A DNA stretch of 64,000 nucleotides from Escherichia phage phiLLS: the sequence record NC_047822.1; one strand, written 5' to 3'. Below the pieces are notes generated by a model. It was given only the letters and a program-made list of their open reading frames with translations. It had not been told where the DNA came from and searched no databases. Position 1 is the stretch's first letter, and the number at the start of each line of letters is the position of its first letter. The position numbers were made by a program, and so were the translations under genes. Shown here in pieces: positions 1 to 64,000 of the stretch.

Positions 1-30
1 GATTGCTGGCGAATTTAATTAAAAATTTAT

Positions 31-72
31 TTGCTAAATGCTTATAAATTCTGTATAATATATTCATAAATT
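31..72 (+). promoter_or_regulatory. T5-type early promoter (TTGCTA-17bp-TATAAT plus downstream ATAAATT element)
   Basis: -35 TTGCTA at 31-36, -10 TATAAT at 54-59, conserved CATAAATT downstream; same architecture recurs more than 14 times in the window. Confidence 0.6.
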
Positions 73-297
73 AGAGAACAGCGAGCCGATTACGCTGAAC
101 TTGTCTTAATGTAAGATGCGTCGAGCACTAAGATTCGTTGAATAGAGTCGGTGGGTTAGTTGTAAAACTAGTACACAGGGGGCGGCAATCCCGGTTAGTG
201 GCTAGAACGTGTAAAATGAGGCGTCTGAAACCTCTCCCCTAAACTCTTCTCTAATTTATAAATAGTGGGGTGTGGAAATCACTTATGTAGTAACACT

Positions 298-369
298 GCC
301 GTCCTAGTATAATTGGTATTATCAAGCCGTAACCGGTGGAAGATGTAGGTTCGAATCCTACGGTCGGTA
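298..369 (+). ncRNA. tRNA-like element (canonical T-arm, fold unresolved)
   Basis: GTAGG-TTCGAAT-CCTAC T-arm at 345-361; acceptor pairing only 6/7 and no clean anticodon arm found by hand. Confidence 0.3.
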
Positions 370-872
370 AGAACTGGATAACTGATGCTTTTAACGTAAA
401 AGCTTCCGAGGTTAGTTGCGCACTGCCTAAACCACGCGGTAGTTGGTTCCAGACTAACCAACCAGTCTGCTGAATAGTTTTATTACGATTTAACTATGTC
501 CAGGCTAAAGAAGAACTTTAGAAGGTATTCTAGGATAGTGAAGTTCTTTCTCCATATCGGAGTAGTTTTTCAAGCTATCCACAAAGTGGGAAATGCTGAC
601 ATGAGAGATGTCACTAATGGTGCACAATAGCACAGGTAATTCGCGATAACTCCTGTTGAGTAGCAGCAAAAGGCGGGAAGTCATGACCCCAAGCCTAACC
701 GAGTCCTCAATATACCGCAGGACATAACCACTAAGTCACCCTGACTTAAACTGGAAAATAATAGACGTTACTGTATTTTGTCTTGAAATACTTAATGAGT
801 GAGACTTATGACTCTCCCGGTATCGTCTGTATTTTTAAGAGTTTTTTACGAGAGTTCTTAAAAATACTTAAA

Positions 873-947
873 CGGGGTGTAGTCTAAGGGAGAGGCAGGA
901 GTCTTCTAAATTCCTTTATGCAGGTTCGAATCCTGTCACCTCGGCCA
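873..947 (+). tRNA. tRNA-Arg (anticodon TCT)
   Basis: Hand-folded cloverleaf: acceptor CGGGGTG/CACCTCG, T-arm GCAGG-TTCGAAT-CCTGT, anticodon loop CTTCTAA, encoded CCA. Confidence 0.55.
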
Positions 948-981
948 ATTTTATTAACTGTAACTAAAACAAAGGAAATAT

Positions 982-1929
982 ATGTTTGCTACTAAAAATA
1001 TGAAAGAACTGACTTCTGAGCAGAAAGTAATTCGTACTATTAAACGTTGGGGTATTGGTGCTGTAGTTGGTTTAGCAGGTTTAGTCCTAGCTTTTAATTC
1101 ATATACTATTGTTTCTGATGGTACGGTTAAAACCCAAACATTCCTGGGTAAAGTAGACCCTAATCCTGTATTACCTGGTTTTCATCTTGTAAACCCATTT
1201 GCATCTTTCGATACTTTTAGTACAAAAGACATTGCTGTAAAATTAGATAAACTTCAGGTTCCTAGTCAGGATAAGTTTAAATCCACTGTTGACCTGACTG
1301 TTATGTTGCAGTTTGATGGTTCTAAGGCACCAATTAACCGTATTAACGCAGGTACTCAGGACCAGGCGCTAGACAAGTATGTAACTGAAAAATTACTGTC
1401 TACTATTCGTGAGTTTGGTAAATCTGTACCTAAAGCACAAGATTTATTTGATGCTAAAATTCAGGCTCAATTGCAAACTGCAATTCAACAGGAAGTTGAA
1501 GAGTATGCACGCCCATATGGTTACACAGTTAAGCAGGTGTTTCTTCAGGATATTACTTTGCCACCAGTAATTATGGAGCAAGTACAAAATACAAAAGTTC
1601 GTGAAGAACAAGTTAATGCGGCTAAAGCTGAATTGGCTCGTGTTGAACAAGAAGCACAGCAGAAAGTCAAACAAGCTGAAGCAGATCGTGAAGCACGTAA
1701 CAACCAAGCTATCGCTAATGAACGTGACGCCGATGCTAAGCTGTATGCAGCTAAGAAAGAAGCTGAAGCTAACGCCGCATTGCAACGTACCATTACTCCT
1801 GAGATGATTCGTTGGAAGCAATTGGAAGTCGAAATGATTCGTGCTCAGAAATATCAAGGTGGTGTACCTCAGACTGTGGTAGGTACTGGCTACGATGGTC
1901 AAATGATCATGGATATGCGTAATAAATAA
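982..1929 (+). CDS. SPFH/band-7 (HflC/prohibitin-like) membrane protein
   Basis: 315 aa; N-terminal TM helix, SPFH-like core, Ala/Glu/Lys-rich coiled-coil C-terminus; RBS AAGGAAATA before ATG. Confidence 0.55.
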   Translation: MFATKNMKELTSEQKVIRTIKRWGIGAVVGLAGLVLAFNSYTIVSDGTVKTQTFLGKVDPNPVLPGFHLVNPFASFDTFSTKDIAVKLDKLQVPSQDKFKSTVDLTVMLQFDGSKAPINRINAGTQDQALDKYVTEKLLSTIREFGKSVPKAQDLFDAKIQAQLQTAIQQEVEEYARPYGYTVKQVFLQDITLPPVIMEQVQNTKVREEQVNAAKAELARVEQEAQQKVKQAEADREARNNQAIANERDADAKLYAAKKEAEANAALQRTITPEMIRWKQLEVEMIRAQKYQGGVPQTVVGTGYDGQMIMDMRNK

Positions 1930-1954
1930 TATCCGCACGTAACATCTGAAGTAA

Positions 1955-1989
1955 GCCCTGCGTTCCCTGGAGAGCGCAGGGCTTTTCTG
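1955..1989 (+). terminator. Rho-independent terminator
   Basis: GCCCTGCG...CGCAGGGC hairpin followed by TTTTCTG. Confidence 0.6.
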
Positions 1990-2006
1990 TACTTAAGATA
2001 AAAGAA

Positions 2007-2040
2007 AAGCCCCTAAGTCTTTCTACTAGGGGCTTTATTG
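2007..2040 (-). terminator. Rho-independent terminator for the minus-strand module
   Basis: GCCCCTA...TAGGGGC hairpin with T-run on the minus strand, downstream of 2050..3684. Confidence 0.45.
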
Positions 2041-2049
2041 TTTGGTTTC

Positions 2050-2244
2050 TTAGAACCATATACTCTTGTTACAGCAACCACCCATACGGGAGGCCAATCT
2101 TGACTGAAAATCTACTCTAGGGGGCAGGATAAGAGTAGGCTTAAAGGCAAAGGGATTGAACGCCGGTATTTGTGTAAACATTGCTGGAGAGCAACAACGT
2201 GCTACAGGCATTGGGCAGCACGAAACAGATTTTCTGCAACACAT
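2050..2244 (-). CDS. small Cys-rich protein (64 aa)
   Basis: Four CC dipeptides; strong RBS AAGGAGA 6 nt upstream; immediately follows stop of 2254..2670. Confidence 0.45.
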   Translation of the reverse strand: MCCRKSVSCCPMPVARCCSPAMFTQIPAFNPFAFKPTLILPPRVDFQSRLASRMGGCCNKSIWF

Positions 2245-2253
2245 AATTTCTCC

Positions 2254-2670
2254 TTAGGAGTTATTACCACCATTTTGAGCTTTTGCAACTTGGCTTTGGC
2301 AGAAGCTATTAAACTTACCCATAAGTGATACAAGCTGTTTCCCATCCTCTGTCTTTGCGAAGTCTTCGAAAAGGGCTAGTACTGCCTGTCCTTCCGCAGA
2401 AACCTGCGGTTGTTGGGTTTGTTGCTGAACTTGCTGCTGAGCCACCTGTTGCTGCATTTGTTGAGGCATTTGCGACTGCCCGCTCATTTGCTGCATCATT
2501 TGCATAGGACTCACACTTCCAGGGTTTTGCTGGAGTTGTTGCTGCATCTGTTGCGCTTCTGCTAAACGCTGTTGCAATTGTTGTAAGTAGGGGTTATCCA
2601 GACCCGGAATGGGCTGCTGGGAGCCCCTACTTTGATTAAGTCCGTTATTTACAAAACCATATTTACTCAT
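2254..2670 (-). CDS. Gln-rich low-complexity protein (138 aa)
   Basis: Long Q-rich tract; RBS GGAGG upstream; codirectional with 2692..3684. Confidence 0.5.
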   Translation of the reverse strand: MSKYGFVNNGLNQSRGSQQPIPGLDNPYLQQLQQRLAEAQQMQQQLQQNPGSVSPMQMMQQMSGQSQMPQQMQQQVAQQQVQQQTQQPQVSAEGQAVLALFEDFAKTEDGKQLVSLMGKFNSFCQSQVAKAQNGGNNS

Positions 2671-2691
2671 AATGGGCTCCTCCCCCTAATA

Positions 2692-3684
2692 TTAAGCCGG
2701 CAGTTTAGCCTGCAGACCAGCCAGAGTCTGAGTGATAGCACCAAGACTTACAGCGATTTGATTAATTACCTGACCGTTAGCACCGTTACCCGCAGCGATT
2801 GCTTCACGTAGGCGACATGCATCTAACTCATCCTGAATACGAGCAGTAGTTACACCAGCGATAGCAGTCTGAAGTTCACAGCAACATTCAGCGATCTGAC
2901 GTTCCAGAGAGTTCTGGTTAGCACACATCTGAGCCTGAACAGCGGCAAACTGGTTATTAGTTTGTAAAGTCTGCTGGAAAGCGATCTGTGCAGAATCAAA
3001 CTTATCTTGTGCACGAGCTATCTGATTAGCTGCGAAAGATTGATCAATCTGGCGAGAAAGATCGAACTGACCCTGAATAACGTTGCGAGTTTCCTGACAG
3101 ATCTGATTAGACAGATTAGCACCTGTACCATAGATCGTAGTTAGTACAGACTGAGTATCACGGCTCTGGTTTTGGGATGTCTGGCTAAACCCATTGTTAA
3201 CTGCGCTTAAAACAGCTCCAGTACCCTGGTTAGCTTCTGTACGAGTAGTGTTAATAGCTGCTAGAATACTAGCGGTATCTTGGTTCTGAAGTACTGCATC
3301 AACTGCGGTACCATCACCAACTACACCACGTCCACCGAATCCACCGAAACCACCGAATCCGCCTGTTAATAGAGCACCGATTAGGATAGCTCCGAATAGT
3401 CCCATACCTTCACCACCGAAAGCACCTGCGTTTGCTGGGTAACCACCCAGTAGGCCAGGGAAGCCACTAGTAAATACGTTTACTGGTTCTTGCATTTTAT
3501 GTTTTCCATATTTATGACAATGTTCATCGTCATCTTCTTCATCATCGTGTTCACGATGTTTTTCTTCGTAGGCTCTGACCTTCTCCCACTTTTTCTTATC
3601 TGATTCCTCGTGACGGTGCAGTTCTGCTGCAACGCTAGCGACGGTCTCAGGACTCTTAGCTACTTCTTCTGTCATTTTTGACAC
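2692..3684 (-). CDS. hypothetical protein with acidic His-rich N-terminus, Gly-rich hydrophobic segment and Q/N-rich C-terminus (330 aa)
   Basis: Strong RBS AGGAGGTG; uninterrupted 993-nt ORF; own sigma70-like promoter upstream. Confidence 0.55.
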   Translation of the reverse strand: MSKMTEEVAKSPETVASVAAELHRHEESDKKKWEKVRAYEEKHREHDDEEDDDEHCHKYGKHKMQEPVNVFTSGFPGLLGGYPANAGAFGGEGMGLFGAILIGALLTGGFGGFGGFGGRGVVGDGTAVDAVLQNQDTASILAAINTTRTEANQGTGAVLSAVNNGFSQTSQNQSRDTQSVLTTIYGTGANLSNQICQETRNVIQGQFDLSRQIDQSFAANQIARAQDKFDSAQIAFQQTLQTNNQFAAVQAQMCANQNSLERQIAECCCELQTAIAGVTTARIQDELDACRLREAIAAGNGANGQVINQIAVSLGAITQTLAGLQAKLPA

Positions 3685-3736
3685 CTCCTAGTATATAGAA
3701 AATGTGTGTCTCTTTGATCACTCATCCATAACATAT

Positions 3737-3765
3737 ACTTTACACTACCCCAGCGAAAATGTCAA
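3737..3765 (-). promoter_or_regulatory. sigma70-like promoter TTGACA-17-TAAAGT for the minus-strand module
   Basis: RC of 3760-3765 is TTGACA, RC of 3737-3742 is TAAAGT, spacer 17 bp. Confidence 0.45.
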
Positions 3766-3882
3766 GGGGTCTTTAAAAATTGCCCCTGAATTTTTAGTGG
3801 GGTCACAAATTTTGGTCCTCACCACTTATCTGCTATCCTTAAGTGCCCTATGATTTTCCTCTAAAAAGTTAAAAAAATTTGA

Positions 3883-3925
3883 TTGCTTGAATGCTAAATT
3901 CTCTGTATAATATATCTATAAATTT
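3883..3925 (+). promoter_or_regulatory. T5-type early promoter
   Basis: TTGCTT at 3883-3888, TATAAT at 3906-3911, downstream ATAAATTTGAAAGAGG. Confidence 0.55.
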
Positions 3926-3941
3926 GAAAGAGGAACCAAAT

Positions 3942-4460
3942 ATGAATGTTGATGAGCTAACACAGCACCTCTTATCTAGAGGATTTGATACAGATAAATA
4001 TCATTGCTGGTTAAGTCCGGAAGGATGGCTAACAGTCCCGTTGTATGACTTCTCTGGGATGTTGAGGGGCTATCAAACTTATAATCCTTCTGCTCCAAAA
4101 GGTCATGGTAAGTGCCCCTTTGAAGCTAAATACTTTACTTATTCTACTACCCAGTGTGTATGGGGACTAGAAACTCTCAATGGAGATGAAAAAGTAGTAT
4201 TGATTGCTGAATCTGTATTTAAGGCAGTTGCGTTACATAATGCTGGTTATCCAGCCCTAGCAATGTTGGGTTCTTCTCCAGGAAAAGCGTTATTAAAGCA
4301 ACTGAAATTACTACCTTTTAAATTGGTAGCTGTCGGAGATAATGATCCTGCGGGTGAAAAATTTGCTAGAAAATTAAACGGCTTTGTTTCTCCCGTAGAT
4401 GTGGATGAGATGTCTACCGAAAACTTGAAAAATTTTCTTGCTATGAAGCTAAATTTCTAA
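3942..4460 (+). CDS. hypothetical protein, possible Toprim-like fold
   Basis: Start moved to the ATG after the promoter and RBS; VLIAES and VGDNDPAGEK motifs resemble Toprim Glu and DxD. Confidence 0.45.
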   Translation: MNVDELTQHLLSRGFDTDKYHCWLSPEGWLTVPLYDFSGMLRGYQTYNPSAPKGHGKCPFEAKYFTYSTTQCVWGLETLNGDEKVVLIAESVFKAVALHNAGYPALAMLGSSPGKALLKQLKLLPFKLVAVGDNDPAGEKFARKLNGFVSPVDVDEMSTENLKNFLAMKLNF

Positions 4461-4480
4461 TATAATATATCTTATAAATT
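4438..4480 (+). promoter_or_regulatory. T5-type early promoter driving a tRNA pair
   Basis: TTGCTA 4438-4443, TATAAT 4461-4466, spacer 17; tRNA begins at 4482. Confidence 0.55.
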
Positions 4481-4481
4481 C

Positions 4482-4570
4482 GGAAGAATAGCATAACGGT
4501 ATTGCAGCAGATTGCTAATCTGTCGGTTTGAAATATAGCCTTGTGGGTTCGATTCCCGCTTCTTCCGCCA
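4482..4570 (+). tRNA. tRNA-Ser (anticodon GCT), long variable arm
   Basis: Acceptor GGAAGAA/TTCTTCC, T-arm GTGGG-TTCGATT-CCCGC, anticodon loop TTGCTAA, 89 nt, CCA encoded. Confidence 0.6.
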
Positions 4571-4577
4571 AATTCTG

Positions 4578-4654
4578 GTTCTCAAGCTCATATGGTATGA
4601 GCACCCGGCTCATAACCGGAAGGTACGTAGGTTCGAATCCTCGGGGAGCCACCA
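4578..4654 (+). tRNA. tRNA with anticodon CAT (Met, fMet or Ile-lysidine)
   Basis: Acceptor GGTTCTC/GGGAGCC, T-loop TTCGAAT, anticodon loop CTCATAA. Confidence 0.55.
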
Positions 4655-4673
4655 AATTAAATAGAGGTCACAA

Positions 4674-4862
4674 ATGGATCTATATATAGTTTATGTTGTG
4701 TTTATCCAAGATAGAGAATACCCGGATGAATATAAAAAAGGGTATAGGTTGGCCAGAGCTACCTCTGAAGCCCAAGCTATGGATAAAGTGGCAGATTATA
4801 TGATTACGGTAGAAAACATACACTATATCGACTACCTTGAAGCCTCAAAAGTAATTGACTAA
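4674..4862 (+). CDS. hypothetical protein (62 aa)
   Basis: ORF with RBS-like AGAGG upstream. Confidence 0.4.
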   Translation: MDLYIVYVVFIQDREYPDEYKKGYRLARATSEAQAMDKVADYMITVENIHYIDYLEASKVID

Positions 4863-4869
4863 ACTACAC

Positions 4870-4946
4870 GGGGGTGTAATCGAATTGGCATAGGTACTGG
4901 ACTTAAAATTCAGGTTTTGTGGGTTCGAATCCCACCACCCCTACCA
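4870..4946 (+). tRNA. tRNA with anticodon TAA (Leu codon reader) in a 77-nt short-variable-arm scaffold
   Basis: Acceptor GGGGGTG/CACCCCT, T-arm GTGGG-TTCGAAT-CCCAC, anticodon stem CTGGA/TTCAG, loop CTTAAAA. Confidence 0.5.
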
Positions 4947-4961
4947 AACTAAGGAAATAAG

Positions 4962-5129
4962 ATGTATAGACATCCACCTCCGCCAACACGTCGTTCTAGA
5001 GAAGTTATCCTCATGGAATTGACTAAAAACTTCAAGGCAACTCTTGAAGATAGAGATCTAGGTACAGATGAAGACGTTGATTTCATTTGTAAACTATTAA
5101 AAATGAAGCTGGAGAAACATCATGGCTAA
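4962..5129 (+). CDS. hypothetical protein (55 aa)
   Basis: RBS AAGGAAATAAG; stop overlaps start of next ORF. Confidence 0.4.
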   Translation: MYRHPPPPTRRSREVILMELTKNFKATLEDRDLGTDEDVDFICKLLKMKLEKHHG

Positions 5130-5328
5130 CCGTGAAATTACTATGCAACGAATCATGACTAAAGGCATGATAGCCGAGGCAGGTATTGAACAAGAAGTAA
5201 AAGGCTATTACGAACAGATTAAGACTATTATAGACTCTGCTAAAAACACCGGAGAAAAAGAGCATGGTGCGGCAATTATGGCTATAACTCTTATTAGTCT
5301 AGACTTGGCCGAAGAATCTGGAGTTTAG
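5122..5328 (+). CDS. hypothetical protein (68 aa)
   Basis: ATG overlaps upstream stop, suggesting translational coupling. Confidence 0.45.
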   Translation: MANREITMQRIMTKGMIAEAGIEQEVKGYYEQIKTIIDSAKNTGEKEHGAAIMAITLISLDLAEESGV

Positions 5329-5358
5329 CTCCTCCAAACAGAATTTTTAAAAATGTAC

Positions 5359-5402
5359 TTGCCTTTTGCTTTAAATTTCTGATATAATAGTTATATAAAT
5401 TG
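5359..5402 (+). promoter_or_regulatory. T5-type early promoter
   Basis: TATAAT 5383-5388 with -35-like TTGCCT and downstream ATAAATTGATGGAGG. Confidence 0.5.
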
Positions 5403-5418
5403 ATGGAGGAGTTAACGA

Positions 5419-5694
5419 ATGCAAAATCGTGTTGTAGCAACTGGTATTGAAAGTGCAATCTGTAAATCCTGGGAAGGCTGGGAAGGTGAGATTGAATGGC
5501 TTTATTTCTATGATGTAGAACTTCTACCGGAAGTTAAAGCTAAATGTATTGAAGCTGGCATGGCTCCAGATGCAAAAGCTGATATTGATATTTTAATGTC
5601 TGAACTTAAAGGTCGTGTAGTTACCGTTAGTAATGAGGGCGAAGAAGTTTTCGAACTTCCGTTCTCCTTAACTGTCACTCCTAAGTTCGACTAA
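5419..5694 (+). CDS. hypothetical protein (91 aa)
   Basis: RBS GGAGGAG 8 nt upstream of ATG. Confidence 0.5.
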   Translation: MQNRVVATGIESAICKSWEGWEGEIEWLYFYDVELLPEVKAKCIEAGMAPDAKADIDILMSELKGRVVTVSNEGEEVFELPFSLTVTPKFD

Positions 5695-5724
5695 CTAATA
5701 CAGCACTGAGCAAGTTCTTTAAAA

Positions 5725-5775
5725 TTTGACTTGCTCAGTGCTATAAAACTTGATATAATAGTTATCTAATTTGGA
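5725..5775 (+). promoter_or_regulatory. T5-type early promoter driving a tRNA cluster
   Basis: TTGACT/TTGCTC then TATAAT 5754-5759; tRNAs follow. Confidence 0.45.
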
Positions 5776-5893
5776 AAGTTCTTTTTAAGGTAGTTCCTAC
5801 TTTAGTAGAGTAAATTTTTGGCAGATGGCCCCCACCATTTTACCGATAACTCCTAGTCAGTGCGGCAACACTGGCTACCTTAAAGAGAATTTT

Positions 5894-5981
5894 GGGCGTT
5901 TATTCCGTAAGTGGTAGCGGAGGGGATTGTAAATCCCTGGTCATTGCGACTCGAGTGGTTCGACTCCATTAACGCCCACCA
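5894..5981 (+). tRNA. tRNA-Tyr (anticodon GTA), long variable arm
   Basis: Acceptor GGGCGTT/AACGCCC, T-loop TTCGACT, anticodon loop TTGTAAA, 88 nt. Confidence 0.55.
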
Positions 5982-5988
5982 ATTTAAT

Positions 5989-6063
5989 GCACCTATCGTC
6001 TAGCGGTTAGGACACCACTCTTTCACAGTGGGAACACGAGTTCGACCCTCGTTGGGTGTGCCA
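5989..6063 (+). tRNA. tRNA-Glu (anticodon TTC)
   Basis: Acceptor GCACCTA/TGGGTGT, T-arm ACGAG-TTCGACC-CTCGT, anticodon loop CTTTCAC. Confidence 0.55.
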
Positions 6064-6072
6064 ATTAATAAT

Positions 6073-6143
6073 TGGGGTACGCATAGGTTGCAAATGGGCC
6101 TCCAAAACCCATGAAAAGGTTTCGAATACCTTTACCCCTGCCA
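6073..6143 (+). tRNA. tRNA-Trp (anticodon CCA)
   Basis: T-arm AAGGT-TTCGAAT-ACCTT, anticodon loop CTCCAAA; first acceptor pair mismatched. Confidence 0.45.
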
Positions 6144-6149
6144 AAATTT

Positions 6150-6224
6150 GCACCTTTAGCTGAGATGGATTAGCGCTTGCCTGAAGAGCTTGAGAGGTTC
6201 GTTCGATTCGAACAGGGTGCACCA
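6150..6224 (+). tRNA. tRNA-Phe (anticodon GAA)
   Basis: Acceptor GCACCTT/AGGGTGC, D-stem GCTG/TAGC, anticodon loop CTGAAGA (weak stem), T-arm GTTCG-TTCGATT-CGAAC. Confidence 0.5.
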
Positions 6225-6241
6225 ATTTGAAGGAGCTGCTG

Positions 6242-6514
6242 ATGCATACTGAAAACTTCTTTATTTACTGCGCGGATAAGTCGCTGAAACGTAGAATTAA
6301 CAAAGTCTATCATTATCGTGTTAGTCAACAGCCTTATGTATATGCTTTTGACGGTGATCACATTCCACTAGAACAATTATCTTGTGATTACATGATATTG
6401 AAGAACTTTGACGAGACAAAGATCTCAAGCGTTCATAATCGACAGAATCCATTAACGTGGAAATATAAGAAGAAAAAGAAAGGCATCAAATTCTTAAAAA
6501 ATGTAGTTGCTTAG
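6242..6514 (+). CDS. hypothetical protein (about 90 aa)
   Basis: Start set at ATG after RBS AAGGAG; follows tRNA-Phe directly. Confidence 0.4.
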   Translation: MHTENFFIYCADKSLKRRINKVYHYRVSQQPYVYAFDGDHIPLEQLSCDYMILKNFDETKISSVHNRQNPLTWKYKKKKKGIKFLKNVVA

Positions 6515-6550
6515 TTTCCAAAAGTTCTGTATAATAATTACATAAATTGA
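6507..6550 (+). promoter_or_regulatory. T5-type early promoter
   Basis: TTGCTT 6507-6512, TATAAT 6530-6535, spacer 17. Confidence 0.55.
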
Positions 6551-6583
6551 ACTGGAGAAGCAACATGACAGAATAAGATAAAC

Positions 6584-6659
6584 CGACCGTTGGCTGAATG
6601 GCTTAGGCGAAGGATTGCAAATCCTTTTTATGTGAGTTCAAATCTCATGCGGTCGTCCA
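6584..6659 (+). tRNA. tRNA-Cys (anticodon GCA)
   Basis: Acceptor CGACCGT/GCGGTCG, T-arm GTGAG-TTCAAAT-CTCAT, anticodon loop TTGCAAA. Confidence 0.55.
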
Positions 6660-6680
6660 AATTACTAAAGGAAAGAAGTA

Positions 6681-7199
6681 GTGCATACAAAAGTTTTTGA
6701 TAGTTTGGTAAAGAAAGGCATTGTTACTAATAAGCCTTTCTGTATAACCGCAGAACTAATCCAAAGATTTATGGAAGAATATATAAATCTTTCAGGAACT
6801 AATGGTAATACCAAAAAGAATACAAATACTATGTATTCGAGAAAACTTGCCGCACTTTCCTTTATAAAGTTTAAGCAGGAAAATAAACTTCCTATTTCTG
6901 AAGGTTTTGTATACTGTATTAGTAATCCTGCATGGAAAAATCAGTATAAAATAGGTATGAGTCAAAATCCAAAAGAGAGATTAGCTCAATATCAGACCTA
7001 TTCCCCCTATAGGGATTATAAATTAGAGCATTGGTCGTTTTGGTTTGACAAACGAAAAGGTGAAAAACTAATTCACCAGTATTTCAAAGATTTAAAAGAA
7101 CATGAGTGGTTTAGTATAAATTCTAGGGATCTTAGTAAATATCTAGAACGTATTAACTCTAGTTCTGACTTATATGGTTCCTTAGCTCTAATTGGTTAG
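6681..7199 (+). CDS. GIY-YIG-like (T5orf172-type) endonuclease domain protein
   Basis: GTG start with RBS AAAGGAAAG; VYCISNP...YKIGMS motif; 3' end overlaps tRNA-Asn by about 24 nt. Confidence 0.5.
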   Translation: MHTKVFDSLVKKGIVTNKPFCITAELIQRFMEEYINLSGTNGNTKKNTNTMYSRKLAALSFIKFKQENKLPISEGFVYCISNPAWKNQYKIGMSQNPKERLAQYQTYSPYRDYKLEHWSFWFDKRKGEKLIHQYFKDLKEHEWFSINSRDLSKYLERINSSSDLYGSLALIG

Positions 7200-7253
7200 A
7201 GCGGCATCTTGTTAAGTTGAGGGTTGCTGGTTCGAATCCAGCAGGAACCGCCA
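7176..7253 (+). tRNA. tRNA-Asn (anticodon GTT)
   Basis: Acceptor GGTTCCT/AGGAACC, D-stem GCTC/GAGC, anticodon loop TTGTTAA (weak stem), T-arm GCTGG-TTCGAAT-CCAGC. Confidence 0.5.
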
Positions 7254-7355
7254 AATTCTGTGTAGAGTTAAGTAAACCGGTAGCCAACCAGCTATCATTG
7301 CTGACATCGAATTCAGCCACAGATACCATTTTCATTAATAACTGAGGAAATAAGC

Positions 7356-7541
7356 ATGTCCAAGAATGTAATTGCGCAGCTAGAAGTTCATCGTGATAGC
7401 ACTATCAACAATATTGAAGTTGAAAAGAAATACATCGAAGAACTTAAACACGATATACTAATAAGTCTCAATCGTCTTAATGTACGAAAAGAGTTTCTTA
7501 AAGAACTTAATGCAGCTATTGAAAAACTCAAAGCTGAGTAA
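7356..7541 (+). CDS. hypothetical protein (61 aa)
   Basis: RBS GAGGAAATAAG upstream of ATG. Confidence 0.4.
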   Translation: MSKNVIAQLEVHRDSTINNIEVEKKYIEELKHDILISLNRLNVRKEFLKELNAAIEKLKAE

Positions 7542-7550
7542 ATGAATTAT

Positions 7551-7627
7551 GCGACCGGGGCTGGCTTGGTAATGGTACTCCCCTGTCACGGGAGGGAATG
7601 TGGGTTCAAATCCCATCGGTCGCGCCA
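7551..7627 (+). tRNA. tRNA-Asp (anticodon GTC)
   Basis: Acceptor GCGACCG/CGGTCGC, anticodon stem CTCCC/GGGAG with loop CTGTCAC, T-loop TTCAAAT. Confidence 0.6.
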
Positions 7628-7652
7628 AATTAATTTAGTATGAGAATATACT

Positions 7653-8000
7653 ATGCGTAATGCCAAAGAAGAGCTGTTACTTGCCTTAAAAAATACTAAT
7701 TCTGAAGTTAAATGTATTAAAATAGAATTCGGGTATTATGGGGATAAAAAAGTTTGGGTATTGCCTTTAGGTTACACAGAAGAAGATATTGAGGATTTTC
7801 TTAATAACCTAGACTTTAAATATGACTCTGGGTACGGTGGACAATTACTTTATGGTAATGTATGGTTTGCCGATGGAACTTGGCTAGAACGTGGAGAATA
7901 TGATGGTGCTGAGTGGTGGGAATACAAAGCCACACCAGCAATTCCAGAGGAATGCCGAACAATTAATGGTGAAGTAGATAATACTTTACGGTTAAACTAA
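7653..8000 (+). CDS. hypothetical protein (115 aa)
   Basis: ORF between tRNAs; compositional fit to neighbours. Confidence 0.45.
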   Translation: MRNAKEELLLALKNTNSEVKCIKIEFGYYGDKKVWVLPLGYTEEDIEDFLNNLDFKYDSGYGGQLLYGNVWFADGTWLERGEYDGAEWWEYKATPAIPEECRTINGEVDNTLRLN

Positions 8001-8007
8001 TAAAATT

Positions 8008-8243
8008 TCAGTGCAGAACACGGAGCTAGCAATTCGGAAGTGCTGACTCATGATAAGCTGCCTATGTACTTGCGAAGCGGTCGTGTCCAAGACTCGGACT
8101 CTTGCACTGAAAACAATCAAACATTCTAGCGTGGTTGATGGGGAAACCAGCTTGGCTAGGGCAGAAGCTCGTTCGATTCGAGTGAAAGAATGGTTCTCGT
8201 AAGTCCGCACAAGTGATAACAGGTTCGAGTCCTGTCTAGAATG
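8008..8243 (+). ncRNA. structured RNA / tRNA-like region (unresolved)
   Basis: Long-range inverted repeat TCAGTGCAG/TTGCACTGA (8010/8102) and two T-loop-like motifs (TTCGATT near 8176, ACAGG-TTCGAGT-CCTGT at 8219-8235) with no standard cloverleaf. Confidence 0.3.
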
Positions 8244-8262
8244 ACATATTCTGGAGATTCTA

Positions 8263-8429
8263 TGGATTATGAAGAGTTAGATAAATTAGCTGATACATTA
8301 TCAGAACTATCTGATAATGTAGTAATAAAAGATTCTAGGATAGACAGTTTTATTGCTGATTATCGTAATGGTATTATCTCTAGGCAAGAACTAGTAGATA
8401 AAACTTATCAATATTTAAAGGGAAAGTAA
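8263..8429 (+). CDS. hypothetical acidic protein
   Basis: ORF track starts at 8241 inside the tRNA-like element; the internal ATG at 8263 is more plausible. Confidence 0.35.
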
Positions 8430-8447
8430 ACGAAAGTTTACTTATTA

Positions 8448-8547
8448 TGTAGGTTCCGATAGATCGGCGGGTCTATTCTGGCATTTAAGAGAAGTCTCGC
8501 AAACTTCTTTGTCAGCCGTGGGGTTGGTAGCCTCCAGGTGGCCTACA
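8448..8547 (+). ncRNA. tRNA-like / structured RNA candidate (about 100 nt)
   Basis: Perfect 7-bp closing stem TGTAGGT/GCCTACA; internal 6-bp stem AGAAGT/ACTTCT with 7-nt loop CTCGCAA; no canonical T-loop. Confidence 0.3.
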
Positions 8548-8574
8548 CAATAAGTAAATTTATTAAAAATTCAT

Positions 8575-8620
8575 TTGCTATTCTGCTTTATTATCTGTAT
8601 AATATATTTTATAAAGTGAA
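8575..8620 (+). promoter_or_regulatory. T5-type early promoter
   Basis: TTGCTA 8575-8580, TATAAT 8598-8603, spacer 17. Confidence 0.55.
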
Positions 8621-8635
8621 GAGAAGGAAAGCAAA

Positions 8636-8794
8636 ATGAAACACAAGATAGCTCAAGTTTTTATGGCATTATGGTGTATGCCAATAGCTATAACAGCATT
8701 TAATCTAGATACTTTTACTATAGAAGAAAAATGTATCGGATTAGTTAGCGGTTTTAGTATGCTGGGCTTATCTTTGCTGTGGTTAAAGAAATAA
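8636..8794 (+). CDS. small membrane protein (52 aa)
   Basis: Not in ORF track (under 60 aa); RBS GAGAAGGAAAG; two hydrophobic segments. Confidence 0.4.
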   Translation: MKHKIAQVFMALWCMPIAITAFNLDTFTIEEKCIGLVSGFSMLGLSLLWLKK

Positions 8795-8798
8795 TATT

Positions 8799-8876
8799 CT
8801 CCGTGTAGCTCAGTTTGGCCAGAGCGTTTCGTTTGGGGCGATAGGGTCGGGGGTTCAAATCCTCCCACGGAGACCA
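8799..8876 (+). tRNA. tRNA-Pro (anticodon TGG)
   Basis: Acceptor CTCCGTG/CACGGAG, D-stem GCTC/GAGC, anticodon loop TTTGGGG, T-arm GGGGG-TTCAAAT-CCTCC. Confidence 0.55.
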
Positions 8877-8882
8877 AACAAT

Positions 8883-8960
8883 TGCGGGTTAGATCTCTGG
8901 TAGAGATCGCTAGTCTCATAAGCTAGAAAGAGGTAGGTTCGATTCCTGCACCCGCTTCCA
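8883..8960 (+). tRNA. tRNA with anticodon CAT (second copy)
   Basis: Anticodon stem CTAGT/GCTAG with loop CTCATAA; T-arm GTAGG-TTCGATT-CCTGC. Confidence 0.5.
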
Positions 8961-8980
8961 TTTTAATAGAGGATTTCGAA

Positions 8981-9148
8981 ATGAAAGTATTTCGATTAGT
9001 AGTAAGTGACAAACGTTTAGGTAATAATACCTCAAGATCCTTACTTGCACATTATGGAAAAGATGAAAAAGAAGTAATGGCGGAGTTTGGGATTAATCAT
9101 TCTTACTTAAAAGTCCATTCTATTAAAGAAGTATACAATGGTTACTAA
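8981..9148 (+). CDS. hypothetical protein (55 aa)
   Basis: Small ORF between tRNAs. Confidence 0.35.
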   Translation: MKVFRLVVSDKRLGNNTSRSLLAHYGKDEKEVMAEFGINHSYLKVHSIKEVYNGY

Positions 9149-9149
9149 T

Positions 9150-9228
9150 AGATCGCTAGCTCAATAGGTTTAGTAGCATCCGACTTTTAATCGGAAGGTT
9201 CTGGGTTCGAGTCCCAGGCGATCTACCA
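9150..9228 (+). tRNA. tRNA-Lys (anticodon TTT)
   Basis: Acceptor AGATCGC/GCGATCT, anticodon stem TCCGA/TCGGA with loop CTTTTAA, T-arm CTGGG-TTCGAGT-CCCAG. Confidence 0.55.
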
Positions 9229-9246
9229 ATTTCAAGAAAAACGCAG

Positions 9247-9296
9247 TTGCTTGATGCTTAATTTCTTGTTATAATATTTATATAAATTGATGCGAA
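9247..9296 (+). promoter_or_regulatory. T5-type early promoter with no ORF downstream
   Basis: TTGCTT 9247-9252, TATAAT 9270-9275, spacer 17; followed by about 300 nt non-coding before tRNA-Ala. Confidence 0.55.
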
Positions 9297-9608
9297 AATA
9301 GCTGCCTAGATACCAGGTGTATGACGTCTACACTAGCAGAGCTACCGAAAAAGAGATCCTCAGGATAAACGTCGTAGCAAAATTAGTCTGGTATCCATCA
9401 ATTTAGTTCACTAAGGTATTAGCTCGACCTAGGACTGGCTGCCAAAAAGCACGATCCCTACGATTCGGGAGAAGTTCTAGATTAGTCCACTAGATTCAGC
9501 GGCAACTGAATAGTGTATTGGGTTTGCGAGATGACGCAGTTCCTTCCGCTCGAAGCGAAGGTGCTGTAGTTACGCCGAGCTAATAGCCTTAGTAAACTAA
9601 AGAATTTG
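9297..9608 (+). ncRNA. candidate promoter-driven non-coding RNA or tRNA-operon leader (about 310 nt)
   Basis: No ORF with RBS and no canonical tRNA fold; lies between a strong promoter and tRNA-Ala. Confidence 0.3.
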
Positions 9609-9684
9609 GGGGAATGGGTCTGCATGGAGTGGACACCTCGCTTGCACCGAGGACATCAGAACGGTTCGATTCCGTTATTCTCCA
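9609..9684 (+). tRNA. tRNA-Ala (anticodon TGC)
   Basis: Acceptor GGGGAAT/ATTCTCC, anticodon stem CCTCG/CGAGG with loop CTTGCAC, T-arm AACGG-TTCGATT-CCGTT; CCA not encoded. Confidence 0.55.
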
Positions 9685-9692
9685 CAAAATAC

Positions 9693-9770
9693 GCGTGATT
9701 GATGGAATTGGCATACATACCGTCCTTAGAAGTCGGGTTTTGAGGGTTCGAATCCCTTGTCACGCACCAA
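9693..9770 (+). tRNA. tRNA with anticodon TAG (Leu codon reader) in a short-variable-arm scaffold
   Basis: Acceptor GCGTGAT/GTCACGC, T-arm GAGGG-TTCGAAT-CCCTT, anticodon loop CTTAGAA (4/5-bp stem). Confidence 0.45.
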
Positions 9771-9845
9771 ATTTGATGGTCAGAGTAAATTAAACCTACT
9801 ATCTCGGTTGAGCTGTTTTAATGGGTTCGAATCCCAGCGGGGCGT
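9771..9845 (+). ncRNA. tRNA-like element (canonical T-arm, no acceptor pairing found)
   Basis: TGGG-TTCGAAT-CCCA at 9822-9836 but no complementary 5' acceptor strand; possible pseudo-tRNA. Confidence 0.25.
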
Positions 9846-9881
9846 AACTGCCTGGTGTGATAGAGGCATCATCTTATTATT

Positions 9882-9972
9882 GGAAGAGCAAATCGAATTG
9901 GCGACGAAAACCGCTTGGAAAGTGGCTGACTGGTAAAACGGCTTGAGAGTTCAAATCTCTCCTCTTCCGCCA
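9882..9972 (+). tRNA. tRNA-Ser (anticodon GGA), long variable arm
   Basis: Acceptor GGAAGAG/CTCTTCC, T-arm GAGAG-TTCAAAT-CTCTC, anticodon loop TTGGAAA, 91 nt. Confidence 0.55.
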
Positions 9973-9984
9973 AACAATTTATAT

Positions 9985-10079
9985 GGTAGGTCAATCCAAC
10001 GGCTGGCGCTGGACTCCGACTTGAAATCGGTTGATCGTAGTGATACGGTGTAAGGGTTCGATCCCCTTACCTACCTCCA
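9985..10079 (+). tRNA. tRNA-Ser (anticodon TGA), long variable arm
   Basis: Acceptor GGTAGGT/ACCTACC, T-arm AAGGG-TTCGATC-CCCTT, anticodon loop CTTGAAA, 95 nt. Confidence 0.5.
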
Positions 10080-10084
10080 AATCT

Positions 10085-10215
10085 TGGAATATGCCGGAAT
10101 TGGTAGACGGGACTGCCGAATAGGTTTACTAGGAACATCCACTCCTAGAAATATACCTTAAAAGCGGTTGAGTTAAATGGTCTAACTCATGAAGGTTCAA
10201 ATCCTTCTATTCCTT
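10085..10215 (+). ncRNA. atypical tRNA-like region (about 130 nt)
   Basis: D-loop-like AATTGGTAGACG, good T-arm GAAGG-TTCAAAT-CCTTC at 10192-10208, but body too long; perfect 7-bp hairpin TGAGTTA/TAACTCA. Confidence 0.3.
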
Positions 10216-10444
10216 GATACATCAATGGCTCAAAGTGTAACGGTGCTATTTGATGCACTTGGAAAGACTTTCCCGACATGCGTTCGGGGGTAAGCTTCTG
10301 AGGCTAGAATAGAAGAGTTTCTGGGAGCCGCCACAATCGAAAATTCGTACTCGTCTTGAGCTGCGTGCAATAGGAGATAACTTGATTAGTATTCTAGAAC
10401 ATGCTAATTGAGGATGGTTTCGCTAACCCTGCGAGTTTTCAATT

Positions 10445-10521
10445 GTGGCTATATCATAATTGGTTAATGATCCTGATTGTGAATCAGGCCTATGTGGATT
10501 CGAATTCCACTAGCCACCCCA
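10445..10521 (+). tRNA. tRNA-His (anticodon GTG)
   Basis: Acceptor GTGGCTA/TAGCCAC, D-stem TCAT/ATGA, anticodon stem CCTGA/TCAGG with loop TTGTGAA, T-arm GTGGA-TTCGAAT-TCCAC. Confidence 0.6.
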
Positions 10522-10546
10522 AATTAATTTAAATAGGAAATAAAAT

Positions 10547-10741
10547 ATGGCTGATTTCTGCAAACAATGCTCCATTGATATGTGGGGCAGAGATACTGGT
10601 GACTTAGCTGGTCTGATTACAGAAGCCGAAGTCAAAGAAGGTTATGGTGCAGTTGTGGTTTGCGAAGGATGCGGAGTCATTCGAGTAGACCATAAAGGTA
10701 AGCGCCTTGAAGAACCTGAGCCAGTTACTCTATTTCCATAG
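10547..10741 (+). CDS. hypothetical protein with zinc-ribbon-like Cys pairs (64 aa)
   Basis: CKQC...CEGC motifs; RBS AGGAAATAAAAT. Confidence 0.45.
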   Translation: MADFCKQCSIDMWGRDTGDLAGLITEAEVKEGYGAVVVCEGCGVIRVDHKGKRLEEPEPVTLFP

Positions 10742-10754
10742 AGTAAAGAATTAT

Positions 10755-10830
10755 TGGGATGTAGATCAATTGGCAGATCGTCGGCCTCTGACTCCGAAGG
10801 TTCCACGTTCGATCCGTGGCATCCCAGCCA
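10755..10830 (+). tRNA. tRNA-Gln (anticodon CTG)
   Basis: Acceptor TGGGATG/CATCCCA, T-arm CCACG-TTCGATC-CGTGG, anticodon loop CTCTGAC. Confidence 0.55.
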
Positions 10831-10836
10831 AATTAT

Positions 10837-10912
10837 TGGAGAGTAGTGTAACGGTTAGCACAACGGCCTTTGACTCCGTTAATGGTAGGTTCGATTCCTC
10901 CTTCTCCAGCCA
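10837..10912 (+). tRNA. tRNA-Gln (anticodon TTG)
   Basis: Acceptor TGGAGAG/TTCTCCA, anticodon loop CTTTGAC, T-loop TTCGATT. Confidence 0.5.
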
Positions 10913-10929
10913 ACTTAAAAGGTAAAAAT

Positions 10930-11490
10930 GTGAAGGTAATACCGGAATTTCCATTATATAGTATATCTGAGGATGGTAAAGTTTGGTCAACTTATTCTAA
11001 TAAGTTTTTATCCTCTTATATTAACAATGATGGGTATCCCTGTTATAAATTACATAAGAAGGGGGTTCAGTATACTCAACTAATACATAGATTATTAGCT
11101 AGAGTATACAAAGATCTGCCTTCTCTGGATTCTGACCTAGAGGTAGATCACAAAGATACTAATATTCTTAACTATGCACTAGAGAATATACAAGTTCTCA
11201 GTAAAGAGGATCACAGAAAGAAAACCTTACTAGATAATGGGTATACTGCGTATAACAAGGTATGTCCAACTTGCTCAGGATACAAAGATCCCGGAGCTAT
11301 TCAGTGTAAGGGATGTTCTTCGCTATCCCAAGTAAAGAATAAAGATGTTACTGCTGAGCAAATAGAATACTGGGTGTCCAAGTATTCATGGGTTAGAGCA
11401 GCCAAAGAATTTGGATACTCAGATAATGGACTTCGTAAAAGGTATAAATCCCTTACTGGTAAAGATCCAAAAACAATAAAACGCGGTTAG
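10930..11490 (+). CDS. HNH homing endonuclease
   Basis: HNH motif DHKDTN...N...EDH; probable GTG start after tRNA-Gln (no in-frame ATG); sits among tRNAs as T5 HNH nickases do. Confidence 0.55.
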   Translation: MKVIPEFPLYSISEDGKVWSTYSNKFLSSYINNDGYPCYKLHKKGVQYTQLIHRLLARVYKDLPSLDSDLEVDHKDTNILNYALENIQVLSKEDHRKKTLLDNGYTAYNKVCPTCSGYKDPGAIQCKGCSSLSQVKNKDVTAEQIEYWVSKYSWVRAAKEFGYSDNGLRKRYKSLTGKDPKTIKRG

Positions 11491-11554
11491 CCTCATGGTG
11501 GGGACTCAGCCTTCCAAGCTGATGGAGAGGGTTCGATTCCCTCTAGCCGCTCCA
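11483..11554 (+). tRNA. tRNA-Gly (anticodon TCC)
   Basis: Acceptor GCGGTTA/TAGCCGC, anticodon stem TCAGC/GCTGA with loop CTTCCAA, T-arm GAGGG-TTCGATT-CCCTC; overlaps HNH stop. Confidence 0.55.
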
Positions 11555-11570
11555 ACTTTAAGGAAACACT

Positions 11571-11822
11571 ATGCACGTTTTTGAGTTTCGTAATAAAAGT
11601 ACTGATAAGCGAGTTATCATTATTGGAGAAACATATCGAGCATATGAACAAACTGACGGCTCTGTTATCTTGAATGATGAGAAAGGAGGTTTTAGCTTTT
11701 ATCCAGAAGAACCTTATGAAGAGTTTCGAAAACAATTTAACCTAGACTGGAGAAAGCATTTAAACACTGTTGCTCCATCTGTAGTATTGCCAACTACCAG
11801 TACTGTACCCTCTAATGGCTGA
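11571..11822 (+). CDS. hypothetical protein (83 aa)
   Basis: RBS AAGGAAACACT before ATG. Confidence 0.45.
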   Translation: MHVFEFRNKSTDKRVIIIGETYRAYEQTDGSVILNDEKGGFSFYPEEPYEEFRKQFNLDWRKHLNTVAPSVVLPTTSTVPSNG

Positions 11823-11979
11823 CAACCTAAAAGTAAAGATTGATAAACAAAAGAAACGTGTAGAAGTAGAGATTGGCGAAGAACGTGTTGCCTTTACTTT
11901 CGAGTTTCTTCAGCAGTTGGCAATGACAGTAATGTCAGATAAATCCCCTGTATTTGAAAAAGAAATCCCGTTGAAATAA
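11815..11979 (+). CDS. hypothetical protein (54 aa)
   Basis: Not in ORF track; ATG overlaps upstream TGA (ATGGCTGA); hairpin follows. Confidence 0.35.
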   Translation: MADNLKVKIDKQKKRVEVEIGEERVAFTFEFLQQLAMTVMSDKSPVFEKEIPLK

Positions 11980-11989
11980 CGGGATTATC

Positions 11990-12064
11990 GCTCCTAAAGC
12001 ATTGCTGGCGATGCAGTTGCCTTGTAAGCATCTGAACCGGGTTCGATTCCTGGTGGGAGCACCA
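11990..12064 (+). tRNA. tRNA-Thr (anticodon TGT)
   Basis: Acceptor GCTCCTA/TGGGAGC, anticodon loop CTTGTAA, T-arm CCGGG-TTCGATT-CCTGG. Confidence 0.55.
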
Positions 12065-12078
12065 AATTTAAAAATTCA

Positions 12079-12125
12079 TTTGCTTTCTCCCTTATTTATT
12101 GCTATAATATTTATATAAATTAATG
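12079..12125 (+). promoter_or_regulatory. T5-type early promoter
   Basis: TTGCTT then TATAAT 12103-12108, downstream ATAAATTAATGAGAGGG. Confidence 0.55.
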
Positions 12126-12138
12126 AGAGGGAAACCAA

Positions 12139-12429
12139 ATGAAACGTTATCTTTCTGTAATATTCCAAACTGGTGGCCAAAGATACACCTATGAATTTCC
12201 ATCCTCTTGGAAAATCAAAGAGGGTGATCAAGTAGTAGTGCTAACACCGCGTGAAGGATATAAAGTAGTAACGGTTAAACAAGTATTTCCAAAAGATCAT
12301 GAACCAGCTAAAGGCATCCGCTATAAGATGATTCATGGTGTGGTTCGTCAAGTACCACGAACTGAGGTAGAAGTAGATAAGACTGGAGAAACTAAATTCC
12401 ATTATACTTCTTACTTAGACAGTGTGTGA
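12139..12429 (+). CDS. hypothetical protein (96 aa)
   Basis: RBS GAGAGGGAAACC after promoter. Confidence 0.5.
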   Translation: MKRYLSVIFQTGGQRYTYEFPSSWKIKEGDQVVVLTPREGYKVVTVKQVFPKDHEPAKGIRYKMIHGVVRQVPRTEVEVDKTGETKFHYTSYLDSV

Positions 12430-12444
12430 TGTAAATATTTTAAT

Positions 12445-12521
12445 GCTTCGGTAGCTTAGCGATCTAAAGCACTCGGCCGATAACCGAGAGATCGGGGGTT
12501 TAAATCCCTCCCGGAGTACCA
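12445..12521 (+). tRNA. tRNA-Ile (anticodon GAT)
   Basis: Acceptor GCTTCGG/CCGGAGT, anticodon stem CTCGG/CCGAG with loop CCGATAA, T-arm GGGGG-TTTAAAT-CCCTC. Confidence 0.5.
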
Positions 12522-12617
12522 AATTTAGGAATTAAGACTATGCGTCCAGGAAAGTTTAAAAAAGCTAATTGGTCTAAAGAGTATAAAGAATACTTACTTA
12601 GTCTAGTAAAACATAAC

Positions 12618-12693
12618 AGTTAGTTGGCAGAGTGGTTATGCACCTCCTTCATACGGAGCGACTACAGTGGTTCAAATCCACTACTAACTACCA
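12618..12693 (+). tRNA. tRNA with anticodon CAT (third copy)
   Basis: Acceptor AGTTAGT/ACTAACT, anticodon loop TTCATAC, T-arm AGTGG-TTCAAAT-CCACT. Confidence 0.5.
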
Positions 12694-12730
12694 TTAAAAT
12701 AGCTAGAGATAGCTAAATTTAGGAGCAGCT

Positions 12731-12925
12731 ATGTTAACAATTAAAATAATGTCAGCCAAGAATGGGGAGCAGATTCATACAGGCAAAAGTGTAAGCTTTA
12801 ATCCTAGAAATAAAAGATTAGCTATAGTTGGAGTAGACCAAGCCATCTTTTTAAAAGAAGATGAAGTAGCATATGTTATGAACCAAACTGGTAAGACAGT
12901 TTCCGTATACTATGGAAAAGTATAA
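12731..12925 (+). CDS. hypothetical protein (64 aa)
   Basis: RBS TAGGAGCAGCT. Confidence 0.4.
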   Translation: MLTIKIMSAKNGEQIHTGKSVSFNPRNKRLAIVGVDQAIFLKEDEVAYVMNQTGKTVSVYYGKV

Positions 12926-12967
12926 AGAATAAAGAGCTGAGCCAAATTCTAACATCGGGGAGATCTA

Positions 12968-13336
12968 ATGAAAGCATATCAAAACCTTAAATCTGGCGTA
13001 ATTAATATTGTTCATAATAATCAGATCATTCAGCTATACTCCGACAATGGTGAACTTAAACAGAAAGTTCTAGTTGAAGATCTAGAAGGTATTACACCAC
13101 AATTCGATCCTGAATCCTTCCGTGAAGTTAAGGTGGAAGTCGCCCCTCAAATCGAAGGTGGTCAGCACCTAAATGTCAATGTATTAAGCCGTGATCAGCT
13201 TTTGGATGCACAGAAACATCCTGAAAAGTACCCTCAATTAACTATCCGTGTTTCAGGGTACGCTGTACGTTTTAATGCACTGACTCGTGAACAGCAGAAC
13301 GACGTTATTAGTCGTACATTTACTCAGGCGATGTAA
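12968..13336 (+). CDS. hypothetical protein (122 aa)
   Basis: RBS GGGGAGATCTA. Confidence 0.5.
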
Positions 13337-13417
13337 TGGGGTTTGGATACGATTTCTCCGAATTACGTGAGGTAGTCGAGCAAATTCCATTTATCTCCCA
13401 AGTTTTAGGAGAAATGT

Positions 13418-13732
13418 GTGGATCGAGCATTAAGACGCCATCACCGGCAACGTGTGAAGAACAACCGCAAGAAGTATTGGACAGTATTTCCACATGAAGA
13501 AAGCCCTAAGCGGTTAGGTATTATCACTACTACTCCTTGCATCTGTTCTTGTTGGATGTGCGGGAACCCTCGCAAATATTATAAGAATAGTAAAGCAGGC
13601 ATGAAAATTTCGGAGATTAGGAAAATGGAAGCAATGATTATGGGCATCTCAAATGATGAATTTGATGGCTTTGTAGGATTCGGAGAAGGAATTAGCTCAG
13701 GCTGTTTCGAAGATGAACGCCCCGATCTGTAA
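13418..13732 (+). CDS. hypothetical Cys-rich protein (104 aa)
   Basis: CICSCWMC motif; ORF followed by terminator. Confidence 0.4.
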   Translation: MDRALRRHHRQRVKNNRKKYWTVFPHEESPKRLGIITTTPCICSCWMCGNPRKYYKNSKAGMKISEIRKMEAMIMGISNDEFDGFVGFGEGISSGCFEDERPDL

Positions 13733-13741
13733 TTAATAACA

Positions 13742-13778
13742 AACCCCAGCTATTGAATAAGTAGTCTGGGGTTTTTCT
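13742..13778 (+). terminator. Rho-independent terminator
   Basis: AACCCCAG...CTGGGGTT hairpin then TTTTCTG. Confidence 0.6.
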
Positions 13779-13853
13779 GTATAAAGGTACATAATATATG
13801 TATAACAAAATTCATCCACATTAGGTTAATTTAAAAGACTTAATGGAGGTAAT

Positions 13854-14201
13854 ATGAGCCGTACTTATCGTAAACAATCTGGTGATCAGTGGTGGAAGTC
13901 TAAAGAACAATTCTCTCAAGAATATTCTTTCATCAAAGAAAATGGCTACTGGATTCGTGTTATTTATGCTAAATCCTGGGATGATGTAGAACAGGAAATG
14001 AAGGAAGCAACCATTCGTAATGAGAAAAAGGATGGTTATAACTGGAATTCTATTAGTAAGAATGTTAAGTGGCATTCTAATAAAATGGTTCGTCAAGGGA
14101 ATCGTCAAGAACTCCACCGCGTGATGAAAGATCCAGAAAATTATGATTATAATCGCGATCATGACATGCGTAAGCGTGGATTATGGTGGTGCTATGACTA
14201 A
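13854..14201 (+). CDS. hypothetical basic Trp-rich protein (115 aa)
   Basis: RBS GGAGGTAATAT before ATG. Confidence 0.5.
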   Translation: MSRTYRKQSGDQWWKSKEQFSQEYSFIKENGYWIRVIYAKSWDDVEQEMKEATIRNEKKDGYNWNSISKNVKWHSNKMVRQGNRQELHRVMKDPENYDYNRDHDMRKRGLWWCYD

Positions 14202-14218
14202 ATTCTGAAATAATTCAT

Positions 14219-14262
14219 TTGCTAAACCTCTCTTTTCTTGCTATAATATATTTATAAATTGA
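14219..14262 (+). promoter_or_regulatory. T5-type early promoter
   Basis: TTGCTA 14219-14224, TATAAT 14243-14248, downstream ATAAATTGATGAGAGAGG. Confidence 0.55.
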
Positions 14263-14277
14263 TGAGAGAGGTTTGAA

Positions 14278-14559
14278 ATGAAAACTCGTCTAGACTGTGC
14301 TGTTCATGTTCTTGAACATGATGTTGTGGGAACCTGTATGTCTTATCACGAAGCAGGTCGTTTAATTAAAGAACGTGTGGCAGATGTGTGCGGATTGAAG
14401 ATTACTGCTGAGGAAGCTGATGATCTTTTAGGTCAAGCACTAGAGAAAACCGAAATGTTTCTCTGCGATTCTTGTTCTTGGTGGTGTGAAGCTCACGAAC
14501 GTTCTTTCAACGATTATGATGTATGTCGTGATTGTAGTGGGGAGGATGAAGATGAATAA
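14278..14559 (+). CDS. hypothetical Cys-containing protein (93 aa)
   Basis: C-terminus CRDCSGEDEDE; overlaps next start. Confidence 0.5.
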   Translation: MKTRLDCAVHVLEHDVVGTCMSYHEAGRLIKERVADVCGLKITAEEADDLLGQALEKTEMFLCDSCSWWCEAHERSFNDYDVCRDCSGEDEDE

Positions 14560-14851
14560 GTTTATTATTGCACTGATGATCTCCACAGTTAGTTTCGGTT
14601 CTCTGGCATCTACCAAAGTTTCTATGAAAAATGGTAATGTTAAAGTCCAACAGAACGGCATTATTACCGAGTATGGTAAAGTTCGTGATGTTAAGGAACG
14701 TAATGGTAAAGTAGAAATATATACTAATAAAAACTTCTCTACTCCAGCCGTTACTATTAGCAAACGCGGTGAAATAACCACTCAACGTACTAATAGCTCC
14801 AGTTCTTTTACTTGTCGTTATGATTGCGGCTTTGAAGGTGAAGATGAATAA
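14552..14851 (+). CDS. putative secreted protein with signal peptide (99 aa)
   Basis: Start moved to MNKFIIALMISTVSFGSLA; C-terminus CGFEGEDE resembles upstream gene; ATGAATAA overlap. Confidence 0.45.
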   Translation: MNKFIIALMISTVSFGSLASTKVSMKNGNVKVQQNGIITEYGKVRDVKERNGKVEIYTNKNFSTPAVTISKRGEITTQRTNSSSSFTCRYDCGFEGEDE

Positions 14852-15239
14852 TTTAGACCCTAGAATTAAATTTGCAATTACAGAAATCCAAGATCAAATT
14901 GATGAGGATTTCACTGTTTGGTCAAGATCTGGTAATGGAGAATATTGCCAGCTTTATAGCATGAAAATGGGTATCTCAATTGATCTTAATATCAACTCTG
15001 AAGGTAGAGTGGAAGCCCAACCCATGTTCAGTGTTCCAGGCTTCTCTGGATTTGTTGCAGGTATAAAATTGTGTCTACCAAATAACCATCTTCATCGAGT
15101 TATTTGTCAGCTAGAGACTATTAAGCATTTCTTGCCAGAAGGTAACATTAATGACTACTATCATGAAGTTGTAGCAGCTCATATGATGAAAGAATGCAAA
15201 CGTCGGAGAGAAGAGCGTGAAAAAGCTAAACATCAATAG
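14844..15239 (+). CDS. hypothetical protein (131 aa)
   Basis: Start at MNNLD with identical ATGAATAA junction to upstream gene. Confidence 0.45.
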   Translation: MNNLDPRIKFAITEIQDQIDEDFTVWSRSGNGEYCQLYSMKMGISIDLNINSEGRVEAQPMFSVPGFSGFVAGIKLCLPNNHLHRVICQLETIKHFLPEGNINDYYHEVVAAHMMKECKRRREEREKAKHQ

Positions 15240-15513
15240 CACAGTGCAGATTCCAGCAACTAAGGATATTTTAACATTCCTACGTAGTGAGAATACCCAG
15301 TTTTGGCATGACTATATTCAGGAAAATAAAAATAATCCAGACATAGTTGCTTTTGCCAAAAAACGTATTGGGGAATATAAAGATCCAGAGATTAAAGATG
15401 GCATGATTACTATGCAATTGTGGGTAGCCATGAATACGTTTGGACCTACTATGAGTCTAGGAGTTACTCCACTGTTTACTAATATTCTAATTAATGAAAA
15501 GGATCTAAAATGA
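15217..15513 (+). CDS. hypothetical protein (98 aa)
   Basis: ORF overlapping neighbours. Confidence 0.4.
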   Translation: MKKLNINSTVQIPATKDILTFLRSENTQFWHDYIQENKNNPDIVAFAKKRIGEYKDPEIKDGMITMQLWVAMNTFGPTMSLGVTPLFTNILINEKDLK

Positions 15514-15794
15514 TTATCTCTCCCTTTGCTCTTTGGTTCGTCATTGGATCTATAGTAGCTATTTACAGCTTGGTTGATGATCTGTATATTTCTAAGAATA
15601 AAGATGTAATATTATACGTTATACATAAAACTCGACCGTTAGATATACCTCCTCTTGATGATAAAACATTACTGAGATGTGCTAGATCTATGATATTTAT
15701 TGTGGATATTCTTCTAGGCCCAACATCTGTGTTTTTCTTTTATAGAAAGACTCGTAATATGAAAAAATTTAAAGCTGAAATGCAGAATACCTAA
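15510..15794 (+). CDS. membrane protein (94 aa)
   Basis: Two hydrophobic helices; ATGA overlap with upstream gene. Confidence 0.45.
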   Translation: MIISPFALWFVIGSIVAIYSLVDDLYISKNKDVILYVIHKTRPLDIPPLDDKTLLRCARSMIFIVDILLGPTSVFFFYRKTRNMKKFKAEMQNT

Positions 15795-15904
15795 AGAACT
15801 CGCGTAGGACCGAGTTGCGTCACCTGCAACTGTTACGGATAAGGGAGTCGTGCCCCTTAGTGCGGTAAGTGGTGAGGTGGCTGCTAGCCCTAACTGGAGA
15901 TAAT

Positions 15905-16249
15905 ATGACTATATTACTAATTCTTGTTACAACTTGGTTTTTAATCGGTGCTGGATACGCGATAGCTATTATTAGACATTTGGATGAACATTCTGCTGAA
16001 TGGTTTGTTAAGTATCTACGTATTGATGGTCAAGAACAGAAGTTTAAAGACGAAAAGCAGAAAAAAGCAGTAAATAATATGACAGCCAAAGAATGCTTGT
16101 TCTACATGCGTATTGTAGGGTTCTTTGGACTATTAGTTGCTGGCCCAATTGGTTCTACCATTGCTCCGTATAAGGAAACAGTTGCTGACATCAAATTGTG
16201 GAGAAATGCAGGGGTACTGCACAAAGCTAGAAAAACTAATATTACATAA
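15905..16249 (+). CDS. membrane protein (about 114 aa)
   Basis: Start moved to MTILLILV after RBS TGGAGA; two TM segments. Confidence 0.45.
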   Translation: MTILLILVTTWFLIGAGYAIAIIRHLDEHSAEWFVKYLRIDGQEQKFKDEKQKKAVNNMTAKECLFYMRIVGFFGLLVAGPIGSTIAPYKETVADIKLWRNAGVLHKARKTNIT

Positions 16250-16343
16250 GATTGACACTAAGTCAGCTTACTAGCAAAAGCAAATAATGACAAAGCCCAG
16301 CCTGCACTTTTGCGACTGGGCTATTTTTATAATAAAATTTTAG

Positions 16344-16390
16344 TTGCTTAGATGCCCAAACTTTTGTATAATATGTTTATAGATTGAGGC
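16344..16390 (+). promoter_or_regulatory. T5-type early promoter
   Basis: TTGCTT then TATAAT 16366-16371, downstream GATTGAGGCAAGAGG. Confidence 0.5.
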
Positions 16391-16403
16391 AAGAGGATTA
16401 AAT

Positions 16404-17102
16404 ATGAGGATTATTTCTAAGTTCGCCGATGTGTATGATTTGCAGAACAGTTTGTTTGACCCAGATCGTGTGTGGGAACGTAAAACTGAGGAGTTACTGG
16501 TTAAAGTAACCGATGATGCAGAAAAGAACATTGTGCATACTCGCCAGGTATTTCGTGATGGTTCGCTATCTTTCCATGGTGATTTCGAATATTTTGTAAA
16601 CCCACTATTTGTTGCAGGTGAAGTTTACTGGTTACACGAGCTGTACTGCTGGCATCCAGCATTTAGCTTCAAAACGTTCAACCTCGACACTATGTTCGAT
16701 AAAATGGAAGAGATGGGATTGCATGCTCGCTCTTACTTAATGGATAAAAGTCGTGGGGATGTTCGTGAAACAATGCGTGATCTGCTAGTTGAAGCAAAAC
16801 CTAAAGCAGAACGTATCTTATCCGAACTGCGTGTACCGATTGCATATGTGAAAGGTATTAAAAAGAATGATAACGATGATGTTCGTAACTTCGTAATTCA
16901 GACTAACATTCGTTTCCATCAGTCAGGTATTCCGTGGCAGGAAATTGAAAGTAACTTATACCGTTTACACCAAGTTCTCGAACAGTATATCTTTGGTGTA
17001 CTAGGAACTGGTGAGCCTGATATGATTAAAGTATCAGATAAAGACAGGTTAGCAGCGCATGGATTTGATACAAAAACTTCTTTCAGGAATATGGCAAGGT
17101 AA
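16404..17102 (+). CDS. hypothetical protein (232 aa)
   Basis: RBS AAGAGGATTAAAT after promoter. Confidence 0.55.
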   Translation: MRIISKFADVYDLQNSLFDPDRVWERKTEELLVKVTDDAEKNIVHTRQVFRDGSLSFHGDFEYFVNPLFVAGEVYWLHELYCWHPAFSFKTFNLDTMFDKMEEMGLHARSYLMDKSRGDVRETMRDLLVEAKPKAERILSELRVPIAYVKGIKKNDNDDVRNFVIQTNIRFHQSGIPWQEIESNLYRLHQVLEQYIFGVLGTGEPDMIKVSDKDRLAAHGFDTKTSFRNMAR

Positions 17103-17508
17103 GTGGTATATCCTGGGAGCAGGTCTAGCGATAGGCATCGGGTTCGGTGCTTATCACTTAGTAAATAAAGTGGAGACTTTGGCGGGAGATCTTGCGGTAG
17201 CTACTAAAAAGATTTCTTCTCTAGAGACTTCCCTTAACAAGGTGAAAGCTGAAAGCGAACTTCGTGAGACTAGAATGAATCAGTATTTCACAATGAATAA
17301 TATTTCGCAAGCAGATCTAGACAAAAAGATTAAGCAGCTAGATAAAGCTCTTAGTCGTCAAGATGTTATCGCTGCAAAGCCTGGATTGGTAACATTAATT
17401 GCTAAAAAGCAGAATAAAGAATTCGAGGAAAGATTAGCGTGTTTAACTGGAAACTTGGAGTACTGCTCGCAGCCACAATCACAATCGCAGGCTGTGCAGA
17501 AGAAATAA
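17059..17508 (+). CDS. membrane protein with coiled-coil (i-spanin-like candidate)
   Basis: N-terminal TM WYILGAGLAIGIGFGAYHLV then coiled-coil; 3' end overlaps the lipoprotein ORF. Confidence 0.4.
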   Translation: MDLIQKLLSGIWQGKWYILGAGLAIGIGFGAYHLVNKVETLAGDLAVATKKISSLETSLNKVKAESELRETRMNQYFTMNNISQADLDKKIKQLDKALSRQDVIAAKPGLVTLIAKKQNKEFEERLACLTGNLEYCSQPQSQSQAVQKK

Positions 17509-17792
17509 AACCAGAGCCATCTCATGAGTTAAAGCAAGCTCATGTAGACTGGCCTAAAGGACTTCAACCTTGTAGCTTTGACTTTAAGTTTGAAAAGAAA
17601 TTAGCTACAAATGGAGAAGATGGCGTAGTAGTTGTTGTACCGTATAAAGATTGGAATGCAAAAGCAAAATGTGAGGAAGCAGTTTACTCTTACATTTCAC
17701 GACTGACTGGTATGGTTTGCTTCTATCGCCAAGATTTACAAGAAAAACGTTGCTTAGTTTACTATCCACCAATTAACAATAGGAAAGATTAA
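17439..17792 (+). CDS. lipoprotein (o-spanin-like candidate)
   Basis: Signal peptide with lipobox ITIAGC; start embedded in upstream ORF in another frame. Confidence 0.4.
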   Translation: MFNWKLGVLLAATITIAGCAEEIKPEPSHELKQAHVDWPKGLQPCSFDFKFEKKLATNGEDGVVVVVPYKDWNAKAKCEEAVYSYISRLTGMVCFYRQDLQEKRCLVYYPPINNRKD

Positions 17793-18544
17793 TGTCAGTA
17801 TTAGTCGGTTTACATGGTGAAGCTGGTTCGGGAAAAGATACCGTTGCAAAATTAATTATCGATTGGTGTAATGACACGTATCCAACGTGTTTATCCCGTC
17901 GTTATAGTTTTGCTAAGCCCGTTTATGAACTTGCATCCGTAATCCTCGGTGTAACTCCAGAGTTTTTAGGAGAGCGCAGGGGAAAAGAGATTGACCAATG
18001 GTTTACGGTCACACAATCTCAACTGGAGCGAGCCAGAGATGTGTGGTTTAAGTACGGTATCGATAAGTTTGAAGACTTCTCGTACGTTTGGCCTATTTTT
18101 GAGGAAAAATATCTTAATCCTCAACAACTTATCTCAGAGAATAAAGAAGACGGACTTTATAGTTTATTTATTTCTCCGAGAAAAATGTTACAGCTCGTAG
18201 GGACAGAGCTAGGAAGGCAGCTGGTGCATGAACGCATTTGGCTCATAATTCTGGAGCAATCCATCGCTAAAGACGACCCAGATGTCGCCGTAATAACAGA
18301 TGTTAGATTCCCCAATGAAGGAGAGTTACTCAGAGAAACAAACCATTTAGATATGGATTCTTTGATAGTAAATGTAGTACCCGCTGAGCAGAAGTTCACT
18401 ATTAAATCAGATCATCCATCTGAAAGTGGTATTCCTGCAAAATATATTACTCACGAATTAGTTAATAAATTCGATGGTATCAATAACCTTAAACTAGAAG
18501 TTTATAACTTCTGTGACTTAGAGCTAGAACCACTAGTTGGATAA
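17792..18544 (+). CDS. deoxynucleoside monophosphate kinase
   Basis: P-loop GLHGEAGSGKDT; 250 aa as in the T5 dNMP kinase; ATG overlaps upstream stop. Confidence 0.65.
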   Translation: MSVLVGLHGEAGSGKDTVAKLIIDWCNDTYPTCLSRRYSFAKPVYELASVILGVTPEFLGERRGKEIDQWFTVTQSQLERARDVWFKYGIDKFEDFSYVWPIFEEKYLNPQQLISENKEDGLYSLFISPRKMLQLVGTELGRQLVHERIWLIILEQSIAKDDPDVAVITDVRFPNEGELLRETNHLDMDSLIVNVVPAEQKFTIKSDHPSESGIPAKYITHELVNKFDGINNLKLEVYNFCDLELEPLVG

Positions 18545-18556
18545 TCAAGGATCGCT

Positions 18557-19153
18557 ATGGCTAATAAAAAAGAAAAGACTAATCTGTTTCACTCCATTCG
18601 CCAATCTAACGAGTATACCTTCTTCTTTGATGAAGAATTAGGCCCGCCGGATGAATACCGTGATTTATCAATGGTACTTATGCAGGCAAATGAGGACGAC
18701 GAAATTAATCTGATGATTAATGGTCCGGGTGGTTATGTTGATACTGCTGCACAGTTATCTAACTTAATTGCTAATTGCCGTGGAACAGTTATAGGACACC
18801 TGATTGGTCCTAGTGCTTCTGCTTACTGCACAATTTTCCTATCCTGTCATGGATGGGTAGTACATCCACATGCTACGCTAATGGGACACACGTTCTCTGG
18901 CGGATTCTGTGAGAAGGGTCAAGAAATTAAGAAAGCCTATGAATCTTACAACAAGTTCGTAGAAGATATGATGCTAGATGTCTACTATCCGTTCTTCTCA
19001 ATAGACGAAATCGACGAGATGGTAAAAGACAACAAAAATATCTATCTAGATAGCAAAGAAATCCATAAGCGTATTGAAATCTTGGCAAAATATCGATCTG
19101 AGCAATATAATAAAGCCCAGTTACCTCAATTTGAGGAGCACAGTGGAGAGTAA
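18557..19153 (+). CDS. ClpP-like serine peptidase (S14 family)
   Basis: LMINGPGGYV...GPSASAYCTIFLSCHG parallels ClpP INSPGG...GQAASMGAFLL motifs. Confidence 0.5.
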   Translation: MANKKEKTNLFHSIRQSNEYTFFFDEELGPPDEYRDLSMVLMQANEDDEINLMINGPGGYVDTAAQLSNLIANCRGTVIGHLIGPSASAYCTIFLSCHGWVVHPHATLMGHTFSGGFCEKGQEIKKAYESYNKFVEDMMLDVYYPFFSIDEIDEMVKDNKNIYLDSKEIHKRIEILAKYRSEQYNKAQLPQFEEHSGE

Positions 19154-19162
19154 GTAGTTTTA

Positions 19163-19196
19163 AGCCAGGGTTTAACGACCCTGGCTTTTCTTTTAT
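19163..19196 (+). terminator. Rho-independent terminator
   Basis: GCCAGGGT...ACCCTGGC hairpin followed by TTTTCTTTT. Confidence 0.6.
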
Positions 19197-19309
19197 CTAA
19201 AATTCTTCTTGACAACGACAAAATTTTATGCTCCAGAAGTGATCTTTAAAAACACATTGTAATTTTCCTCCAAAATTAGTATAATGGTACTGGTTAGAGG
19301 AGGTTACAA

Positions 19310-19966
19310 TTGGAAAAGTTCTTACAATTATTAACGGTACTGCTCCAAGAAGCGAAAGATCCAGCATCGCTTCTTAAACGTCTGCTAACTATCTTAGTTG
19401 CTGTCATTATTTTCTTATTTGTTAGTAATACTAGCGAGGTGATGTCATTCTTAAAGACTTTCTCCACGTCTGCGGTCCTACAGGATGTTCAAACTCAAAG
19501 GATAGATAACTTTCCTAATGTAGCTAGAGAAAAGAGCATGGTACTCTTTTCTCAAACGGGTGCGGATGCTGTTTTTGTCGTCAAGTATAAACCCGATGCC
19601 ATTAATGATTATTCTAACATTATTGCATGGGAAAGCAATGCGCAATTAGATAGGGCTGACTTGGCCGATAAAGCGGTAAATAAAACGTCTGAGCTATATA
19701 GACGTCACTTGGAAGGCTTTAACTACGCATCGGATTTAAGTGTAAAAGTAAATAAATACATGGGGTTAAATATACCTGCGTTTAAGAACGTTACTTTTAA
19801 TTACATATACACTTGTCCATATTTCAATCTAAACAATATCTATGCTGGATATATTGGTATTGCTTGGAAAGATAATCCTGTAGATGCAGCCGATTCTGAG
19901 AAATTTAACGAGTATTTAACAAAGCTCTGTTCCCCACAACAGAGATCTTTAGGTAGATCAATATGA
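19310..19966 (+). CDS. holin-like membrane protein
   Basis: 218 aa with single TM (ILVAVIIFLFV); immediately upstream of endolysin with ATGA overlap. Confidence 0.5.
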   Translation: MEKFLQLLTVLLQEAKDPASLLKRLLTILVAVIIFLFVSNTSEVMSFLKTFSTSAVLQDVQTQRIDNFPNVAREKSMVLFSQTGADAVFVVKYKPDAINDYSNIIAWESNAQLDRADLADKAVNKTSELYRRHLEGFNYASDLSVKVNKYMGLNIPAFKNVTFNYIYTCPYFNLNNIYAGYIGIAWKDNPVDAADSEKFNEYLTKLCSPQQRSLGRSI

Positions 19967-20376
19967 GTTTTAAATTTGGTAAAAATAGCGAAAAACAATT
20001 AGCTACCGTTAAGCCAGAGCTACAAAAAGTAGCTCGTAGAGCTTTAGAATTATCTCCATATGATTTCACGATCGTACAGGGTATTCGTACAGTAGCACAA
20101 AGTGCCCAGAATATTGCTAATGGTACTTCATTTTTAAAAGATCCTAGTAAAAGCAAGCATATTACTGGTGATGCTCTTGATTTTGCTCCATACATTAATG
20201 GCAAAATTGATTGGAATGACTTAGAAGCATTTTGGGCAGTTAAAAAGGCTTTTGAACAAGCGGGTAAAGAACTAGGCATTAAACTTCGTTTTGGTGCTGA
20301 TTGGAATGCTTCGGGAGACTATCACGATGAAATAAAACGTGGTACCTATGATGGCGGTCATGTCGAACTAGTTTAA
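19963..20376 (+). CDS. endolysin, L-alanyl-D-glutamate peptidase (peptidase M15)
   Basis: 137 aa; Zn-binding SKHITGDALDF and DGGHVEL motifs; length matches T5 endolysin. Confidence 0.75.
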   Translation: MSFKFGKNSEKQLATVKPELQKVARRALELSPYDFTIVQGIRTVAQSAQNIANGTSFLKDPSKSKHITGDALDFAPYINGKIDWNDLEAFWAVKKAFEQAGKELGIKLRFGADWNASGDYHDEIKRGTYDGGHVELV

Positions 20377-20385
20377 TTAATAACT

Positions 20386-20412
20386 GAGGCGGGAATATTC
20401 CCGCCTTTTTAG
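20386..20412 (+). terminator. Rho-independent terminator
   Basis: GGCGGGAATATTCCCGCC hairpin followed by TTTTT. Confidence 0.65.
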
Positions 20413-20453
20413 GCAAAGGGGGCTTTAATAATTTTTAAAGATAGGAGAAAGCC

Positions 20454-20870
20454 ATGTTTGCAGAACTATTCACTATGATGCTGCTAGGTATCTGGAAAAT
20501 AAGTCTAGTAGTATTCGTTTTAATGATAGTCTTTACTATCATTGCATTAACTACCCGAAATAGCTTATTAATAAAGGTTATTCACGGACTAGAGTATATA
20601 ATTATGGGTTCATTCGGCGTTTGTAAATGCAATTGCCATAGAGATACGAAATATTGTTGGTTATGGATGGAACTAGAGAATCCTATATCCATAGCTTTGG
20701 CTGTTTCATTCGGCATGATTCTTATGGCCCTTACTCTAGCATTAATACCTTTGATGTTAGCTGGGGGAGTTACAGCGTATTTCACCCTTTTCTCCCCGAT
20801 ACTTATGTACTCAATTTACCCAATAACTATGTATCTAGTTAGGAAAAGATTTATACATGCAGTAGATTAA
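20454..20870 (+). CDS. polytopic membrane protein (138 aa)
   Basis: Four hydrophobic segments; RBS TAGGAGAAAGCC. Confidence 0.5.
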   Translation: MFAELFTMMLLGIWKISLVVFVLMIVFTIIALTTRNSLLIKVIHGLEYIIMGSFGVCKCNCHRDTKYCWLWMELENPISIALAVSFGMILMALTLALIPLMLAGGVTAYFTLFSPILMYSIYPITMYLVRKRFIHAVD

Positions 20871-20883
20871 GATAAAAAAGTAG

Positions 20884-20930
20884 TTGACTTTTAGCCCTAG
20901 TTATTATATAATATATACATAAATTAGTTA
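20884..20930 (+). promoter_or_regulatory. T5-type early promoter
   Basis: TTGACT 20884-20889, TATAAT 20907-20912, spacer 17. Confidence 0.55.
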
Positions 20931-20945
20931 AGAGAGGTATATAAT

Positions 20946-21377
20946 ATGTCTGATCGTTTCTACACTCAAATGGCGGAACATTTTCGTATACCACATTACG
21001 AGCTAAACATTGCACTCCGCGATCATGACTCTCCTGAGTACAAAAAGCTCGAAAAGAAAGCGGAAAAATCTATTGATACAAAGGTAGGTGCATCTATGTC
21101 TAAGGGCAAAAAGTTAACTCGTCTTGATCTTAATAAAATTTTAACTGAACTTTTGGGTACTGATATTGAGGGTGCTAAATTACCGCTTCTTGTACTAGAG
21201 ACTATGATTAAAAAGGTCAAAAATAAAGAATATAAGAAGGTAGAAGTCCCAGAAGGCAGATTAAAGGCTCCTTATCAGGAAGCATTAACCGAGTGTTTGG
21301 GTGTAAATCTTGATCTGAGCACCGCAACCGTAAAAACTATGAAAAACTTCTTAGAGGCCATTAATAACTATGAGTAA
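20946..21377 (+). CDS. hypothetical protein (143 aa)
   Basis: RBS AAGAGAGGTATATAAT after promoter. Confidence 0.5.
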   Translation: MSDRFYTQMAEHFRIPHYELNIALRDHDSPEYKKLEKKAEKSIDTKVGASMSKGKKLTRLDLNKILTELLGTDIEGAKLPLLVLETMIKKVKNKEYKKVEVPEGRLKAPYQEALTECLGVNLDLSTATVKTMKNFLEAINNYE

Positions 21378-21660
21378 ATTAGTATATCTATTGAAAGGTT
21401 CTACTTGCAATCCTTGCAAAATGTTTGAGCCAGTATTTGATAAAGTAGTCAATGACTATAATTTGGAAGTCCATAAAGAGACTGATAATACAGAATTAAT
21501 GCAGAAATTTGGTGTACGCCAAGTTCCTGTAGTAGTTCTAGCGGATCGCTTACCTAATGGTCGAGTAGAAGCTAATCATATTTTGATTGGACGCCAGCTT
21601 CGTAAAGAAACTATGCACGAAGCTATTAAAAATTTCCTGGATGATAATCCAGAGGATTAA
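21370..21660 (+). CDS. thioredoxin/glutaredoxin-like protein
   Basis: CNPC active-site-like motif and VPVVVL strand; 96 aa. Confidence 0.45.
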   Translation: MSKLVYLLKGSTCNPCKMFEPVFDKVVNDYNLEVHKETDNTELMQKFGVRQVPVVVLADRLPNGRVEANHILIGRQLRKETMHEAIKNFLDDNPED

Positions 21661-21666
21661 TAAACC

Positions 21667-21696
21667 AAGCCTGATCTTAGCGGATCAGGCTTTTAT
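21667..21696 (+). terminator. Rho-independent terminator
   Basis: AAGCCTGATC...GATCAGGCTT hairpin then TTTATTTT. Confidence 0.65.
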
Positions 21697-21701
21697 TTTA
21701 C

Positions 21702-21750
21702 TTGCTTTTTGCTAAAAATTTTGGTATAATAATTATATAAATTGATAAGA
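21702..21750 (+). promoter_or_regulatory. T5-type early promoter
   Basis: TTGCTT 21702-21707, TATAAT 21725-21730, spacer 17. Confidence 0.55.
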
Positions 21751-21787
21751 AGGCTATCTACACACTACAAGAAATAGGGGTATTCCA

Positions 21788-22165
21788 ATGAACTATGCAT
21801 ATCTAATTATTAATAATAACGTAGTTTGTGGTACTCGCGCTGTTGAGATGGGTATTACAGAAGAAAAGTATAAGTCACTTCCAGAAAAGGAACAACAATA
21901 TTATGTTGAAGAAGCTGCTTGGGAGTATGCTGAGGTTTATCCCGAAGAACGTGAAGATTGTCTTACTCTTGTTGTGTCTCTGGGTTTGGTTGGCTGTGAT
22001 ACCGAAGTTGATACAGACCTAGAGACTTTAGAGGAGTGGGAAGAGTTAGATATTTCAGCTAAAAACTCCTTAATCCGTGAAGCCTTTTGGGAAGCTGTAG
22101 ATTGCCATGTAGTATTTGAGCCTAATGATGAAGAGGCTGAAAAACATACTAACCATTGGAGATAA
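21788..22165 (+). CDS. hypothetical acidic protein (125 aa)
   Basis: Glu/Asp-rich; follows promoter. Confidence 0.5.
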   Translation: MNYAYLIINNNVVCGTRAVEMGITEEKYKSLPEKEQQYYVEEAAWEYAEVYPEEREDCLTLVVSLGLVGCDTEVDTDLETLEEWEELDISAKNSLIREAFWEAVDCHVVFEPNDEEAEKHTNHWR

Positions 22166-22169
22166 TCAA

Positions 22170-22415
22170 ATGTTAGCAGAACAAGCAAAACGTTTAGCTA
22201 GAATAAATAGAGCTGCACTCCTTAAGAGCCGAAAGAAAACGTATAGATGGGTTAAGCGGAGGATAGTATCTTCTGTAGAGATTGGAGGTTCCTTTGTACA
22301 GCTTAATCGTGACGAAATTAGTTATGAAGCTATAAAAGCCCTCAATAAAGAGGGTTATACTCTCCAATTATCTAATGAGTATGGCACAACTATTTTAACT
22401 GTTATTTGGGAATAA
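22170..22415 (+). CDS. hypothetical protein (about 81 aa)
   Basis: Start moved to ATG after RBS GGAGA. Confidence 0.4.
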   Translation: MLAEQAKRLARINRAALLKSRKKTYRWVKRRIVSSVEIGGSFVQLNRDEISYEAIKALNKEGYTLQLSNEYGTTILTVIWE

Positions 22416-22417
22416 TT

Positions 22418-23281
22418 ATGAAAAAAGAATTTAATGTGCATAAAACACTAGTAGTACCTGATGATGTTAACTTATTCTTTGTTGGTGATATTCATGGATG
22501 CAACGATTTACTAGAAGATGCACTACAATTAGCTGGCTATAACGGCAAGAAAGACTGCGTTGTATGCGTGGGGGATTTAATTGATCGAGGCACGCAGAAC
22601 CTACAAGTTTTAGCCAAATTCCTGTATAATCCACGCTTTATCAGTGTCCGTGGTAATCATGACCAATTTATGATTGTGGGAGATTGGGCTAACTGGATGT
22701 ATAACGGTGGTATGTGGGCCATGAATGAACTAGATGCAGATACCATTAAAAATATTGCTGAAGACATGGCTGAAAAAATGCCAGTATTTCTGACTGTATT
22801 GCATCGTGGTAAAAAGTATGGTGTTGTTCATGGTGGTGTACCTTTTACGTACAAAGAATGCGGTAACGAAGTAGAAACCCCAGTATGGGATAGTCTTATT
22901 GCACAAGTAGAAGCAGCTAAGGAAGACCCCCATGACCATCCTGGATACCATGTTGAGCCATACTTATGGGATCGAGATGTAATCCAAGAAATAGGTTTTC
23001 ACTTAGCTAAAAATGGTGAAGAACACTCATATTTCCAGCGTTATGCAGGGTTTAAAGAGAAATACATGGTAGAAGTACCTCCGGTTAATGGAGTAGACTT
23101 TGTATTTCATGGGCATACCGGAGTACCTTACCCGATTTTATACCAGAACCGTGTTTACCTAGATACTGGCGGTGTTTTCAACGGGCAGTTGACGGTTGCG
23201 CAAGTTAACGATGAAACTGGCAAAATCACCACATTTACCACAGACAAAAATGATAGCTGCGGTGTACAGAGGATCCTTTAA
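22418..23281 (+). CDS. Ser/Thr protein phosphatase (calcineurin-like metallophosphatase)
   Basis: GDIHGC, GDLIDRG, RGNHD motifs; start codon uncertain (22406 or 22418). Confidence 0.65.
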   Translation: MKKEFNVHKTLVVPDDVNLFFVGDIHGCNDLLEDALQLAGYNGKKDCVVCVGDLIDRGTQNLQVLAKFLYNPRFISVRGNHDQFMIVGDWANWMYNGGMWAMNELDADTIKNIAEDMAEKMPVFLTVLHRGKKYGVVHGGVPFTYKECGNEVETPVWDSLIAQVEAAKEDPHDHPGYHVEPYLWDRDVIQEIGFHLAKNGEEHSYFQRYAGFKEKYMVEVPPVNGVDFVFHGHTGVPYPILYQNRVYLDTGGVFNGQLTVAQVNDETGKITTFTTDKNDSCGVQRIL

Positions 23282-23580
23282 TGAATGATAGAATGAAAGA
23301 AGTACAAGAAGAATTACGAGCAATGCGTATTGATGCCCTTCGTTGGAGGGCATTAGTTAATGCTTTCGTCAAAGGAGACACCGGAGTAATATATTCTGGA
23401 ATAGCAGTCAATTTTTGTTTTAATTCTCCTGCTGAAATAGAGATAGAAACAAGGCTTACTACCTACCTTAATGAGGTAGATCTTAAGGAAGGAGAGACTC
23501 CTGAGGAGTTTAAAACCAAAGTGTTAACCTCTTGGGTTGATAGTTTAATACAGAATAAGGAAAAGAGTAATGAAAGTTAA
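23281..23580 (+). CDS. hypothetical protein (99 aa)
   Basis: TAATG overlap with phosphatase stop. Confidence 0.45.
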   Translation: MNDRMKEVQEELRAMRIDALRWRALVNAFVKGDTGVIYSGIAVNFCFNSPAEIEIETRLTTYLNEVDLKEGETPEEFKTKVLTSWVDSLIQNKEKSNES

Positions 23581-24160
23581 ATTCTGGTCAGACTTGCATC
23601 TAGACCACCCTGGAGCGTTACGTTTCCGTCCGTGGTTTAAGAACATGAAAGAGCACGATGAGTATATTCTAGATACTTTGTCTAAGCATATTGGTAAACG
23701 AACAAAACTTATTTTGCTAGGAGATATTGCAGTAGGTCGTGAAGGTCTAACCAAATTAAAGTCGGTTATCCACAATGTCCCTAATCAACTTATTATGGGT
23801 AATCATGATGCGGAACGTCAAGGACTGAGCATCAGGGATTTAGCGGAAGTTTATGACGATATCCAGGCTCTAGGTAAACAGACTGGAGGCGGCAAAAAGT
23901 TTTGGCTATCTCACTGCCCTTTGCACCCTAATGAACTTCGTGGCAAACTAAATATTCACGGACATGTACATACTACTTCTCTACGTGATCCACGTTATAT
24001 TAATGTCTCATTTGAAATGAGTAAAACTCCAATCCCACTGGAGGATATTGTATCTGGTAAGTTTACTAGCTATGATAGAGTAGTTAATTGTACTACCGGC
24101 GAAGTATTACAAATAGGGGAAGATGTAGCTGCCGTATTGCGTGGAGATATAAATGTCTAA
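23570..24160 (+). CDS. calcineurin-like metallophosphoesterase
   Basis: SDLHLD, GDIAVG, GNHD, GHVH motifs. Confidence 0.55.
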   Translation: MKVKFWSDLHLDHPGALRFRPWFKNMKEHDEYILDTLSKHIGKRTKLILLGDIAVGREGLTKLKSVIHNVPNQLIMGNHDAERQGLSIRDLAEVYDDIQALGKQTGGGKKFWLSHCPLHPNELRGKLNIHGHVHTTSLRDPRYINVSFEMSKTPIPLEDIVSGKFTSYDRVVNCTTGEVLQIGEDVAAVLRGDINV

Positions 24161-24275
24161 GTATATAGCTGAGGCTATTATTAAACGAATCATACAAACA
24201 GTAGCAATACTTATAATCATTTGTATTGCTATTGGCACAGGATTAGGCATTTTAACTAAAAGTTTTATTTGCTAA
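24153..24275 (+). CDS. small hydrophobic peptide (40 aa)
   Basis: Not in ORF track; RBS GGAGATATAA; single TM. Confidence 0.3.
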   Translation: MSKYIAEAIIKRIIQTVAILIIICIAIGTGLGILTKSFIC

Positions 24276-24313
24276 AATGCTTAAGTTTCTGTATAATTAC
24301 TTTATAAATTGAT
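24269..24313 (+). promoter_or_regulatory. T5-type early promoter
   Basis: TTGCTA 24269-24274, TATAAT 24292-24297, spacer 17. Confidence 0.55.
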
Positions 24314-24327
24314 GAGAAGGAATCAAA

Positions 24328-24759
24328 ATGAACAAAGTTGATAAAGCTCTAGTTTTCGCAGCAGCAGATAAGTTTGAACAAGTTAAGGCAACTTTCCGAA
24401 CCTTGTTCCAGTCTTACGTTCAGGATAAGTCCAATCCTATCTCTGAACGTTTGATGGTCTGGGAATGTTATGCTTGCAATGCCCTGCTAATTGCTGATTA
24501 CCGTAGTGACATAGATAAAGATCTTTGTGAAATCCTTATCCCTGAGGAAGCAGAACGTTATCAGCTAATCTCTTTCCAAGATTTGGCAGAGCACATCATC
24601 CCTGATGATCTTTGGGACAAGTATTATGGTGATCCTGAAGATGAAGGAATGACTCCAGAAGCCTGTATTGAGCTGATCTGCAAAGATCATCCTGAAATTG
24701 CAGAGAAATTTGAAAAAGTTTTTGCTTCTGAGTTCTCCGGCGTTGTTAACGATTGGTAA
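24328..24759 (+). CDS. hypothetical acidic protein (143 aa)
   Basis: RBS GAGAAGGAATCAAA after promoter. Confidence 0.5.
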   Translation: MNKVDKALVFAAADKFEQVKATFRTLFQSYVQDKSNPISERLMVWECYACNALLIADYRSDIDKDLCEILIPEEAERYQLISFQDLAEHIIPDDLWDKYYGDPEDEGMTPEACIELICKDHPEIAEKFEKVFASEFSGVVNDW

Positions 24760-24786
24760 GTAATTAAAAAATTCAGTTGCTTTAGG

Positions 24787-24830
24787 CCTTAAAATTCTGT
24801 ATAATAAGTTCATAAATTAATGAGAGAGGA
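24787..24830 (+). promoter_or_regulatory. T5-type early promoter
   Basis: TTGCTT 24787-24792, TATAAT 24810-24815, spacer 17. Confidence 0.55.
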
Positions 24831-24837
24831 AATTCTA

Positions 24838-25089
24838 ATGGAAAACATGACTAAAAACGAAATGGCTAACGTTCTGGCAATTCTCCTCGACATGCAGGGT
24901 TTTGAGGGTCAGCTAATGAAGATGTCTATTCCGGCGATGAAAAAGATGTATGATTCTCTGAATAAGAATGCTATGGCGTTCAACCTTGCAAAACAGGAAG
25001 CTCGTTTTGCTAAAGAGCATCAAGCGACTGCCGAACGTCGTGCAGCATCTTTTGAGCGTGAAGTTAAGCAACTGAAAGGTAAGAAATAA
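24838..25089 (+). CDS. hypothetical protein (about 83 aa)
   Basis: Start moved to ATG after RBS GAGAGAGGAAAT. Confidence 0.45.
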   Translation: MENMTKNEMANVLAILLDMQGFEGQLMKMSIPAMKKMYDSLNKNAMAFNLAKQEARFAKEHQATAERRAASFEREVKQLKGKK

Positions 25090-25250
25090 TGGAGAGTAAA
25101 CTAGCATTAGTAGCAATAATGGTAGTTTTCCAAGCGATATTTTTGGGACTTATTCACAATAAAGTTTCTAAACTAGAAAACTCAGCAAAAGAACTGAAAG
25201 TAGAAATGTGTAAACTAGTTCCAAACAATGAAAAATGTAAGGACATTTAA
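25089..25250 (+). CDS. small membrane protein (53 aa)
   Basis: Not in ORF track; TAATG overlaps at both ends. Confidence 0.35.
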   Translation: MESKLALVAIMVVFQAIFLGLIHNKVSKLENSAKELKVEMCKLVPNNEKCKDI

Positions 25251-25531
25251 TGTTGATTGAAATTCTCATTGGATTGCTAGTGCTTATGACACTAGTAGCT
25301 ATAGGTGGGATTATTGGTATTGTAAGCATGCGAAAAAATATAGAGAGTATGCTTACTACTAATAGTGGACTTCACTGCCGCTTAATAGAACAAGAACAAG
25401 ATATTGAACTAGCGCAAAGACGCTCAGATATTCTAAAAGAAAAACTAAATAATATTGAAGCAATAGCTGGGAATACAAAATTACCTAATAAAGTAATGCG
25501 TGCACAGATAATTACGGAGATTAAAAAATGA
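25250..25531 (+). CDS. membrane protein (93 aa)
   Basis: N-terminal TM; overlapped starts. Confidence 0.45.
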   Translation: MLIEILIGLLVLMTLVAIGGIIGIVSMRKNIESMLTTNSGLHCRLIEQEQDIELAQRRSDILKEKLNNIEAIAGNTKLPNKVMRAQIITEIKK

Positions 25532-25773
25532 TGATGTTTATTCTAGCGTTTTATTTGATTGTGGTTGGTGTACTGGTTACCAAGTACCACACATGGACGC
25601 CAAAGAATGTTGTTAAGGTAGCTTTATTTGTTATTCCAGTTCCACTTATTATCTTTTCTATGTTACTGGTGATGTTAGTTGGTAAAGTAACAAAAACCGA
25701 TATTAAACGTATTGCTGATGAATTACAACAGTCTTGTGATATGGTAGAGGACATTCTTAAAGATGAAGCTTAA
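25528..25773 (+). CDS. membrane protein (81 aa)
   Basis: Two TM helices; ATGA overlap. Confidence 0.45.
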   Translation: MMMFILAFYLIVVGVLVTKYHTWTPKNVVKVALFVIPVPLIIFSMLLVMLVGKVTKTDIKRIADELQQSCDMVEDILKDEA

Positions 25774-26089
25774 TTTTAACGAATTAAATACCTTACATGA
25801 GATATTACAGTTTGTGAATAATAATATTAGTATTCCAGATGATACACTAGAAGTTCTCATGTTAATCGAGAAAAAGGTAGGAATTGAGATTGAGGACTCC
25901 TGGAAACCACTTTCTGTATTAACACCTCTTAATATGAAAGTGATAGTTAAAAATATCGATACTGGTGAAGAATGTAAGATGATTCGTAAAGAGCTAGCTG
26001 ATAGCTATTCACCAAAGTCTGTAGTAATGTATCGTGATGACACACCTAAGGTTCTACAGACAGCTAATTACGTATGGCGTCTCCCATGA
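25763..26089 (+). CDS. hypothetical protein (108 aa)
   Basis: Overlaps neighbours. Confidence 0.45.
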   Translation: MKLNFNELNTLHEILQFVNNNISIPDDTLEVLMLIEKKVGIEIEDSWKPLSVLTPLNMKVIVKNIDTGEECKMIRKELADSYSPKSVVMYRDDTPKVLQTANYVWRLP

Positions 26090-26188
26090 TTGATTTAGTA
26101 CCAATTACTGCGGGGCTAATAGCACTATTAGTGCTCGCAGTTTTCATTATTGTGGAGCAGGCCAAAGTAATAAGGAGACTTAAAAACA

Positions 26189-26389
26189 ATGATAAAACGT
26201 CTTGTTTATCGGGCACCAAAGATTGTAACTGAGTATTTTGTATTACTGCCCCAGATTGTATTTCTAACAGCATTATTTAATATACTTTTTCGACATCTAG
26301 GAATAACGGAAAATATCTTCTACACTTCTGAACTACTTCCTTTTATGTATGAAGGCATCATCGTGGCAATTAACGGAGTTCGTAAATGA
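26189..26389 (+). CDS. membrane protein (66 aa)
   Basis: RBS AAGGAGA upstream. Confidence 0.4.
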   Translation: MIKRLVYRAPKIVTEYFVLLPQIVFLTALFNILFRHLGITENIFYTSELLPFMYEGIIVAINGVRK

Positions 26390-26847
26390 CAGCACTACAA
26401 CAACTACAGAATTACTGGTTTGATAACCAATTTAACGATCTCTTCATCCAGTTATTTGTCGAAACGAACGGACGCTTCAACTACCGATTCTTTAATAAGT
26501 TTCACGAAACAAAATTCTCGCATACAGAAATTAATGCAGCGATCCAAGACCTAACTGGTTCTAAAGTAGTTCAATATCGTGAAGTAGACTTTACACCAGA
26601 TTGTTTTGGATTTAAATTGTTTAAGAAAGCATATAAATTTGGTAAGTTTGAAGATGCTCGTCAATGGGTTCACGATTTTTGGTATAACACCGATATTGTT
26701 CCTAGTCGTGTACTGATTTTTAACTGGATTGCTAAACAACATCCGCCTAAAGCTCAATCATCCTTCTTACCAACTGACACAGGAAACCTCTACCATGACA
26801 GAAAAGAAAAATCCATTATTGGAGCAGATGAAGGAGTGGGAGAGTAA
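26386..26847 (+). CDS. hypothetical protein (153 aa)
   Basis: ATGA overlap with upstream. Confidence 0.5.
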   Translation: MTALQQLQNYWFDNQFNDLFIQLFVETNGRFNYRFFNKFHETKFSHTEINAAIQDLTGSKVVQYREVDFTPDCFGFKLFKKAYKFGKFEDARQWVHDFWYNTDIVPSRVLIFNWIAKQHPPKAQSSFLPTDTGNLYHDRKEKSIIGADEGVGE

Positions 26848-27166
26848 TATTGAATCTGGTCTAGTAGACGGAGAAGATATTGTTAACTCCATGCTAGAAG
26901 TAACAGTAGATAATATTAATCCTATTTTGGCCAAAGAAACCTCCGATCTTATAGGACTCTCTAGCACATTTGATTCTTTGGCTAAATTAGCTTTAGACGA
27001 TGAAGAGATAACCAAAGAAGATCTCGCTACAGCTATGAATATGGCTATTAACGCTTACATTGGTAAACGTACCGATGAACTTGGTAAACAGATCAATAAG
27101 CGTGATACTACGCTAGGTCTTATGGAAACGGCCACTATGTTACGAAGTGGTAAACAACTTCACTAA
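26795..27166 (+). CDS. hypothetical protein
   Basis: Start uncertain (26729, 26795 or 26828); terminator follows. Confidence 0.35.
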   Translation: MTEKKNPLLEQMKEWESNIESGLVDGEDIVNSMLEVTVDNINPILAKETSDLIGLSSTFDSLAKLALDDEEITKEDLATAMNMAINAYIGKRTDELGKQINKRDTTLGLMETATMLRSGKQLH

Positions 27167-27172
27167 TTCTAG

Positions 27173-27208
27173 AGGCCAGGACTTAATTGTTCTGGCCTTT
27201 TATGTTTT
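27173..27208 (+). terminator. Rho-independent terminator
   Basis: GGCCAGGA...TTCTGGCC hairpin then TTTTATGTTTT. Confidence 0.6.
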
Positions 27209-27221
27209 CAAGGAACTTCAA

Positions 27222-27425
27222 ATGCAAGTATATGTCCTTACCAGAGATATAAATGAGTATAATCAGGATGGTGAGTATTTTGTAAAAGTATTCGCTGAAA
27301 AGCCAAGTAAACAACAATTATTAGATGCTGGAGTACCGGAAGACCAAGCTAAGTGTTTACTACAAGATAAAGAGTTTACTGGAGATGCTTACGAATGTTT
27401 CTACCTTAACTGTGAGACTATTTAA
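27222..27425 (+). CDS. hypothetical protein (about 67 aa)
   Basis: Start moved downstream of terminator to ATG after AAGGAAC. Confidence 0.4.
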   Translation: MQVYVLTRDINEYNQDGEYFVKVFAEKPSKQQLLDAGVPEDQAKCLLQDKEFTGDAYECFYLNCETI

Positions 27426-27426
27426 T

Positions 27427-27873
27427 ATGAGAGAGAAAGTAAATGAATTATTAATCGAGGAAGCTAACAACTTTCCAATAAATAGGTTCATTAAATCGGA
27501 TGGTTCTATTAATAGAACTAGGATTAAGCAGCTACATCCCGACTTCCAGCAAGAAGCACTAAACCTTATATTTATCAAGAAAGCCGTTGCAGCTCACGGG
27601 GCTTTCTTCGGATATGAGCGTGTAAATTATAAAACAATGCAGCAGCAAGTCGAGATTTATTGTCCAGATCATGATGGTTATTACTGGCAGACTGCTAGAT
27701 CTCATTTAGAAGGGCATGGTTGTCGACTGTGTGCACACAAAGTTGTGCAGCGTGTCACGGATTATGGAACTTATACCGTACCAGCATGTTACCATAAATT
27801 TGTAATTGACGATAATCATATAGTTTGGTATAATAAGTTTTCAAAGCTAAGAATGGAGATAAGTAGTGAGTAG
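27427..27873 (+). CDS. hypothetical Cys/His-containing protein (about 148 aa)
   Basis: Start at MREKV; CPDHDG...HGCRLCAH. Confidence 0.45.
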   Translation: MREKVNELLIEEANNFPINRFIKSDGSINRTRIKQLHPDFQQEALNLIFIKKAVAAHGAFFGYERVNYKTMQQQVEIYCPDHDGYYWQTARSHLEGHGCRLCAHKVVQRVTDYGTYTVPACYHKFVIDDNHIVWYNKFSKLRMEISSE

Positions 27874-28156
27874 CTATATTGTATGGTCAAATCCACTAGC
27901 AGCACTTAGTAACAAACTATTTAAAACAACATGGGGGTATAATGAGATAGACTTAGGTAGTCGTCCAATACCAAACAAACACCCTTTAGTTCCAGAGCTG
28001 TATAGGGTAGTGATAAATGGCACAGAATATTTGGTTGATAAATTTGACAGAAAACGTTTACTAGAGGGTATCTACGATAATTCTACATCGATAAATGAAT
28101 TAGTAGAACATGCCCAAATATATGATAAAAGCTGGATGTTAATATGGAGATCATAG
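27866..28156 (+). CDS. hypothetical protein (96 aa)
   Basis: Overlapped start. Confidence 0.45.
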   Translation: MSSYIVWSNPLAALSNKLFKTTWGYNEIDLGSRPIPNKHPLVPELYRVVINGTEYLVDKFDRKRLLEGIYDNSTSINELVEHAQIYDKSWMLIWRS

Positions 28157-28377
28157 TAATTATTTTAGCAGTTATGTTATTTATTGTAACATTTGTATCA
28201 TTTGCTATTATGCGTAGAGCTAGAGAACTAGCAGAAGATCTAATAAAATTACGTGGTGAGTTAGCTGCTCTTAAATTACAACGTGAGGCTTTAAAGTTGT
28301 TTGTGGTTCAGGGTAGCGTAGAACATACAACAGAAGACTTCATCACGTACCTCAAACGTTACATGGGAATTAAATAA
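28144..28377 (+). CDS. membrane protein (77 aa)
   Basis: N-terminal TM. Confidence 0.4.
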   Translation: MEIIVIILAVMLFIVTFVSFAIMRRARELAEDLIKLRGELAALKLQREALKLFVVQGSVEHTTEDFITYLKRYMGIK

Positions 28378-28562
28378 TGGAAACTCTTTTTCTTTTAATG
28401 CTCGTAGGTTCCCTGCTAGTTATACTAGCACTTCTACTAATCTGTAATATTCTTAATAATAAGAATTTAGAGTTAAAGTGTGAGAACCAAATCCTTAATC
28501 GTGAACTTAAACAATATAACATAGCAGCGCACAAGCTACTAGACAAACTGGAGAATAAGTAA
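28377..28562 (+). CDS. membrane protein (61 aa)
   Basis: N-terminal TM; TAATG overlaps. Confidence 0.4.
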   Translation: METLFLLMLVGSLLVILALLLICNILNNKNLELKCENQILNRELKQYNIAAHKLLDKLENK

Positions 28563-29122
28563 TGACCTTATATGCACAACAATCTATTCAAGTAGTACCG
28601 GATCATGAACTGAACACATGGGATTATAGCTTTAAAGATTTAACTGCTACTGTACAATTCAAATCTATGAAGCTAACATTTGCACACACTGACCTTAGAG
28701 CCTGTAAAGATCTTGAAGGTAAGCTCGAAGATGCTCGTAAGATTTTTGGCACGGCTCGCATCCCAGCTGATAACCTGATTAATGCACTGATCGATGCTGG
28801 GTACAAACTCGTGAAGACCGAGGTGAACCGCCCTAGTACTCCAGTGACTATTAGAGATCCGTGGCAGTCAGGGACAATCTCAATGCTGAATAACTCCGAT
28901 AAAAGATTAATGTCGGATATGCACAATGTTCCATGTGGTGGTGTGGTAAGTAGTACGCAGTCATATAAGTTTGGGGAAGATTATGGGCCTTCTATACAGT
29001 TGAAACATACTCAAGAAGCTCTTGAGTCTGACATGAAAAGCGTAGCACCTGCGGATGCTGGAGTTTTTAATAAGTCTGTTTATACTATTCCTATGAACAA
29101 TCCTGTAAGAGTGGAAGTCTAG
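28562..29122 (+). CDS. hypothetical protein (186 aa)
   Basis: Overlapped start. Confidence 0.5.
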   Translation: MTLYAQQSIQVVPDHELNTWDYSFKDLTATVQFKSMKLTFAHTDLRACKDLEGKLEDARKIFGTARIPADNLINALIDAGYKLVKTEVNRPSTPVTIRDPWQSGTISMLNNSDKRLMSDMHNVPCGGVVSSTQSYKFGEDYGPSIQLKHTQEALESDMKSVAPADAGVFNKSVYTIPMNNPVRVEV

Positions 29123-29258
29123 AAGATGCAATTATGGAAGCACTAGGAGCTGTTATTAATGAGAATAAAAAGGATTAATAATTCCTAATACATGAGCCTC
29201 TACGGAGGCTCTAAAATAAAAAGAAGGTCATCCAGACCTTAAAAATGAGAGATAAATA

Positions 29259-30143
29259 ATGTATAACTTTAAAGATAAACTAAGACAAAATGCTGGTAAA
29301 ACAAAACCTAAAGAGAACAATAATGTTCCTAATGCCAAAGTATTATCATTTCCAGAACTGTCTCAAGAAGAAAAAGATAAGTTAGCATTTATGTTTGATG
29401 CCCTTCTAGAGCTAAATGGACGTTTATATTCCTCACTCAATATTAATGAGAAACGTTTAGTAGAGATGTTTTGTAAGCGTTATCAAGTTACTTCAAAGGG
29501 CAATTCTTATAAAGAAGGTGAGAAAGCATTCACAGTCTTAAAGATTAGCGCATATGCACATCGTTTCTTAGTTTATGGGTTACAGATGGAATACTTCACC
29601 ATCCCATCATTTAGCTCTTTCCATATCTTTGAAGATGAACGAATGAATATTGATGATCTCTATGGGGATACATACAAATACTCAGGAAGTCCATTCCATG
29701 ATGCATTAAGGAGTTACCCAACTAACTATTTACCAGTTAGGGCATCACAAGGTAAAGCTAGCATCTTCGCTGTTTACTCAGGATCTAAAGCATCGGATCT
29801 AGAAACTTATATATTTAAAGAGCGTAAATCTGTGCTTCCAGATGAAGCATTGTATAACAATCCATTGCTTCCAGAAAAAGAACCAGAAAAAGTTGATGTA
29901 ACCCCACCAATCCCATCTGATTCTCAGTATTTAATTTATGAGAAACAAGTTAAGTTATCCCTAGAAATTGGGTTAGTTACACCGCTTGCTGCAGCGTTCA
30001 TAAATAGATACCTAGAAATCCCAGAAGAGTTCCACCAACGTTATAGTACGAATGTTCAGATAACGGATGAACTAATTGCGTTAGCAAAAGATACACCTAC
30101 AGATACTGAGGCGTATCAAAAAGCATACCAAGAGTTACTGTAA
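29259..30143 (+). CDS. hypothetical protein (294 aa); last early gene before the repeat region
   Basis: RBS GAGAGATAAATA; followed by hairpin at 30150-30186. Confidence 0.55.
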   Translation: MYNFKDKLRQNAGKTKPKENNNVPNAKVLSFPELSQEEKDKLAFMFDALLELNGRLYSSLNINEKRLVEMFCKRYQVTSKGNSYKEGEKAFTVLKISAYAHRFLVYGLQMEYFTIPSFSSFHIFEDERMNIDDLYGDTYKYSGSPFHDALRSYPTNYLPVRASQGKASIFAVYSGSKASDLETYIFKERKSVLPDEALYNNPLLPEKEPEKVDVTPPIPSDSQYLIYEKQVKLSLEIGLVTPLAAAFINRYLEIPEEFHQRYSTNVQITDELIALAKDTPTDTEAYQKAYQELL

Positions 30144-30576
30144 GATCCTGCATGTCTCGGTGCACAATACCTGTACCGAGACAGAAATACAAACTCTCGT
30201 TGACAGATAGCTAAATGTATGTTATCATAACTCTATGAGTTAATAGAATTAACCATTTAGAGTTGCCACACAGAAGGTGTGGTGGTTCAGTAATTTAAAA
30301 TTACTAACTTGTAGCGGAGGATACGGAGCGACAGGACAAGTTAATAAGTAATTTAATATAAATTGCTAGAAACATCACGAGACCTTCTGGCGGGGGCAAA
30401 GCTCTATATGAGAACCCTGGGGGATCTTATATTTAAAATAAAAGTAAAACTTTTGACCACATAATTTACATTCAAGATGATACACCTGTTGCCGCTCTTC
30501 TGTTAGGATGGCACAACACTTTCCTAGAAACTCCAGAGTTCTCACGAGATACCACTCTTTCTAGGAACATATACTA

Positions 30577-30614
30577 GGCGGTTAATACAGGGCGGTTATA
30601 GGGAGGGCGGTTAT
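30577..30614. repeat. three direct copies of GGCGGTTA
   Basis: Read directly at 30578, 30591 and 30606. Confidence 0.6.
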
Positions 30615-30656
30615 TTCTAGAAGACATTTTTTGAAAACACATTTCCAGAAATTACT

Positions 30657-31256
30657 GTCGGATTTGCACACTGATATTCTAGAAATTTATGGTAGGATTT
30701 GCACAAATGCCTAAGTTTTTAGGAACTCTTACTCTCCTGAAAATAGCAGCATTATTTCGGGCCGAAGGCCCATGATTGCCTGAGTTTTTAGAGCCACAGA
30801 AATTTTCACTTGTCAAGCTATTTTGCCCCATTTTGCTAATAAAATTTCGCTTTTTCTGCACCTATCTCAAATTAACCCAAGTTATCTCACATCTCCTCCA
30901 AAATCCCCGCGGATCAGGTGCTCCGCACCAAACATGCGCTACATCCTTCTAGCCCCCAAATTTCTCTCACTCTCTCATCTTCTCCTCAAACCCACACAAT
31001 CACACACCCTCCAATCGAAGTCACAAAAATCTTGTCGGATTCGCACATCTTAATCCTAGAAAAACCGTGTCGGATTTGCACATACTCCACAGGATTGATG
31101 CGCAGCATCGGATTGCTGGAGTTTTTGGAAAAATTCATTGTCGGATTTGCACACTATAAAAATTTTTCGGGTCGGATTTGCACACTACCAAAAATTGTCG
31201 GATTTGCACATACGTGCCCGCACGTAACACCCGTGGAGCAATGTCGGATTTGCACA
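30657..31256. repeat. iteron array: 8 copies of 14-bp GTCGGATTTGCACA (two with 1 mismatch)
   Basis: Copies at 30657, 30692, 31034, 31069, 31140, 31171, 31197, 31243; non-coding. Confidence 0.8.
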
Positions 31257-31259
31257 AAA

Positions 31260-31281
31260 GCGCAGGGCAATTGCCCTGCGC
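31260..31281. repeat. perfect 22-bp palindrome GCGCAGGGCAATTGCCCTGCGC
   Basis: Read directly; sits between the two repeat families. Confidence 0.8.
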
Positions 31282-31284
31282 TAA

Positions 31285-31500
31285 ATACGAATGATAATAA
31301 GAATCATTCTCATTTAAAAAGCGGAATGAGAATGATAATAATTCGCATTTAGAAAGTGAAATGAGAATCAATCTCATTTAAGAAAGGGAATGAGAACTAT
31401 TCAAAAAGTGAAATGATTCTCATTTAGGAAAGGAAATGATTATCGGTTAGATAGTGGAATGCGAATGATAATGATTTGCATTTAAGAATGGAAGTGAGAA
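31285..31500. repeat. array of about 9 AATGAGAAT-type motifs, several as inverted pairs
   Basis: GGAATGAGAATGATAAT, GAAATGAGAATCAATCTCATTT, GGAATGAGAAC, GAAATGATTCTCATTT and others. Confidence 0.7.
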
Positions 31501-31520
31501 ACACTGTTATTTAAGTTATC

Positions 31521-31623
31521 CACAGACTTATCAACAGCACGATTTGACTTGACAGAATCCTAGCCATTTTGAAGCGTTATTAACAGACTTATCCACAGCT
31601 TATCCTACTGTATAAATATACAG
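31521..31623. repeat. left inverted repeat with DnaA-box-like TTATCCACA motifs
   Basis: ACAGACTTATCCACAGCTTATCCTACTGTATAAATATACAG (31583-31623) matches the RC of 34631-34671 with 1 mismatch; outer arms match imperfectly. Confidence 0.75.
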
Positions 31624-31744
31624 TATTCCTACGTAGTGAATAATTCTAATATACCGCTAAAACGTCCTGAATCGCATTCTAACGCGTTTAATTTTGGTGG
31701 GGATACTAAAACAAGGGGGTATTTAACTGGAGGCATGGAAAAAC

Positions 31745-31775
31745 GGGGAGCTAATCCCCGTCGTTCTCAGAGTAG
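31745..31775 (-). terminator. Rho-independent terminator ending the minus-strand 7-gene operon
   Basis: On minus strand ACGGGGATTAGCTCCCCGT hairpin followed by TTTTT. Confidence 0.55.
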
Positions 31776-31876
31776 CGGGCAACCGTTACGCTTTGCCCAC
31801 TCCCGCCACTCATCTTGATGTCTAGATTTGCGACGGCGTACTAAAAACCGCTTATACCAGTGATTAAACCATCGTT

Positions 31877-32080
31877 TCATAAACCATCCTCCGGTAATTG
31901 ATGCGTGATCTTTTCCTCTTCCCCATAGGAATCGACCAAATGCTGATAATAACCATCGTGATCATAAATCACTTTATCATACTCGCCACGCTCGACCGCT
32001 TGCCGGTTTTCTGGCGTATCGGGCACGTAAAAAACGTCAACCATTGTACTGATTTTGGTTACAACAATTTTATTGCTCAT
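31877..32080 (-). CDS. hypothetical acidic protein (67 aa), last gene of the island operon
   Basis: RBS GGGGG; codirectional with six upstream genes. Confidence 0.45.
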   Translation of the reverse strand: MSNKIVVTKISTMVDVFYVPDTPENRQAVERGEYDKVIYDHDGYYQHLVDSYGEEEKITHQLPEDGL

Positions 32081-32098
32081 AATAACCCCCGTTATTAA

Positions 32099-32257
32099 TT
32101 ATTTGCGTAAATATACGCTTGCCAATAGTCCAGCTAGAAAGCCCGCCGATACACCAAATGAAGCCACACCGGGAACACTAGCACCATGAGCATATAAAGC
32201 CCAGCAAATTACATAAGGCAACAACGGAAACATGCCAGCTATTAAAAACTTTTTCAT
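32099..32257 (-). CDS. small membrane protein (52 aa)
   Basis: Not in ORF track; MKKFLIAGMFPLLPYVICWALYAHG...; ATGA overlap with upstream stop. Confidence 0.4.
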   Translation of the reverse strand: MKKFLIAGMFPLLPYVICWALYAHGASVPGVASFGVSAGFLAGLLASVYLRK

Positions 32258-32598
32258 TGCGCCACCTTTCGAAACGCTGTTTCAATACTATCCGCAGTGG
32301 ATTGAATATACGCGCCTTTCATTACTAGGCGCTCGGTGCATATCTTGCGGAAAATATTAATAAAATCATCTTCATTTTCTGCAATTAACGCTTCACCCAT
32401 AACCTGAACGTCACAAGATGCAAAGGTCAAAAATTGAAACGCTAGTTCACGGGCAACGACCGCATTAATCTTATAATGCGCTTTGCCCTCATAAATATTA
32501 ATAACGCCCTTATAAGCTGGTGAAAGCTGGTTTAAATAGTTTGCTAACAATGCCGGGCGGCAATTAGCAACAAAGCGGTTGCCTTCATAAATAACCAT
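32254..32598 (-). CDS. hypothetical protein (114 aa)
   Basis: Start set at MVIYEG (TAAaATG junction with upstream gene); ORF track extends to 32637. Confidence 0.45.
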   Translation of the reverse strand: MVIYEGNRFVANCRPALLANYLNQLSPAYKGVINIYEGKAHYKINAVVARELAFQFLTFASCDVQVMGEALIAENEDDFINIFRKICTERLVMKGAYIQSTADSIETAFRKVAQ

Positions 32599-32599
32599 T

Positions 32600-32812
32600 T
32601 TATAACACCCCACGAAACGCAGCGTAAAAGGTGGCAAAGTGTTTAACCGTTTCAGCGATCACGTTGCCGCGCTTGTCAAATTTCTTTTCTGTAACACGAA
32701 AGGCATTCTTATTACGTGCTACATATTCGATTTTACAATCTTCACGCTCGAACGTGTTAACATCCACCAGCTTAAAGCCTTTCGAACGAGCAAGAGAAAC
32801 GTTGCGGATCAT
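32600..32812 (-). CDS. hypothetical basic protein (70 aa)
   Basis: RBS AAGGAGAATAAAA. Confidence 0.45.
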   Translation of the reverse strand: MIRNVSLARSKGFKLVDVNTFEREDCKIEYVARNKNAFRVTEKKFDKRGNVIAETVKHFATFYAAFRGVL

Positions 32813-32814
32813 TT

Positions 32815-32970
32815 TTATTCTCCTTTACTAGTCATGCAGCCCAGCAGATAAGAAAAAACGGCGATACCCGCGCCGACAATAACGGCGTGAACGTCGAAAG
32901 CTATAGCAAAAAGTGATAAAATAGCACCCAAGATACCTGCTAGAATTGACCGAAAAATAACCATTTTCAT
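32815..32970 (-). CDS. small membrane protein (51 aa)
   Basis: Not in ORF track; MKMVIFRSILAGILGAILSLFAIAF...; RBS AGGGGAATG. Confidence 0.4.
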   Translation of the reverse strand: MKMVIFRSILAGILGAILSLFAIAFDVHAVIVGAGIAVFSYLLGCMTSKGE

Positions 32971-33010
32971 TCCCCTAGTTAATGGGGCGAAAGTAACGCC
33001 CCGTTATTAA

Positions 33011-33241
33011 TTACATTAAAACAATTTTTGCAGCTTGTTTTTTAGTACAGTGTTCCGCTTTCAGGGTATCCAGCAAAAAGCCCGCTGTTTGCTGATCAAT
33101 CTTATCAGCGTTGTATAGTTCTTGGATGGTGTTATAGGTTTTAGCAATGCCGAACTCCTGCACCATTTCATGAATAACAACACGATTAGATACCCAACCT
33201 TGCGCGGTGAACAGATGACTAGCAGAAGAATAAGCAACCAT
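33011..33241 (-). CDS. hypothetical protein (76 aa)
   Basis: Start set at MVAYSS after RBS GGAGG; ORF track extends to 33298. Confidence 0.45.
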   Translation of the reverse strand: MVAYSSASHLFTAQGWVSNRVVIHEMVQEFGIAKTYNTIQELYNADKIDQQTAGFLLDTLKAEHCTKKQAAKIVLM

Positions 33242-33358
33242 TTTAAACCTCCAAATTTTTGGGAAAATTTTCAATCCACCGTTTTGGTGTAAAAGCATTA
33301 TAACAAAAAAGGCCGCCTATTATGGCGACCTTTACAAAACTTTACACTAAATTAATTA

Positions 33359-34363
33359 TTACTCGCTTTCGGTGCTAGTGGTAAAAGTAGAAATATCAAT
33401 ACCTTTCACCATTTCATCGATCATTTCAGCGATGTTAAAACTTTGCACCATTTCTAACATTGCCGCTTCCATAGCGGCCCCTGCTACCGCTTTCGCTTTC
33501 TGGTTGCTTGGGGCATACTGGTCAACCGCTACGCTCAGCAGGTTGGCAATTACTACTCGACCGATAGGCGTATCAATATAACCTTTAATCATGAACGGTG
33601 CTTTTTTAGCCGCTACTTTCGTAATTTGAGTAAGTGCAATTTTACCCGCTTCCAGTTTTGCAGCGTTTACAACAGCGGATTTATTAGCGGCAACAATGTT
33701 AGCAATCTTGGTCATAGTATTTTTTCCTTTGTTTTCAGTGATTTGAGTATTAACGCTTTGAGTGTTAGAATTTACAACATGGTTTTCTGTATTGTCAACT
33801 GGTTTTAGCGTAAATCCAGCATTTGCAACATTTGATTCATTCCCATATTCTAAATAATCGCTAGGGATCAACATGTTGCCACTAGCGCGTTCAAAACATA
33901 ACACGCCAGTTGTAGAAATTACATCACTATCAGCACTTTTGTAATTAGCTGATAGTTCACGCCAAATGCTAGTTAATAACGATCCGACACTATCAGTCCT
34001 GATATTACTTACTTTTGTTGCTGTTACTTGCTCTTTTTCTTGCACGTTATATAATCGCGCAATGTAGCCACTATTAGATTCACTATAACCAACAATGATA
34101 AAATCAATATCACTCCCACGTTGATTGCGGAAAATGTGATAATCACGGTTGAAAATTACTAGCGCCCTTTTCTGGTCTAGTAATTGTGTGAAATCTTCAA
34201 CTGAATAATGAGTATCATTACTGTCTAAAATTTCATCATGAATCTTTTCAACCATGCTAGCGGTATGTTGTACACTTGCCGCGCTACTACCATCTAGCAG
34301 GTTGCGCAAACTACCCTTTACAATAGTTGCGTTTGCTGGTACTGCAATTCTAGTAAAAGACAT
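33359..34363 (-). CDS. hypothetical protein (334 aa), first gene of the island operon
   Basis: Strong RBS GAGGGAGA; Ala/Lys-rich C-terminal half; no recognisable catalytic motif. Confidence 0.55.
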   Translation of the reverse strand: MSFTRIAVPANATIVKGSLRNLLDGSSAASVQHTASMVEKIHDEILDSNDTHYSVEDFTQLLDQKRALVIFNRDYHIFRNQRGSDIDFIIVGYSESNSGYIARLYNVQEKEQVTATKVSNIRTDSVGSLLTSIWRELSANYKSADSDVISTTGVLCFERASGNMLIPSDYLEYGNESNVANAGFTLKPVDNTENHVVNSNTQSVNTQITENKGKNTMTKIANIVAANKSAVVNAAKLEAGKIALTQITKVAAKKAPFMIKGYIDTPIGRVVIANLLSVAVDQYAPSNQKAKAVAGAAMEAAMLEMVQSFNIAEMIDEMVKGIDISTFTTSTESE

Positions 34364-34630
34364 TTTCTTGTCTCCCTCGTTAATCGGTGAGTAAATGATA
34401 AAGGTATTTTCTTTCTAGGGGCAAATATTATTTTACCTTTTTATTTTCCTTGCCTAGCGCCTAGTTTTATGCTAACCGCGCAGCGGTACAGTAAAGAGCA
34501 AAACACGGTGAAGCCGCTAGGGCGGCGCATTGAGGCTTTACTTTAATATTACCCCCACTGCATTTAGCTCGTTAGAAAGCGATTTAGGCCGCTTAAAATT
34601 GATTGCAGTTGTTAACACTACCTTTCTACC

Positions 34631-34740
34631 CTGTATATTTATACAGTAGGATAATCTGTGGATAAGTCTGTGTAAAAGTCCTTATATCGCCGCCTATCGT
34701 GTCAAATCATTTTGTGCTGTGGATAACGTTGGGGATAACT
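34631..34740. repeat. right inverted repeat (partner of 31521-31623) with DnaA-box-like motifs
   Basis: CTGTATATTTATACAGTAGGATAATCTGTGGATAAGTCTGT and downstream TGTGGATAAC. Confidence 0.75.
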
Positions 34741-34776
34741 TAAATGATAGTGGTTCTCACTCAGGCCGATAGTTTC

Positions 34777-34831
34777 TTATAGTTATTATTTCTATCGGTT
34801 ACGATTTCTTATAGTTATTATTTCTCATTAA
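34777..34831. repeat. tandem direct repeat TTTCTTATAGTTATTATTTCT x2
   Basis: Two 21-bp copies separated by ATCGGTTACGA. Confidence 0.75.
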
Positions 34832-35017
34832 TTTATAAGTATATTATATATTATGGAATAGTTAGTTGGCTAATGAGATTTTCCGTGATTAATAGTCTGC
34901 TAATAGTTTAAGCCGTTACAATCCACCAGCATGATTATCGTTCTAGCAATTATTAGTCTGCTATCTTTCCGATGCATACTAACAAATAAAAGTCAATTAA
35001 TTTATTTCATAAAATAA

Positions 35018-35062
35018 GTAGTTATCCACTGGAAAATAAAAGTCAAGTGGATAACTAGGAAA
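35018..35062. promoter_or_regulatory. inverted pair of DnaA-box-like sites (TTATCCACT / AGTGGATAA)
   Basis: AGTTATCCACTGG and AAGTGGATAACTA about 30 bp apart; more GATAA motifs to 35190. Confidence 0.5.
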
Positions 35063-35501
35063 ATTTCATTTTTGCTTCTGGGGATAAGTTATCAACAAGG
35101 CTAGAATGCGCCTAAAACGCCCTACAACGCAGTAAAGTTTTTAGCCATCCCATCATAAGGGGATAAGCCGTTTATCGCTGCCACGAGCTTTTTAGATTTT
35201 GTCAAGTAGGGCAAGGCAAATATAAATGAAAAAATTACTTGCTTATCTGCTGGGTTTTATGGTATTCGCGCGCCCGTTTCTTTTAATTTTAGGCCGTCGC
35301 CGGACGCGGTGCGAGTATTTGCCTTCTTTACATTTCTTTACAAAAATAAGGTTGCGCCTTTTTCGTTGTTTGTTATTATTTATCTCGTAGGGCGGCAATG
35401 ACGAACTACACGGCGGGAAGTTTACCGCCGCGCTCTTTAAAAATTGGGTATATCTTAAAGTCTATCGGCGGTAAACTTATCAATTATAAGGAATCGACGA
35501 T

Positions 35502-35705
35502 ATGAAACAAACTTTACTAATCACTGGTAAACCTAGCAAGGCACTGGACAGCAAAACAAAAAATTTGTTGACAGTAGCGCAAAGATCGGTAAAATATCGA
35601 TTTAAGCAGTACAAGAAAGGCCGCCAGCAAGGTCTGGAAATGATCTGGCGAAATATTATGATTGACCTGAAAGAAAATCATAAAAAACTGCAAAAAATAG
35701 TTTGA
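35502..35705 (+). CDS. hypothetical basic protein (67 aa)
   Basis: RBS AAGGAATCGACGAT. Confidence 0.4.
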   Translation: MKQTLLITGKPSKALDSKTKNLLTVAQRSVKYRFKQYKKGRQQGLEMIWRNIMIDLKENHKKLQKIV

Positions 35706-35933
35706 CTTCCTAGCCGATAGGCTTTAAGATGTACCCAGTTCGATGAGAGTGATAACTTGATACAATTTGACGGCCGGTACTTGCCATAATGTGCCCCGCC
35801 CCCTAACTGGGATATAGCGGCCTGAGTGGAGTTCTTTAATTTGATTATAATGGCGAGTGGATTTTTTCTTATTATCTGCTACTTTCTAGCAGATAATGCG
35901 GAACAATCCACTGAATAAACTGGAGTTTATACC

Positions 35934-36185
35934 ATGAAAAACGTTATTACCGCGCCGAAAGTTGGTCAATCCGTTTTTATTCCTTTCGTTACTAAAACGG
36001 ACGAATTAACCGGAAAAGCCGAACGTATTAAAGGTGCGGCGCTTATGCCGTTCGATACAATCGACGCGGTATACGCTGAAAATGAACGCAGCAACAACGG
36101 AAAGCCCGTTTTTAGCGTTCGCGTTAAATCCGGCGACGTTGTAAAGGTTGTTCAACGCAACGAAAAATGGGAAGCTGTGTTGTAA
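35934..36185 (+). CDS. hypothetical protein (83 aa)
   Basis: RBS CTGGAGTTTATACC. Confidence 0.5.
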   Translation: MKNVITAPKVGQSVFIPFVTKTDELTGKAERIKGAALMPFDTIDAVYAENERSNNGKPVFSVRVKSGDVVKVVQRNEKWEAVL

Positions 36186-36283
36186 TTTAGTGTTAACTTT
36201 ATATTCCCCTGAAATATGGGGAATATAACGATTAACATTATGTTAATCTTATCCCTTAAATTAAATCAACAGGAGTTACAATC

Positions 36284-36691
36284 ATGACTAACGTTAAAAC
36301 CGCAAAATTCGCATGGAATGAAGAAAACACTCAGAAAGCTGTTTCCATGTACCAGCAGTTAATCAATGAAAACGGTTTAGATTTCGCAAATAGCGACGGC
36401 CTGAAAGAGATTGCAAAAGCAGTAGGCGCGGCTTCTCCCGTATCCGTTCGCTCAAAATTGACCAGCGCGAAAGCGTATCAGAAAAGCGATAAGCCGCGCA
36501 AAGTTGGCGGCGGCAGTTCAATCCGCAAAGCTCACTATGTACGCGTTATTGCAAAACATGCCATTGATTCCGGCATTATCAAAGACGCTGACGATCTGGC
36601 ATCACTGGAAAGCGCAAAACTGGAAACGCTGGACGCAGTAGCACAACTGTTAGGCGTTGCCGATGAAGTAAAACAAGCCGCAGGCGAATAA
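36284..36691 (+). CDS. pre-early-region protein, possibly A2-like (135 aa)
   Basis: RBS CAGGAGTTACAATC; position upstream of A1-like gene; assignment by synteny and size only. Confidence 0.4.
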   Translation: MTNVKTAKFAWNEENTQKAVSMYQQLINENGLDFANSDGLKEIAKAVGAASPVSVRSKLTSAKAYQKSDKPRKVGGGSSIRKAHYVRVIAKHAIDSGIIKDADDLASLESAKLETLDAVAQLLGVADEVKQAAGE

Positions 36692-36749
36692 ATTTAATTA
36701 GTGGGGAATACTCCCCACTATAATTTCCCTTAAATCAGGAGTTATTAAA

Positions 36750-36947
36750 ATGATCTTTTACCCTACTGAATCGTTAATTCTAGGCTTGTTTATTATGGCG
36801 GCCTCATTACTATTCGCTTATTTTCAAAATGATCTGGATTCGTATTATTTTAAGCGCAAAGCTAATCTAGCAAAGCGTTTGGGCTTATTTTGCTTTATTG
36901 CCGCCGTTGTTTGTGGTGTTAGTTCTAGCCTGATGCCGATTAGTTAA
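36750..36947 (+). CDS. small membrane protein (65 aa)
   Basis: RBS CAGGAGTTATTAAA; two TM helices. Confidence 0.4.
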   Translation: MIFYPTESLILGLFIMAASLLFAYFQNDLDSYYFKRKANLAKRLGLFCFIAAVVCGVSSSLMPIS

Positions 36948-37043
36948 ATGTTGCAAATTATAACGCCTATTATTCAAGGCGTTATATCTGGCAATATTGC
37001 CAATAACAAACGTTTTTAATCCCTTTAATGGAGTTTTATTATC

Positions 37044-38714
37044 ATGGTTATTTCCGCAGAAAAACAAACCCAGATCCTCAATCTTGCCGCTGATTTCAAT
37101 TTCTATGGTAAACGTCTGCGCGCTACTAAACTGGAAGTTTGTGACGATATATCAAAAGCGGTTTACGATACTGCAAAACATTCCACCGCGATTTGTGACT
37201 GGTTGGAAGCAAATAAACCAGCGAAACCAAAAGCGGCGAAAGTAGCAAAAGCCATTAAAAACGATGACCGCCCTGAAGCCGCCGGAGTTATTTCTAGCAC
37301 GGTGGAGCAATGGGAAGTAAAGCAGGGCAACCGCTTCATTATCACATCAATCCAGAACAACACGTTCCCGCATAAAAACTTTTTAGCCTCGCTCGAGCAA
37401 TATGCCCAGTTTATTGGCGCTGATTTGCTTGTTAGCAAGTTTATTTATAACAAAAACGGTTTTCAAAATGGGGAAGGCGCGGACGGAATAAAATACGATT
37501 CCGCGTTTGACAAATATATCTGCAATAAGAACGTATTTTTAAACAATCGCCGTTTTGCTTTCATGGCTGAGATTAATGTTTTGCCCACCGCAGATTATCC
37601 GCTATCTGGATTCGCTGAAACTGCAACGGCTTTAAATATTGAGGGTCTGGCAATTGGGGCGGCTAAAATCACCGCCGAAAGCGTGCCAGCTTTAAAAGGT
37701 GAAGTAGTGCGCCGCATGTATTCAACGGGAACGGCAACGCTAAAAAACTATATTCAGCAAAAAGCAGGGCAAAAAGCGGAGGCGCTACATAACTTTGGGG
37801 CGCTGATTGTTGAGTTCGACGAAGACGGTGAATTTTTTGTTCGCCAGCTTGAAACGATGGATGAAAGCGGCGTTTTTTACGATTTGAATATTTGCGCTAC
37901 TCCCGCCGGATGCTATGAAACATCGGGGCATGTTTTAGGCTTGCAATATGGTGACGTCCACGCTGAAAAACTAGATGAAGAGTGCGCCGCAGCGTCATGG
38001 GGACACGGTGACACCTACGGGCTTGTGGATATTCTCAAGCCAAAATATCAATTCGTCCATGACGTGCATGATTTTACATCACGCAACCATCACAACCGCG
38101 CCTCTGGTGTATTCCTAGCAAAACAATACGCCGCCGGACGTGATAAGGTTCTGGATGATCTTATCGATACGGGGCGCGTACTGGAAGCAATGGAGCGCGA
38201 TTTCTCGCAAACAATCATTGTTGAATCTAACCATGATCTGGCGTTATCTCGTTGGCTTGATGATCGTAATGCTAACATTAAAGACGACCCAGCAAACGCG
38301 GAACTATATCACCGCCTTAATGCTGCAATTTACGGAGCTATTGCAGAAAAAGACGACACTTTCAACGTGCTAGATTATGCGCTGCGCAAGGTTGCAGGCT
38401 GCGAGTTTAACGCTATTTTCCTAACGACTGACCAATCATTTAAAATTGCAGGCATCGAGTGCGGCGTACACGGTCACAATGGCATAAACGGCAGTCGTGG
38501 CAATCCGAAACAGTTCAAGAAATTGGGCAAATTAAACACGGGGCACACTCATACCGCCAGCATTTACGGCGGCGTATATACCGCTGGCGTGTCTGGTAGT
38601 CTGGACATGGGCTATAATGTTGGCGCGTCAAGCTGGACGCAAACGCATGTTATTACCTATGCAAACGGTCAGCGCACTTTGATTGACTTTAAAAACGGTA
38701 AATTTTTCGCGTAA
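37044..38714 (+). CDS. A1-like pre-early protein (calcineurin-like metallophosphoesterase motifs)
   Basis: 556 aa as T5 A1; GDVHAEK, GVHGHNG, GHTHT motifs; RBS AATGGAGTT. Confidence 0.6.
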   Translation: MVISAEKQTQILNLAADFNFYGKRLRATKLEVCDDISKAVYDTAKHSTAICDWLEANKPAKPKAAKVAKAIKNDDRPEAAGVISSTVEQWEVKQGNRFIITSIQNNTFPHKNFLASLEQYAQFIGADLLVSKFIYNKNGFQNGEGADGIKYDSAFDKYICNKNVFLNNRRFAFMAEINVLPTADYPLSGFAETATALNIEGLAIGAAKITAESVPALKGEVVRRMYSTGTATLKNYIQQKAGQKAEALHNFGALIVEFDEDGEFFVRQLETMDESGVFYDLNICATPAGCYETSGHVLGLQYGDVHAEKLDEECAAASWGHGDTYGLVDILKPKYQFVHDVHDFTSRNHHNRASGVFLAKQYAAGRDKVLDDLIDTGRVLEAMERDFSQTIIVESNHDLALSRWLDDRNANIKDDPANAELYHRLNAAIYGAIAEKDDTFNVLDYALRKVAGCEFNAIFLTTDQSFKIAGIECGVHGHNGINGSRGNPKQFKKLGKLNTGHTHTASIYGGVYTAGVSGSLDMGYNVGASSWTQTHVITYANGQRTLIDFKNGKFFA

Positions 38715-38787
38715 ATAAATCAGGTTGGCGGCTTGAAATATGGCCGCCATTATAAAAGTTTATTAAATTAATTGGAGTTTTATAAAT

Positions 38788-39180
38788 ATGAAAAAGCAAA
38801 ATATCCCATTCGATCGCGCTCAGTCTTCTATTGTTCTAGTTTATTCTAGTGGTGAGCGCTATCACGTCGAGGCGGGGCACGTTGTTGATGATTTAATCGA
38901 GTTTAACGAGGCGCTACAGATCACTACTTTCGCCTATACCACGGGCAAACTATCAAGCCGCATCAAGGCGAAAGGCGTTTATATTGACACGATGAAGCAG
39001 GAAACGATTATCATTGACGCGGTGAAGTCCGGTCTAGCCTTTGCAGTTGTCGCGCCTTGTCCCGCTTGTCTTGATGATCAGTTAATGAGCGCGAAGGTAT
39101 TCACATGCGCGGGCATTCGTTCCAGCGTATCAGGTGAGGATATTAGTTTTATCGCTGATGCGCTTGCGTTTGGCCTTTAA
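38788..39180 (+). CDS. hypothetical protein (130 aa)
   Basis: RBS TTGGAGTTTTATAA. Confidence 0.5.
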   Translation: MKKQNIPFDRAQSSIVLVYSSGERYHVEAGHVVDDLIEFNEALQITTFAYTTGKLSSRIKAKGVYIDTMKQETIIIDAVKSGLAFAVVAPCPACLDDQLMSAKVFTCAGIRSSVSGEDISFIADALAFGL

Positions 39181-39254
39181 TAGCTGGACTAGTCCAGCCC
39201 ATCCAGCGGGCTGGATTAATTTAATTTAATCCCTTAAACGGAGAACGTAACAAA

Positions 39255-39974
39255 ATGAAGATTACCCGTAATTTCCCGCATGTTTCCCGCGTCATGATTT
39301 GGGATCTGGATGGCACTATCGTTAACTCATTCCATCGCGTAGCGCCTTGCTTTGATAGTGAGGGCAATCTAGATCTAAATAAGTATAAAAATGAAGCGTG
39401 TAAACATGCTTTGATAATGCAAGATACACTGTTACCGCTTGTTACCTATATGCGCCAGTGCATGAATGACGCCAACACGTTAAACATTATTTGTACCGCT
39501 CGACTAATGAGCAAATCAGATTACTATTACCTACGGAAGCAAGGGCTGCGAGGGCGTGGGGGTAGCAATATCCGCGTATTTTCCCGCGATACACTGCACA
39601 AATATTTTGAAGCTGATAAGGTTAGCGAAATATACCACAGCAAAGACGCTATATATAAAAGCCACTATTTTGAGTTATTTAAGCAATTATATCCGAACGC
39701 TGATTTCACGATGATTGATGATCATAAAGGCGTGCTATCAGCGGCGGCATCATACGGATTTAAAACGCTGGACGCGCAAGCCGTTAACGATATTCTATCG
39801 ATTGGGGTTACATTGATAGGTGAAACCTTTATCGATGAATCTCTTGAGGATGATAATGATTATCAGTTCCTGGCCGACCGCCTGCAATTATGTTGGGAAG
39901 GTATGACCGAAGAAGAACGCGCAGAATATAGTTGCAGCCCGCAACAATATATTGAGAAATTAAAAGTTGCGTAA
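39255..39974 (+). CDS. HAD-family 5'-deoxyribonucleotidase (dmp-like)
   Basis: N-terminal WDLDGTIV HAD motif; 239 aa; RBS AACGGAGAACG. Confidence 0.6.
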   Translation: MKITRNFPHVSRVMIWDLDGTIVNSFHRVAPCFDSEGNLDLNKYKNEACKHALIMQDTLLPLVTYMRQCMNDANTLNIICTARLMSKSDYYYLRKQGLRGRGGSNIRVFSRDTLHKYFEADKVSEIYHSKDAIYKSHYFELFKQLYPNADFTMIDDHKGVLSAAASYGFKTLDAQAVNDILSIGVTLIGETFIDESLEDDNDYQFLADRLQLCWEGMTEEERAEYSCSPQQYIEKLKVA

Positions 39975-39989
39975 TAATTAAAGTTGAAA

Positions 39990-40040
39990 TTGTTTCACCT
40001 TGCAATTAAAATGGTTGCAGGGTGAAACAGTTAGCATGGT
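39990..40040 (+). terminator. large hairpin after dmp-like gene
   Basis: TGTTTCACC ... GGTGAAACA 9-bp stem with internal TTGCAA/TTGCAG. Confidence 0.4.
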
Positions 40041-40138
40041 AATAGTAACGGGGGTGGCGGTTAGCAGACTAAGTATTTTCGCCGGAGGCAGTGAGCACAT
40101 CCTCATGTGTAATCTTATGAAATTTCGAGATTTCCAAA

Positions 40139-40384
40139 TTAGCGCATAGAAGGGTCACCAAACCGATGTTCAGGTCTGAACTCACGGAATCTCTTCCGCG
40201 ACGCCCGAGAACCATCCGACCATTCTCGTTCAAACTCCGCACGTTTCTCGTCAAACTTCCGCTCCCTTTCCGCAATCTCCCGCGTCACTCCCGCAATATA
40301 TTTACGATGCTTGTTGATTGCCGCAGTTGTCCCGAAAACCCCCGCGAGTATCCCGATAATAAAAGCAATTACAATACTAAACAT
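40139..40384 (-). CDS. membrane protein with charged C-terminal tail (81 aa)
   Basis: N-terminal TM IVIAFIIGILAGVFG; RBS GAGGGAA; last of four overlapped genes. Confidence 0.45.
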   Translation of the reverse strand: MFSIVIAFIIGILAGVFGTTAAINKHRKYIAGVTREIAERERKFDEKRAEFEREWSDGSRASRKRFREFRPEHRFGDPSMR

Positions 40385-40568
40385 CTAATTCCCTCTCAAT
40401 TTGCAGAATACGGGTACTATCACAACGTTGCAGTAGTGCTAGCTTTTCTAGAGTAACTTGTTGTTTTACCTGAGCTTCTAGAGTTTTTAGGCGGAGATAC
40501 ACGATACGAGAGACAATGAGGATTACCCAGACTAATATTACCATTAGTGTAATTGCCACTTCCATCAT
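40377..40568 (-). CDS. small membrane protein (63 aa)
   Basis: TM plus coiled-coil; ATGA overlap with upstream ORF. Confidence 0.4.
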   Translation of the reverse strand: MMEVAITLMVILVWVILIVSRIVYLRLKTLEAQVKQQVTLEKLALLQRCDSTRILQIERELDV

Positions 40569-40672
40569 TTACGTTTCTCCGATAGTAAGGTTTCGATTCT
40601 AGCTAAGTGATTATCTAAGATACATTGCCCAATAATCACAACCCCCAGTAGTGCAATAATTACCCATTCCAT
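40565..40672 (-). CDS. small membrane peptide (35 aa)
   Basis: Not in ORF track; MEWVIIALLGVVIIGQ...; TAATG and ATGA overlaps. Confidence 0.3.
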   Translation of the reverse strand: MEWVIIALLGVVIIGQCILDNHLARIETLLSEKRK

Positions 40673-40800
40673 TAAATCCACCCCGCCATAGCTGCTAACC
40701 AAAAACCTACGAAGATTAGGAATAATACAAAACCAAATCCGTAAATATTAATCCACGCTTCGTACACTTCTCCGCGTCTGTTCTTTCTTTTATTTGACAT
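40672..40800 (-). CDS. small membrane peptide (42 aa)
   Basis: Not in ORF track; basic N-terminus then TM; first gene of overlapped chain. Confidence 0.3.
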   Translation of the reverse strand: MSNKRKNRRGEVYEAWINIYGFGFVLFLIFVGFWLAAMAGWI

Positions 40801-40976
40801 ATCTTTCGTACTCCCGTAAATGTGATTTTTGAAATATTCTATAATTTGTGCACAACCAACCGTGCCTGTGGACCCCTAGAAGGGCTTCTACTTTTCTTAT
40901 ATAGTGTTTTCTGCCAGTATACCGTCCAAGAAATAAAAAATTTAGTTTACTTGGATGTCTTTTTGCTTTATACTAA

Positions 40977-41243
40977 TTACAAGTAATTAGATTGCTCTAG
41001 TTTAAATTTACAATCACCGTATTTAAGGTCAAACTGACTGAGATCCCACCACCCAAACTTAGTACGGAGCTGTACTACTGGAAAGCGATCTCCCTTAATA
41101 CGAACTTTTTGAACCTTGAGGCCGTAATGTTCCTCTCCCGCACCACCAAAAGATTTTACAAATCCCGTACAAAATGGTTTGGGGGCAGGTGCACAACCAG
41201 ATAACATAACTGCGGCAACTAGTGCAATCACAAACTTTTTCAT
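40977..41243 (-). CDS. lipoprotein (88 aa)
   Basis: Signal peptide with lipobox LSGC; strong PN25-like promoter upstream; divergent from fiber gene. Confidence 0.55.
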   Translation of the reverse strand: MKKFVIALVAAVMLSGCAPAPKPFCTGFVKSFGGAGEEHYGLKVQKVRIKGDRFPVVQLRTKFGWWDLSQFDLKYGDCKFKLEQSNYL

Positions 41244-41257
41244 ATTTATCTCTCCAT

Positions 41258-41305
41258 TTCTAATTTATGAATCTATTATAGCAAAATAGAGAGATGAAAG
41301 CAAAT
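41258..41305 (-). promoter_or_regulatory. PN25-like strong T5 promoter on minus strand
   Basis: Minus strand reads TTGCTTTCATCTCTCTATTTTGCTATAATAGATTCATAAATTAGAAATGGAGAG, near-identical to the T5 PN25 core. Confidence 0.6.
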
Positions 41306-41328
41306 ACATTTTTATAATAGGAGATTAT

Positions 41329-43086
41329 ATGGGTTTTTTCGCTGGAAAATATAGCGATGGTAAGACCGTACTATCTTTAAATACTGAATCTGGTGGTGAC
41401 ATTAATCGTCACTATAGTCCAAATAATAATAGTATTTTTCATAGTGATATGCCATTTGTCCTAGTTGATGGTACTTATGAGGCAGGATTAGGAGATGCCG
41501 GGAATGGGTTTTTTGTCTGTCAGATGCCCTCTGACATAATAAATATTAAATCCAACGACCCGGGTAGAGTTATACTAACTGCTATTGAGATTAATGGTAC
41601 TCATAGGGCTTTTCTTAATGGTACTCAAAGTAAGGTTGGCCAAACTATAGTTGCTACTCAAGCAGATCCCTTTAGATCTTTTGCTAGTGTTTCTCAAACC
41701 AGTGGATTTGCATTTGGTAATAGTCTAGCATCTGGCACTTATAATTATAATCCCTCTCTAGGGCATGAAGAATCTATCTCTAGAAATGGTACTGGAGGTA
41801 CTACGTTACATAGTACCTATCACGGTATAGTTAGGCCCGGTGCGGGAGCTCCTGTAGGTATTACTGTTGCACAAGCTTTTGAGCAATTGGGTTTCCCTAC
41901 TAATAGTAGCACAGTACCTGTAGATGGGAATAACCCGTACTATTGGGATCCCGGATGGATGTCGCCTCTAGGAGCAGCGCATAGAGGGCATGATTGGTTT
42001 TATGTCTGCAATTCTAATATACGTGGATATGGTGGAGTTAGACAAGGGCTCCCAGGTAATGTAAATACTATGTACCACGACGGTGGGAACAGGTTTGTTT
42101 GTAGGGGATCTACTACTAATCTAGCTAACCAGTCGGGTGACTCTACAATACTACAGGATTGGTATAATATAACTCCTACTAAGGTTATTTGGTATGTTCT
42201 TAATTTAAGGTACTCGAATGGTGGAATGAGTATTTCAGGTAATCCCTTTACTGGTTCTGATATTCTTATATCTCCTTCTAATTTCATAATTAAAGGGGTA
42301 AGTCTCCCTAATACCGGGTATAAATTTATTAATCAGAATGCTTTTGGTAACTTAGGTTATCGTCCTGATATGGAGTATATAGGGAATAACGCAGCGTATA
42401 CTGGAGCCTTCGGAGATACCACTGCAAGGTGTGAACTTGTAGGATCTAGTAATGGAGGGTTGTGGTCTCCTGTAGATTATGGAGGGGCTAAATCCCAAAT
42501 TAGCATTTACAAATTTGGAGCAGGTAAACAGTGGTATGTAAACTCTAACGATAATACTATTGGTAATGAGCATGGGGTTGTTTGGGGACCCTCAGCAGTT
42601 CCACTGCGACTTTTTGGTGGAAATGTAGGTAGTTCCTATATGGGAGATGATATTACTCCCCACTATCCAGGAACGGGTGATAGATACGTTGGTTTATCAA
42701 CTATTGGGCTAGGTATACCAGGCGGAAATGCTACAGTAATTCTTACTACTGAAGTTATATCAGGTAATCTTAATTGTGCGGGTGTTCCAGCTAATACATG
42801 GAATAATGGTGTGTTTCAAGTGCAAGGAAGAAGAGCGTATAGCTATAGCGGCGGGGATGCAATATTCCACCAGATTTTAACGCTACCTGTGGGCTATCTA
42901 GTACCTTTTCATACTACATCTGCTTTTAGATACACGCCTAACAATGCTCTTAGTAGAAACAGTTTTATATATACCGTTAAAAATCTAGGAAATGGAAATG
43001 TAGAGTTAGGAGTAGTTATGCATGTGAGTTTGGGTAGCGCAGTTTTCCTACCTAGATTAAGAGTAACAGTTCAACGCCTTACCTAA
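41329..43086 (+). CDS. tail fiber protein (L-shaped/side fiber-like, 585 aa)
   Basis: Gly/Asn/Ser/Thr-rich beta-rich composition; directly upstream of terminase genes as T5 ltf is; RBS TAGGAGATTAT. Confidence 0.45.
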
Positions 43087-43096
43087 AGGAGGAAAT

Positions 43097-43579
43097 ATGG
43101 CAAATGATGTATTAGTACCAGATCTTATGTCCCCTGAAGGGATGGATGTAATTGAAGCTTATTTACAGTGCGGCAGCGATGTGCCTTCTGCCGCACGTAG
43201 TCTTGGAATGTCCGAAATTGCTTTCCGAGATATTATGAATCGTAGTGAAGTTAAGAACTACTTAAATGATATTTTTATGGAGAGTGGTTTCCGTAATAGG
43301 GATCGTTTATTTGGTGTTCTGGATGAAGTTATTAAGCGTAAGCTGGAGGAACTAGAAGAAACGGGCATGGGTTCTGACCAGGATATTATGGATATTCTCT
43401 GGAAAGCACACAAAATGAAGATGGAAGAAATGAAAATGATGGTGGAGTTAGAAAAAGCTAAAGCTGCCGTTCGAGCTCCTGCTAATCAGACTAATATCCA
43501 GAATAACATTATTGCTGGAGCTGGGGATCAAAACTACATGGATTTAATTACTTCCCTAGCTACTGGAGGTAAGAAGTAA
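43097..43579 (+). CDS. terminase small subunit (putative)
   Basis: 160 aa immediately upstream of and overlapping TerL; strong RBS AAAGGAGGAAAT. Confidence 0.5.
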
Positions 43580-44895
43580 TGGAAGTATCAAGACCCTATG
43601 TTAATACAGTAGATGTTATTGATTTCGGAATAGATAAGCGTTTCTTTCGTCTACCTGTTTCAGGAATACTAGCGCAAGAAGGTATTACACCTAATGGTCC
43701 TCAAATAGCAATTATCAATGCCCTAGAAGACCCTAGACATCGTTTTGTAACGGCGTGTGTATCACGCCGTGTAGGTAAATCTTTTATAGCATATACACTT
43801 GGGTTCCTAAAATTGCTGGAACCTAATGTGAAGGTGCTAGTAGTTGCCCCTAACTACTCACTGGCCAATATCGGATGGTCTCAGATTCGTGGTCTTATTA
43901 AGAAGTACGGTCTACAAACCGAACGTGAAAACGCTAAAGATAAAGAGATTGAGTTAGCTAATGGTTCTCTATTTAAACTAGCTTCCGCGGCTCAGGCTGA
44001 CTCCGCAGTTGGACGTTCATATGATTTTATCATCTTTGACGAGGCGGCAATTTCCGATGTGGGTGGTGATGCCTTTAGGGTTCAGCTGCGCCCTACTCTA
44101 GATAAACCTAATTCTAAGGCTCTATTTATTTCCACCCCTCGTGGAGGTAACTGGTTTAAAGAGTTTTATGCCTACGGATTTGATGATACGTTGCCTAACT
44201 GGGTATCTATTCATGGTACATACCGTGATAACCCTCGTGCTGACCTGAATGACATTGAGGAAGCACGTCGTACGGTTAGTAAAAACTACTTCCGCCAAGA
44301 ATACGAGGCTGACTTCTCTGTATTCGAAGGACAGATATTTGATACTTTCAATGCTATCGATCATGTTAAAGACCTCAAAGGTATGCGCCACTTCTTTAAA
44401 GATGATGAAGCATTCGAAACGTTGCTGGGTATTGACGTTGGTTATCGTGATCCTACAGCAGTTCTCACTATTAAATATCATTACGATACGGATACTTACT
44501 ATGTATTAGAAGAGTACCAGCAGGCGGAGAAAACTACAGCTCAGCATGCTGCTTATATTCAGCATTGTATAGATCGTTATAATGTTGATCGTATTTTTGT
44601 TGACTCTGCAGCAGCTCAGTTCCGCCAGGACTTAGCTTATGAGCATGAAATTGCCTCAGCTCCAGCCAAAAAATCTGTCCTAGATGGCCTAGCATGTCTG
44701 CAAGCACTGTTCCAACAGGGCAAGATTATTGTAGATGCCTCATGTTCCTCCTTAATTCATGCATTGCAGAATTATAAGTGGGACTTCCAAGAAGGTGAAG
44801 AGAAATTATCACGTGAAAAACCACGTCATGATGCTAACTCTCACCTTTGTGATGCGCTGCGCTATGGAATTTACTCTATTTCCCGTGGTAAATAA
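43579..44895 (+). CDS. terminase large subunit
   Basis: 438 aa; Walker A-like VSRRVGKS, Walker B DFIIFDEAA, C-terminal nuclease Asp residues; length as T5 TerL. Confidence 0.8.
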   Translation: MEVSRPYVNTVDVIDFGIDKRFFRLPVSGILAQEGITPNGPQIAIINALEDPRHRFVTACVSRRVGKSFIAYTLGFLKLLEPNVKVLVVAPNYSLANIGWSQIRGLIKKYGLQTERENAKDKEIELANGSLFKLASAAQADSAVGRSYDFIIFDEAAISDVGGDAFRVQLRPTLDKPNSKALFISTPRGGNWFKEFYAYGFDDTLPNWVSIHGTYRDNPRADLNDIEEARRTVSKNYFRQEYEADFSVFEGQIFDTFNAIDHVKDLKGMRHFFKDDEAFETLLGIDVGYRDPTAVLTIKYHYDTDTYYVLEEYQQAEKTTAQHAAYIQHCIDRYNVDRIFVDSAAAQFRQDLAYEHEIASAPAKKSVLDGLACLQALFQQGKIIVDASCSSLIHALQNYKWDFQEGEEKLSREKPRHDANSHLCDALRYGIYSISRGK

Positions 44896-45009
44896 ATAAA
44901 TATAGGATGGGATACTACTCAGTTGGTATCCCATTCCTGTATTTTAAAATCCCCTTTACAAATTCGATACGATTATGTATACTATATTCATACAGTTGAG
45001 GAGAACACT

Positions 45010-45447
45010 ATGGCAAGCAATATAAAATATAAACGCGATGCTATATCCCTTATGAGAGACGGAATAAAAAGTCAATATAAAAAAGACTCTCAATGTGCTA
45101 TCTGCGGTTGTGCTGAAGAATTAGAGCTTCATCATTACCATACGGTGTCTCTACTAGTTAAAAAATTTGCTAAAGAACTCCAATTGGATTTCACTGACGA
45201 AGAAACAGTCCTTTCAAATAGGACGGCATTCTATGATCGATATAGGCATGAGCTAGTAGAAGACACTGTTACCCTCTGTGTACACCATCACCAATTATTA
45301 CATAAGGTTTACACAAAAGAACCTCCTTTATTTTCTGCTAATAAGCAAAAAGTGTGGGTTCAAAAGCAGAAAGACAAATTACAGAATCCTCAAGAAAAGA
45401 CACAAGTCAAGACTGAAACAAAATCAGGATTCGCAAGGTTCTTATAA
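45010..45447 (+). CDS. HNH endonuclease
   Basis: CAICGC...ELHHYH...LCVHHHQLLH motifs; start moved to ATG after RBS GAGGAGA. Confidence 0.6.
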   Translation: MASNIKYKRDAISLMRDGIKSQYKKDSQCAICGCAEELELHHYHTVSLLVKKFAKELQLDFTDEETVLSNRTAFYDRYRHELVEDTVTLCVHHHQLLHKVYTKEPPLFSANKQKVWVQKQKDKLQNPQEKTQVKTETKSGFARFL

Positions 45448-46664
45448 TGGGTTTTAAAAGCTGGATTACTGAAAAGCTAAATCCGGGTCAACGTATTATA
45501 AGAGACATGGAACCAGTTAGTCATCGCACTAACCGTAAGCCTTTTACCACTGGACAAGCCTACAGTAAAATTGAGATTCTCAATAGAACTGCTAATATGG
45601 TTATAGATAGTGCGGCGGAGTGTTCTTATACTGTCGGAGATAAATATAATATTGTTACGTACGCTAATGGCGTCAAAACAAAGACTCTAGACACTCTCTT
45701 AAATGTACGACCTAATCCATTCATGGATATAAGCACATTCCGTAGACTTGTAGTCACTGACCTACTTTTTGAAGGTTGTGCATACATCTATTGGGATGGC
45801 ACATCGCTTTACCACGTCCCGGCTGCTCTTATGCAGGTCGAGGCAGATGCCAATAAGTTTATCAAAAAATTTATATTTAATAATCAGATAGACTATCGCG
45901 TAGATGAGATTATCTTTATAAAGGATAACAGTTACGTGTGTGGCACAAATTCTCAAATTTCTGGACAATCTCGTGTTGCTACTGTTATTGATTCTCTTGA
46001 GAAGCGTTCTAAGATGCTTAACTTTAAAGAGAAATTCCTCGATAACGGAACCGTGATTGGTCTTATTCTTGAAACGGATGAAATCCTGAACAAGAAATTG
46101 CGTGAGCGTAAACAAGAAGAATTACAACTCGATTATAATCCTAGTACTGGTCAGTCTTCTGTCCTGATTCTAGATGGTGGTATGAAAGCTAAACCGTACT
46201 CCCAAATATCCTCTTTTAAAGATCTAGACTTTAAGGAAGACATCGAAGGATTTAATAAATCTATTTGTCTAGCCTTTGGAGTTCCGCAAGTACTGCTTGA
46301 TGGTGGTAATAATGCGAATATTCGACCAAACATCGAATTGTTTTATTATATGACTATCATTCCTATGCTGAACAAACTGACTAGTTCTCTTACTTTCTTT
46401 TTTGGTTATAAGATTACTCCTAATACTAAGGAGGTAGCTGCATTAACACCAGATAAAGAAGCTGAGGCTAAACATTTAACCTCATTGGTTAATAATGGTA
46501 TTATGACTGGTAACGAAGCTCGTTTAGAGCTGAACCTTGAACCTTTAGATGATGAGCAGATGGATAGGATTCGTATTCCTGCTAACGTTGCTGGTTCTGC
46601 AACAGGTGTATCTGGTCAAGAAGGTGGTAGACCTCAAGGTTCCACCGAGGGAGATAAAGAATGA
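45447..46664 (+). CDS. portal protein
   Basis: 405 aa between terminase and prohead protease; TAATG overlap. Confidence 0.7.
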   Translation: MGFKSWITEKLNPGQRIIRDMEPVSHRTNRKPFTTGQAYSKIEILNRTANMVIDSAAECSYTVGDKYNIVTYANGVKTKTLDTLLNVRPNPFMDISTFRRLVVTDLLFEGCAYIYWDGTSLYHVPAALMQVEADANKFIKKFIFNNQIDYRVDEIIFIKDNSYVCGTNSQISGQSRVATVIDSLEKRSKMLNFKEKFLDNGTVIGLILETDEILNKKLRERKQEELQLDYNPSTGQSSVLILDGGMKAKPYSQISSFKDLDFKEDIEGFNKSICLAFGVPQVLLDGGNNANIRPNIELFYYMTIIPMLNKLTSSLTFFFGYKITPNTKEVAALTPDKEAEAKHLTSLVNNGIMTGNEARLELNLEPLDDEQMDRIRIPANVAGSATGVSGQEGGRPQGSTEGDKE

Positions 46665-47155
46665 TTGATTATAATGGTCTAAAGACCATTTTTGGTGAAA
46701 AACTGCCAGAATCTCATATCTTCTTTGCTACGGTTGCTGCGCATAAATATGTTCCTAGCTATGCTTTTCTGCGTAGAGAACTAGGGCTTTCATCTGCGCA
46801 TACTAACCGTAAAGTATGGAAGAAATTTGTAGAGGCTTATGGTAAAGCAGTTCCTCCTGCTCCACCGGCTCCACCATTAACTCTTTCTAAAGATTTAACT
46901 GCTAGCATGTCAGTTGAAGAGGGAGCAGCATTAACACTTTCTGTTACTGCAACTGGTGGTACTGGTCCATATACCTATGCATGGACTAAAGATGGTTCTC
47001 CTATTCCTGGTGCTTCAGGAGCTACCTATACTAAGCCTGCAGCAGCTACGGAGGATTCTGGAGCCTATAAAGTAACTGTGACAGATAGTAAGCAAGTAAG
47101 CAAGGACTCTACTACATGTGCTGTGACAGTTAATCCTACTGTTCCTGGAGGCTAA
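46661..47155 (+). CDS. capsid decoration protein with C-terminal Ig-like domain (pb10-like)
   Basis: 164 aa; PPAPPAPP linker then Ig-like LTLSVTATGGTGPYTYAWTKDG...YKVTVTD. Confidence 0.5.
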   Translation: MIDYNGLKTIFGEKLPESHIFFATVAAHKYVPSYAFLRRELGLSSAHTNRKVWKKFVEAYGKAVPPAPPAPPLTLSKDLTASMSVEEGAALTLSVTATGGTGPYTYAWTKDGSPIPGASGATYTKPAAATEDSGAYKVTVTDSKQVSKDSTTCAVTVNPTVPGG

Positions 47156-47158
47156 TAA

Positions 47159-47791
47159 ATGACACAAGCTGCTATTGACTATAACAAGTTAAAATCAGCA
47201 CCCGTTCATTTAGATGCTTATATTAAATCTATTGATAGCGAATCCAAAGAAGGTGTTGTAAAAATCCGCGGATTCGCTAATACAATTAGTAAAGATCGCG
47301 CTGGCGATGTAATCCCTGCTTCCGCATGGAAAACATCTAATGCACTTACTAACTATATGAAAAACCCGATTATTCTTTTTGGACACGATCATCGTCGTCC
47401 AATCGGTAAGTGTATTGATCTTAACCCTACTGAAATGGGTCTCGAAATCGAATGCGAGATCTATGAAAGTTCTGACCCGGCTATCTTTTCACTAATTAAA
47501 AACGGTGTACTGAAAACTTTTAGTATCGGATTCCGCTGCCTAGATGCAGAGTGGGATGAAGCTACTGATATATTTATTATTAAAGATTTAGAACTATACG
47601 AAGTTTCGGTAGTTTCTGTACCTTGTAATCAGGACTCAACGTTCAATCTCGCTAAGAGCATGAATGGTCATGATTATACTGAATGGCGTAAATCTTTTAC
47701 TGCAATAAGTTCTAAAGCTGTCCCAGCTCAAGAACGTAATCTTTCTGAACTAGAAAAACTTGCGATAGCTTTAGGCTACGTTAAAGAATAA
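47159..47791 (+). CDS. prohead maturation protease
   Basis: 210 aa directly upstream of major capsid gene; assigned by position and size. Confidence 0.65.
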   Translation: MTQAAIDYNKLKSAPVHLDAYIKSIDSESKEGVVKIRGFANTISKDRAGDVIPASAWKTSNALTNYMKNPIILFGHDHRRPIGKCIDLNPTEMGLEIECEIYESSDPAIFSLIKNGVLKTFSIGFRCLDAEWDEATDIFIIKDLELYEVSVVSVPCNQDSTFNLAKSMNGHDYTEWRKSFTAISSKAVPAQERNLSELEKLAIALGYVKE

Positions 47792-47808
47792 CGGAGAATT
47801 ATTTAAAA

Positions 47809-49185
47809 ATGACTATTGATATTAATAAGCTGAAAGAAGAACTTGGTCTGGGTGATCTGGCTAAATCTCTGGAAGGTCTGACCGCTGCTCAGAAAGCTCA
47901 GGAAGCTGAACGTATGCGTAAAGAGCAGGAAGAAAAAGAACTGGCTCGTATGAATGACCTGGTTTCTAAAGCAGTTGGCGAAGATCGTAAGCGTCTGGAA
48001 GAGGCTCTGGATCTGGTTAAGTCTCTGGATGAGAAATCTAAGAAGAGCGCAGAACTGTTTGCACAAACTGTAGAAAAACAACAGGAAACTATTGTTGGTC
48101 TTCAGGATGAAATTAAATCTCTGCTGACAGCTCGTGAAGGTCGTTCCTTCGTTGGTGATAGTGTTGCTAAAGCACTGTACGGTACTCAGGAAAACTTTGA
48201 AGATGAAGTTGAAAAACTGGTTCTGTTATCTTATGTAATGGAAAAGGGCGTATTCGAGACCGAACACGGTCAAAAACACCTGAAAGCAGTGAATCAGTCT
48301 TCTTCTGTAGAAGTTTCTAGTGAAAGCTATGAAACTATTTTCTCTCAGCGTATTATCCGTGACCTGCAGAAAGAGCTTGTAGTTGGCGCACTGTTCGAAG
48401 AACTGCCGATGTCCAGTAAGATTCTTACTATGCTGGTTGAACCGGATGCTGGTAAAGCTACTTGGGTTGCTGCTTCTACTTATGGTACTGATGCAACTAC
48501 TGGTGATGAAGTTAAAGGTGCTCTTAAAGAAATCCACTTCAGTACTTACAAACTGGCTGCTAAGTCCTTCATTACTGATGAAACTGAAGAAGATGCAATC
48601 TTCTCCCTGCTGCCACTGCTTCGTAAGCGTCTGATCGAAGCACACGCTGTTTCTATTGAAGAAGCCTTCATGACTGGTGATGGTTCCGGTAAACCGAAAG
48701 GTCTGCTGACTCTTGCTAGTGAAGATAGTGCTAAAGTTATTACTGAAGCTAAAGCTGATGGTTCCGTACTGGTAACTGCTAAAACTATCTCTAAATTGCG
48801 TCGTAAACTGGGCCGTCATGGTCTGAAACTGAGCAAACTGGTACTGATTGTATCTATGGATGCTTACTATGATCTGCTGGAAGATGAAGAATGGCAGGAT
48901 GTTGCCCAAGTTGGTAATGATGCTGTTAAACTGCAGGGTCAGGTTGGTCGTATTTATGGTCTGCCGGTTGTAGTTTCTGAGTATTTCCCAGCTAAAGCTA
49001 CTTCCGCAGAGTTCGCAGTTATTGTTTATAAAGATAACTTCGTAATGCCACGCCAGCGTGCTGTTACTGTTGAACGTGAGCGCCAAGCTGGTAAACAGCG
49101 TGACGCATACTACGTTACTCAGCGTGTTAACCTGCAACGTTACTTTGCAAATGGCGTTGTATCTGGTGCTTACGCTGCATCTTAA
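47809..49185 (+). CDS. major capsid protein precursor (HK97-fold with N-terminal scaffold domain)
   Basis: 458 aa; coiled-coil charged N-terminal about 150 aa then capsid core; highly expressed codon bias; length as T5 pb8. Confidence 0.8.
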   Translation: MTIDINKLKEELGLGDLAKSLEGLTAAQKAQEAERMRKEQEEKELARMNDLVSKAVGEDRKRLEEALDLVKSLDEKSKKSAELFAQTVEKQQETIVGLQDEIKSLLTAREGRSFVGDSVAKALYGTQENFEDEVEKLVLLSYVMEKGVFETEHGQKHLKAVNQSSSVEVSSESYETIFSQRIIRDLQKELVVGALFEELPMSSKILTMLVEPDAGKATWVAASTYGTDATTGDEVKGALKEIHFSTYKLAAKSFITDETEEDAIFSLLPLLRKRLIEAHAVSIEEAFMTGDGSGKPKGLLTLASEDSAKVITEAKADGSVLVTAKTISKLRRKLGRHGLKLSKLVLIVSMDAYYDLLEDEEWQDVAQVGNDAVKLQGQVGRIYGLPVVVSEYFPAKATSAEFAVIVYKDNFVMPRQRAVTVERERQAGKQRDAYYVTQRVNLQRYFANGVVSGAYAAS

Positions 49186-49202
49186 TACAGGCTTTTCAGC
49201 CG

Positions 49203-49232
49203 ATAAGGAGAGCTTCGGCTCTCCTTTTTTAT
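49203..49232 (+). terminator. Rho-independent terminator after capsid gene
   Basis: GGAGAGC-TTCG-GCTCTCC hairpin plus TTTTTTATT. Confidence 0.7.
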
Positions 49233-49244
49233 TGGGAAAAATAA

Positions 49245-49757
49245 ATGCAAATAATCACAGCTGAAGACTATAGATTATATGGTGGGTTAAAACGACCTGA
49301 ACTAGAATCTGGAGTAGAGATGATGATTACTGCTGCCAATGCGCTGATTACTAGCCTTTTAGGTATGGATGATGCTGATGCGGTAGACCAGTTAATCAAT
49401 ACAAAACCTACTCGTAAAAAATACTTCTTAAGTTCTCCCTCGGCTACTTCAGTAACCAAAATGACTATTAACGACAAGGAGATAGATCCAGAACAATATA
49501 AGTTGTATTCTGATGGGGTTATACTTCTTAAATTTAATCCCCCAGAAGGTTATATGGATGTAGAATACACACAAGGTGGATTTAATCCAATACCTGAGGA
49601 TCTCAAACTTGCAGCATGTATGCTAGTAGATCATTGGCATAAACAGGATTACCGTCAAGCTAAAACAATTGGCGGAGAAACAGTTACTTTTAATAATACT
49701 AAGTCTGGTATTCCAGAGCATATTCGTACTATTATTGAAGTTTACAGGAGAGTATAA
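49245..49757 (+). CDS. head completion / head-tail connector protein (putative)
   Basis: 170 aa; position after MCP. Confidence 0.4.
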   Translation: MQIITAEDYRLYGGLKRPELESGVEMMITAANALITSLLGMDDADAVDQLINTKPTRKKYFLSSPSATSVTKMTINDKEIDPEQYKLYSDGVILLKFNPPEGYMDVEYTQGGFNPIPEDLKLAACMLVDHWHKQDYRQAKTIGGETVTFNNTKSGIPEHIRTIIEVYRRV

Positions 49758-50524
49758 TGTCTCTTTCTGATTTAGCTACACAAATTATTAAGGAGCAGCT
49801 AGATAATGTTGGGCGTTCCGAGAACAATAAGAATACTGTTGTATATTCTGTTGAAACAGGACTGAAAGATCCTACTAGAGATGGTACTGTTGCTCAGGTA
49901 TCTTTTAAATTCTCAAAACCTGTATCCCAAGATCTCCTTAATGTTAGGACCGCTTCTATTCTAAAAGCAGTTTCTTCTAGCTTAGATCTAACAGGAGATT
50001 TAGGTGCTCTAGAGAATTTAATACAAGCAACCGCTGGTAAAAAATCTGCTGTAGGTAAAAAACGTTCTACTGGTAGAGTTCAAGTAAACTTTGGGGATCC
50101 TAGAGACGTAGAAGATGGATATTCTGGTGCAGTAACAGGTGCTTCTGGTCGTTTTGTATCAAATAGTAATATGAAGGTTATTCTGGAGTTGGTTGCTAAA
50201 GAATACTTAATAAAGGATATGAAAAAAGCAGGAGCTCCACTTAAATTTAGAACAGGTCGTTTTGCAAACTCTCTAAAAGTTAAAGATGTTATGCTTAGAG
50301 ATGCTGGAACTAGCAAAGGTGCTCCGGAATTAAACGTTACATATAATTATATGGTACGTCCATATTCAGTATTTAATCCTGCAGTATCTACATATCGAAG
50401 ATTGTCACTACGACCCTACCCAGGTGCTAGAAACCCTCAAAGACTAATTGGAGAGGCGATAGCTAAAGCTGCAAGAGACTTAATTCACTCCAGATACAAA
50501 ATTAAGGTTAATCAAGGAACCTAA
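49757..50524 (+). CDS. neck / tail completion protein (putative)
   Basis: 255 aa; synteny only. Confidence 0.35.
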   Translation: MSLSDLATQIIKEQLDNVGRSENNKNTVVYSVETGLKDPTRDGTVAQVSFKFSKPVSQDLLNVRTASILKAVSSSLDLTGDLGALENLIQATAGKKSAVGKKRSTGRVQVNFGDPRDVEDGYSGAVTGASGRFVSNSNMKVILELVAKEYLIKDMKKAGAPLKFRTGRFANSLKVKDVMLRDAGTSKGAPELNVTYNYMVRPYSVFNPAVSTYRRLSLRPYPGARNPQRLIGEAIAKAARDLIHSRYKIKVNQGT

Positions 50525-50527
50525 TAA

Positions 50528-51013
50528 ATGGATCACAGAACAAGTATAGCACAAGCTCTGGTTGATCGAATAGCCAAACAAATGGATGGCTCTCAACCAG
50601 ATGAATATTTTAATAACTTGTATGGAAACGTCTCACGTCAAACTTATAAGTTTGAGGAGATACGAGAGTTTCCTTATGTTGCAGTTCATATCGGAACTGA
50701 AACTGGGCAGTATCTTCCCTCAGGTCAACAGTGGATGTTTTTAGAACTTCCTATCCTGGTGTATGATAAAGAGAAAACAGACATTCAAGAGCAACTTGAA
50801 AAACTCGTAGCGGATATAAAAACCGTTATTGACACAGGTGGAAATTTAGAATATACTGTTAGTAAACCTAATGGATCGACCTTCCCATGTGAGGCGACTG
50901 ATATGAGCATTACATCAGTTAGTACAGATGAGGGTCTACTGGCCCCATATGGTTTAGCAGAAATAAATGTAACAGTGAGGTATCAGCCTCCACGTAGGTC
51001 ACTTCGCAGATAA
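50528..51013 (+). CDS. tail terminator protein (putative)
   Basis: 161 aa immediately upstream of tail tube gene. Confidence 0.4.
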   Translation: MDHRTSIAQALVDRIAKQMDGSQPDEYFNNLYGNVSRQTYKFEEIREFPYVAVHIGTETGQYLPSGQQWMFLELPILVYDKEKTDIQEQLEKLVADIKTVIDTGGNLEYTVSKPNGSTFPCEATDMSITSVSTDEGLLAPYGLAEINVTVRYQPPRRSLRR

Positions 51014-51039
51014 GTTACAGATTAGGAGAAAATAATTAA

Positions 51040-52446
51040 ATGTCTTTACAACTATTACGTAATACTCGAATCTTCGTGTCTACGGTTAAGACTGGTCACG
51101 ATAAGACCAACACGCAAGAGATTCTAGTTCAGGATGATATTTCTTGGGGTCAGGACAGTAACTCAACAGATATTACTGTTAACGAAGCTGGTCCGCGTCC
51201 TACTCGTGGTTCTAAACGTTTTAACGATTCCTTGAATGCAGCTGAGTGGAGCTTCTCCACCTATATCCTGCCATACATGGATAAAACTACTAGCAAACAA
51301 ATTGTTCCTGACTATATGTTATGGCATGCACTTTCTAGTGGTAAAGCTATTAACCTTGATGGAGATACTGGAGCACATAATAATGCTACTAACTTCATGG
51401 TTAACTTCAAAGATAACGCATATCACGAACTGGCTATGCTGCATATTTACATTCTAACTGACAATGCGTGGAGTTACATTGACTCTTGCCAGATCAACCA
51501 GGCAGAAGTTAACGTTGATATTGAAGATATTGGTCGTGTAACTTGGTCTGGTAACGGTAATCAGCTCATTCCGTTAGATAGCCAACCATTTGACCCTGAT
51601 GCATTAGGTATTGATGATGAAACTTATATGACTATTCAGAGTTCTTACATTAAGAACAAGTTAACTATCCTAAAAATTAAGGATATGGATTCTGATAAGG
51701 CATATGATATTCCTATTACTGGTGGTACTTTTACCATTAATAACAACATCACGTACCTAACCCCGAATATTATGTCACGTGTAAATATTCCAATCGGCTC
51801 ATTTACGGGTGCGTTTGAGTTAACGGGTTCTTTGACAGCTTACCTTAATGATAAGTCTCTTGGTTCTATGGAACTGTACAAAGATCTGATTAAAACCCTT
51901 AAGGTAGTTAACCGTTTTGAAATCGCACTTATTTTGGGTGGAGAATATGACGAGGAACGTCCGGCAGCTGTGTTAGTTGCTAAACAGGCGCACGTTAATA
52001 TCCCTACTATTGAGACTGATGATGTACTTGGTACTTCAGTAGAGTTTAAAGCTATTCCTACTGATTTGGATACTGGTGACGAAGGTTATCTTGGATTTTC
52101 TAACAAGTATACAAAAACTACTGTGGCTAATCTGATTGCTACGGGGGATGGTGCTAAAACTCCTCCAGTTCCCGTTAAATCCATTACAGTTAAGTCGGCA
52201 GGTGAGGCTGTTTCTGTAACAAATAGTAATACTTTACAGATGTCTGTTGAGGTAACACCTTCAGAAGCTACTAATAAGGCTGTAACTTGGTCTATTTCTA
52301 GTGGTAACGCAGCTACAATTGATGCAGAATCTGGGTTATTAACAGCTGATGCCTCTAAAACTGGTGCAGTTACTGTGAAGGCTGTAGCTAAAGATGGTTC
52401 TGGTGTAGAAGGTACTAAAACTATCACAGTTAGTGCTGGTGGTTAA
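51040..52446 (+). CDS. tail tube protein with C-terminal Ig-like (Big_2) domain (pb6-like)
   Basis: 468 aa; C-terminal ITVKSAGEAVSVTNSNTLQMSVEVTPSEATNKAVTWS... Big_2-like. Confidence 0.7.
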   Translation: MSLQLLRNTRIFVSTVKTGHDKTNTQEILVQDDISWGQDSNSTDITVNEAGPRPTRGSKRFNDSLNAAEWSFSTYILPYMDKTTSKQIVPDYMLWHALSSGKAINLDGDTGAHNNATNFMVNFKDNAYHELAMLHIYILTDNAWSYIDSCQINQAEVNVDIEDIGRVTWSGNGNQLIPLDSQPFDPDALGIDDETYMTIQSSYIKNKLTILKIKDMDSDKAYDIPITGGTFTINNNITYLTPNIMSRVNIPIGSFTGAFELTGSLTAYLNDKSLGSMELYKDLIKTLKVVNRFEIALILGGEYDEERPAAVLVAKQAHVNIPTIETDDVLGTSVEFKAIPTDLDTGDEGYLGFSNKYTKTTVANLIATGDGAKTPPVPVKSITVKSAGEAVSVTNSNTLQMSVEVTPSEATNKAVTWSISSGNAATIDAESGLLTADASKTGAVTVKAVAKDGSGVEGTKTITVSAGG

Positions 52447-52450
52447 ATAA

Positions 52451-53353
52451 ATGTACTACTCTCTAATGCGAGAGTCAAAAGTTATAGTTGAGTATGATGG
52501 TAGGGCATTTCATTTTGATGCCCTATCAAACTATGATATACAGACTTCCTACGAGGAATTCAAGACTCTTCGTAGGACTGTTCATCGTAGAACTAACTAT
52601 GCAGACTCTATTATAAATGCTCAAACCCCCTCTTCTATCTCTCTAGCAATAAATTTCAGTAATACTCTTACAGAGGCTAACTTCTTTGAATGGTTAGGTT
52701 TTGATAGAAAAGGTAATACTTTCTTACTCCCACTATATAGTAGTAATATTGAACCTATTATGTTCAATATCTATATAGTAAATAAAGATAACAACTGTGT
52801 ATATTTTGAAAACTGTTATGTATCTACAGTAGATTTTTCTTTAGATAAGAATATACCAATTCTTAACGTTGGTATTGAGTCAGGGAAATTCTCAGAAGTA
52901 TCTACCTATAGAGAAGCAGCTTCTATTATACAGGGTGAAGTAATGTCTTACAGCCCAGTAATAGCTTCTACTAATGGCAGCATCTTACCCGGTCTTATTT
53001 CTGCCTCTTTATCTTTCCAACAGCAGTGCTCCTGGAGAGAGGATAAGAGTGTTTTTGATATAAATAAAATTTATAATAATAAAAGAGCTTATGTAAATGA
53101 AATGAATGCTTCGGCAACCATTTCTCTATATTACTTAAAACGTTTTGCAGGAGATATGGTTTACAATATCGAACCGGAGACAGATGTACCTTTAAATATA
53201 AGAAATAATAATATTTCTATAGATTTTCCTTCAGCACGTATTACAAAACGCCTAGATTTCTCAGATGTGTATAGAGTTGAGTGGGATATTATACCTACTG
53301 CTTCTTCAGACCCAGTGAGAATAGATTTCTTTGGAGAAATTAAAAATGATTAA
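52451..53353 (+). CDS. tail protein (p140-like, putative)
   Basis: 300 aa between tail tube and chaperone/TMP genes. Confidence 0.4.
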   Translation: MYYSLMRESKVIVEYDGRAFHFDALSNYDIQTSYEEFKTLRRTVHRRTNYADSIINAQTPSSISLAINFSNTLTEANFFEWLGFDRKGNTFLLPLYSSNIEPIMFNIYIVNKDNNCVYFENCYVSTVDFSLDKNIPILNVGIESGKFSEVSTYREAASIIQGEVMSYSPVIASTNGSILPGLISASLSFQQQCSWREDKSVFDINKIYNNKRAYVNEMNASATISLYYLKRFAGDMVYNIEPETDVPLNIRNNNISIDFPSARITKRLDFSDVYRVEWDIIPTASSDPVRIDFFGEIKND

Positions 53354-53750
53354 TTTAAAAGATATTACTCTTGATACTCGTACTATTACTCTTTCCTACC
53401 CAGGTATGCCTAACTTTAAATTAGAACTTAACTATATGTCTCGTGCTACCTCTAAACGTGTTATTTCTTCTGCTAAACGCGATGAATGGGTTAATGGTAC
53501 TTTGATTCAGGTACAGGATGATGATAAGTTCATTGAAGCCTTCGTTGACGCAGCTATTAAAGGTTGGACCGGTTTGACTGTAGGTGACGTTGAAAAACTG
53601 ATGCTGATTGAAACAGATGCTGATCCTGCTACTGAAGTTCCTTTTAGCCGCGATAATGCTGTAATGCTCATGCAGAACTCTGCTGCGTTTGATTCTTGGA
53701 TCAACCAGACAGTGTTCCACTTAGACACTTTTCGTAGCCCAAAAGCGTAA
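53331..53750 (+). CDS. tail assembly chaperone (putative)
   Basis: 139 aa upstream of tape measure; position only. Confidence 0.4.
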   Translation: MEKLKMINLKDITLDTRTITLSYPGMPNFKLELNYMSRATSKRVISSAKRDEWVNGTLIQVQDDDKFIEAFVDAAIKGWTGLTVGDVEKLMLIETDADPATEVPFSRDNAVMLMQNSAAFDSWINQTVFHLDTFRSPKA

Positions 53751-53811
53751 AGAACTCCTAGATGCTGTTGCTGATTTTGCAGATAAATGTATTAAAAGCT
53801 CAGCGTCTAAA

Positions 53812-54180
53812 ATGACCAAACAACAATATTTAATACTTTGTGAGTCAATGGGTATAGAACCTGATCCTAAGGCTATGCCTGTTGAACTCGAAGATTTTCC
53901 ACCTATTGTAGCTATTAGTATGAATATTTATAATAGTCTAGTTGACTGTTTCATACCTGGTGACTTTCCTATATTTATAGGTAAAGACAAAGCTGCTTTA
54001 GGTGTTTTATTCGATATTTATGGGATTACCGATCCTATAGAAAAAGAATTTGTTCTACACATTATCAATATATTTGATGCTAAAGCTGTAGACGCTGCAC
54101 GTAAACGTGCTGAGAAGCATAAACCGCAAAACGGAAGGATTCCTAACGTTAAGCCACATGCTAGATCTCGTGCACGGTAA
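53812..54180 (+). CDS. tail assembly protein (putative)
   Basis: 122 aa basic C-terminus; upstream of TMP; terminator follows. Confidence 0.35.
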   Translation: MTKQQYLILCESMGIEPDPKAMPVELEDFPPIVAISMNIYNSLVDCFIPGDFPIFIGKDKAALGVLFDIYGITDPIEKEFVLHIINIFDAKAVDAARKRAEKHKPQNGRIPNVKPHARSRAR

Positions 54181-54206
54181 AAGTTTCCTCCAATGGGCGT
54201 TCCACG

Positions 54207-54247
54207 ATGAGGCTTGGCTCTGGGTGATTTGCCCAGAGCCTTTTTTA
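54207..54247 (+). terminator. Rho-independent terminator
   Basis: GGCTCTGGG-TGATTTG-CCCAGAGCC hairpin plus TTTTTTATT. Confidence 0.7.
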
Positions 54248-54263
54248 TTGGGAAAAATAAAAC

Positions 54264-57200
54264 ATGACTGATAAGCTAATACGAGAATTACTAATAGACG
54301 TTAAACAGAAGGGGGCAACTCGTACTGCAAAGTCTATTGAAAACGTATCTGATGCGTTGGAAAATGCTGCTGCTGCTTCCGAACTGACAAATGAGCAGTT
54401 AGGTAAAATGCCCAGAACTCTTTATTCCATTGAGAGGGCAGCAGACAGAGCAGCGAAAAGTCTTACTAAAATGCAAGCTAGTAGGGGTATGGCTAGTATC
54501 ACTAAATCCATTGATGGTATTGGTGATAAGCTAGACTACCTAGCTATCCAGCTTATTGAAGTAACAGATAAACTAGAAATTGGATTCGATGGAGTTTCTA
54601 GATCTGTTAAAACAATGGGTAATGATGTTGCAGCTGCAACAGAAAAAGTCCAGGATAGATTATATGATACTAATAGAGCATTAGGTGGCACAGCTAGGGG
54701 TTTTAATGATACTGCTGGTGCCGCTGGTAGAGCTTCTAGAGCTATTGGTAATACTTCTGGTTCAGCACGTGGTGCAACTCGTGATTTTGCGGCAATGGCT
54801 AAGATCGGTGGTAGTCTACCTATTATGTACGCAGCTCTTGCTTCCAACATCTTCGTTTTGCAATCTGCATTCGAACAACTTAAACTAGGTGACCAGCTAA
54901 ATCGTCTAGAAAAATTTGGTGTTATAGTAGGTACTCAGACAGGTACTCCTGTTCAGACCCTTGCTAGGTCACTACAAGAAGCTGCTGGATATGCTATTTC
55001 TTTTGAGGAAGCAATGAGACAGGCATCTTCAGCATCTGCTTATGGATTTGATGCCGAACAACTTAATAAATTTGGTTTAGTAGCTCGTCGTGCTGCTGCT
55101 GTTCTTGGTGTTGATATGACTGATGCACTTAACCGTGTAATTAAGGGCGTATCTAAACAAGAAATCGAACTTCTGGATGAACTTGGTGTCACCATTCGTC
55201 TTAATGACGCATACGCTGATTATGTTAAACAGTTAAATGCTGCAAACACAGGTATAACATATAATGTTAATAGTCTTACCACTTTCCAGAAACAACAAGC
55301 ATACGCTAACGCGGTAATTGCTGAATCTACTAAGCGGTTTGGCTACCTAGATGAAGTACTACGTGCAACTCCATGGGAGCAATTTGCTGCTAATGCAGAT
55401 GCTGCACTAAGAAAAATACAACAAGCTGCTGCTAAGTATTTAGGGCCAGTAATTGATGCTATCAACACAGTATTTTATACATCTCAGGCTTCTATATCTG
55501 CGGAGGCAGCTAGAGCTCAAGAAAAAACTAATAGACAGATAGACCCTACCAACGTTGGTGCTGTTGCTTTAAGTTTAGCTGCTTCTGAAGAAGGCTATAA
55601 TAAAGCTCTAGATATGTATAAGGAATCTCTTGATAAGCGTAATAAGCTAAAATCTGAGTTTGATAAACGAATGGAACAAGCAGATTTCTATACAAAATTA
55701 GCTATACGTCAAGTTGGTGAAGGTATTCCTATTGGTCTTGCAGCAGCAGGTGCTTCGGAGGCCAATAAGCAATTTGTAGCAGAAACTGCAGCTATGGGTC
55801 TACAAGTAACTAGACTTGGTAAGGAAGTAGAGGATTCTACAGAGAATCTCAATGCTTGGAAATCAGCGTATCAAGCTGCTGGGGCCGCTGCTGCAAAGGC
55901 TAGTCCAGAGTTTCAGAAGCAAATTAATCTACAGAGAGATACTACTGATCCTGATGCTGTATACGATTTTAACTCTACTGTATTAAAAGGACTAACTGAG
56001 CAGCAGAAAGCGTACAATCAGACTAAGAAAACGGCTAGTGACTTAGCTAATGACATACAGAACGTTGCTCAGAATACAGATACTGCTGCTAAAACTAGTG
56101 CTACTTTAGCAGATGCTATAAAAAATATAGAATCTCTATCTCTAGGTACTGGTAAGAGTGCTGATGAATACGTTAAAAATCTTAACCTAGGCTACAATAC
56201 TCTGTCCGAAATGAAAACTGCGTCTCAGGCCTTATCTGAGTACGTTAAACTAACCGGTAATGAGACTAAGAACCAGTTAGCAGTTCAACAGAAGATAGCT
56301 GATGTATATAACCAAACTAAGGATAAAGAAAAAGCACAGGAAGCCGGTAGGCGTTTAGAACTCCAACAGTTAGAAGAGCAAGAAGCTGCTTTACGCCGTG
56401 TTCTTCAAACAAACCAGGGAAATAAAGCTGTTGAGAAAGAAATTGAAAAAATTCAGCTGGAGAAACTTAAACTTACCAATCAGGGTATGGAGGCCCAGAA
56501 GAAGGTTAAGGATTATACAGATAAAATTCTGGGTGTAGATCGTGAGATAGCTCTCTTAAATAACCGTACTATGACAGATACTCAGTATCGTCTAGCACAG
56601 TTAAATCTTGAATTGACCGTTGAAAAAGAGAAGTACGAATGGTATACAAAACAAGCTGATAAACAGAAGGAGGCGGAACAGTCTAGACGTGCTCAAGCCC
56701 AAATTGAACGTGAAATCTGGAAATTCCGCCAAGATCAGATTGCTTCAATGGCTGCTGGTAGAGAGGAAGAACAGCAAAGGCAATTTACTACTAAACCATT
56801 AATGGGAAATGCGGAGCGCTTACAGGAACAGCTAAAATTATATGAAGACTTAAAGCAGAAAACATTAGGTAATGCTGCGGCACAAGCAGAATATAATAAA
56901 AAGATAGCTGAAACTAGGGCACAACTAGCAGGTTTAAGGGCACAGAGAAATGCGGAGATGCAAGCTTCTGTTGGATCTTCTTTAGGTGCTGTGTACACTC
57001 CTACAACTGGACTATCTGGAGAAGATAAAGATTTTGCTGATATGGGAAATAGAATGGCTTCTTATGATCAGGCAATCTCTAAGTTATCTGAGCTAAACTC
57101 CGAAGCAACTGCTGTGGCTCAAAGCATGGGTAATTTAACTAATGCTATGATTCAGTTCTCAATGAAATCACTAGATACTACTTCCACGATCGCAGCAGGT

Positions 57201-57944
57201 ATGCAAGCTGTATCTTCTGTGATTCAGTATAGTGCTAGTCAGCAGGTTAGTGCAATTGATCAGGCTATTGCAGCTGAACAGAAGCGTGATGGTAAATCAG
57301 AAGCATCGAAAGCTAAGTTGAAGAAGTTGGAAGCTGAAAAGCTGAAGATTCAACAAGACGCAGCTAAGAAGCAGATTATCATCCAAACTGCAGTAGCTGT
57401 AATGCAGGCAGCCACCGCTGTTCCATATCCGTTCTCTATTCCACTAATGGTTGCGGCAGGTTTAGCGGGTGCATTGGCATTAGCACAAGCATCTTCTGCA
57501 TCTGGTATGTCAAGTATTGCTGATTCTGGAGCGGATACAACTAGTTACCTAACCTTAGGAGAGCGTCAGAAGAATATAGATGTGTCTATGTCTGCTAATG
57601 CTGGTGAATTATCTTATATCCGTGGTGATAAAGGCATAGGTGGTGCTAACTCTTTCGTTCCTCGTGCTGAGGGTGGTAATATGTACCCTGGAGTTAGCTA
57701 TCAAATGGGTGAGCATGGTACAGAAGTAGTTACCCCTATGGTTCCTATGAAAGCTACGCCTAATGATGAGCTAAAAACCTCATCTAACTCAACTTCAGGA
57801 AGACCTATCATCTTGAATATTAGTGCTATGGATGCTGCAAGTTTTAGAGAGTTTGCTTCTAGTAATAGTGGTGCTCTAAGAGACGCAGTAGAATTAGCTC
57901 TGAATGAGAACGGTGCTAGTCTGAAAACATTAGGAAATTCTTAA
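54264..57944 (+). CDS. tail tape measure protein (pb2-like)
   Basis: 1226 aa, Ala/Gln/Lys-rich helical repeats, hydrophobic segment near C-terminus. Confidence 0.8.
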   Translation: MTDKLIRELLIDVKQKGATRTAKSIENVSDALENAAAASELTNEQLGKMPRTLYSIERAADRAAKSLTKMQASRGMASITKSIDGIGDKLDYLAIQLIEVTDKLEIGFDGVSRSVKTMGNDVAAATEKVQDRLYDTNRALGGTARGFNDTAGAAGRASRAIGNTSGSARGATRDFAAMAKIGGSLPIMYAALASNIFVLQSAFEQLKLGDQLNRLEKFGVIVGTQTGTPVQTLARSLQEAAGYAISFEEAMRQASSASAYGFDAEQLNKFGLVARRAAAVLGVDMTDALNRVIKGVSKQEIELLDELGVTIRLNDAYADYVKQLNAANTGITYNVNSLTTFQKQQAYANAVIAESTKRFGYLDEVLRATPWEQFAANADAALRKIQQAAAKYLGPVIDAINTVFYTSQASISAEAARAQEKTNRQIDPTNVGAVALSLAASEEGYNKALDMYKESLDKRNKLKSEFDKRMEQADFYTKLAIRQVGEGIPIGLAAAGASEANKQFVAETAAMGLQVTRLGKEVEDSTENLNAWKSAYQAAGAAAAKASPEFQKQINLQRDTTDPDAVYDFNSTVLKGLTEQQKAYNQTKKTASDLANDIQNVAQNTDTAAKTSATLADAIKNIESLSLGTGKSADEYVKNLNLGYNTLSEMKTASQALSEYVKLTGNETKNQLAVQQKIADVYNQTKDKEKAQEAGRRLELQQLEEQEAALRRVLQTNQGNKAVEKEIEKIQLEKLKLTNQGMEAQKKVKDYTDKILGVDREIALLNNRTMTDTQYRLAQLNLELTVEKEKYEWYTKQADKQKEAEQSRRAQAQIEREIWKFRQDQIASMAAGREEEQQRQFTTKPLMGNAERLQEQLKLYEDLKQKTLGNAAAQAEYNKKIAETRAQLAGLRAQRNAEMQASVGSSLGAVYTPTTGLSGEDKDFADMGNRMASYDQAISKLSELNSEATAVAQSMGNLTNAMIQFSMKSLDTTSTIAAGMQAVSSVIQYSASQQVSAIDQAIAAEQKRDGKSEASKAKLKKLEAEKLKIQQDAAKKQIIIQTAVAVMQAATAVPYPFSIPLMVAAGLAGALALAQASSASGMSSIADSGADTTSYLTLGERQKNIDVSMSANAGELSYIRGDKGIGGANSFVPRAEGGNMYPGVSYQMGEHGTEVVTPMVPMKATPNDELKTSSNSTSGRPIILNISAMDAASFREFASSNSGALRDAVELALNENGASLKTLGNS

Positions 57945-57946
57945 AA

Positions 57947-57982
57947 CTGGAGGAGGACTTTGAGTCCTCCTTTTCTTTATGG
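57947..57982 (+). terminator. Rho-independent terminator after TMP
   Basis: GGAGGACTTTGAGTCCTCC hairpin followed by TTTTCTTTAT. Confidence 0.7.
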
Positions 57983-57997
57983 AAAAATAAAAATTTC

Positions 57998-58053
57998 TTG
58001 ATAAAATTTTCTAATACTATTATAATAATTGTATCTAAGAGGAGAAATTAACT
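57998..58053 (+). promoter_or_regulatory. sigma70-like promoter and strong RBS before distal tail gene
   Basis: TTGATA 57998-58003, 17-bp spacer, TATAAT 58021-58026; then AAGAGGAGAAATTAACT-ATG, as I recall identical to the RBSII element of T5-promoter expression vectors. Confidence 0.5.
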
Positions 58054-58668
58054 ATGAGATTACCAGACCCATACACGAATCCAGAACTTTCAGGATTAGG
58101 ATTCGAAAGTGTTAACCTGATTGATAATGACCCAGTAATTCGTGATGAGTTACCTAATGGTAAAGTTAACGAAGTTAAGGTATCTGCTCAATACTGGGGT
58201 ATAAATATTTCTTACCCAGAATTGTTTCCTGATGAATATAGTGTTCTAGATTCCTTTATTCTAGAGTATAAGAGGACAGGAGGCTACATTGATGTTATAT
58301 TACCTCAGTATGAGGCTTTTAGGGTTAGGGGTAATACTAACTTAGTAAATATACCTGCTGGACAGAAAGGTTCCAATATTACTATGGATACAAAAGGTGT
58401 TCTTACCGGTATTCCTAAACCAGGTGATTTATTTAAGTTATCCAACCACCCAAAAGTTTATAAAATAACATCATTTAATAGATCTGGTAATTCATGGTCT
58501 ATTAACGTATATCCTGATTTATTTGTAACTACTACTGGAGCGGAGAAGCCAGTATTTAATGGAATACTATTTAGAACAAAACTCATGAATGGTGATGCTT
58601 TTGGATCTACATTAAATAATAACGGAACATATTCCGGCATCTCATTAAATTTACGGGAAAGTTTATGA
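58054..58668 (+). CDS. distal tail protein Dit (pb9-like)
   Basis: 204 aa directly after TMP. Confidence 0.6.
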   Translation: MRLPDPYTNPELSGLGFESVNLIDNDPVIRDELPNGKVNEVKVSAQYWGINISYPELFPDEYSVLDSFILEYKRTGGYIDVILPQYEAFRVRGNTNLVNIPAGQKGSNITMDTKGVLTGIPKPGDLFKLSNHPKVYKITSFNRSGNSWSINVYPDLFVTTTGAEKPVFNGILFRTKLMNGDAFGSTLNNNGTYSGISLNLRESL

Positions 58669-61514
58669 AAAAAATACTAGATAGTGCTAGAAACTACTTA
58701 AAAAATAATAGCAGAATAAAAACTGCTAGTCTAATTTCTCTAGAGTTACCTGGCTCTACTGGTACTAGTACTGCTTTTATTTATTTAACTGATTATTTTA
58801 GGGATATACTATATAATGGCATCCTATACCAGGCGGGTAAAGTTAAGTCTATTAGCACACACAAACAAAATAGAGATTTATCTATTGGTAGTCTATCTTT
58901 TACTATTACTGGTACAGCACAGGATGAAGTACTAAAACTAGTACAAAATGGTGTATCCTTCTTAGATAGAACCGTATCAATTCATCAAGCAATTATTACC
59001 GAAGATGGTTCTATTCTACCAGTAGACCCAGATACAAATGGTCCTTTACTATATTTTAGGGGGAGGATTACTGGAGGTGGCATTAAAGATAACATTAGTA
59101 CCTCTGGAGTAGGGACCTCTACAATTACCTGGAATTGTTCTAACCAATTCTATGACTTTGATAGAGTTAATGGTAGATTTACTGATGATGCTTCTCATAG
59201 AGGACTTGAGGTTGTAGCGGGACAATTAGTTCCATCTAACGGGGCTAAAAGACTTGAGTACCAAGAAGACTATGGGTTCTTCCACTCTAATAAAAGTATC
59301 TCTATCCTAGCAAAGTACCAAGTACAGGAAGAAAGGTATAAGCTAAAATCAAAGAAAAAACTATTTGGCTTATCTAGAAGCTACAGCCTTAAAAAATACT
59401 ATGAAACTGTCACTAAGGAAGTAGATATAGATTTTAACCTTGCTGCTAAATATATCCCAGTAGTTTATGGCGTACAGAAAATACCAGGAATACCAATTTT
59501 TGCTGATACAGAACTGCACAATCCCAACATAGTTTATGTCGTATACGCCTTTGCTGAGGGGGAGATTGATGGTTTTCTTGATTTCTCCTTTGGTGATAAC
59601 CCCATGATTTGTATAGATTCTAATGATAGCTCTGCTAGAACCTGCTTCGGTGTTAAAAAAGTAGCCGGAGACACCATGCAAAGAATAGCATCAGGAATAT
59701 CTTCTAGTAGTCCTTCTGTGCATGGTCAGGAATATAAATATAATGATGGTAATGGTGATATAAGGATTTGGACGTATCACGGAAAATCTGATCAAACGGC
59801 TTCTGAAGTATTAGTAGATATAGCTAAAGAACGTGGGTTCTACCTTCAGAATATGAATGGCAATGGACCTGAGTACTGGGATGCTAGATATAAACTACTA
59901 GATACTGCATACGCAGTGGTGCGCTTCACTATTAATGAAAATAGGACTGAGATTCCTGAAGTTAGTGCTGAAATTCAAGGTAAAAAAGTAAAAGTCTATC
60001 ATTCTGATGGTAGAGTAACTGCTAATAGTACTAGTTTAAATGGTATTTGGCAAACACTTGATTACTTAACCTCTGATAGATATGGCGCTAATATTACCAT
60101 TGATCAGTTCCCCCTTCAGCAACTAATACAGGAAGCAGCTATTTTAGATATTATAGATGAATCCTATCAGGTATCTTGGCAGCCATATTGGAGATACGTT
60201 GGATGGACTGATCCACTAGCAGAAAATAGACAAATAGTACAAATGAATACTATTCTGGATACATCTGAATCAGTATTTAAAAATGTGCAAGGTTTGTTAG
60301 AGTCCTATGGTGGGGCTATTAACAACTTATCTGGCCAGTACAGGGTTACTGTAGAAAAATACTCTAATACTCCATTAGAGATTAATTTTCTAGATACTTA
60401 TGGTGATTTGGAGCTATCAGATACTACTGGTAGAAATAAATTCAACTCAGTTCAAGCATCTATCGTAGACCCAGCCCTTAGCTGGAAAACTAATTCCATT
60501 ACATTCTATAACTCCAAGTATAAGGAACAAGACAAGAACCTGGATAAAAAACTACAACTATCTTTTGCTAATATTACTAATTATTATACTGCAAGAAGTT
60601 TTGCTGATAGGGAACTTAAGAAATCTAGATACTCAAGAACACTTTCTTTCTCATTGCCATATCAATTCATTGGTATTGAGCCTAATGATGCTATTGCATT
60701 CACGTATGATCGTTATGGATGGAACAAAAAGTATTTCCTAGTTGATGAGGTTGAAAATTCTAGAGAAGGAAAGATAAATGTTACTCTACAGGAATACGGG
60801 GAAGATGTATTTATCAACTCTGATCAAGTAGATAATAGTGGTAATGATATACCAGATATTAGTAACAACGTTCTTCCTCCTAGAGATTTTAAGTATACTC
60901 CTACACCCGGTGGCTTAGTTGGTTCTATAGGAAAAAATGGTGAGTTATCTTGGCTCCCAAGCTTAACTAATAACGTAGTTTATTACTCTATCGTGCATTC
61001 CGGTCATGCTGAACCTTACATAGTACAACAGTTAGAGACCAATCCTAACGAACGTATGATCCAAGAAATAATTGGGGAACCAGCAGGCCTGGCTATATTT
61101 GAGATAAGGGCAGTAGATATTAATGGTAGAAGAAGTTCTCCAGTAACATTATCCATAGAACTTAACTCTGCTAAAAACCTAAGCGTAGTATCTAATTTTA
61201 GAGTAACTAATACAGCCTCTGGGGATGTAACTGAGTTTGTAGGCCCAGATGTGAAACTAGCCTGGGATAGAATACCTGAAGAAGATATAATAGAGAGTAT
61301 ATTTTATACCCTTGAAATACACGATTCGCAAAATAGGATGTTAAGAAGTGTACGTATTGAAAATCAGTATACTTATGACTATTTATTAACATATAATAAG
61401 GCAGACTTTGCTCTCCAGAACAGCGGTGCTCTAGGAATCAATAGAAAATTGTATTTTCGTATTAGGGCAGAAGGGGATGATGGAGAACAGTCTGTGGAGT
61501 GGGCATCCATTTAA
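58665..61514 (+). CDS. baseplate hub / tail tip protein (pb3-like)
   Basis: 949 aa after Dit; length equals T5 pb3. Confidence 0.65.
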   Translation: MKKILDSARNYLKNNSRIKTASLISLELPGSTGTSTAFIYLTDYFRDILYNGILYQAGKVKSISTHKQNRDLSIGSLSFTITGTAQDEVLKLVQNGVSFLDRTVSIHQAIITEDGSILPVDPDTNGPLLYFRGRITGGGIKDNISTSGVGTSTITWNCSNQFYDFDRVNGRFTDDASHRGLEVVAGQLVPSNGAKRLEYQEDYGFFHSNKSISILAKYQVQEERYKLKSKKKLFGLSRSYSLKKYYETVTKEVDIDFNLAAKYIPVVYGVQKIPGIPIFADTELHNPNIVYVVYAFAEGEIDGFLDFSFGDNPMICIDSNDSSARTCFGVKKVAGDTMQRIASGISSSSPSVHGQEYKYNDGNGDIRIWTYHGKSDQTASEVLVDIAKERGFYLQNMNGNGPEYWDARYKLLDTAYAVVRFTINENRTEIPEVSAEIQGKKVKVYHSDGRVTANSTSLNGIWQTLDYLTSDRYGANITIDQFPLQQLIQEAAILDIIDESYQVSWQPYWRYVGWTDPLAENRQIVQMNTILDTSESVFKNVQGLLESYGGAINNLSGQYRVTVEKYSNTPLEINFLDTYGDLELSDTTGRNKFNSVQASIVDPALSWKTNSITFYNSKYKEQDKNLDKKLQLSFANITNYYTARSFADRELKKSRYSRTLSFSLPYQFIGIEPNDAIAFTYDRYGWNKKYFLVDEVENSREGKINVTLQEYGEDVFINSDQVDNSGNDIPDISNNVLPPRDFKYTPTPGGLVGSIGKNGELSWLPSLTNNVVYYSIVHSGHAEPYIVQQLETNPNERMIQEIIGEPAGLAIFEIRAVDINGRRSSPVTLSIELNSAKNLSVVSNFRVTNTASGDVTEFVGPDVKLAWDRIPEEDIIESIFYTLEIHDSQNRMLRSVRIENQYTYDYLLTYNKADFALQNSGALGINRKLYFRIRAEGDDGEQSVEWASI

Positions 61515-63571
61515 TGATTTCGAATAATGCACCAGCCAAAATGGTCTTAAATAGTATAATGACTGGATATACAATGGCATATGTCCAGCACTCTATATAT
61601 ACTGACTATGACGTTATTGGTAGATCTTTTTGGTTAAAGACAGAAGAAAGTATAGATAGACGTGATTACACTGGTATAGATACTTTCTTCGTAATGATTA
61701 ATAATCTAATCCCCTCTACCTCCTATGAGATTCAGGGGGCTTTCTATGACTCAATTATTGACTCAGAGTTACTGGAAGCTAAGATTGGTATCAATCTCTC
61801 TAATGAAACTAACTTTAGAACAAAGGAAAAGCCAATAATTACTGCAGCAAGATCTGAATCAGAACCCGTTGACGTTGGTGTTGGTGCTCCAATAGTTGTT
61901 GTAGAGACTACTGGTGAAGCTAGTTACTGCATTATTGAATTAAAAAGTACTGCATCAGAAGATAGTGAATGGGTTAAGTATTATATAGGCGCGTTGGGAC
62001 CTACTATCAAATTTGGTGGTGTTCCGGTTGGCGACTATAAGATCAGAATATCGGGTCAAGTTACGATGCCAGATGGTGTTACAGTTGACTCATCTGGTTA
62101 TTATGAATATCCTAGCATTTTCACTGTAGCCTATAATTTTGTACCACCTACTGCACCTACTAACATTGCCTTTAAAGCTGCACGAATTGCAGATGGTAAG
62201 GAACGATATGATATCAGAATAGAGTGGGACTGGGAACGTGGTGCGGGTGCTAATGTCCGTGAATTTCTGGTTACTTATATAAACTCTGAAGAATACGCTA
62301 AGACTGGCTGGGCTAAAGCTCAAAAGATAAACGTTGGGGCTGCTAGAGCTGCAACGATTATATCATTCCCGTGGAAAGTTGAGCATACTTTTAAGGTATC
62401 ATCAATTGCCTGGGGACCAAATAAGCAAGATATAACAGAGTCAGCTCCTGTAACATTTATATTGAATGAAGATACTCCTCTAGACAACAGCTTTGTCAAT
62501 GAGACGGGTATTGATGTTAATTATGCCTTTATTAAGGGTAGCATGAAAGATGGGGAAATTTGGAGACAGACATTCTTAATCGACGCAGCTACTGGTGCAA
62601 TTAACATTGGTCTACTAGATGAAGAAGGAAAAGCACCTATTTCTTTTGACCCTATAAACCGTGTTGTTAACGTTGATGGTAAAGTAATTACTAGAGATAT
62701 TAATGCTGCGAATTTTATCATGACTAACTTATCTGGTAAGGATAACCCAGCAATTTACACTCAAGGTAAATCTTGGGGGGATAATAACTCTGGTATTTGG
62801 ATGGGCATGGATAATACCTCTGCCAAAGCTAAGTTAGACATTGGTAATGCTACACAGTGGATTCGTTATGATGGTGATGTGCTACGTATTTCTAGTGGAG
62901 TAGTTATTGGAACTCCTAATGGTGATGTAGATCTGGGTACTGGTATGCAAGGTAAGCAAACAGTATTTGTTTATAAGTTAGCAACATCTCTACCTGCTAA
63001 ACCACTAGAACAAGATTATCCGCCTCCTGGTTGGTCAAAAACTCCACCTAACCGTACAGATATGACACAAAATATCTATGCTACTACAGGTACACTTGAT
63101 CCAGTTACTAACAAACTTCTTGAAGGTACTAGCTGGTCTGATGTAGTTCAGTGGAGTGGTACTGAAGGTACTATAGGGCATGACGGACAACGTGGTCCTG
63201 GGATGTACTCCTTAGGTATACCTGGTCTTGGGGGCTGGGATGATGGACAAGCTAATTCCTTCTTCCAGAATAACTTTGGTAGTCCCCCTGTTAAATATGA
63301 TGTATTAACTGAATTTAATAGTAATGCCCCACAATCAGCATTTACACGGCAATGGAATGGTTCTAGTTGGGTTAACCCTGCAATGGTTCTCCACGGAAAC
63401 ATGATTGTTAACGGAACGGTGACGGCAGATAAAATTGTAGCAGGAAATGCTTTCTTATCCCAGATCGGTGTTAACATCATTTATGATAGGAACGCTGCAT
63501 TATCCGGAAACCCTGAGGCGTACTACAAGATGAAGATAGACCTAAATAGTGGGTATATCCATATAAGGTAA
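61499..63571 (+). CDS. central straight fiber / tail tip protein (pb4-like)
   Basis: 690 aa following hub gene; Gly/Thr/Asn-rich. Confidence 0.6.
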
Positions 63572-63576
63572 TAAAT

Positions 63577-63999
63577 ATGAGTACTGAAAATAGAGTTATA
63601 GACTTAGTGATAGATGAGAAAGTACCTTATGGTCTAATGATGCAATTCTTAGATGTTGATGATAGTACTTATCCACCTACAAATACCCCTGTTAACTTAA
63701 CAGGGTATTCCCTAAGGGGTACTATAAAGACCGGGCTTGATGAGAACGCGGAAACTTTGGCGTCTTTTACTACTAAAATTATTGATGCTGCTCAAGGTGC
63801 TATAGCTATAAGTTTACCTGTAGAGGCTGTAGAGAATATTGGCGAAAAAGCCACCAAAGAAAGAGACAGATATAACCCTCGTCAGCGATTCGCAGGATAC
63901 TATGATATAATTATGACTAGAGATGTTATAGGATCTGCAATTAGCTCCTTTCGTATAATGGAGGGTAAAGTATTTATCAGTGATGGGGTAACTAGATAA
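63577..63999 (+). CDS. tail collar protein (p132-like, putative)
   Basis: 140 aa, ends 1 nt before window end; synteny after pb4-like gene. Confidence 0.4.
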
Positions 64000-64000
64000 T

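Follow-up and report, generated by a model that had tools for sequence, protein, structure and literature searches.

The inverted-repeat-bounded pre-early gene block of the T5-like Escherichia phage phiLLS and its counterpart in T5

The closest described counterpart of the locus examined here is the IRC-spacer-IRD / IRD'-spacer-IRC' pair of phage T5, which is reportedly also described in a 2015 account by Davison. According to Davison 2020 (bioRxiv 10.1101/866236), the pair goes back to Heusterspreute 1987 and Wang 2005, and the DnaA boxes it carries number eight, arranged in pairs 3 bp apart. Published work also has it that the two arms are conserved and that the ~3 kb between them is highly variable. 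The pre-early genes of BF23 were described as "two inversely oriented transcriptional units", pre-early transcripts and proteins have been detected in the related phage Bas33, and a 2026 preprint refers to the T5 promoter upstream of 011 as experimentally characterised. A T5 phage lacking the stretch from hegG to 017 remains viable, i.e. the block is dispensable in the laboratory. What is said below on expression timing, toxicity, nickase activity and dispensability is taken from the literature, and our own comparison covers the identity and synteny of the genes, the conservation of promoter, terminators and arms, the geometry of the boxes and the mosaicism of the cassette.

The window, a 64,000-nucleotide stretch from Escherichia phage phiLLS (NC_047822.1), is, judged by its sequence, that of a T5-like phage. 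T5 5-11968 is colinear with window positions 40093-29112 in the alignment, which places the terminal repeat at ~30790-40097. [quoted passage not shown] Mapped onto T5, the block falls within the terminal repeat, that is, within the first-step-transfer DNA, with the A2-side repeat region on one side and the injection stop region on the other. A1 and A2 lie to its right and a homologue of T5.018 to its left, its strand is opposite to that of A1/A2, and its gene order is that of T5. The first proposal is thus borne out by the T5 comparison and the literature, and the block is very probably the phiLLS version of the second T5 pre-early unit (T5.011-T5.017), of opposite orientation and situated in the terminal repeat; none of our results speaks against this identification. 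By analogy with the T5 and Bas33 literature, it would be expressed before second-step transfer. The block and its flanking repeats are real, but they have already been described in T5-like phages; the earlier note's reading is supported, and the novelty that it implied is not.

The 41-bp core repeat on which that reading was built (31583-31623 and 34631-34671, 40/41 identical) was confirmed, and it turned out to be part of a longer inverted repeat of 146 nt, 109/146 matching, with arms at 31493-31638 and 34616-34761 separated by 2977 nt. A weaker extension continues inward in register (31660-31692, with its partner at 34562-34594; 26/33). The iss-side arm, 31493-31638, aligns with T5 9411-9541 and corresponds to IRD'-spacer-IRC' (Repeat Region 3), and the A2-side arm, 34616-34761, aligns with T5 6098-6228 and corresponds to IRC-spacer-IRD (Repeat Region 2). 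On this alignment evidence the inverted repeat is the published pair of T5: position, orientation and the four box pairs with their 3-bp gap are the same, the sequences are homologous, and the arms lie in the same way relative to the non-coding repeat array and the end of the terminal repeat. The two phages differ in the length of the ungapped repeat (146 nt in phiLLS, 131 in T5), in the number of boxes (eight in the phiLLS window, seven in T5 itself) and in the insertion of the homing-endonuclease gene hegG next to the A2-side arm, which is present in T5 and absent from the window. In general outline, the window has the T5-type inverted repeat of ~131 bp flanking a variable block of ~2-4 kb.

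The arms are non-coding and far better conserved than the genes in between. In the conservation profile they showed 91-95% identity in all 26 loci, and some parts of the cassette could be aligned in only 2-9 of these 26; the iss-side arm was 89-99% identical across 36 T5/EPS7-type loci, and conserved arms with a variable interior were seen in 39 of the 40 related loci examined. All four arms, two from the window and two from T5, align in register with a mean column identity of 80%. The fact that the distant environmental contigs encoding A1, in which neither the repeat nor the box pairs were found, are genome fragments whose organisation is not known makes that absence weak evidence.

The DnaA-box-like sequence that had been noticed in the repeat proved to be four same-strand pairs, each with a 3-nt gap, located in the arms. 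The iss-side arm carries TTATCCACA-gac-TTATCAACA at 31516-31536 in its outer (IRC') part and TTATTAACA-gac-TTATCCACA at 31577-31597 at the spacer/IRD' junction, both on the plus strand, and the A2-side arm carries TTTTACACA-gac-TTATCCACA at 34657-34677 and TTATCCCCA-acg-TTATCCACA at 34718-34738, both on the minus strand. The window therefore has the eight DnaA or DnaA-like boxes in four 3-bp-spaced pairs that mark the T5 type. Over 100 shuffles of the 64-kb window, the mean number of such pairs per 64 kb was 0 at <=1 mismatch and 0.43 at <=2 mismatches, and five of the nine consensus TTWTNCACA boxes of the whole window lie within the two arms. The pairs keep their relative positions almost throughout the related loci, those of My1 and the Sugarland-type phages among them. 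Like the clusters of E. coli oriC and the DnaA-titrating or regulatory clusters, the phiLLS set combines the consensus TTATCCACA with one-mismatch boxes at close, regular spacing. It differs from the oriC clusters in having no known AT-rich unwinding element or replication function, and in that the candidate boxes form head-to-tail pairs, 12 bp apart, in an inverted repeat spaced by 3 kb. We infer that the arms may be bound by DnaA, or by a phage protein (A2, for example), and may help to stop or restart DNA entry; our literature search brought up no experimental work on the stop signal or on binding of DnaA.

DnaA boxes are known as operators at several E. coli promoters, and it could be argued that the arms are operators as well, at which DnaA or A1/A2 binds the boxes to shut off or time the divergent pre-early units rather than to stop entry. 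The A2-side arm would be well placed for this, lying between two divergent pre-early units and ~190 bp upstream of the operon promoter, and the hexamer TTGACA is invariant in the spacers of all four arms of the window and T5. However, the promoters annotated in T5 are outside the arms, and the iss-side arm is situated past the terminator of the operon, at a place where there would be nothing for an operator to act on. The same hexamer had raised the question of a promoter within the arms, which we rejected as the main reading, since the conserved TTGACA has no acceptable -10 at 16-18 nt and the promoter scan inside the arms gave only 9/12 matches. Taken together, we consider it unlikely that the arms serve as operators.

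The seven minus-strand ORFs of the earlier note (g334, g76, g51, g70, g114, g52 and g67, named by their length in residues) are all present at the sizes given there, and six of the seven proteins are 61-100% identical to T5.011-T5.015 and T5.017, with gene order and strand conserved. Besides these six proteins, the phiLLS block shares with the T5.011-T5.017 unit its gene order, strand, promoter, and internal and terminal terminators; it differs in that an unrelated membrane protein of 52 aa takes the place of T5.016, in that the N-terminal half of T5.011 is represented by a different, EPS7-type variant, and in that we count an eighth ORF of 37 aa, overlooked by the earlier note, which is not in the T5 gene list. 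The earlier note had made its reading depend on whether all seven ORFs have syntenic T5 homologues of known function: syntenic homologues exist for six, and a known biochemical function for one only. Translational coupling had been assumed for the whole set; tight coupling holds for g51/g70/g114/g52 alone (gaps of 2, 1 and -4 nt) and not for g334 and g76, the gap after g334 being 117 nt and containing a terminator hairpin, and that between g76 and g51 being 40 nt.

The operon promoter found by the promoter scan is a sigma-70 promoter on the minus strand at 34395-34424 (TTGCCC, 18 nt, TATCAT), preceded by an A/T-rich upstream element. T5 has the homologous promoter annotated at 6411-6489, and the T5 segment around it, 6229-6497, shares 91% identity with the window, both hexamers included. 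An internal rho-independent terminator on the same strand follows g334 at 33308-33333 and corresponds to the T5 terminator 7534-7559. The operon's own terminator, also claimed before, is a rho-independent hairpin at its end (31739-31762, minus strand; T5 9275-9296) with a G+C-rich stem of 8 bp, a U-tract after it and an RNA fold of -20.9 kcal/mol (z = -2.0). Window and T5 type therefore agree in the promoter upstream of 011 and in having one terminator behind 011 and another behind the last gene. A foreign origin by composition was considered and rejected. The higher GC that had been suspected for the block is seen against the early genes to its left (0.35-0.44 versus 0.32-0.39), but the block does not exceed the pre-early genes to its right (0.39-0.48), so that GC is no sign of foreign origin.

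All seven proteins belong to existing PHROG families, and the PADLOC and NCBIfam scans of all seven gave nothing meaningful. The first gene, g334 (33359-34363, minus strand, as are all the genes that follow), encodes a homologue of T5.011, 61% identical, with the Pfam match PF24450 (DUF7566, E = 2.8e-135; phrog_4263). It consists of a hypervariable N-terminal half, alignable at the DNA level in only 2/26 loci, and a conserved helical C-terminal half; the N-terminal half is the EPS7-type variant, 85-88% identical to EPS7 and related Salmonella-phage proteins. Its AlphaFold model (pLDDT 80-93 in the N-terminal domain) had no PDB match better than E = 0.23 and in BFVD matched only uncharacterised phage proteins. 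Many UniRef relatives are named DNA N-6-adenine methyltransferase, a candidate function that we rejected, as Pfam gives only DUF7566 and there is no PDB fold match; this unsupported name is spreading among the T5.011 relatives in the databases. T5.011 itself is toxic to E. coli and disturbs the nucleoid. Next come g76 (33011-33241), 83% identical to T5.012 (phrog_5145), and g51 (32815-32970), 63% identical to T5.013, a small protein with two transmembrane segments and a GRAVY of 1.51. T5.013 is toxic, and its expression lyses E. coli.

The following two genes bear on a conflict between databases over which gene encodes the Ung-dependent nickase. T5.015 is toxic to E. coli and was reported to be an Ung-dependent AP-site nickase (Mahata et al. 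2021, PMC8201957), and g114 (32254-32598), 92% identical to T5.015 and carrying the UniRef name "DNA-(apurinic or apyrimidinic site) endonuclease", is on the basis of these database names the probable homologue of that enzyme. The main text of Mahata et al. 2021 (PMC8201957) gives neither the size nor the sequence of the purified protein, and g114 found no match among PDB sequences. RefSeq and PHROGs attach the name Ung-dependent endonuclease to g70 (32600-32812), which is 100% identical to T5.014; as T5.014 is "ORF015" in the numbering of AY587007, this label probably stems from a numbering clash.

Toward the end of the operon, g52 (32099-32257) encodes a small hydrophobic membrane protein (phrog_35622, GRAVY 1.11) without a T5 match. 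It occupies the slot of the unrelated T5.016, is found in ~1/3 of the related loci, and is mutually exclusive with T5.016 across them. The acidic product of g67 (31877-32080; phrog_6973) is 87% identical to T5.017, and its My1 counterpart, My1_016, is 51% identical. The 37-aa ORF (31767-31880) overlaps the g67 stop as ATGA, is preceded by a GGAGGA Shine-Dalgarno sequence, encodes a very basic product (pI 11.6) and stops 5 nt short of the terminal terminator hairpin. It is intact in T5 and four other loci, with 5/9/22 substitutions at codon positions 1/2/3, and it is annotated as hypothetical in slur09, EASG3, oldekolle and NBEco002, while the T5 reference records leave it without annotation.

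Comparison of the relatives shows what is fixed in this arrangement and what is not. In each of the 39 informative loci the unit occupies the same genomic position, and the gene layout is the same in the 36 T5/EPS7-type loci, all of one orientation; the opposite orientation occurs only in other genera or subfamilies, namely Sugarland/IME260, My1 and a fourth lineage, where the block is reversed with the gene order along the transcript preserved. It is therefore antisense to A1 in the T5/EPS7-type phages and co-directional with it in the other three, which implies at least one inversion between the arms. The two arms lie between 1.85 and about 4.1 kb apart and the gene content is mosaic, with breakpoints also inside the block, e.g. 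in the middle of g334, and not only at the arms. The mosaic content, the variable length and the reversed lineages could all be taken to mean that the arms delimit an accessory cassette, mobile or invertible, which moves or flips as a block, in line with the "self-contained cassette" of the earlier note. In that mobile sense the term is not supported, and we regard such a cassette as highly improbable: we found no gene for a transposase, integrase or invertase within the block or next to it (Pfam, PHROGs, PADLOC and NCBIfam gave no such domain for the seven listed proteins), on inspection of the sequence the arms have no matching flanking direct repeats, GC is undistinctive, breakpoints fall within the block, and neither varied sites nor both orientations in one lineage were seen. 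In the G segment of Mu (Gin) and the C segment of P1 (Cin), a block of phage genes bounded by inverted repeats likewise occurs in both orientations, which for the phiLLS-type block holds only across lineages; the phiLLS-type block has no invertase, and its repeats are much longer and carry DnaA boxes. The fact that one orientation is fixed per lineage points to a rare evolutionary inversion and not to a switch.

The same mosaicism admits of another interpretation, in which the arms are kept mainly as homology "handles" by which co-infecting T5-like phages swap takeover genes, with any role in DNA entry being secondary. The highly conserved flanks of a mosaic interior would be expected of such handles, g52 and T5.016 alternate in one slot, and g334 has an EPS7-type N-terminal half, yet g70 is 100% T5-type. 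Nevertheless, the block itself contains conserved coding segments (g70/g114 and the C-terminal half of g334) that would make equally good handles, and handles need neither inverted symmetry nor precisely spaced pairs of DnaA boxes, so that we think this, too, improbable as the main reason for keeping the arms.

Right after partial entry of the DNA, the host sigma-70 RNA polymerase is expected to initiate at the strong promoter that precedes g334 and to read leftwards across the eight small genes, ending at the terminator just inside the iss-side arm. The products are very probably accessory host-takeover effectors, an option already raised by the earlier note that fits the published toxicity and dispensability data: the T5.015 homologue would nick host DNA at Ung-made abasic sites, the T5.011 homologue would disturb the nucleoid, and the T5.013 homologue would damage the membrane. 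The iss-side arm, which adjoins the non-coding repeat array, is the leading candidate for the injection stop signal. The viable hegG-to-017 deletion of T5 should remove the A2-side arm, and if so the pair as such is not essential. A tentative extension, which we hold to be possible though rather doubtful, is that the block is evolutionarily invertible and exchangeable and has flipped at least once, with the arms acting regardless of its content and orientation. As the arms kept their DnaA-box pairs through the inversion, they would work independently of the interior and of the direction in which it lies; this independence, together with the viable deletion, would confine any stop function to the iss-side arm alone, and the A2-side arm would be kept for some other reason, such as recombination or regulation. 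The inversion between the arms is a modest addition to the known picture, and the text of Davison 2020 may already allude to the opposite direction of transcription, in which case it is not new.

The window is one more example of a catalogued architecture, and its value is confirmatory. The pause of T5 DNA entry after 8% of the genome has been a question for more than 50 years, and among sequence features it is chiefly these repeats that are candidates for the stop signal. That the repeat and its eight boxes are conserved while the genes of the interior are reshuffled supports the view that the strongest constraint is on the arms and not on the genes.

The repeat-bracketed operon of phiLLS is a feature already described in the T5 literature, including its DnaA boxes and the variability of the genes it encloses. 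[quoted passage not shown] Matches to the 3.5-kb stretch come from 454 phage records, almost all of them T5-like Salmonella and Escherichia phages, and where the records annotate it, the match is to the 'left terminal repeat'. T5 5-11968 is colinear, in reverse, with window 40093-29112, which places the terminal repeat at roughly 30790-40097, with the whole repeat-cassette-repeat unit inside it; A2 (36284-36691, +) and A1 (37044-38714, +) lie to the right of the block. Named by their lengths in residues, g334, g76, g51, g70, g114 and g67 correspond to T5.011 (61% identity), T5.012 (83%), T5.013 (63%), T5.014 (100%), T5.015 (92%) and T5.017 (87%), respectively, with the T5 gene order preserved. 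The hydrophobic 52-aa protein g52 is without a T5 counterpart and sits in the T5.016 slot; roughly one in three of the related loci has it, never together with T5.016. All seven proteins were assigned to existing PHROG families, g334 also being Pfam DUF7566.

The 41-nt core of the inverted repeat (31583-31623 and 34631-34671), in which 40 of 41 positions match the reverse complement as originally reported, is nested in a 146-nt inverted repeat with 109 matches, whose arms we call iss-side (31493-31638, after the injection stop signal) and A2-side (34616-34761). A weaker extension continues inward in register (31660-31692 and 34562-34594, 26/33). Each arm has two pairs of DnaA-type boxes, all on the same strand within the arm and spaced exactly 3 nt within the pair, starting at 31516 and 31577 (+) on the iss side and at 34657 and 34718 (-) on the A2 side. 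When the window was shuffled 100 times, such 3-nt-gap pairs occurred at a mean of 0 with one mismatch and 0.43 with two. The 64-kb window has nine consensus TTWTNCACA boxes, and the two arms, ~290 nt together, account for five of them.

T5 has the same repeat pair, IRC/IRC' (6098-6136 / 9503-9541) and IRD/IRD' (6188-6228 / 9411-9451), and the four arms of the window and T5 align in register with a mean column identity of 80%. Resting on Heusterspreute 1987, Wang 2005 and Davison's 2015 review, Davison 2020 (bioRxiv 10.1101/866236) described IRC-spacer-IRD (131 bp) as Repeat Region 2 and IRD'-spacer-IRC' as Repeat Region 3, the candidate injection stop signal, listed eight DnaA or DnaA-like boxes, 'always in pairs separated by 3 bp', and set the conserved arms against the highly variable ~3 kb between them, whose length ranges between 1851 bp (DT57C) and 4258 bp (BSP22A). 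The BF23 genome paper speaks of 'two inversely oriented transcriptional units'. As an independent check of the published statements, we used 40 IMG/VR loci anchored on A2; both arms were found in the same geometry in 39, the remaining locus being cut short, with arm-to-arm distances of 1.85 to ~4.1 kb and the four box pairs keeping their relative positions in almost every locus with arms. A conservation profile of 26 distinct loci gave 91-95% identity in all 26 for the arms and likewise for g70 and g114, while the g52 slot, the stretch of the 37-aa ORF p37 and the terminator, and especially the N-terminal half of g334, could be aligned in only 2-9.

Both flanks of the unit hold further repeats. 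On the A2 side, 34762-35230 contains a 21-nt sequence repeated perfectly in direct orientation (34773-34793 / 34805-34825), and a further four DnaA-like boxes occur at 35022-35097, outside the 3-nt-gap pair geometry. Beyond the iss-side arm, 30650-31500 is filled with dense non-coding arrays, of GTCGGATTTGCACA copies at 30656-31263 and of AATGAGAATGAT-type units at 31284-31497, which are probably the counterparts of DRD and DRE, published repeats in Repeat Region 3 of T5. In 100-nt bins, identity along this stretch is 76-94% in all, or almost all, of the 26 loci.

The seven minus-strand ORFs between the arms have the sizes first given for them. Translational coupling applies to g51, g70, g114 and g52, which abut or overlap, but not to the others, e.g. 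g334, downstream of which there are a terminator hairpin and a gap of 117 nt. The GC content of the block (0.35-0.44) is higher than that of the early genes on the left, as had been proposed, but not than that of the other pre-early genes on the right. Both terminators that T5 has in this unit, one behind 011 and the other behind the last gene, have counterparts in the window, at 33308-33333 (-) and 31739-31762 (-). The window shares 91% identity with T5 6229-6497, the stretch that spans the annotated promoter upstream of T5.011, and the promoter itself (~34395-34424, -) is conserved as TTGCCC, 18 nt and TATCAT, with an A/T-rich upstream element kept between the two phages. Directly past the T-tract of the internal terminator, 56 nt upstream of g76, there is an extended -10 motif, TGTTATAAT (33297-33305, -), which, as read from sequence, may serve the small genes as a second promoter. 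An eighth ORF, absent from the earlier note, is p37 (31767-31880, -), encoding a very basic product (pI 11.6). Its start overlaps the g67 stop codon behind a strong Shine-Dalgarno, GGAGGA, it ends 5 nt short of the terminal hairpin, and substitutions among its relatives are biased to the third codon position (5/9/22 at positions 1/2/3). The ORF is intact in T5, where the reference records leave it without annotation; the records of slur09, EASG3, oldekolle and NBEco002 do annotate it, as hypothetical.

T5.008, T5.011 and T5.015 are toxic to E. coli, and T5.015 binds Ung and nicks DNA at Ung-made abasic sites (Mahata et al. 2021, PMC8201957). According to a 2026 preprint, T5.011 disturbs nucleoid organisation, T5.013, with two transmembrane segments, causes lysis, and T5.015 causes elongation. 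RefSeq and PHROG (phrog_4227) place the label of Ung-dependent AP-site nickase on the 70-aa protein, T5.014 ('ORF015' in AY587007 numbering; window 32600-32812, -), and the UniRef name 'DNA-(apurinic or apyrimidinic site) endonuclease' is on the 114-aa protein, T5.015 (32254-32598, -). As the T5.0xx tags of Mahata et al. indicate the 114-aa protein, RefSeq/PHROG probably have the label misplaced by one gene, and it is spreading to other phage records.

In g334, the N-terminal half (33800-34300, -) is hypervariable, aligning at the DNA level in only 2 of the 26 loci, between a conserved C-terminal half and a conserved promoter. Its variant is of the EPS7 type (85-88% to EPS7-group proteins) among T5-type neighbouring genes, a pattern suggestive of a swapped specificity domain. 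With AlphaFold2, an N-terminal alpha/beta domain was predicted confidently (pLDDT 80-93) and the helical C-terminal part poorly; the model gave no fold match in the PDB (best E = 0.23) and matched only uncharacterised phage proteins in BFVD, mostly from T5-like phages. These model-based results agree with the preprint's statement that T5.011 'resists functional predictions'. Many relatives (P0013, P0015, P0088 and others) bear the UniRef name 'DNA N-6-adenine methyltransferase', which found support in neither Pfam nor the predicted fold.

Most likely, after first-step transfer, host RNA polymerase starts at the ~34395-34424 promoter, transcribes g334, terminates partially at 33308-33333 and then reads the small genes as far as the terminator at 31739-31762. 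Their products would add Ung-based DNA nicking, nucleoid disturbance and membrane damage to the host damage by A1, Dmp and Hdi, and the arms would act as cis elements separate from the genes. Conservation and box geometry point to the arms as putative protein-binding sites. Davison 2020 (bioRxiv 10.1101/866236) proposed binding by membrane-bound DnaA, which would hold the DNA in place and keep entry halted until A1/A2 act. Operator sites or recombination handles, two roles compatible with each other, both seem rather unlikely. In the preprint, a T5 mutant lacking the stretch from hegG to 017 is viable but forms smaller plaques, which makes genes 011-017 dispensable under laboratory conditions. 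Nominally spanning T5 5411-9157, this deletion should take the A2-side arm (6098-6228) with it; in that case having both arms would not be essential, and it would be left to the iss-side arm to provide any stop function.

The orientation of the block differs between lineages. The window's orientation is found in 36 of 36 T5/EPS7-type loci. In the Klebsiella phages IME260 (L041 3438-7223) and Sugarland (L040), the block lies between the conserved arms on the A1/A2 strand with its order along the transcript kept: a T5.011 homologue first (36% identity, E = 3e-54), followed by a gene that some T5-type phages also carry between 011 and 012, and next by a T5.015-like C-terminus. Pectobacterium phage My1 (L043 7801-11877; 157-nt arms at 7801-7957 and 11721-11877) has the flipped layout too, its 011-like and 017-like genes being reversed in order and strand, as does a fourth lineage (L082 1076-5801). 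That the block is a mobile cassette is very improbable, as Pfam, PHROGs, PADLOC and NCBIfam searches of the seven proteins found no recombinase and the locus is fixed. Near distant environmental A1 homologues (35-49% identity), neither a comparable repeat nor box pairs were found, and the 011 family was missing as well. The opposite orientations imply that the block was inverted between the arms at least once, which kept their DnaA boxes throughout; most simply, the inversion would have occurred in the ancestor of the T5/EPS7 group. The inverted orientation of the block across lineages may be a modest addition to the published description of this region.

Follow-up and report, generated by a model that had tools for sequence, protein, structure and literature searches.

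The minus-strand gene cluster at 40139-41303 of phage phiLLS, a T5-like phage (Tequintavirus), is very probably the operon for lytic conversion (superinfection exclusion) known from such phages, in its BF23/BtuB allelic form. Gene order and sequence make it the exact ortholog of T5 llp (T5.158) together with T5.159-T5.162. A sigma-70 promoter precedes a gene for an 88-aa lipoprotein, which is followed by four overlapping open reading frames for single-pass membrane proteins of 42, 35, 63 and 81 aa. All of these elements lie where an initial annotation of the 64-kb window (the whole stretch of DNA analysed) had placed them, although the small genes, described there as an upstream chain, lie downstream of llp with respect to transcription. 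The features, in window coordinates and with the evidence for each, are:

41329-43086, plus strand: pb5/Hrs receptor-binding tail-tip protein, 585 aa, divergent from llp, with which it forms the host-recognition module (phrog_4815, E 1.7e-275).
41275-41303, minus strand: P-llp, by sequence a T5 early-class promoter for sigma-70 (−35 TTGCTT, 17-nt spacer, −10 TATAAT, discriminator AGATT).
40977-41243, minus strand: llp, encoding the 88-aa precursor of the predicted receptor-blocking (lytic conversion) lipoprotein in its BF23/BtuB allele (lipobox; identity to BF23 and DT57C Llp).
40801-40976, minus strand: spacer of 176 nt between llp and the 42-aa gene, the end of the exchangeable pb5-llp module (alignment).
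40672-40800, minus strand: T5.159 ortholog, 42 aa, a basic N-terminus and then a C-terminal transmembrane helix, predicted N-in and tail-anchored (phrog_8596, E 6e-31; synteny; dN/dS 0.21-0.28).
40565-40672, minus strand: T5.160 ortholog, 35 aa, an N-terminal transmembrane helix with a short charged tail behind it (phrog_6369, E 2e-26; dN/dS 0.02-0.18).
40377-40568, minus strand: T5.161 ortholog, 63 aa, an N-terminal transmembrane helix, then a tail that is helical and heptad-like (phrog_5851, E 6e-28; dN/dS 0.31-0.47).
40139-40384, minus strand: T5.162 ortholog, 81 aa, a transmembrane helix at the N-terminus, then a tail very rich in E, R and K that is predicted to be cytoplasmic (phrog_6447, E 5e-47; dN/dS 0.09-0.34).
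39991-40029, strand unassigned: strong hairpin within the terminal repeat, between the convergent 81-aa gene and dmp (fold z = −2.3 for the region).

Every gene of the window locus has its counterpart, in the same order, in T5 oad-llp-T5.159-T5.162, and the small genes, which like T5.159-T5.162 occupy the stretch from llp to the right terminal repeat, agree with these in sequence, order, size and overlaps. The same order (pb5/oad, llp, small genes, right terminal repeat) recurs in T5, BF23, DT57C, MM-1 and DaisyDussoix, and in T5, BF23, DT57C and MM-1 llp and the small genes abut the inner edge of the repeat. The repeat boundary was placed at roughly window position 40097 by aligning the window to T5, BF23 and MM-1, in whose records the repeat is annotated; the 81-aa gene ends ~42 nt short of it, and the cluster is terminus-proximal, as had been claimed. 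The nearest public records share ~93-95% DNA identity across the region. Lytic-conversion loci and the role of Llp are well known, so that the locus is in this respect ordinary, Llp itself yields nothing new and the analysis is chiefly valuable as correct annotation. What remains of interest is the quartet of membrane micro-proteins, conserved and phage-specific, found behind llp in every T5-like genome examined.

The lipoprotein encoded in the window is identical to BF23 Llp (BF23_00171) at 88 of 88 residues and to DT57C Llp (DT57C_000129) at 87 of 88. The llp loci of these two phages match that of the window in promoter, ribosome-binding site, divergent position beside hrs/pb5 and downstream genes, and DT57C, like the window phage, couples a BF23-type llp to a diverged pb5. 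Cells carrying cloned DT57C llp gave a more than 100-fold drop in plating for DT57C-type phages and BF23 but none for T5, and DT57C-resistant mutants carry btuB lesions (PMC4728585); BF23 Llp was reported to block BtuB (Mondigler, Ayoub and Heller, 2006, as cited in PMC4728585). Judging from these experiments by others on proteins 99-100% identical to it, the window Llp should protect cells against BtuB-dependent T5-like phages. The proposal that the cluster has the arrangement of T5 Llp and serves superinfection exclusion is thus borne out by the synteny with T5, by the match to BF23 Llp and by the published protection.

The signal peptide, read from the sequence as MKKFVIALVAAVMLSG followed by C-A, contains the lipobox LSGC with Cys17 and Ala at +2, and the protein scores 23.9 bits against Pfam LPAM_1 (cut-off 20), consistent with a lipobox, whose processing the initial annotation had asked to be checked. 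By the sorting rule for E. coli lipoproteins, Ala at the +2 position would direct the protein to the outer membrane. A lipobox scan of the whole 64-kb window returned Llp as the sole lipobox ORF, with no second lipoprotein such as a u-spanin.

Alignment to T5 Llp and to Cor proteins had also been suggested. T5 Llp (T5.158; FhuA-blocking; structures 8A60 and 7QJF) is 26-30% identical to the window Llp, mostly in the signal peptide, and its target is FhuA as opposed to the BtuB of BF23-type Llp, with no cross-protection between the two (PMC4728585). By sequence we class the window protein as the BF23/BtuB allele and not as a close homologue of T5 Llp. Full-length hhalign comparison of BF23-type with T5-type Llp gave 92% probability (E 5e-7), but the signal was lost once the signal peptides were cut off (E 0.18, not significant), and we therefore dropped the full-length match as proof of homology between the mature domains. 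Both cysteines of the two types do line up in a global alignment. Against PHROG 1119 (the T5 Llp/Cor superfamily) the window Llp scores E 1.8e-26 over profile positions 1-78 of 78 and T5 Llp E 1.1e-19 over 1-77 of 78. The Cor protein of the T1-like phage 'grams' is 34% identical to the window Llp over 80 residues that include both cysteines and 27% identical to T5 Llp, and since it aligns with both it bridges the two. Cor lipoproteins (of T1-like and lambdoid phages: phi80, N15, T1) are, like Llp, small, located in the outer membrane and encoded beside a receptor-binding gene; they too exclude phages that share one TonB-dependent transporter, and all fall in PHROG 1119. Cor phages belong to another phage family, and cor of 'grams' has no tail of small membrane genes behind it. 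The NCBIfam Cor equivalog NF047972, a model of lambdoid Cor, gave the window Llp 15.8 bits against a cut-off of 31 and matched residues 1-35 only, and a phmmer search of Llp against PDB sequences returned only noise (e.g. ovomucoid, a cellulase).

These two weak spots, the non-significant mature-domain similarity to T5 Llp and the sub-threshold score with the Cor model, are what could be cited for reading the lipoprotein as a lysis protein (o-spanin) or a structural lipoprotein whose resemblance to Llp is merely positional. We consider that reading hardly credible. The protein is 100% identical to BF23 Llp and 99% identical to DT57C Llp, both functionally tested, its gene sits in the usual divergent place by pb5 and away from the lysis cassette, and published work on identical proteins already contradicts a lysis or structural role. 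Clear homology to unrelated lysis proteins had been named as grounds for abandoning the Llp assignment; what was found is identity to BF23 Llp, in a gene 20 kb from the lysis cassette.

The genes llp (start 41243) and pb5 (start 41329) diverge across an 85-bp spacer. Divergence from the neighbouring gene had been described correctly, but the neighbour is the pb5/Hrs tail-tip receptor-binding protein and not a fiber. The window pb5 is 97% identical to DaisyDussoix pb5, 73% to that of DT57C (annotated as BtuB-binding), 67% to BF23 Hrs and 30% to T5 pb5. At just 67-73% identity to the proven BtuB-binding proteins of BF23 and DT57C it represents a different sub-allele, and the assignment of BtuB as receptor therefore rests on the llp allele and on the 97% match to DaisyDussoix pb5; an explicit statement of the DaisyDussoix receptor was not found in the literature. 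Nearly all Markadamsvirinae target BtuB (BASEL paper). The llp allele predicts the terminal receptor, here BtuB, and the phages that would exclude one another, and in this way helps the design of phage cocktails.

In P-llp, the −35 hexamer TTGCTT occupies 41303-41298 and the −10 hexamer TATAAT occupies 41280-41275, followed by AGATTCATAAATT. The promoter had been described as PN25-like, and compared with the 70-nt PN25 both hexamers and the 13 bases after the −10 are identical (45 of 70 positions overall). A pattern made of the 25 specified bases of the PN25 core matched P-llp with 0 mismatches, against 0.00 such matches expected by chance (100 shuffles), and five more copies elsewhere in the window, with 2-3 mismatches each, make with P-llp a family of six. 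This pattern search took the place of a simple promoter scan, which overlooked P-llp because TTGCTT scores only 3/6 against TTGACA. PN25 itself was excluded as the llp promoter, as the true PN25 maps to T5 63048-63117. P-llp is almost the same in BF23, MM-1 and ESCO30 and is recognisably kept in T5, whose record carries an annotated promoter at the matching position.

The promoter fits the description of T5 early promoters in its TTGCTT hexamer, 17-nt spacing, TATAAT hexamer, A(T/G)ATT discriminator and downstream CATAAATT block. Its AGATT discriminator is that of PN25 and differs from ATATT, which every known T5 early promoter is reported to have in its discriminator (Klimuk, 2020, PMC7472727). 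By these sequence features P-llp belongs to the early class, like PN25, and not to the pre-early class. The "very early" expression expected for the lipoprotein puts the timing too early; llp lies outside the first-step-transfer repeat, which argues against pre-early expression. According to the title of a 1994 paper by Decker, cited in PMC4728585, T5 llp is expressed early.

The spacer between llp and the 42-aa gene is conserved among BF23-type phages and is unrelated in T5 until ~45 nt before the ATG. No canonical terminator was found between llp and the small genes, the spacer folds no better than its shuffles (z = +0.87), and Rfam gave no match to it; at E ≤ 1 the Rfam search yielded two sub-threshold chance hits. 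The lack of a terminator suggests that llp and the four small genes are co-transcribed. An internal promoter ahead of the small genes is possible: the spacer holds a −10-like TAGAAT at 40841-40836, which is conserved in T5 as TAGAGT, and the BF23 record carries a predicted promoter in this spacer, annotated as "absent in T5". The hairpin at 39991-40029 has a predicted folding energy of −16.6 kcal/mol on the minus strand, where a moderately U-rich tail follows, and of −23.8 kcal/mol on the plus strand, and it likely ends the llp-operon transcript, the dmp transcript or both.

Taken together, these features are compatible with the following course of events. Following the second step of DNA transfer, the sigma-70 RNA polymerase of the host would start the llp transcript from the strong early-class promoter at 41303-41275 and, because no terminator follows llp, would probably read on through the four small genes to the hairpin just inside the terminal repeat. 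Pre-Llp would be exported, lipidated at Cys17 and, given Ala at +2, placed in the inner leaflet of the outer membrane. There it would bind BtuB, a TonB-dependent transporter, on its periplasmic face and lock it in a state unusable by pb5/Hrs, so that infected cells and debris would stop taking up or inactivating sibling phage. Binding at the periplasmic face is proposed by analogy with T5 Llp, which binds and locks FhuA from the periplasmic side (PMC9586334, PMC10644984; FhuA-Llp structure 8A60, PMC9586334); no structure of BtuB with Llp was found. The four downstream genes would yield translationally coupled single-pass micro-proteins of the inner membrane, whatever the receptor allele.

The four small genes are real and under purifying selection. 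Their dN/dS lies between 0.02 and 0.47 overall, with dS up to 0.7 and beyond, and their frames and overlaps are kept from T5 to Epseptimavirus. The 35-aa protein, with its start set at the ATG, is identical to T5.160 at 34 of 35 residues; the 63-aa gene has one codon fewer than in relatives and lacks an annotated counterpart in both of the Epseptimavirus loci that were compared. A Shine-Dalgarno-like purine run lies 5-10 nt ahead of the ATG of each gene. Of the junctions between the genes, the two overlaps noted initially (TAATG, 1 nt shared, and ATGA, 4 nt shared) were confirmed, and the third is of another kind, an 8-nt overlap (ATGTTTAG). The window lacks two additions seen in some relatives, namely a 51-aa paralog of the 35-aa gene and a homing endonuclease that follows the 81-aa gene. 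That the four are chance open frames or relics might be argued from their very short length (35-81 aa) and from inconsistent public annotation, with differing starts in BF23 and the label "tail fiber protein" in ESCO30; the excess of synonymous changes over replacements, the conserved frames and overlaps, and the Shine-Dalgarno-like run and separate PHROG family of each ORF make that exceedingly improbable.

The genes are confined to T5-like phages. The 81-aa protein was found in 442 phage records, all T5-like, and a profile search with it across 1.84 billion representatives gave 5 hits only, all T5-like and all within the set already retrieved. None of the four matches a Pfam or NCBIfam family above threshold, PADLOC gave no match for any of the five proteins of the cluster, and sequence and profile comparisons of the micro-proteins detected no similarity to anything beyond T5-like phages. 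The 81-aa protein matched Pfam LapA_dom below threshold (21.9 bits, cut-off 28); this match and weak NCBIfam matches to FtsL and SecE were set aside as generic similarity between transmembrane helices with charged helical extensions. Each small protein has one strongly hydrophobic 19-mer (mean Kyte-Doolittle 2.3-2.8) with K/R-rich flanks on one side only, and from this charge distribution the tails are predicted, by the positive-inside rule, to be cytoplasmic. The proteins are ~80-97% identical between the FhuA-type phage T5 and the BtuB-type window phage; the small genes are conserved independently of receptor type.

Receptor blocking by Llp does not need them, since the llp clone used in the published work stops at the opening codons of the 42-aa gene (PMC4728585). 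In the CRISPRi-ART screen, knock-down of each of T5.159-162 was scored "Not Fit" (PMC11879866 supplement), i.e. had no fitness effect in T5. The quartet is by this screen dispensable, and any role would be conditional. A full-text search for T5.159-T5.162 and T5p155-158 returned no paper, and the CRISPRi-ART supplement alone lists these genes.

The initial annotation had offered the small proteins as additional exclusion or membrane-remodelling factors, and a receptor-independent accessory role at the cytoplasmic membrane is our own, weakly supported, guess. They might raise a second barrier to incoming DNA or protect the envelope or the membrane potential. As a more definite proposal, an inner-membrane assembly made together with Llp and acting as a second, receptor-independent exclusion layer or in envelope protection, we hold this to be rather unlikely. 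T4 Imm, P22 SieA and HK97 gp15 are small phage proteins of the cytoplasmic membrane that block DNA entry by a second phage and are dispensable in single infections; as models of how the micro-proteins might work they are offered by analogy only. If the proposal is true, the micro-proteins would, for example, close the inner-membrane route to T5-type DNA, and Llp would be the outer half of a two-membrane exclusion system.

The micro-proteins could instead be anti-defence or host-takeover factors unrelated to exclusion, neutralising membrane-acting abortive infection or inhibiting a host inner-membrane machine (a protease or transporter), and we regard this as possible though doubtful. It would accommodate their dispensability on the defence-poor K-12 host, their lineage-restricted ORFan character, the placing of the 81-aa family in the PHROG category "moron, auxiliary metabolic gene and host takeover", and a variability of the cluster (the extra paralog in some phages, the loss of the 63-aa gene in Epseptimavirus) that is typical of accessory arms-race genes. 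The high conservation, with dN/dS down to 0.02 in the 35-aa gene, is unlike fast arms-race evolution, no partner or target can be named, and the absence of any PADLOC, Pfam or NCBIfam similarity above threshold also counts against it.

A part in lysis timing, as holin-, antiholin- or spanin-like factors tuning the breach of the envelope, seems quite improbable. Small single-pass proteins with charged tails do resemble holin and antiholin accessories, and the 63-aa protein, with its transmembrane helix and coiled-coil-like tail, forms with Llp a superficial likeness of an i-spanin/o-spanin pair. Yet the tails are predicted to be cytoplasmic, whereas an i-spanin requires a periplasmic one, and the locus lacks the hallmarks of a two-component spanin (a periplasmic coiled-coil subunit and an outer-membrane lipoprotein, in or next to a lysis cassette). 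The demonstrated function of Llp is a different one, the genes sit behind an early and not a late promoter, their knock-downs had no fitness effect, and a separate holin-endolysin cassette (phrog_860, phrog_465) lies 20 kb away at 19310-20376.

Reading the minus strand from 41305 to 40139 confirmed a promoter (P-llp), a lipoprotein gene (llp) and four ORFs for small membrane proteins, divergent from a receptor-binding gene. The small ORFs, previously placed upstream of the lipoprotein gene, lie downstream of it, and the divergent neighbor described as a fiber gene encodes the receptor-binding tail-tip protein pb5/Hrs, separated from llp by an 85-bp spacer and followed by the genes for the small and large terminase subunits. 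Two junctions among the four short ORFs are the TAATG and ATGA overlaps of the initial annotation but the third is an 8-nt overlap; a purine-rich Shine-Dalgarno run precedes each of the four.

Features of the llp locus
Minus strand: P-llp promoter, −35 TTGCTT at 41303-41298, 17-nt spacer, −10 TATAAT at 41280-41275, then AGATTCATAAATT (sequence reading)
Between promoter and 88-aa ORF, minus strand: llp ribosome-binding site GGAGAG (sequence reading)
40977-41243, minus strand: llp, 88-aa ORF, N-terminus MKKFVIALVAAVMLSG|CA
Between llp and the 42-aa ORF, minus strand: 176-nt spacer
40672-40800, minus strand: 42-aa ORF
40565-40672, minus strand: 35-aa ORF
40377-40568, minus strand: 63-aa ORF
40139-40384, minus strand: 81-aa ORF
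41329-43086, plus strand: pb5/Hrs receptor-binding tail-tip gene (phrog_4815, E 1.7e-275)

A megablast search with the region matched 306 phage records; essentially all are from T5-like Escherichia and Salmonella phages (Demerecviridae, Markadamsvirinae), and the top matches reach 93-95% identity. The order terminase, pb5 (oad/hrs), divergent llp and four to five tiny genes is common to T5, BF23, DT57C, MM-1, DaisyDussoix and ESCO30, and the right terminal repeat (dmp, a 130-aa ORF, A1) comes next in records where the repeat is annotated. In the T5 reference, whose orientation is the reverse of the window, llp is T5.158, the small genes are T5.159-T5.162 and the repeat begins 42 nt past the T5.162 stop; alignment to annotated phages puts the repeat boundary at ~40097 in the window.

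The 88-aa protein has a textbook lipoprotein signal (Pfam LPAM_1 score above cut-off), and its Ala at +2 fits the outer membrane under the E. coli lipoprotein sorting rule. It is identical at 88 of 88 residues to the receptor-blocking proteins of BF23, DaisyDussoix and ESCO30 and at 87 of 88 to DT57C Llp, and tblastn found 74 phage records at no less than 99% identity. Cloned DT57C llp reduces plating more than 100-fold for DT57C-type phages and for BF23, with T5 unaffected, and DT57C-resistant mutants carry btuB lesions (PMC4728585). The same paper cites Mondigler et al. (2006), in which BF23 Llp is reported to block BtuB. The published DT57C/BF23 llp cloning primers match the window near the llp start with one mismatch, and the reverse primer anneals to the opening codons of the 42-aa gene; the published clone thus contained llp alone, and the small proteins are not needed for Llp action. 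T5 Llp locks its transporter from the periplasmic side, as described with the solved FhuA-Llp complex and in related papers (PMC9586334, PMC10644984). Because identical or near-identical proteins were studied, the function of the window llp is, by sequence identity, known, and the proposal of a T5 Llp-like, receptor-blocking lipoprotein is borne out by the BF23 and DT57C proteins, which shield cells from BtuB-dependent T5-like phages. On the strength of the identity to a characterised receptor-blocking protein we rejected a lysis protein. We are confident that the locus is a T5-type lytic-conversion operon carrying the BtuB allele.

A lysis or spanin function is unlikely because the holin-endolysin cassette is separate (19310-20376) and no ORF in the 64-kb window other than Llp has a lipobox; no lipobox-bearing spanin candidate was found across the window. 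The cassette, on the plus strand ~20 kb from the llp cluster, encodes a 218-aa holin (phrog_860) and a 137-aa endolysin (phrog_465) with overlapping ends.

The T5 and BF23 Llp proteins have been described in the literature as non-homologous. The window Llp is 26-30% identical to T5 Llp, mostly within the signal peptide. A Cor protein of "grams", a T1-like phage, can be aligned across the mature domain with both the window Llp (34% over 80 residues) and T5 Llp (27% over 74 residues). Both Llps match PHROG 1119 ("Cor superinfection exclusion protein") full-length; the window Llp scores below the cut-off of the curated NCBIfam Cor model. A profile-profile comparison of the two types gave 92% probability full-length, a signal we dismissed as mature-domain evidence since E was 0.18 without signal peptides. 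The two non-lipidated cysteines of the window Llp are invariant in 12 homologues and align with the two cysteines left in mature T5 Llp; the intramolecular disulphide bond of Llp is conserved in Cor proteins (PMC9586334). In a viral structure library the highest-ranking matches were the phiR2-01 receptor-blocking protein (E 7e-9; phiR2-01 is T5-like and BtuB-dependent) and an Escherichia phage CEC_Kaz_2018 protein labelled "super-infection exclusion protein" (E 2e-3). In our reading the two Llps would belong to one very distant Cor/Llp family sharing a working principle, any direct homology between them being putative.

The PN25 sequence compared with P-llp matches T5 63048-63117 at 100% identity, where the T5 record annotates a promoter; this validates the comparison and rules out PN25 itself as the llp promoter. 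The description of P-llp as nearly identical to the PN25 core was accurate: both hexamers and 13 bases past the −10 are identical (45/70 positions overall). Allowing up to three mismatches, the window has six copies of the core pattern (0.00 expected), and only the one at llp is perfect.

Further PN25-type early promoters (2-3 mismatches each against the PN25 core)
31-72, plus strand
3883-3924, plus strand
6507-6548, plus strand
14219-14260, plus strand
24777-24818, plus strand

These five share the layout TTGCTx, 17 nt, TATAAT, then A(T/A)(A/T)T..ATAAATT and form one promoter family with P-llp, zero copies being expected by chance. All known T5 early promoters are reported to have an ATATT discriminator (Klimuk et al. 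2020, PMC7472727); in P-llp and PN25 it reads AGATT, and in the remaining window copies it is an ATATT-like variant. Judged by these elements P-llp is an early-class promoter. "Very early" expression would thus be early rather than pre-early, since llp lies outside the terminal repeat, the first-step-transfer DNA.

Alignment of T5-type and BtuB-type phages showed that the swapped module comprises pb5, llp and the llp-to-42-aa spacer except for its last ~45 nt. The host-recognition module (41244-43086) is itself mosaic: the window Llp is 100% identical to that of BF23 while the adjacent pb5 is 67% identical to BF23, 73% to DT57C and 97% to DaisyDussoix. This implies that a putative recombination breakpoint lies within or close to the 85-bp spacer that holds the divergent promoters; Golomidova et al. 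proposed such a breakpoint for DT57C (PMC4728585).

The locus, its arrangement, the lipoprotein function and the pb5-llp exchange are already known from published work (Decker 1994; Mondigler 2006; Golomidova 2016, PMC4728585; Happonen 2021; van den Berg 2022; the BF23 genome paper, 2023). Our finding is the correct reading of a known system. For the orthologs of T5.159-T5.162, selection analysis rejected spurious ORFs: dN/dS was 0.02-0.47 in comparisons with T5, BF23, MM-1, SP3 and IrmaTschudi (an Epseptimavirus), dS reaching 0.7 or higher. Reading frames, overlaps and ribosome-binding sites are kept across relatives and each protein has its own PHROG family, all of which indicates that the four are real genes. 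Each protein has a single strongly hydrophobic stretch flanked on just one side by K/R residues, and by the positive-inside rule the 42-aa protein would lie N-in/C-out and the other three N-out/C-in. Nothing scored above threshold in Pfam, NCBIfam or PADLOC. Both genera carry the 42-, 35- and 81-aa proteins; the 63/64-aa protein is annotated in neither Epseptimavirus locus examined (EPS7, IrmaTschudi). The 81-aa family comprises 442 phage records, all T5-like, and when 1.84 billion representative proteins were searched with its profile only five hits came up, each already among the phage proteins collected for this family. A CRISPRi-ART screen scored every one of T5.159-T5.162 "Not Fit" in T5; its authors caution that T5 calls outside the pre-early region are less precise (PMC11879866 and supplement).

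The small proteins are ~80-97% identical between FhuA-type T5 and the BtuB-type window phage while the pb5-llp module is swapped, which makes them independent of receptor type. They would act at the inner membrane in an accessory capacity that does not depend on the receptor, and would be made together with Llp. Possible roles, roughly from most to least likely, are a second layer of exclusion or envelope protection, anti-defence or host takeover, and lysis timing. As no terminator was found between llp and the small genes and a strong hairpin (39991-40029) lies past the last of them, co-transcription from P-llp is the simplest model; an internal start is possible given a conserved −10-like TAGAAT (40841-40836) and a promoter predicted at the llp-to-42-aa spacer in the BF23 record.

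MM-1 (L001:3777-3932, minus strand) and DaisyDussoix (L002:3776-3931) have one more small gene, of 51 aa, inserted between those for the 42- and 35-aa proteins. It is a tandem paralog that has diverged from the 35-aa gene (same start MEWVII, same PHROG 6369, E 1.5e-16); ESCO30 has its sequence unannotated, and the window, T5, BF23 and DT57C are without it. In SP3 (L007:3546-4197) and IrmaTschudi (L008:2709-3424) an HNH homing endonuclease gene directly follows the 81-aa gene and overlaps its end. Many 81-aa homologues are 72-74 aa forms with a different or shorter C-terminal ~14 residues, so that the tail end seems dispensable. The public ESCO30 annotation (OM386657, L003 features 2978-3276 and 4089-5876) appears wrong: the 63- and 35-aa proteins are labelled "tail assembly protein" and "tail fiber protein", pb5 "receptor-blocking protein" and the 130-aa terminal-repeat ORF "baseplate wedge subunit", which look like propagated misannotations.

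The nearly perfect hairpin at 39991-40029 (dG −23.8 kcal/mol on the plus strand, −16.6 on the minus strand) sits between the convergent dmp and 81-aa genes, ~70-105 nt inside the terminal repeat and near the left physical end of virion DNA, and may be a bidirectional terminator or have a genome-end role. The inner boundary of the repeat falls within ~40097-40138. Just outside it, the 22-mer AAATTTCATAAGATTACACATG (40125-40104, minus strand) may be part of an end-generation or packaging signal; it is invariant in five of five aligned phages while neighboring bases vary.
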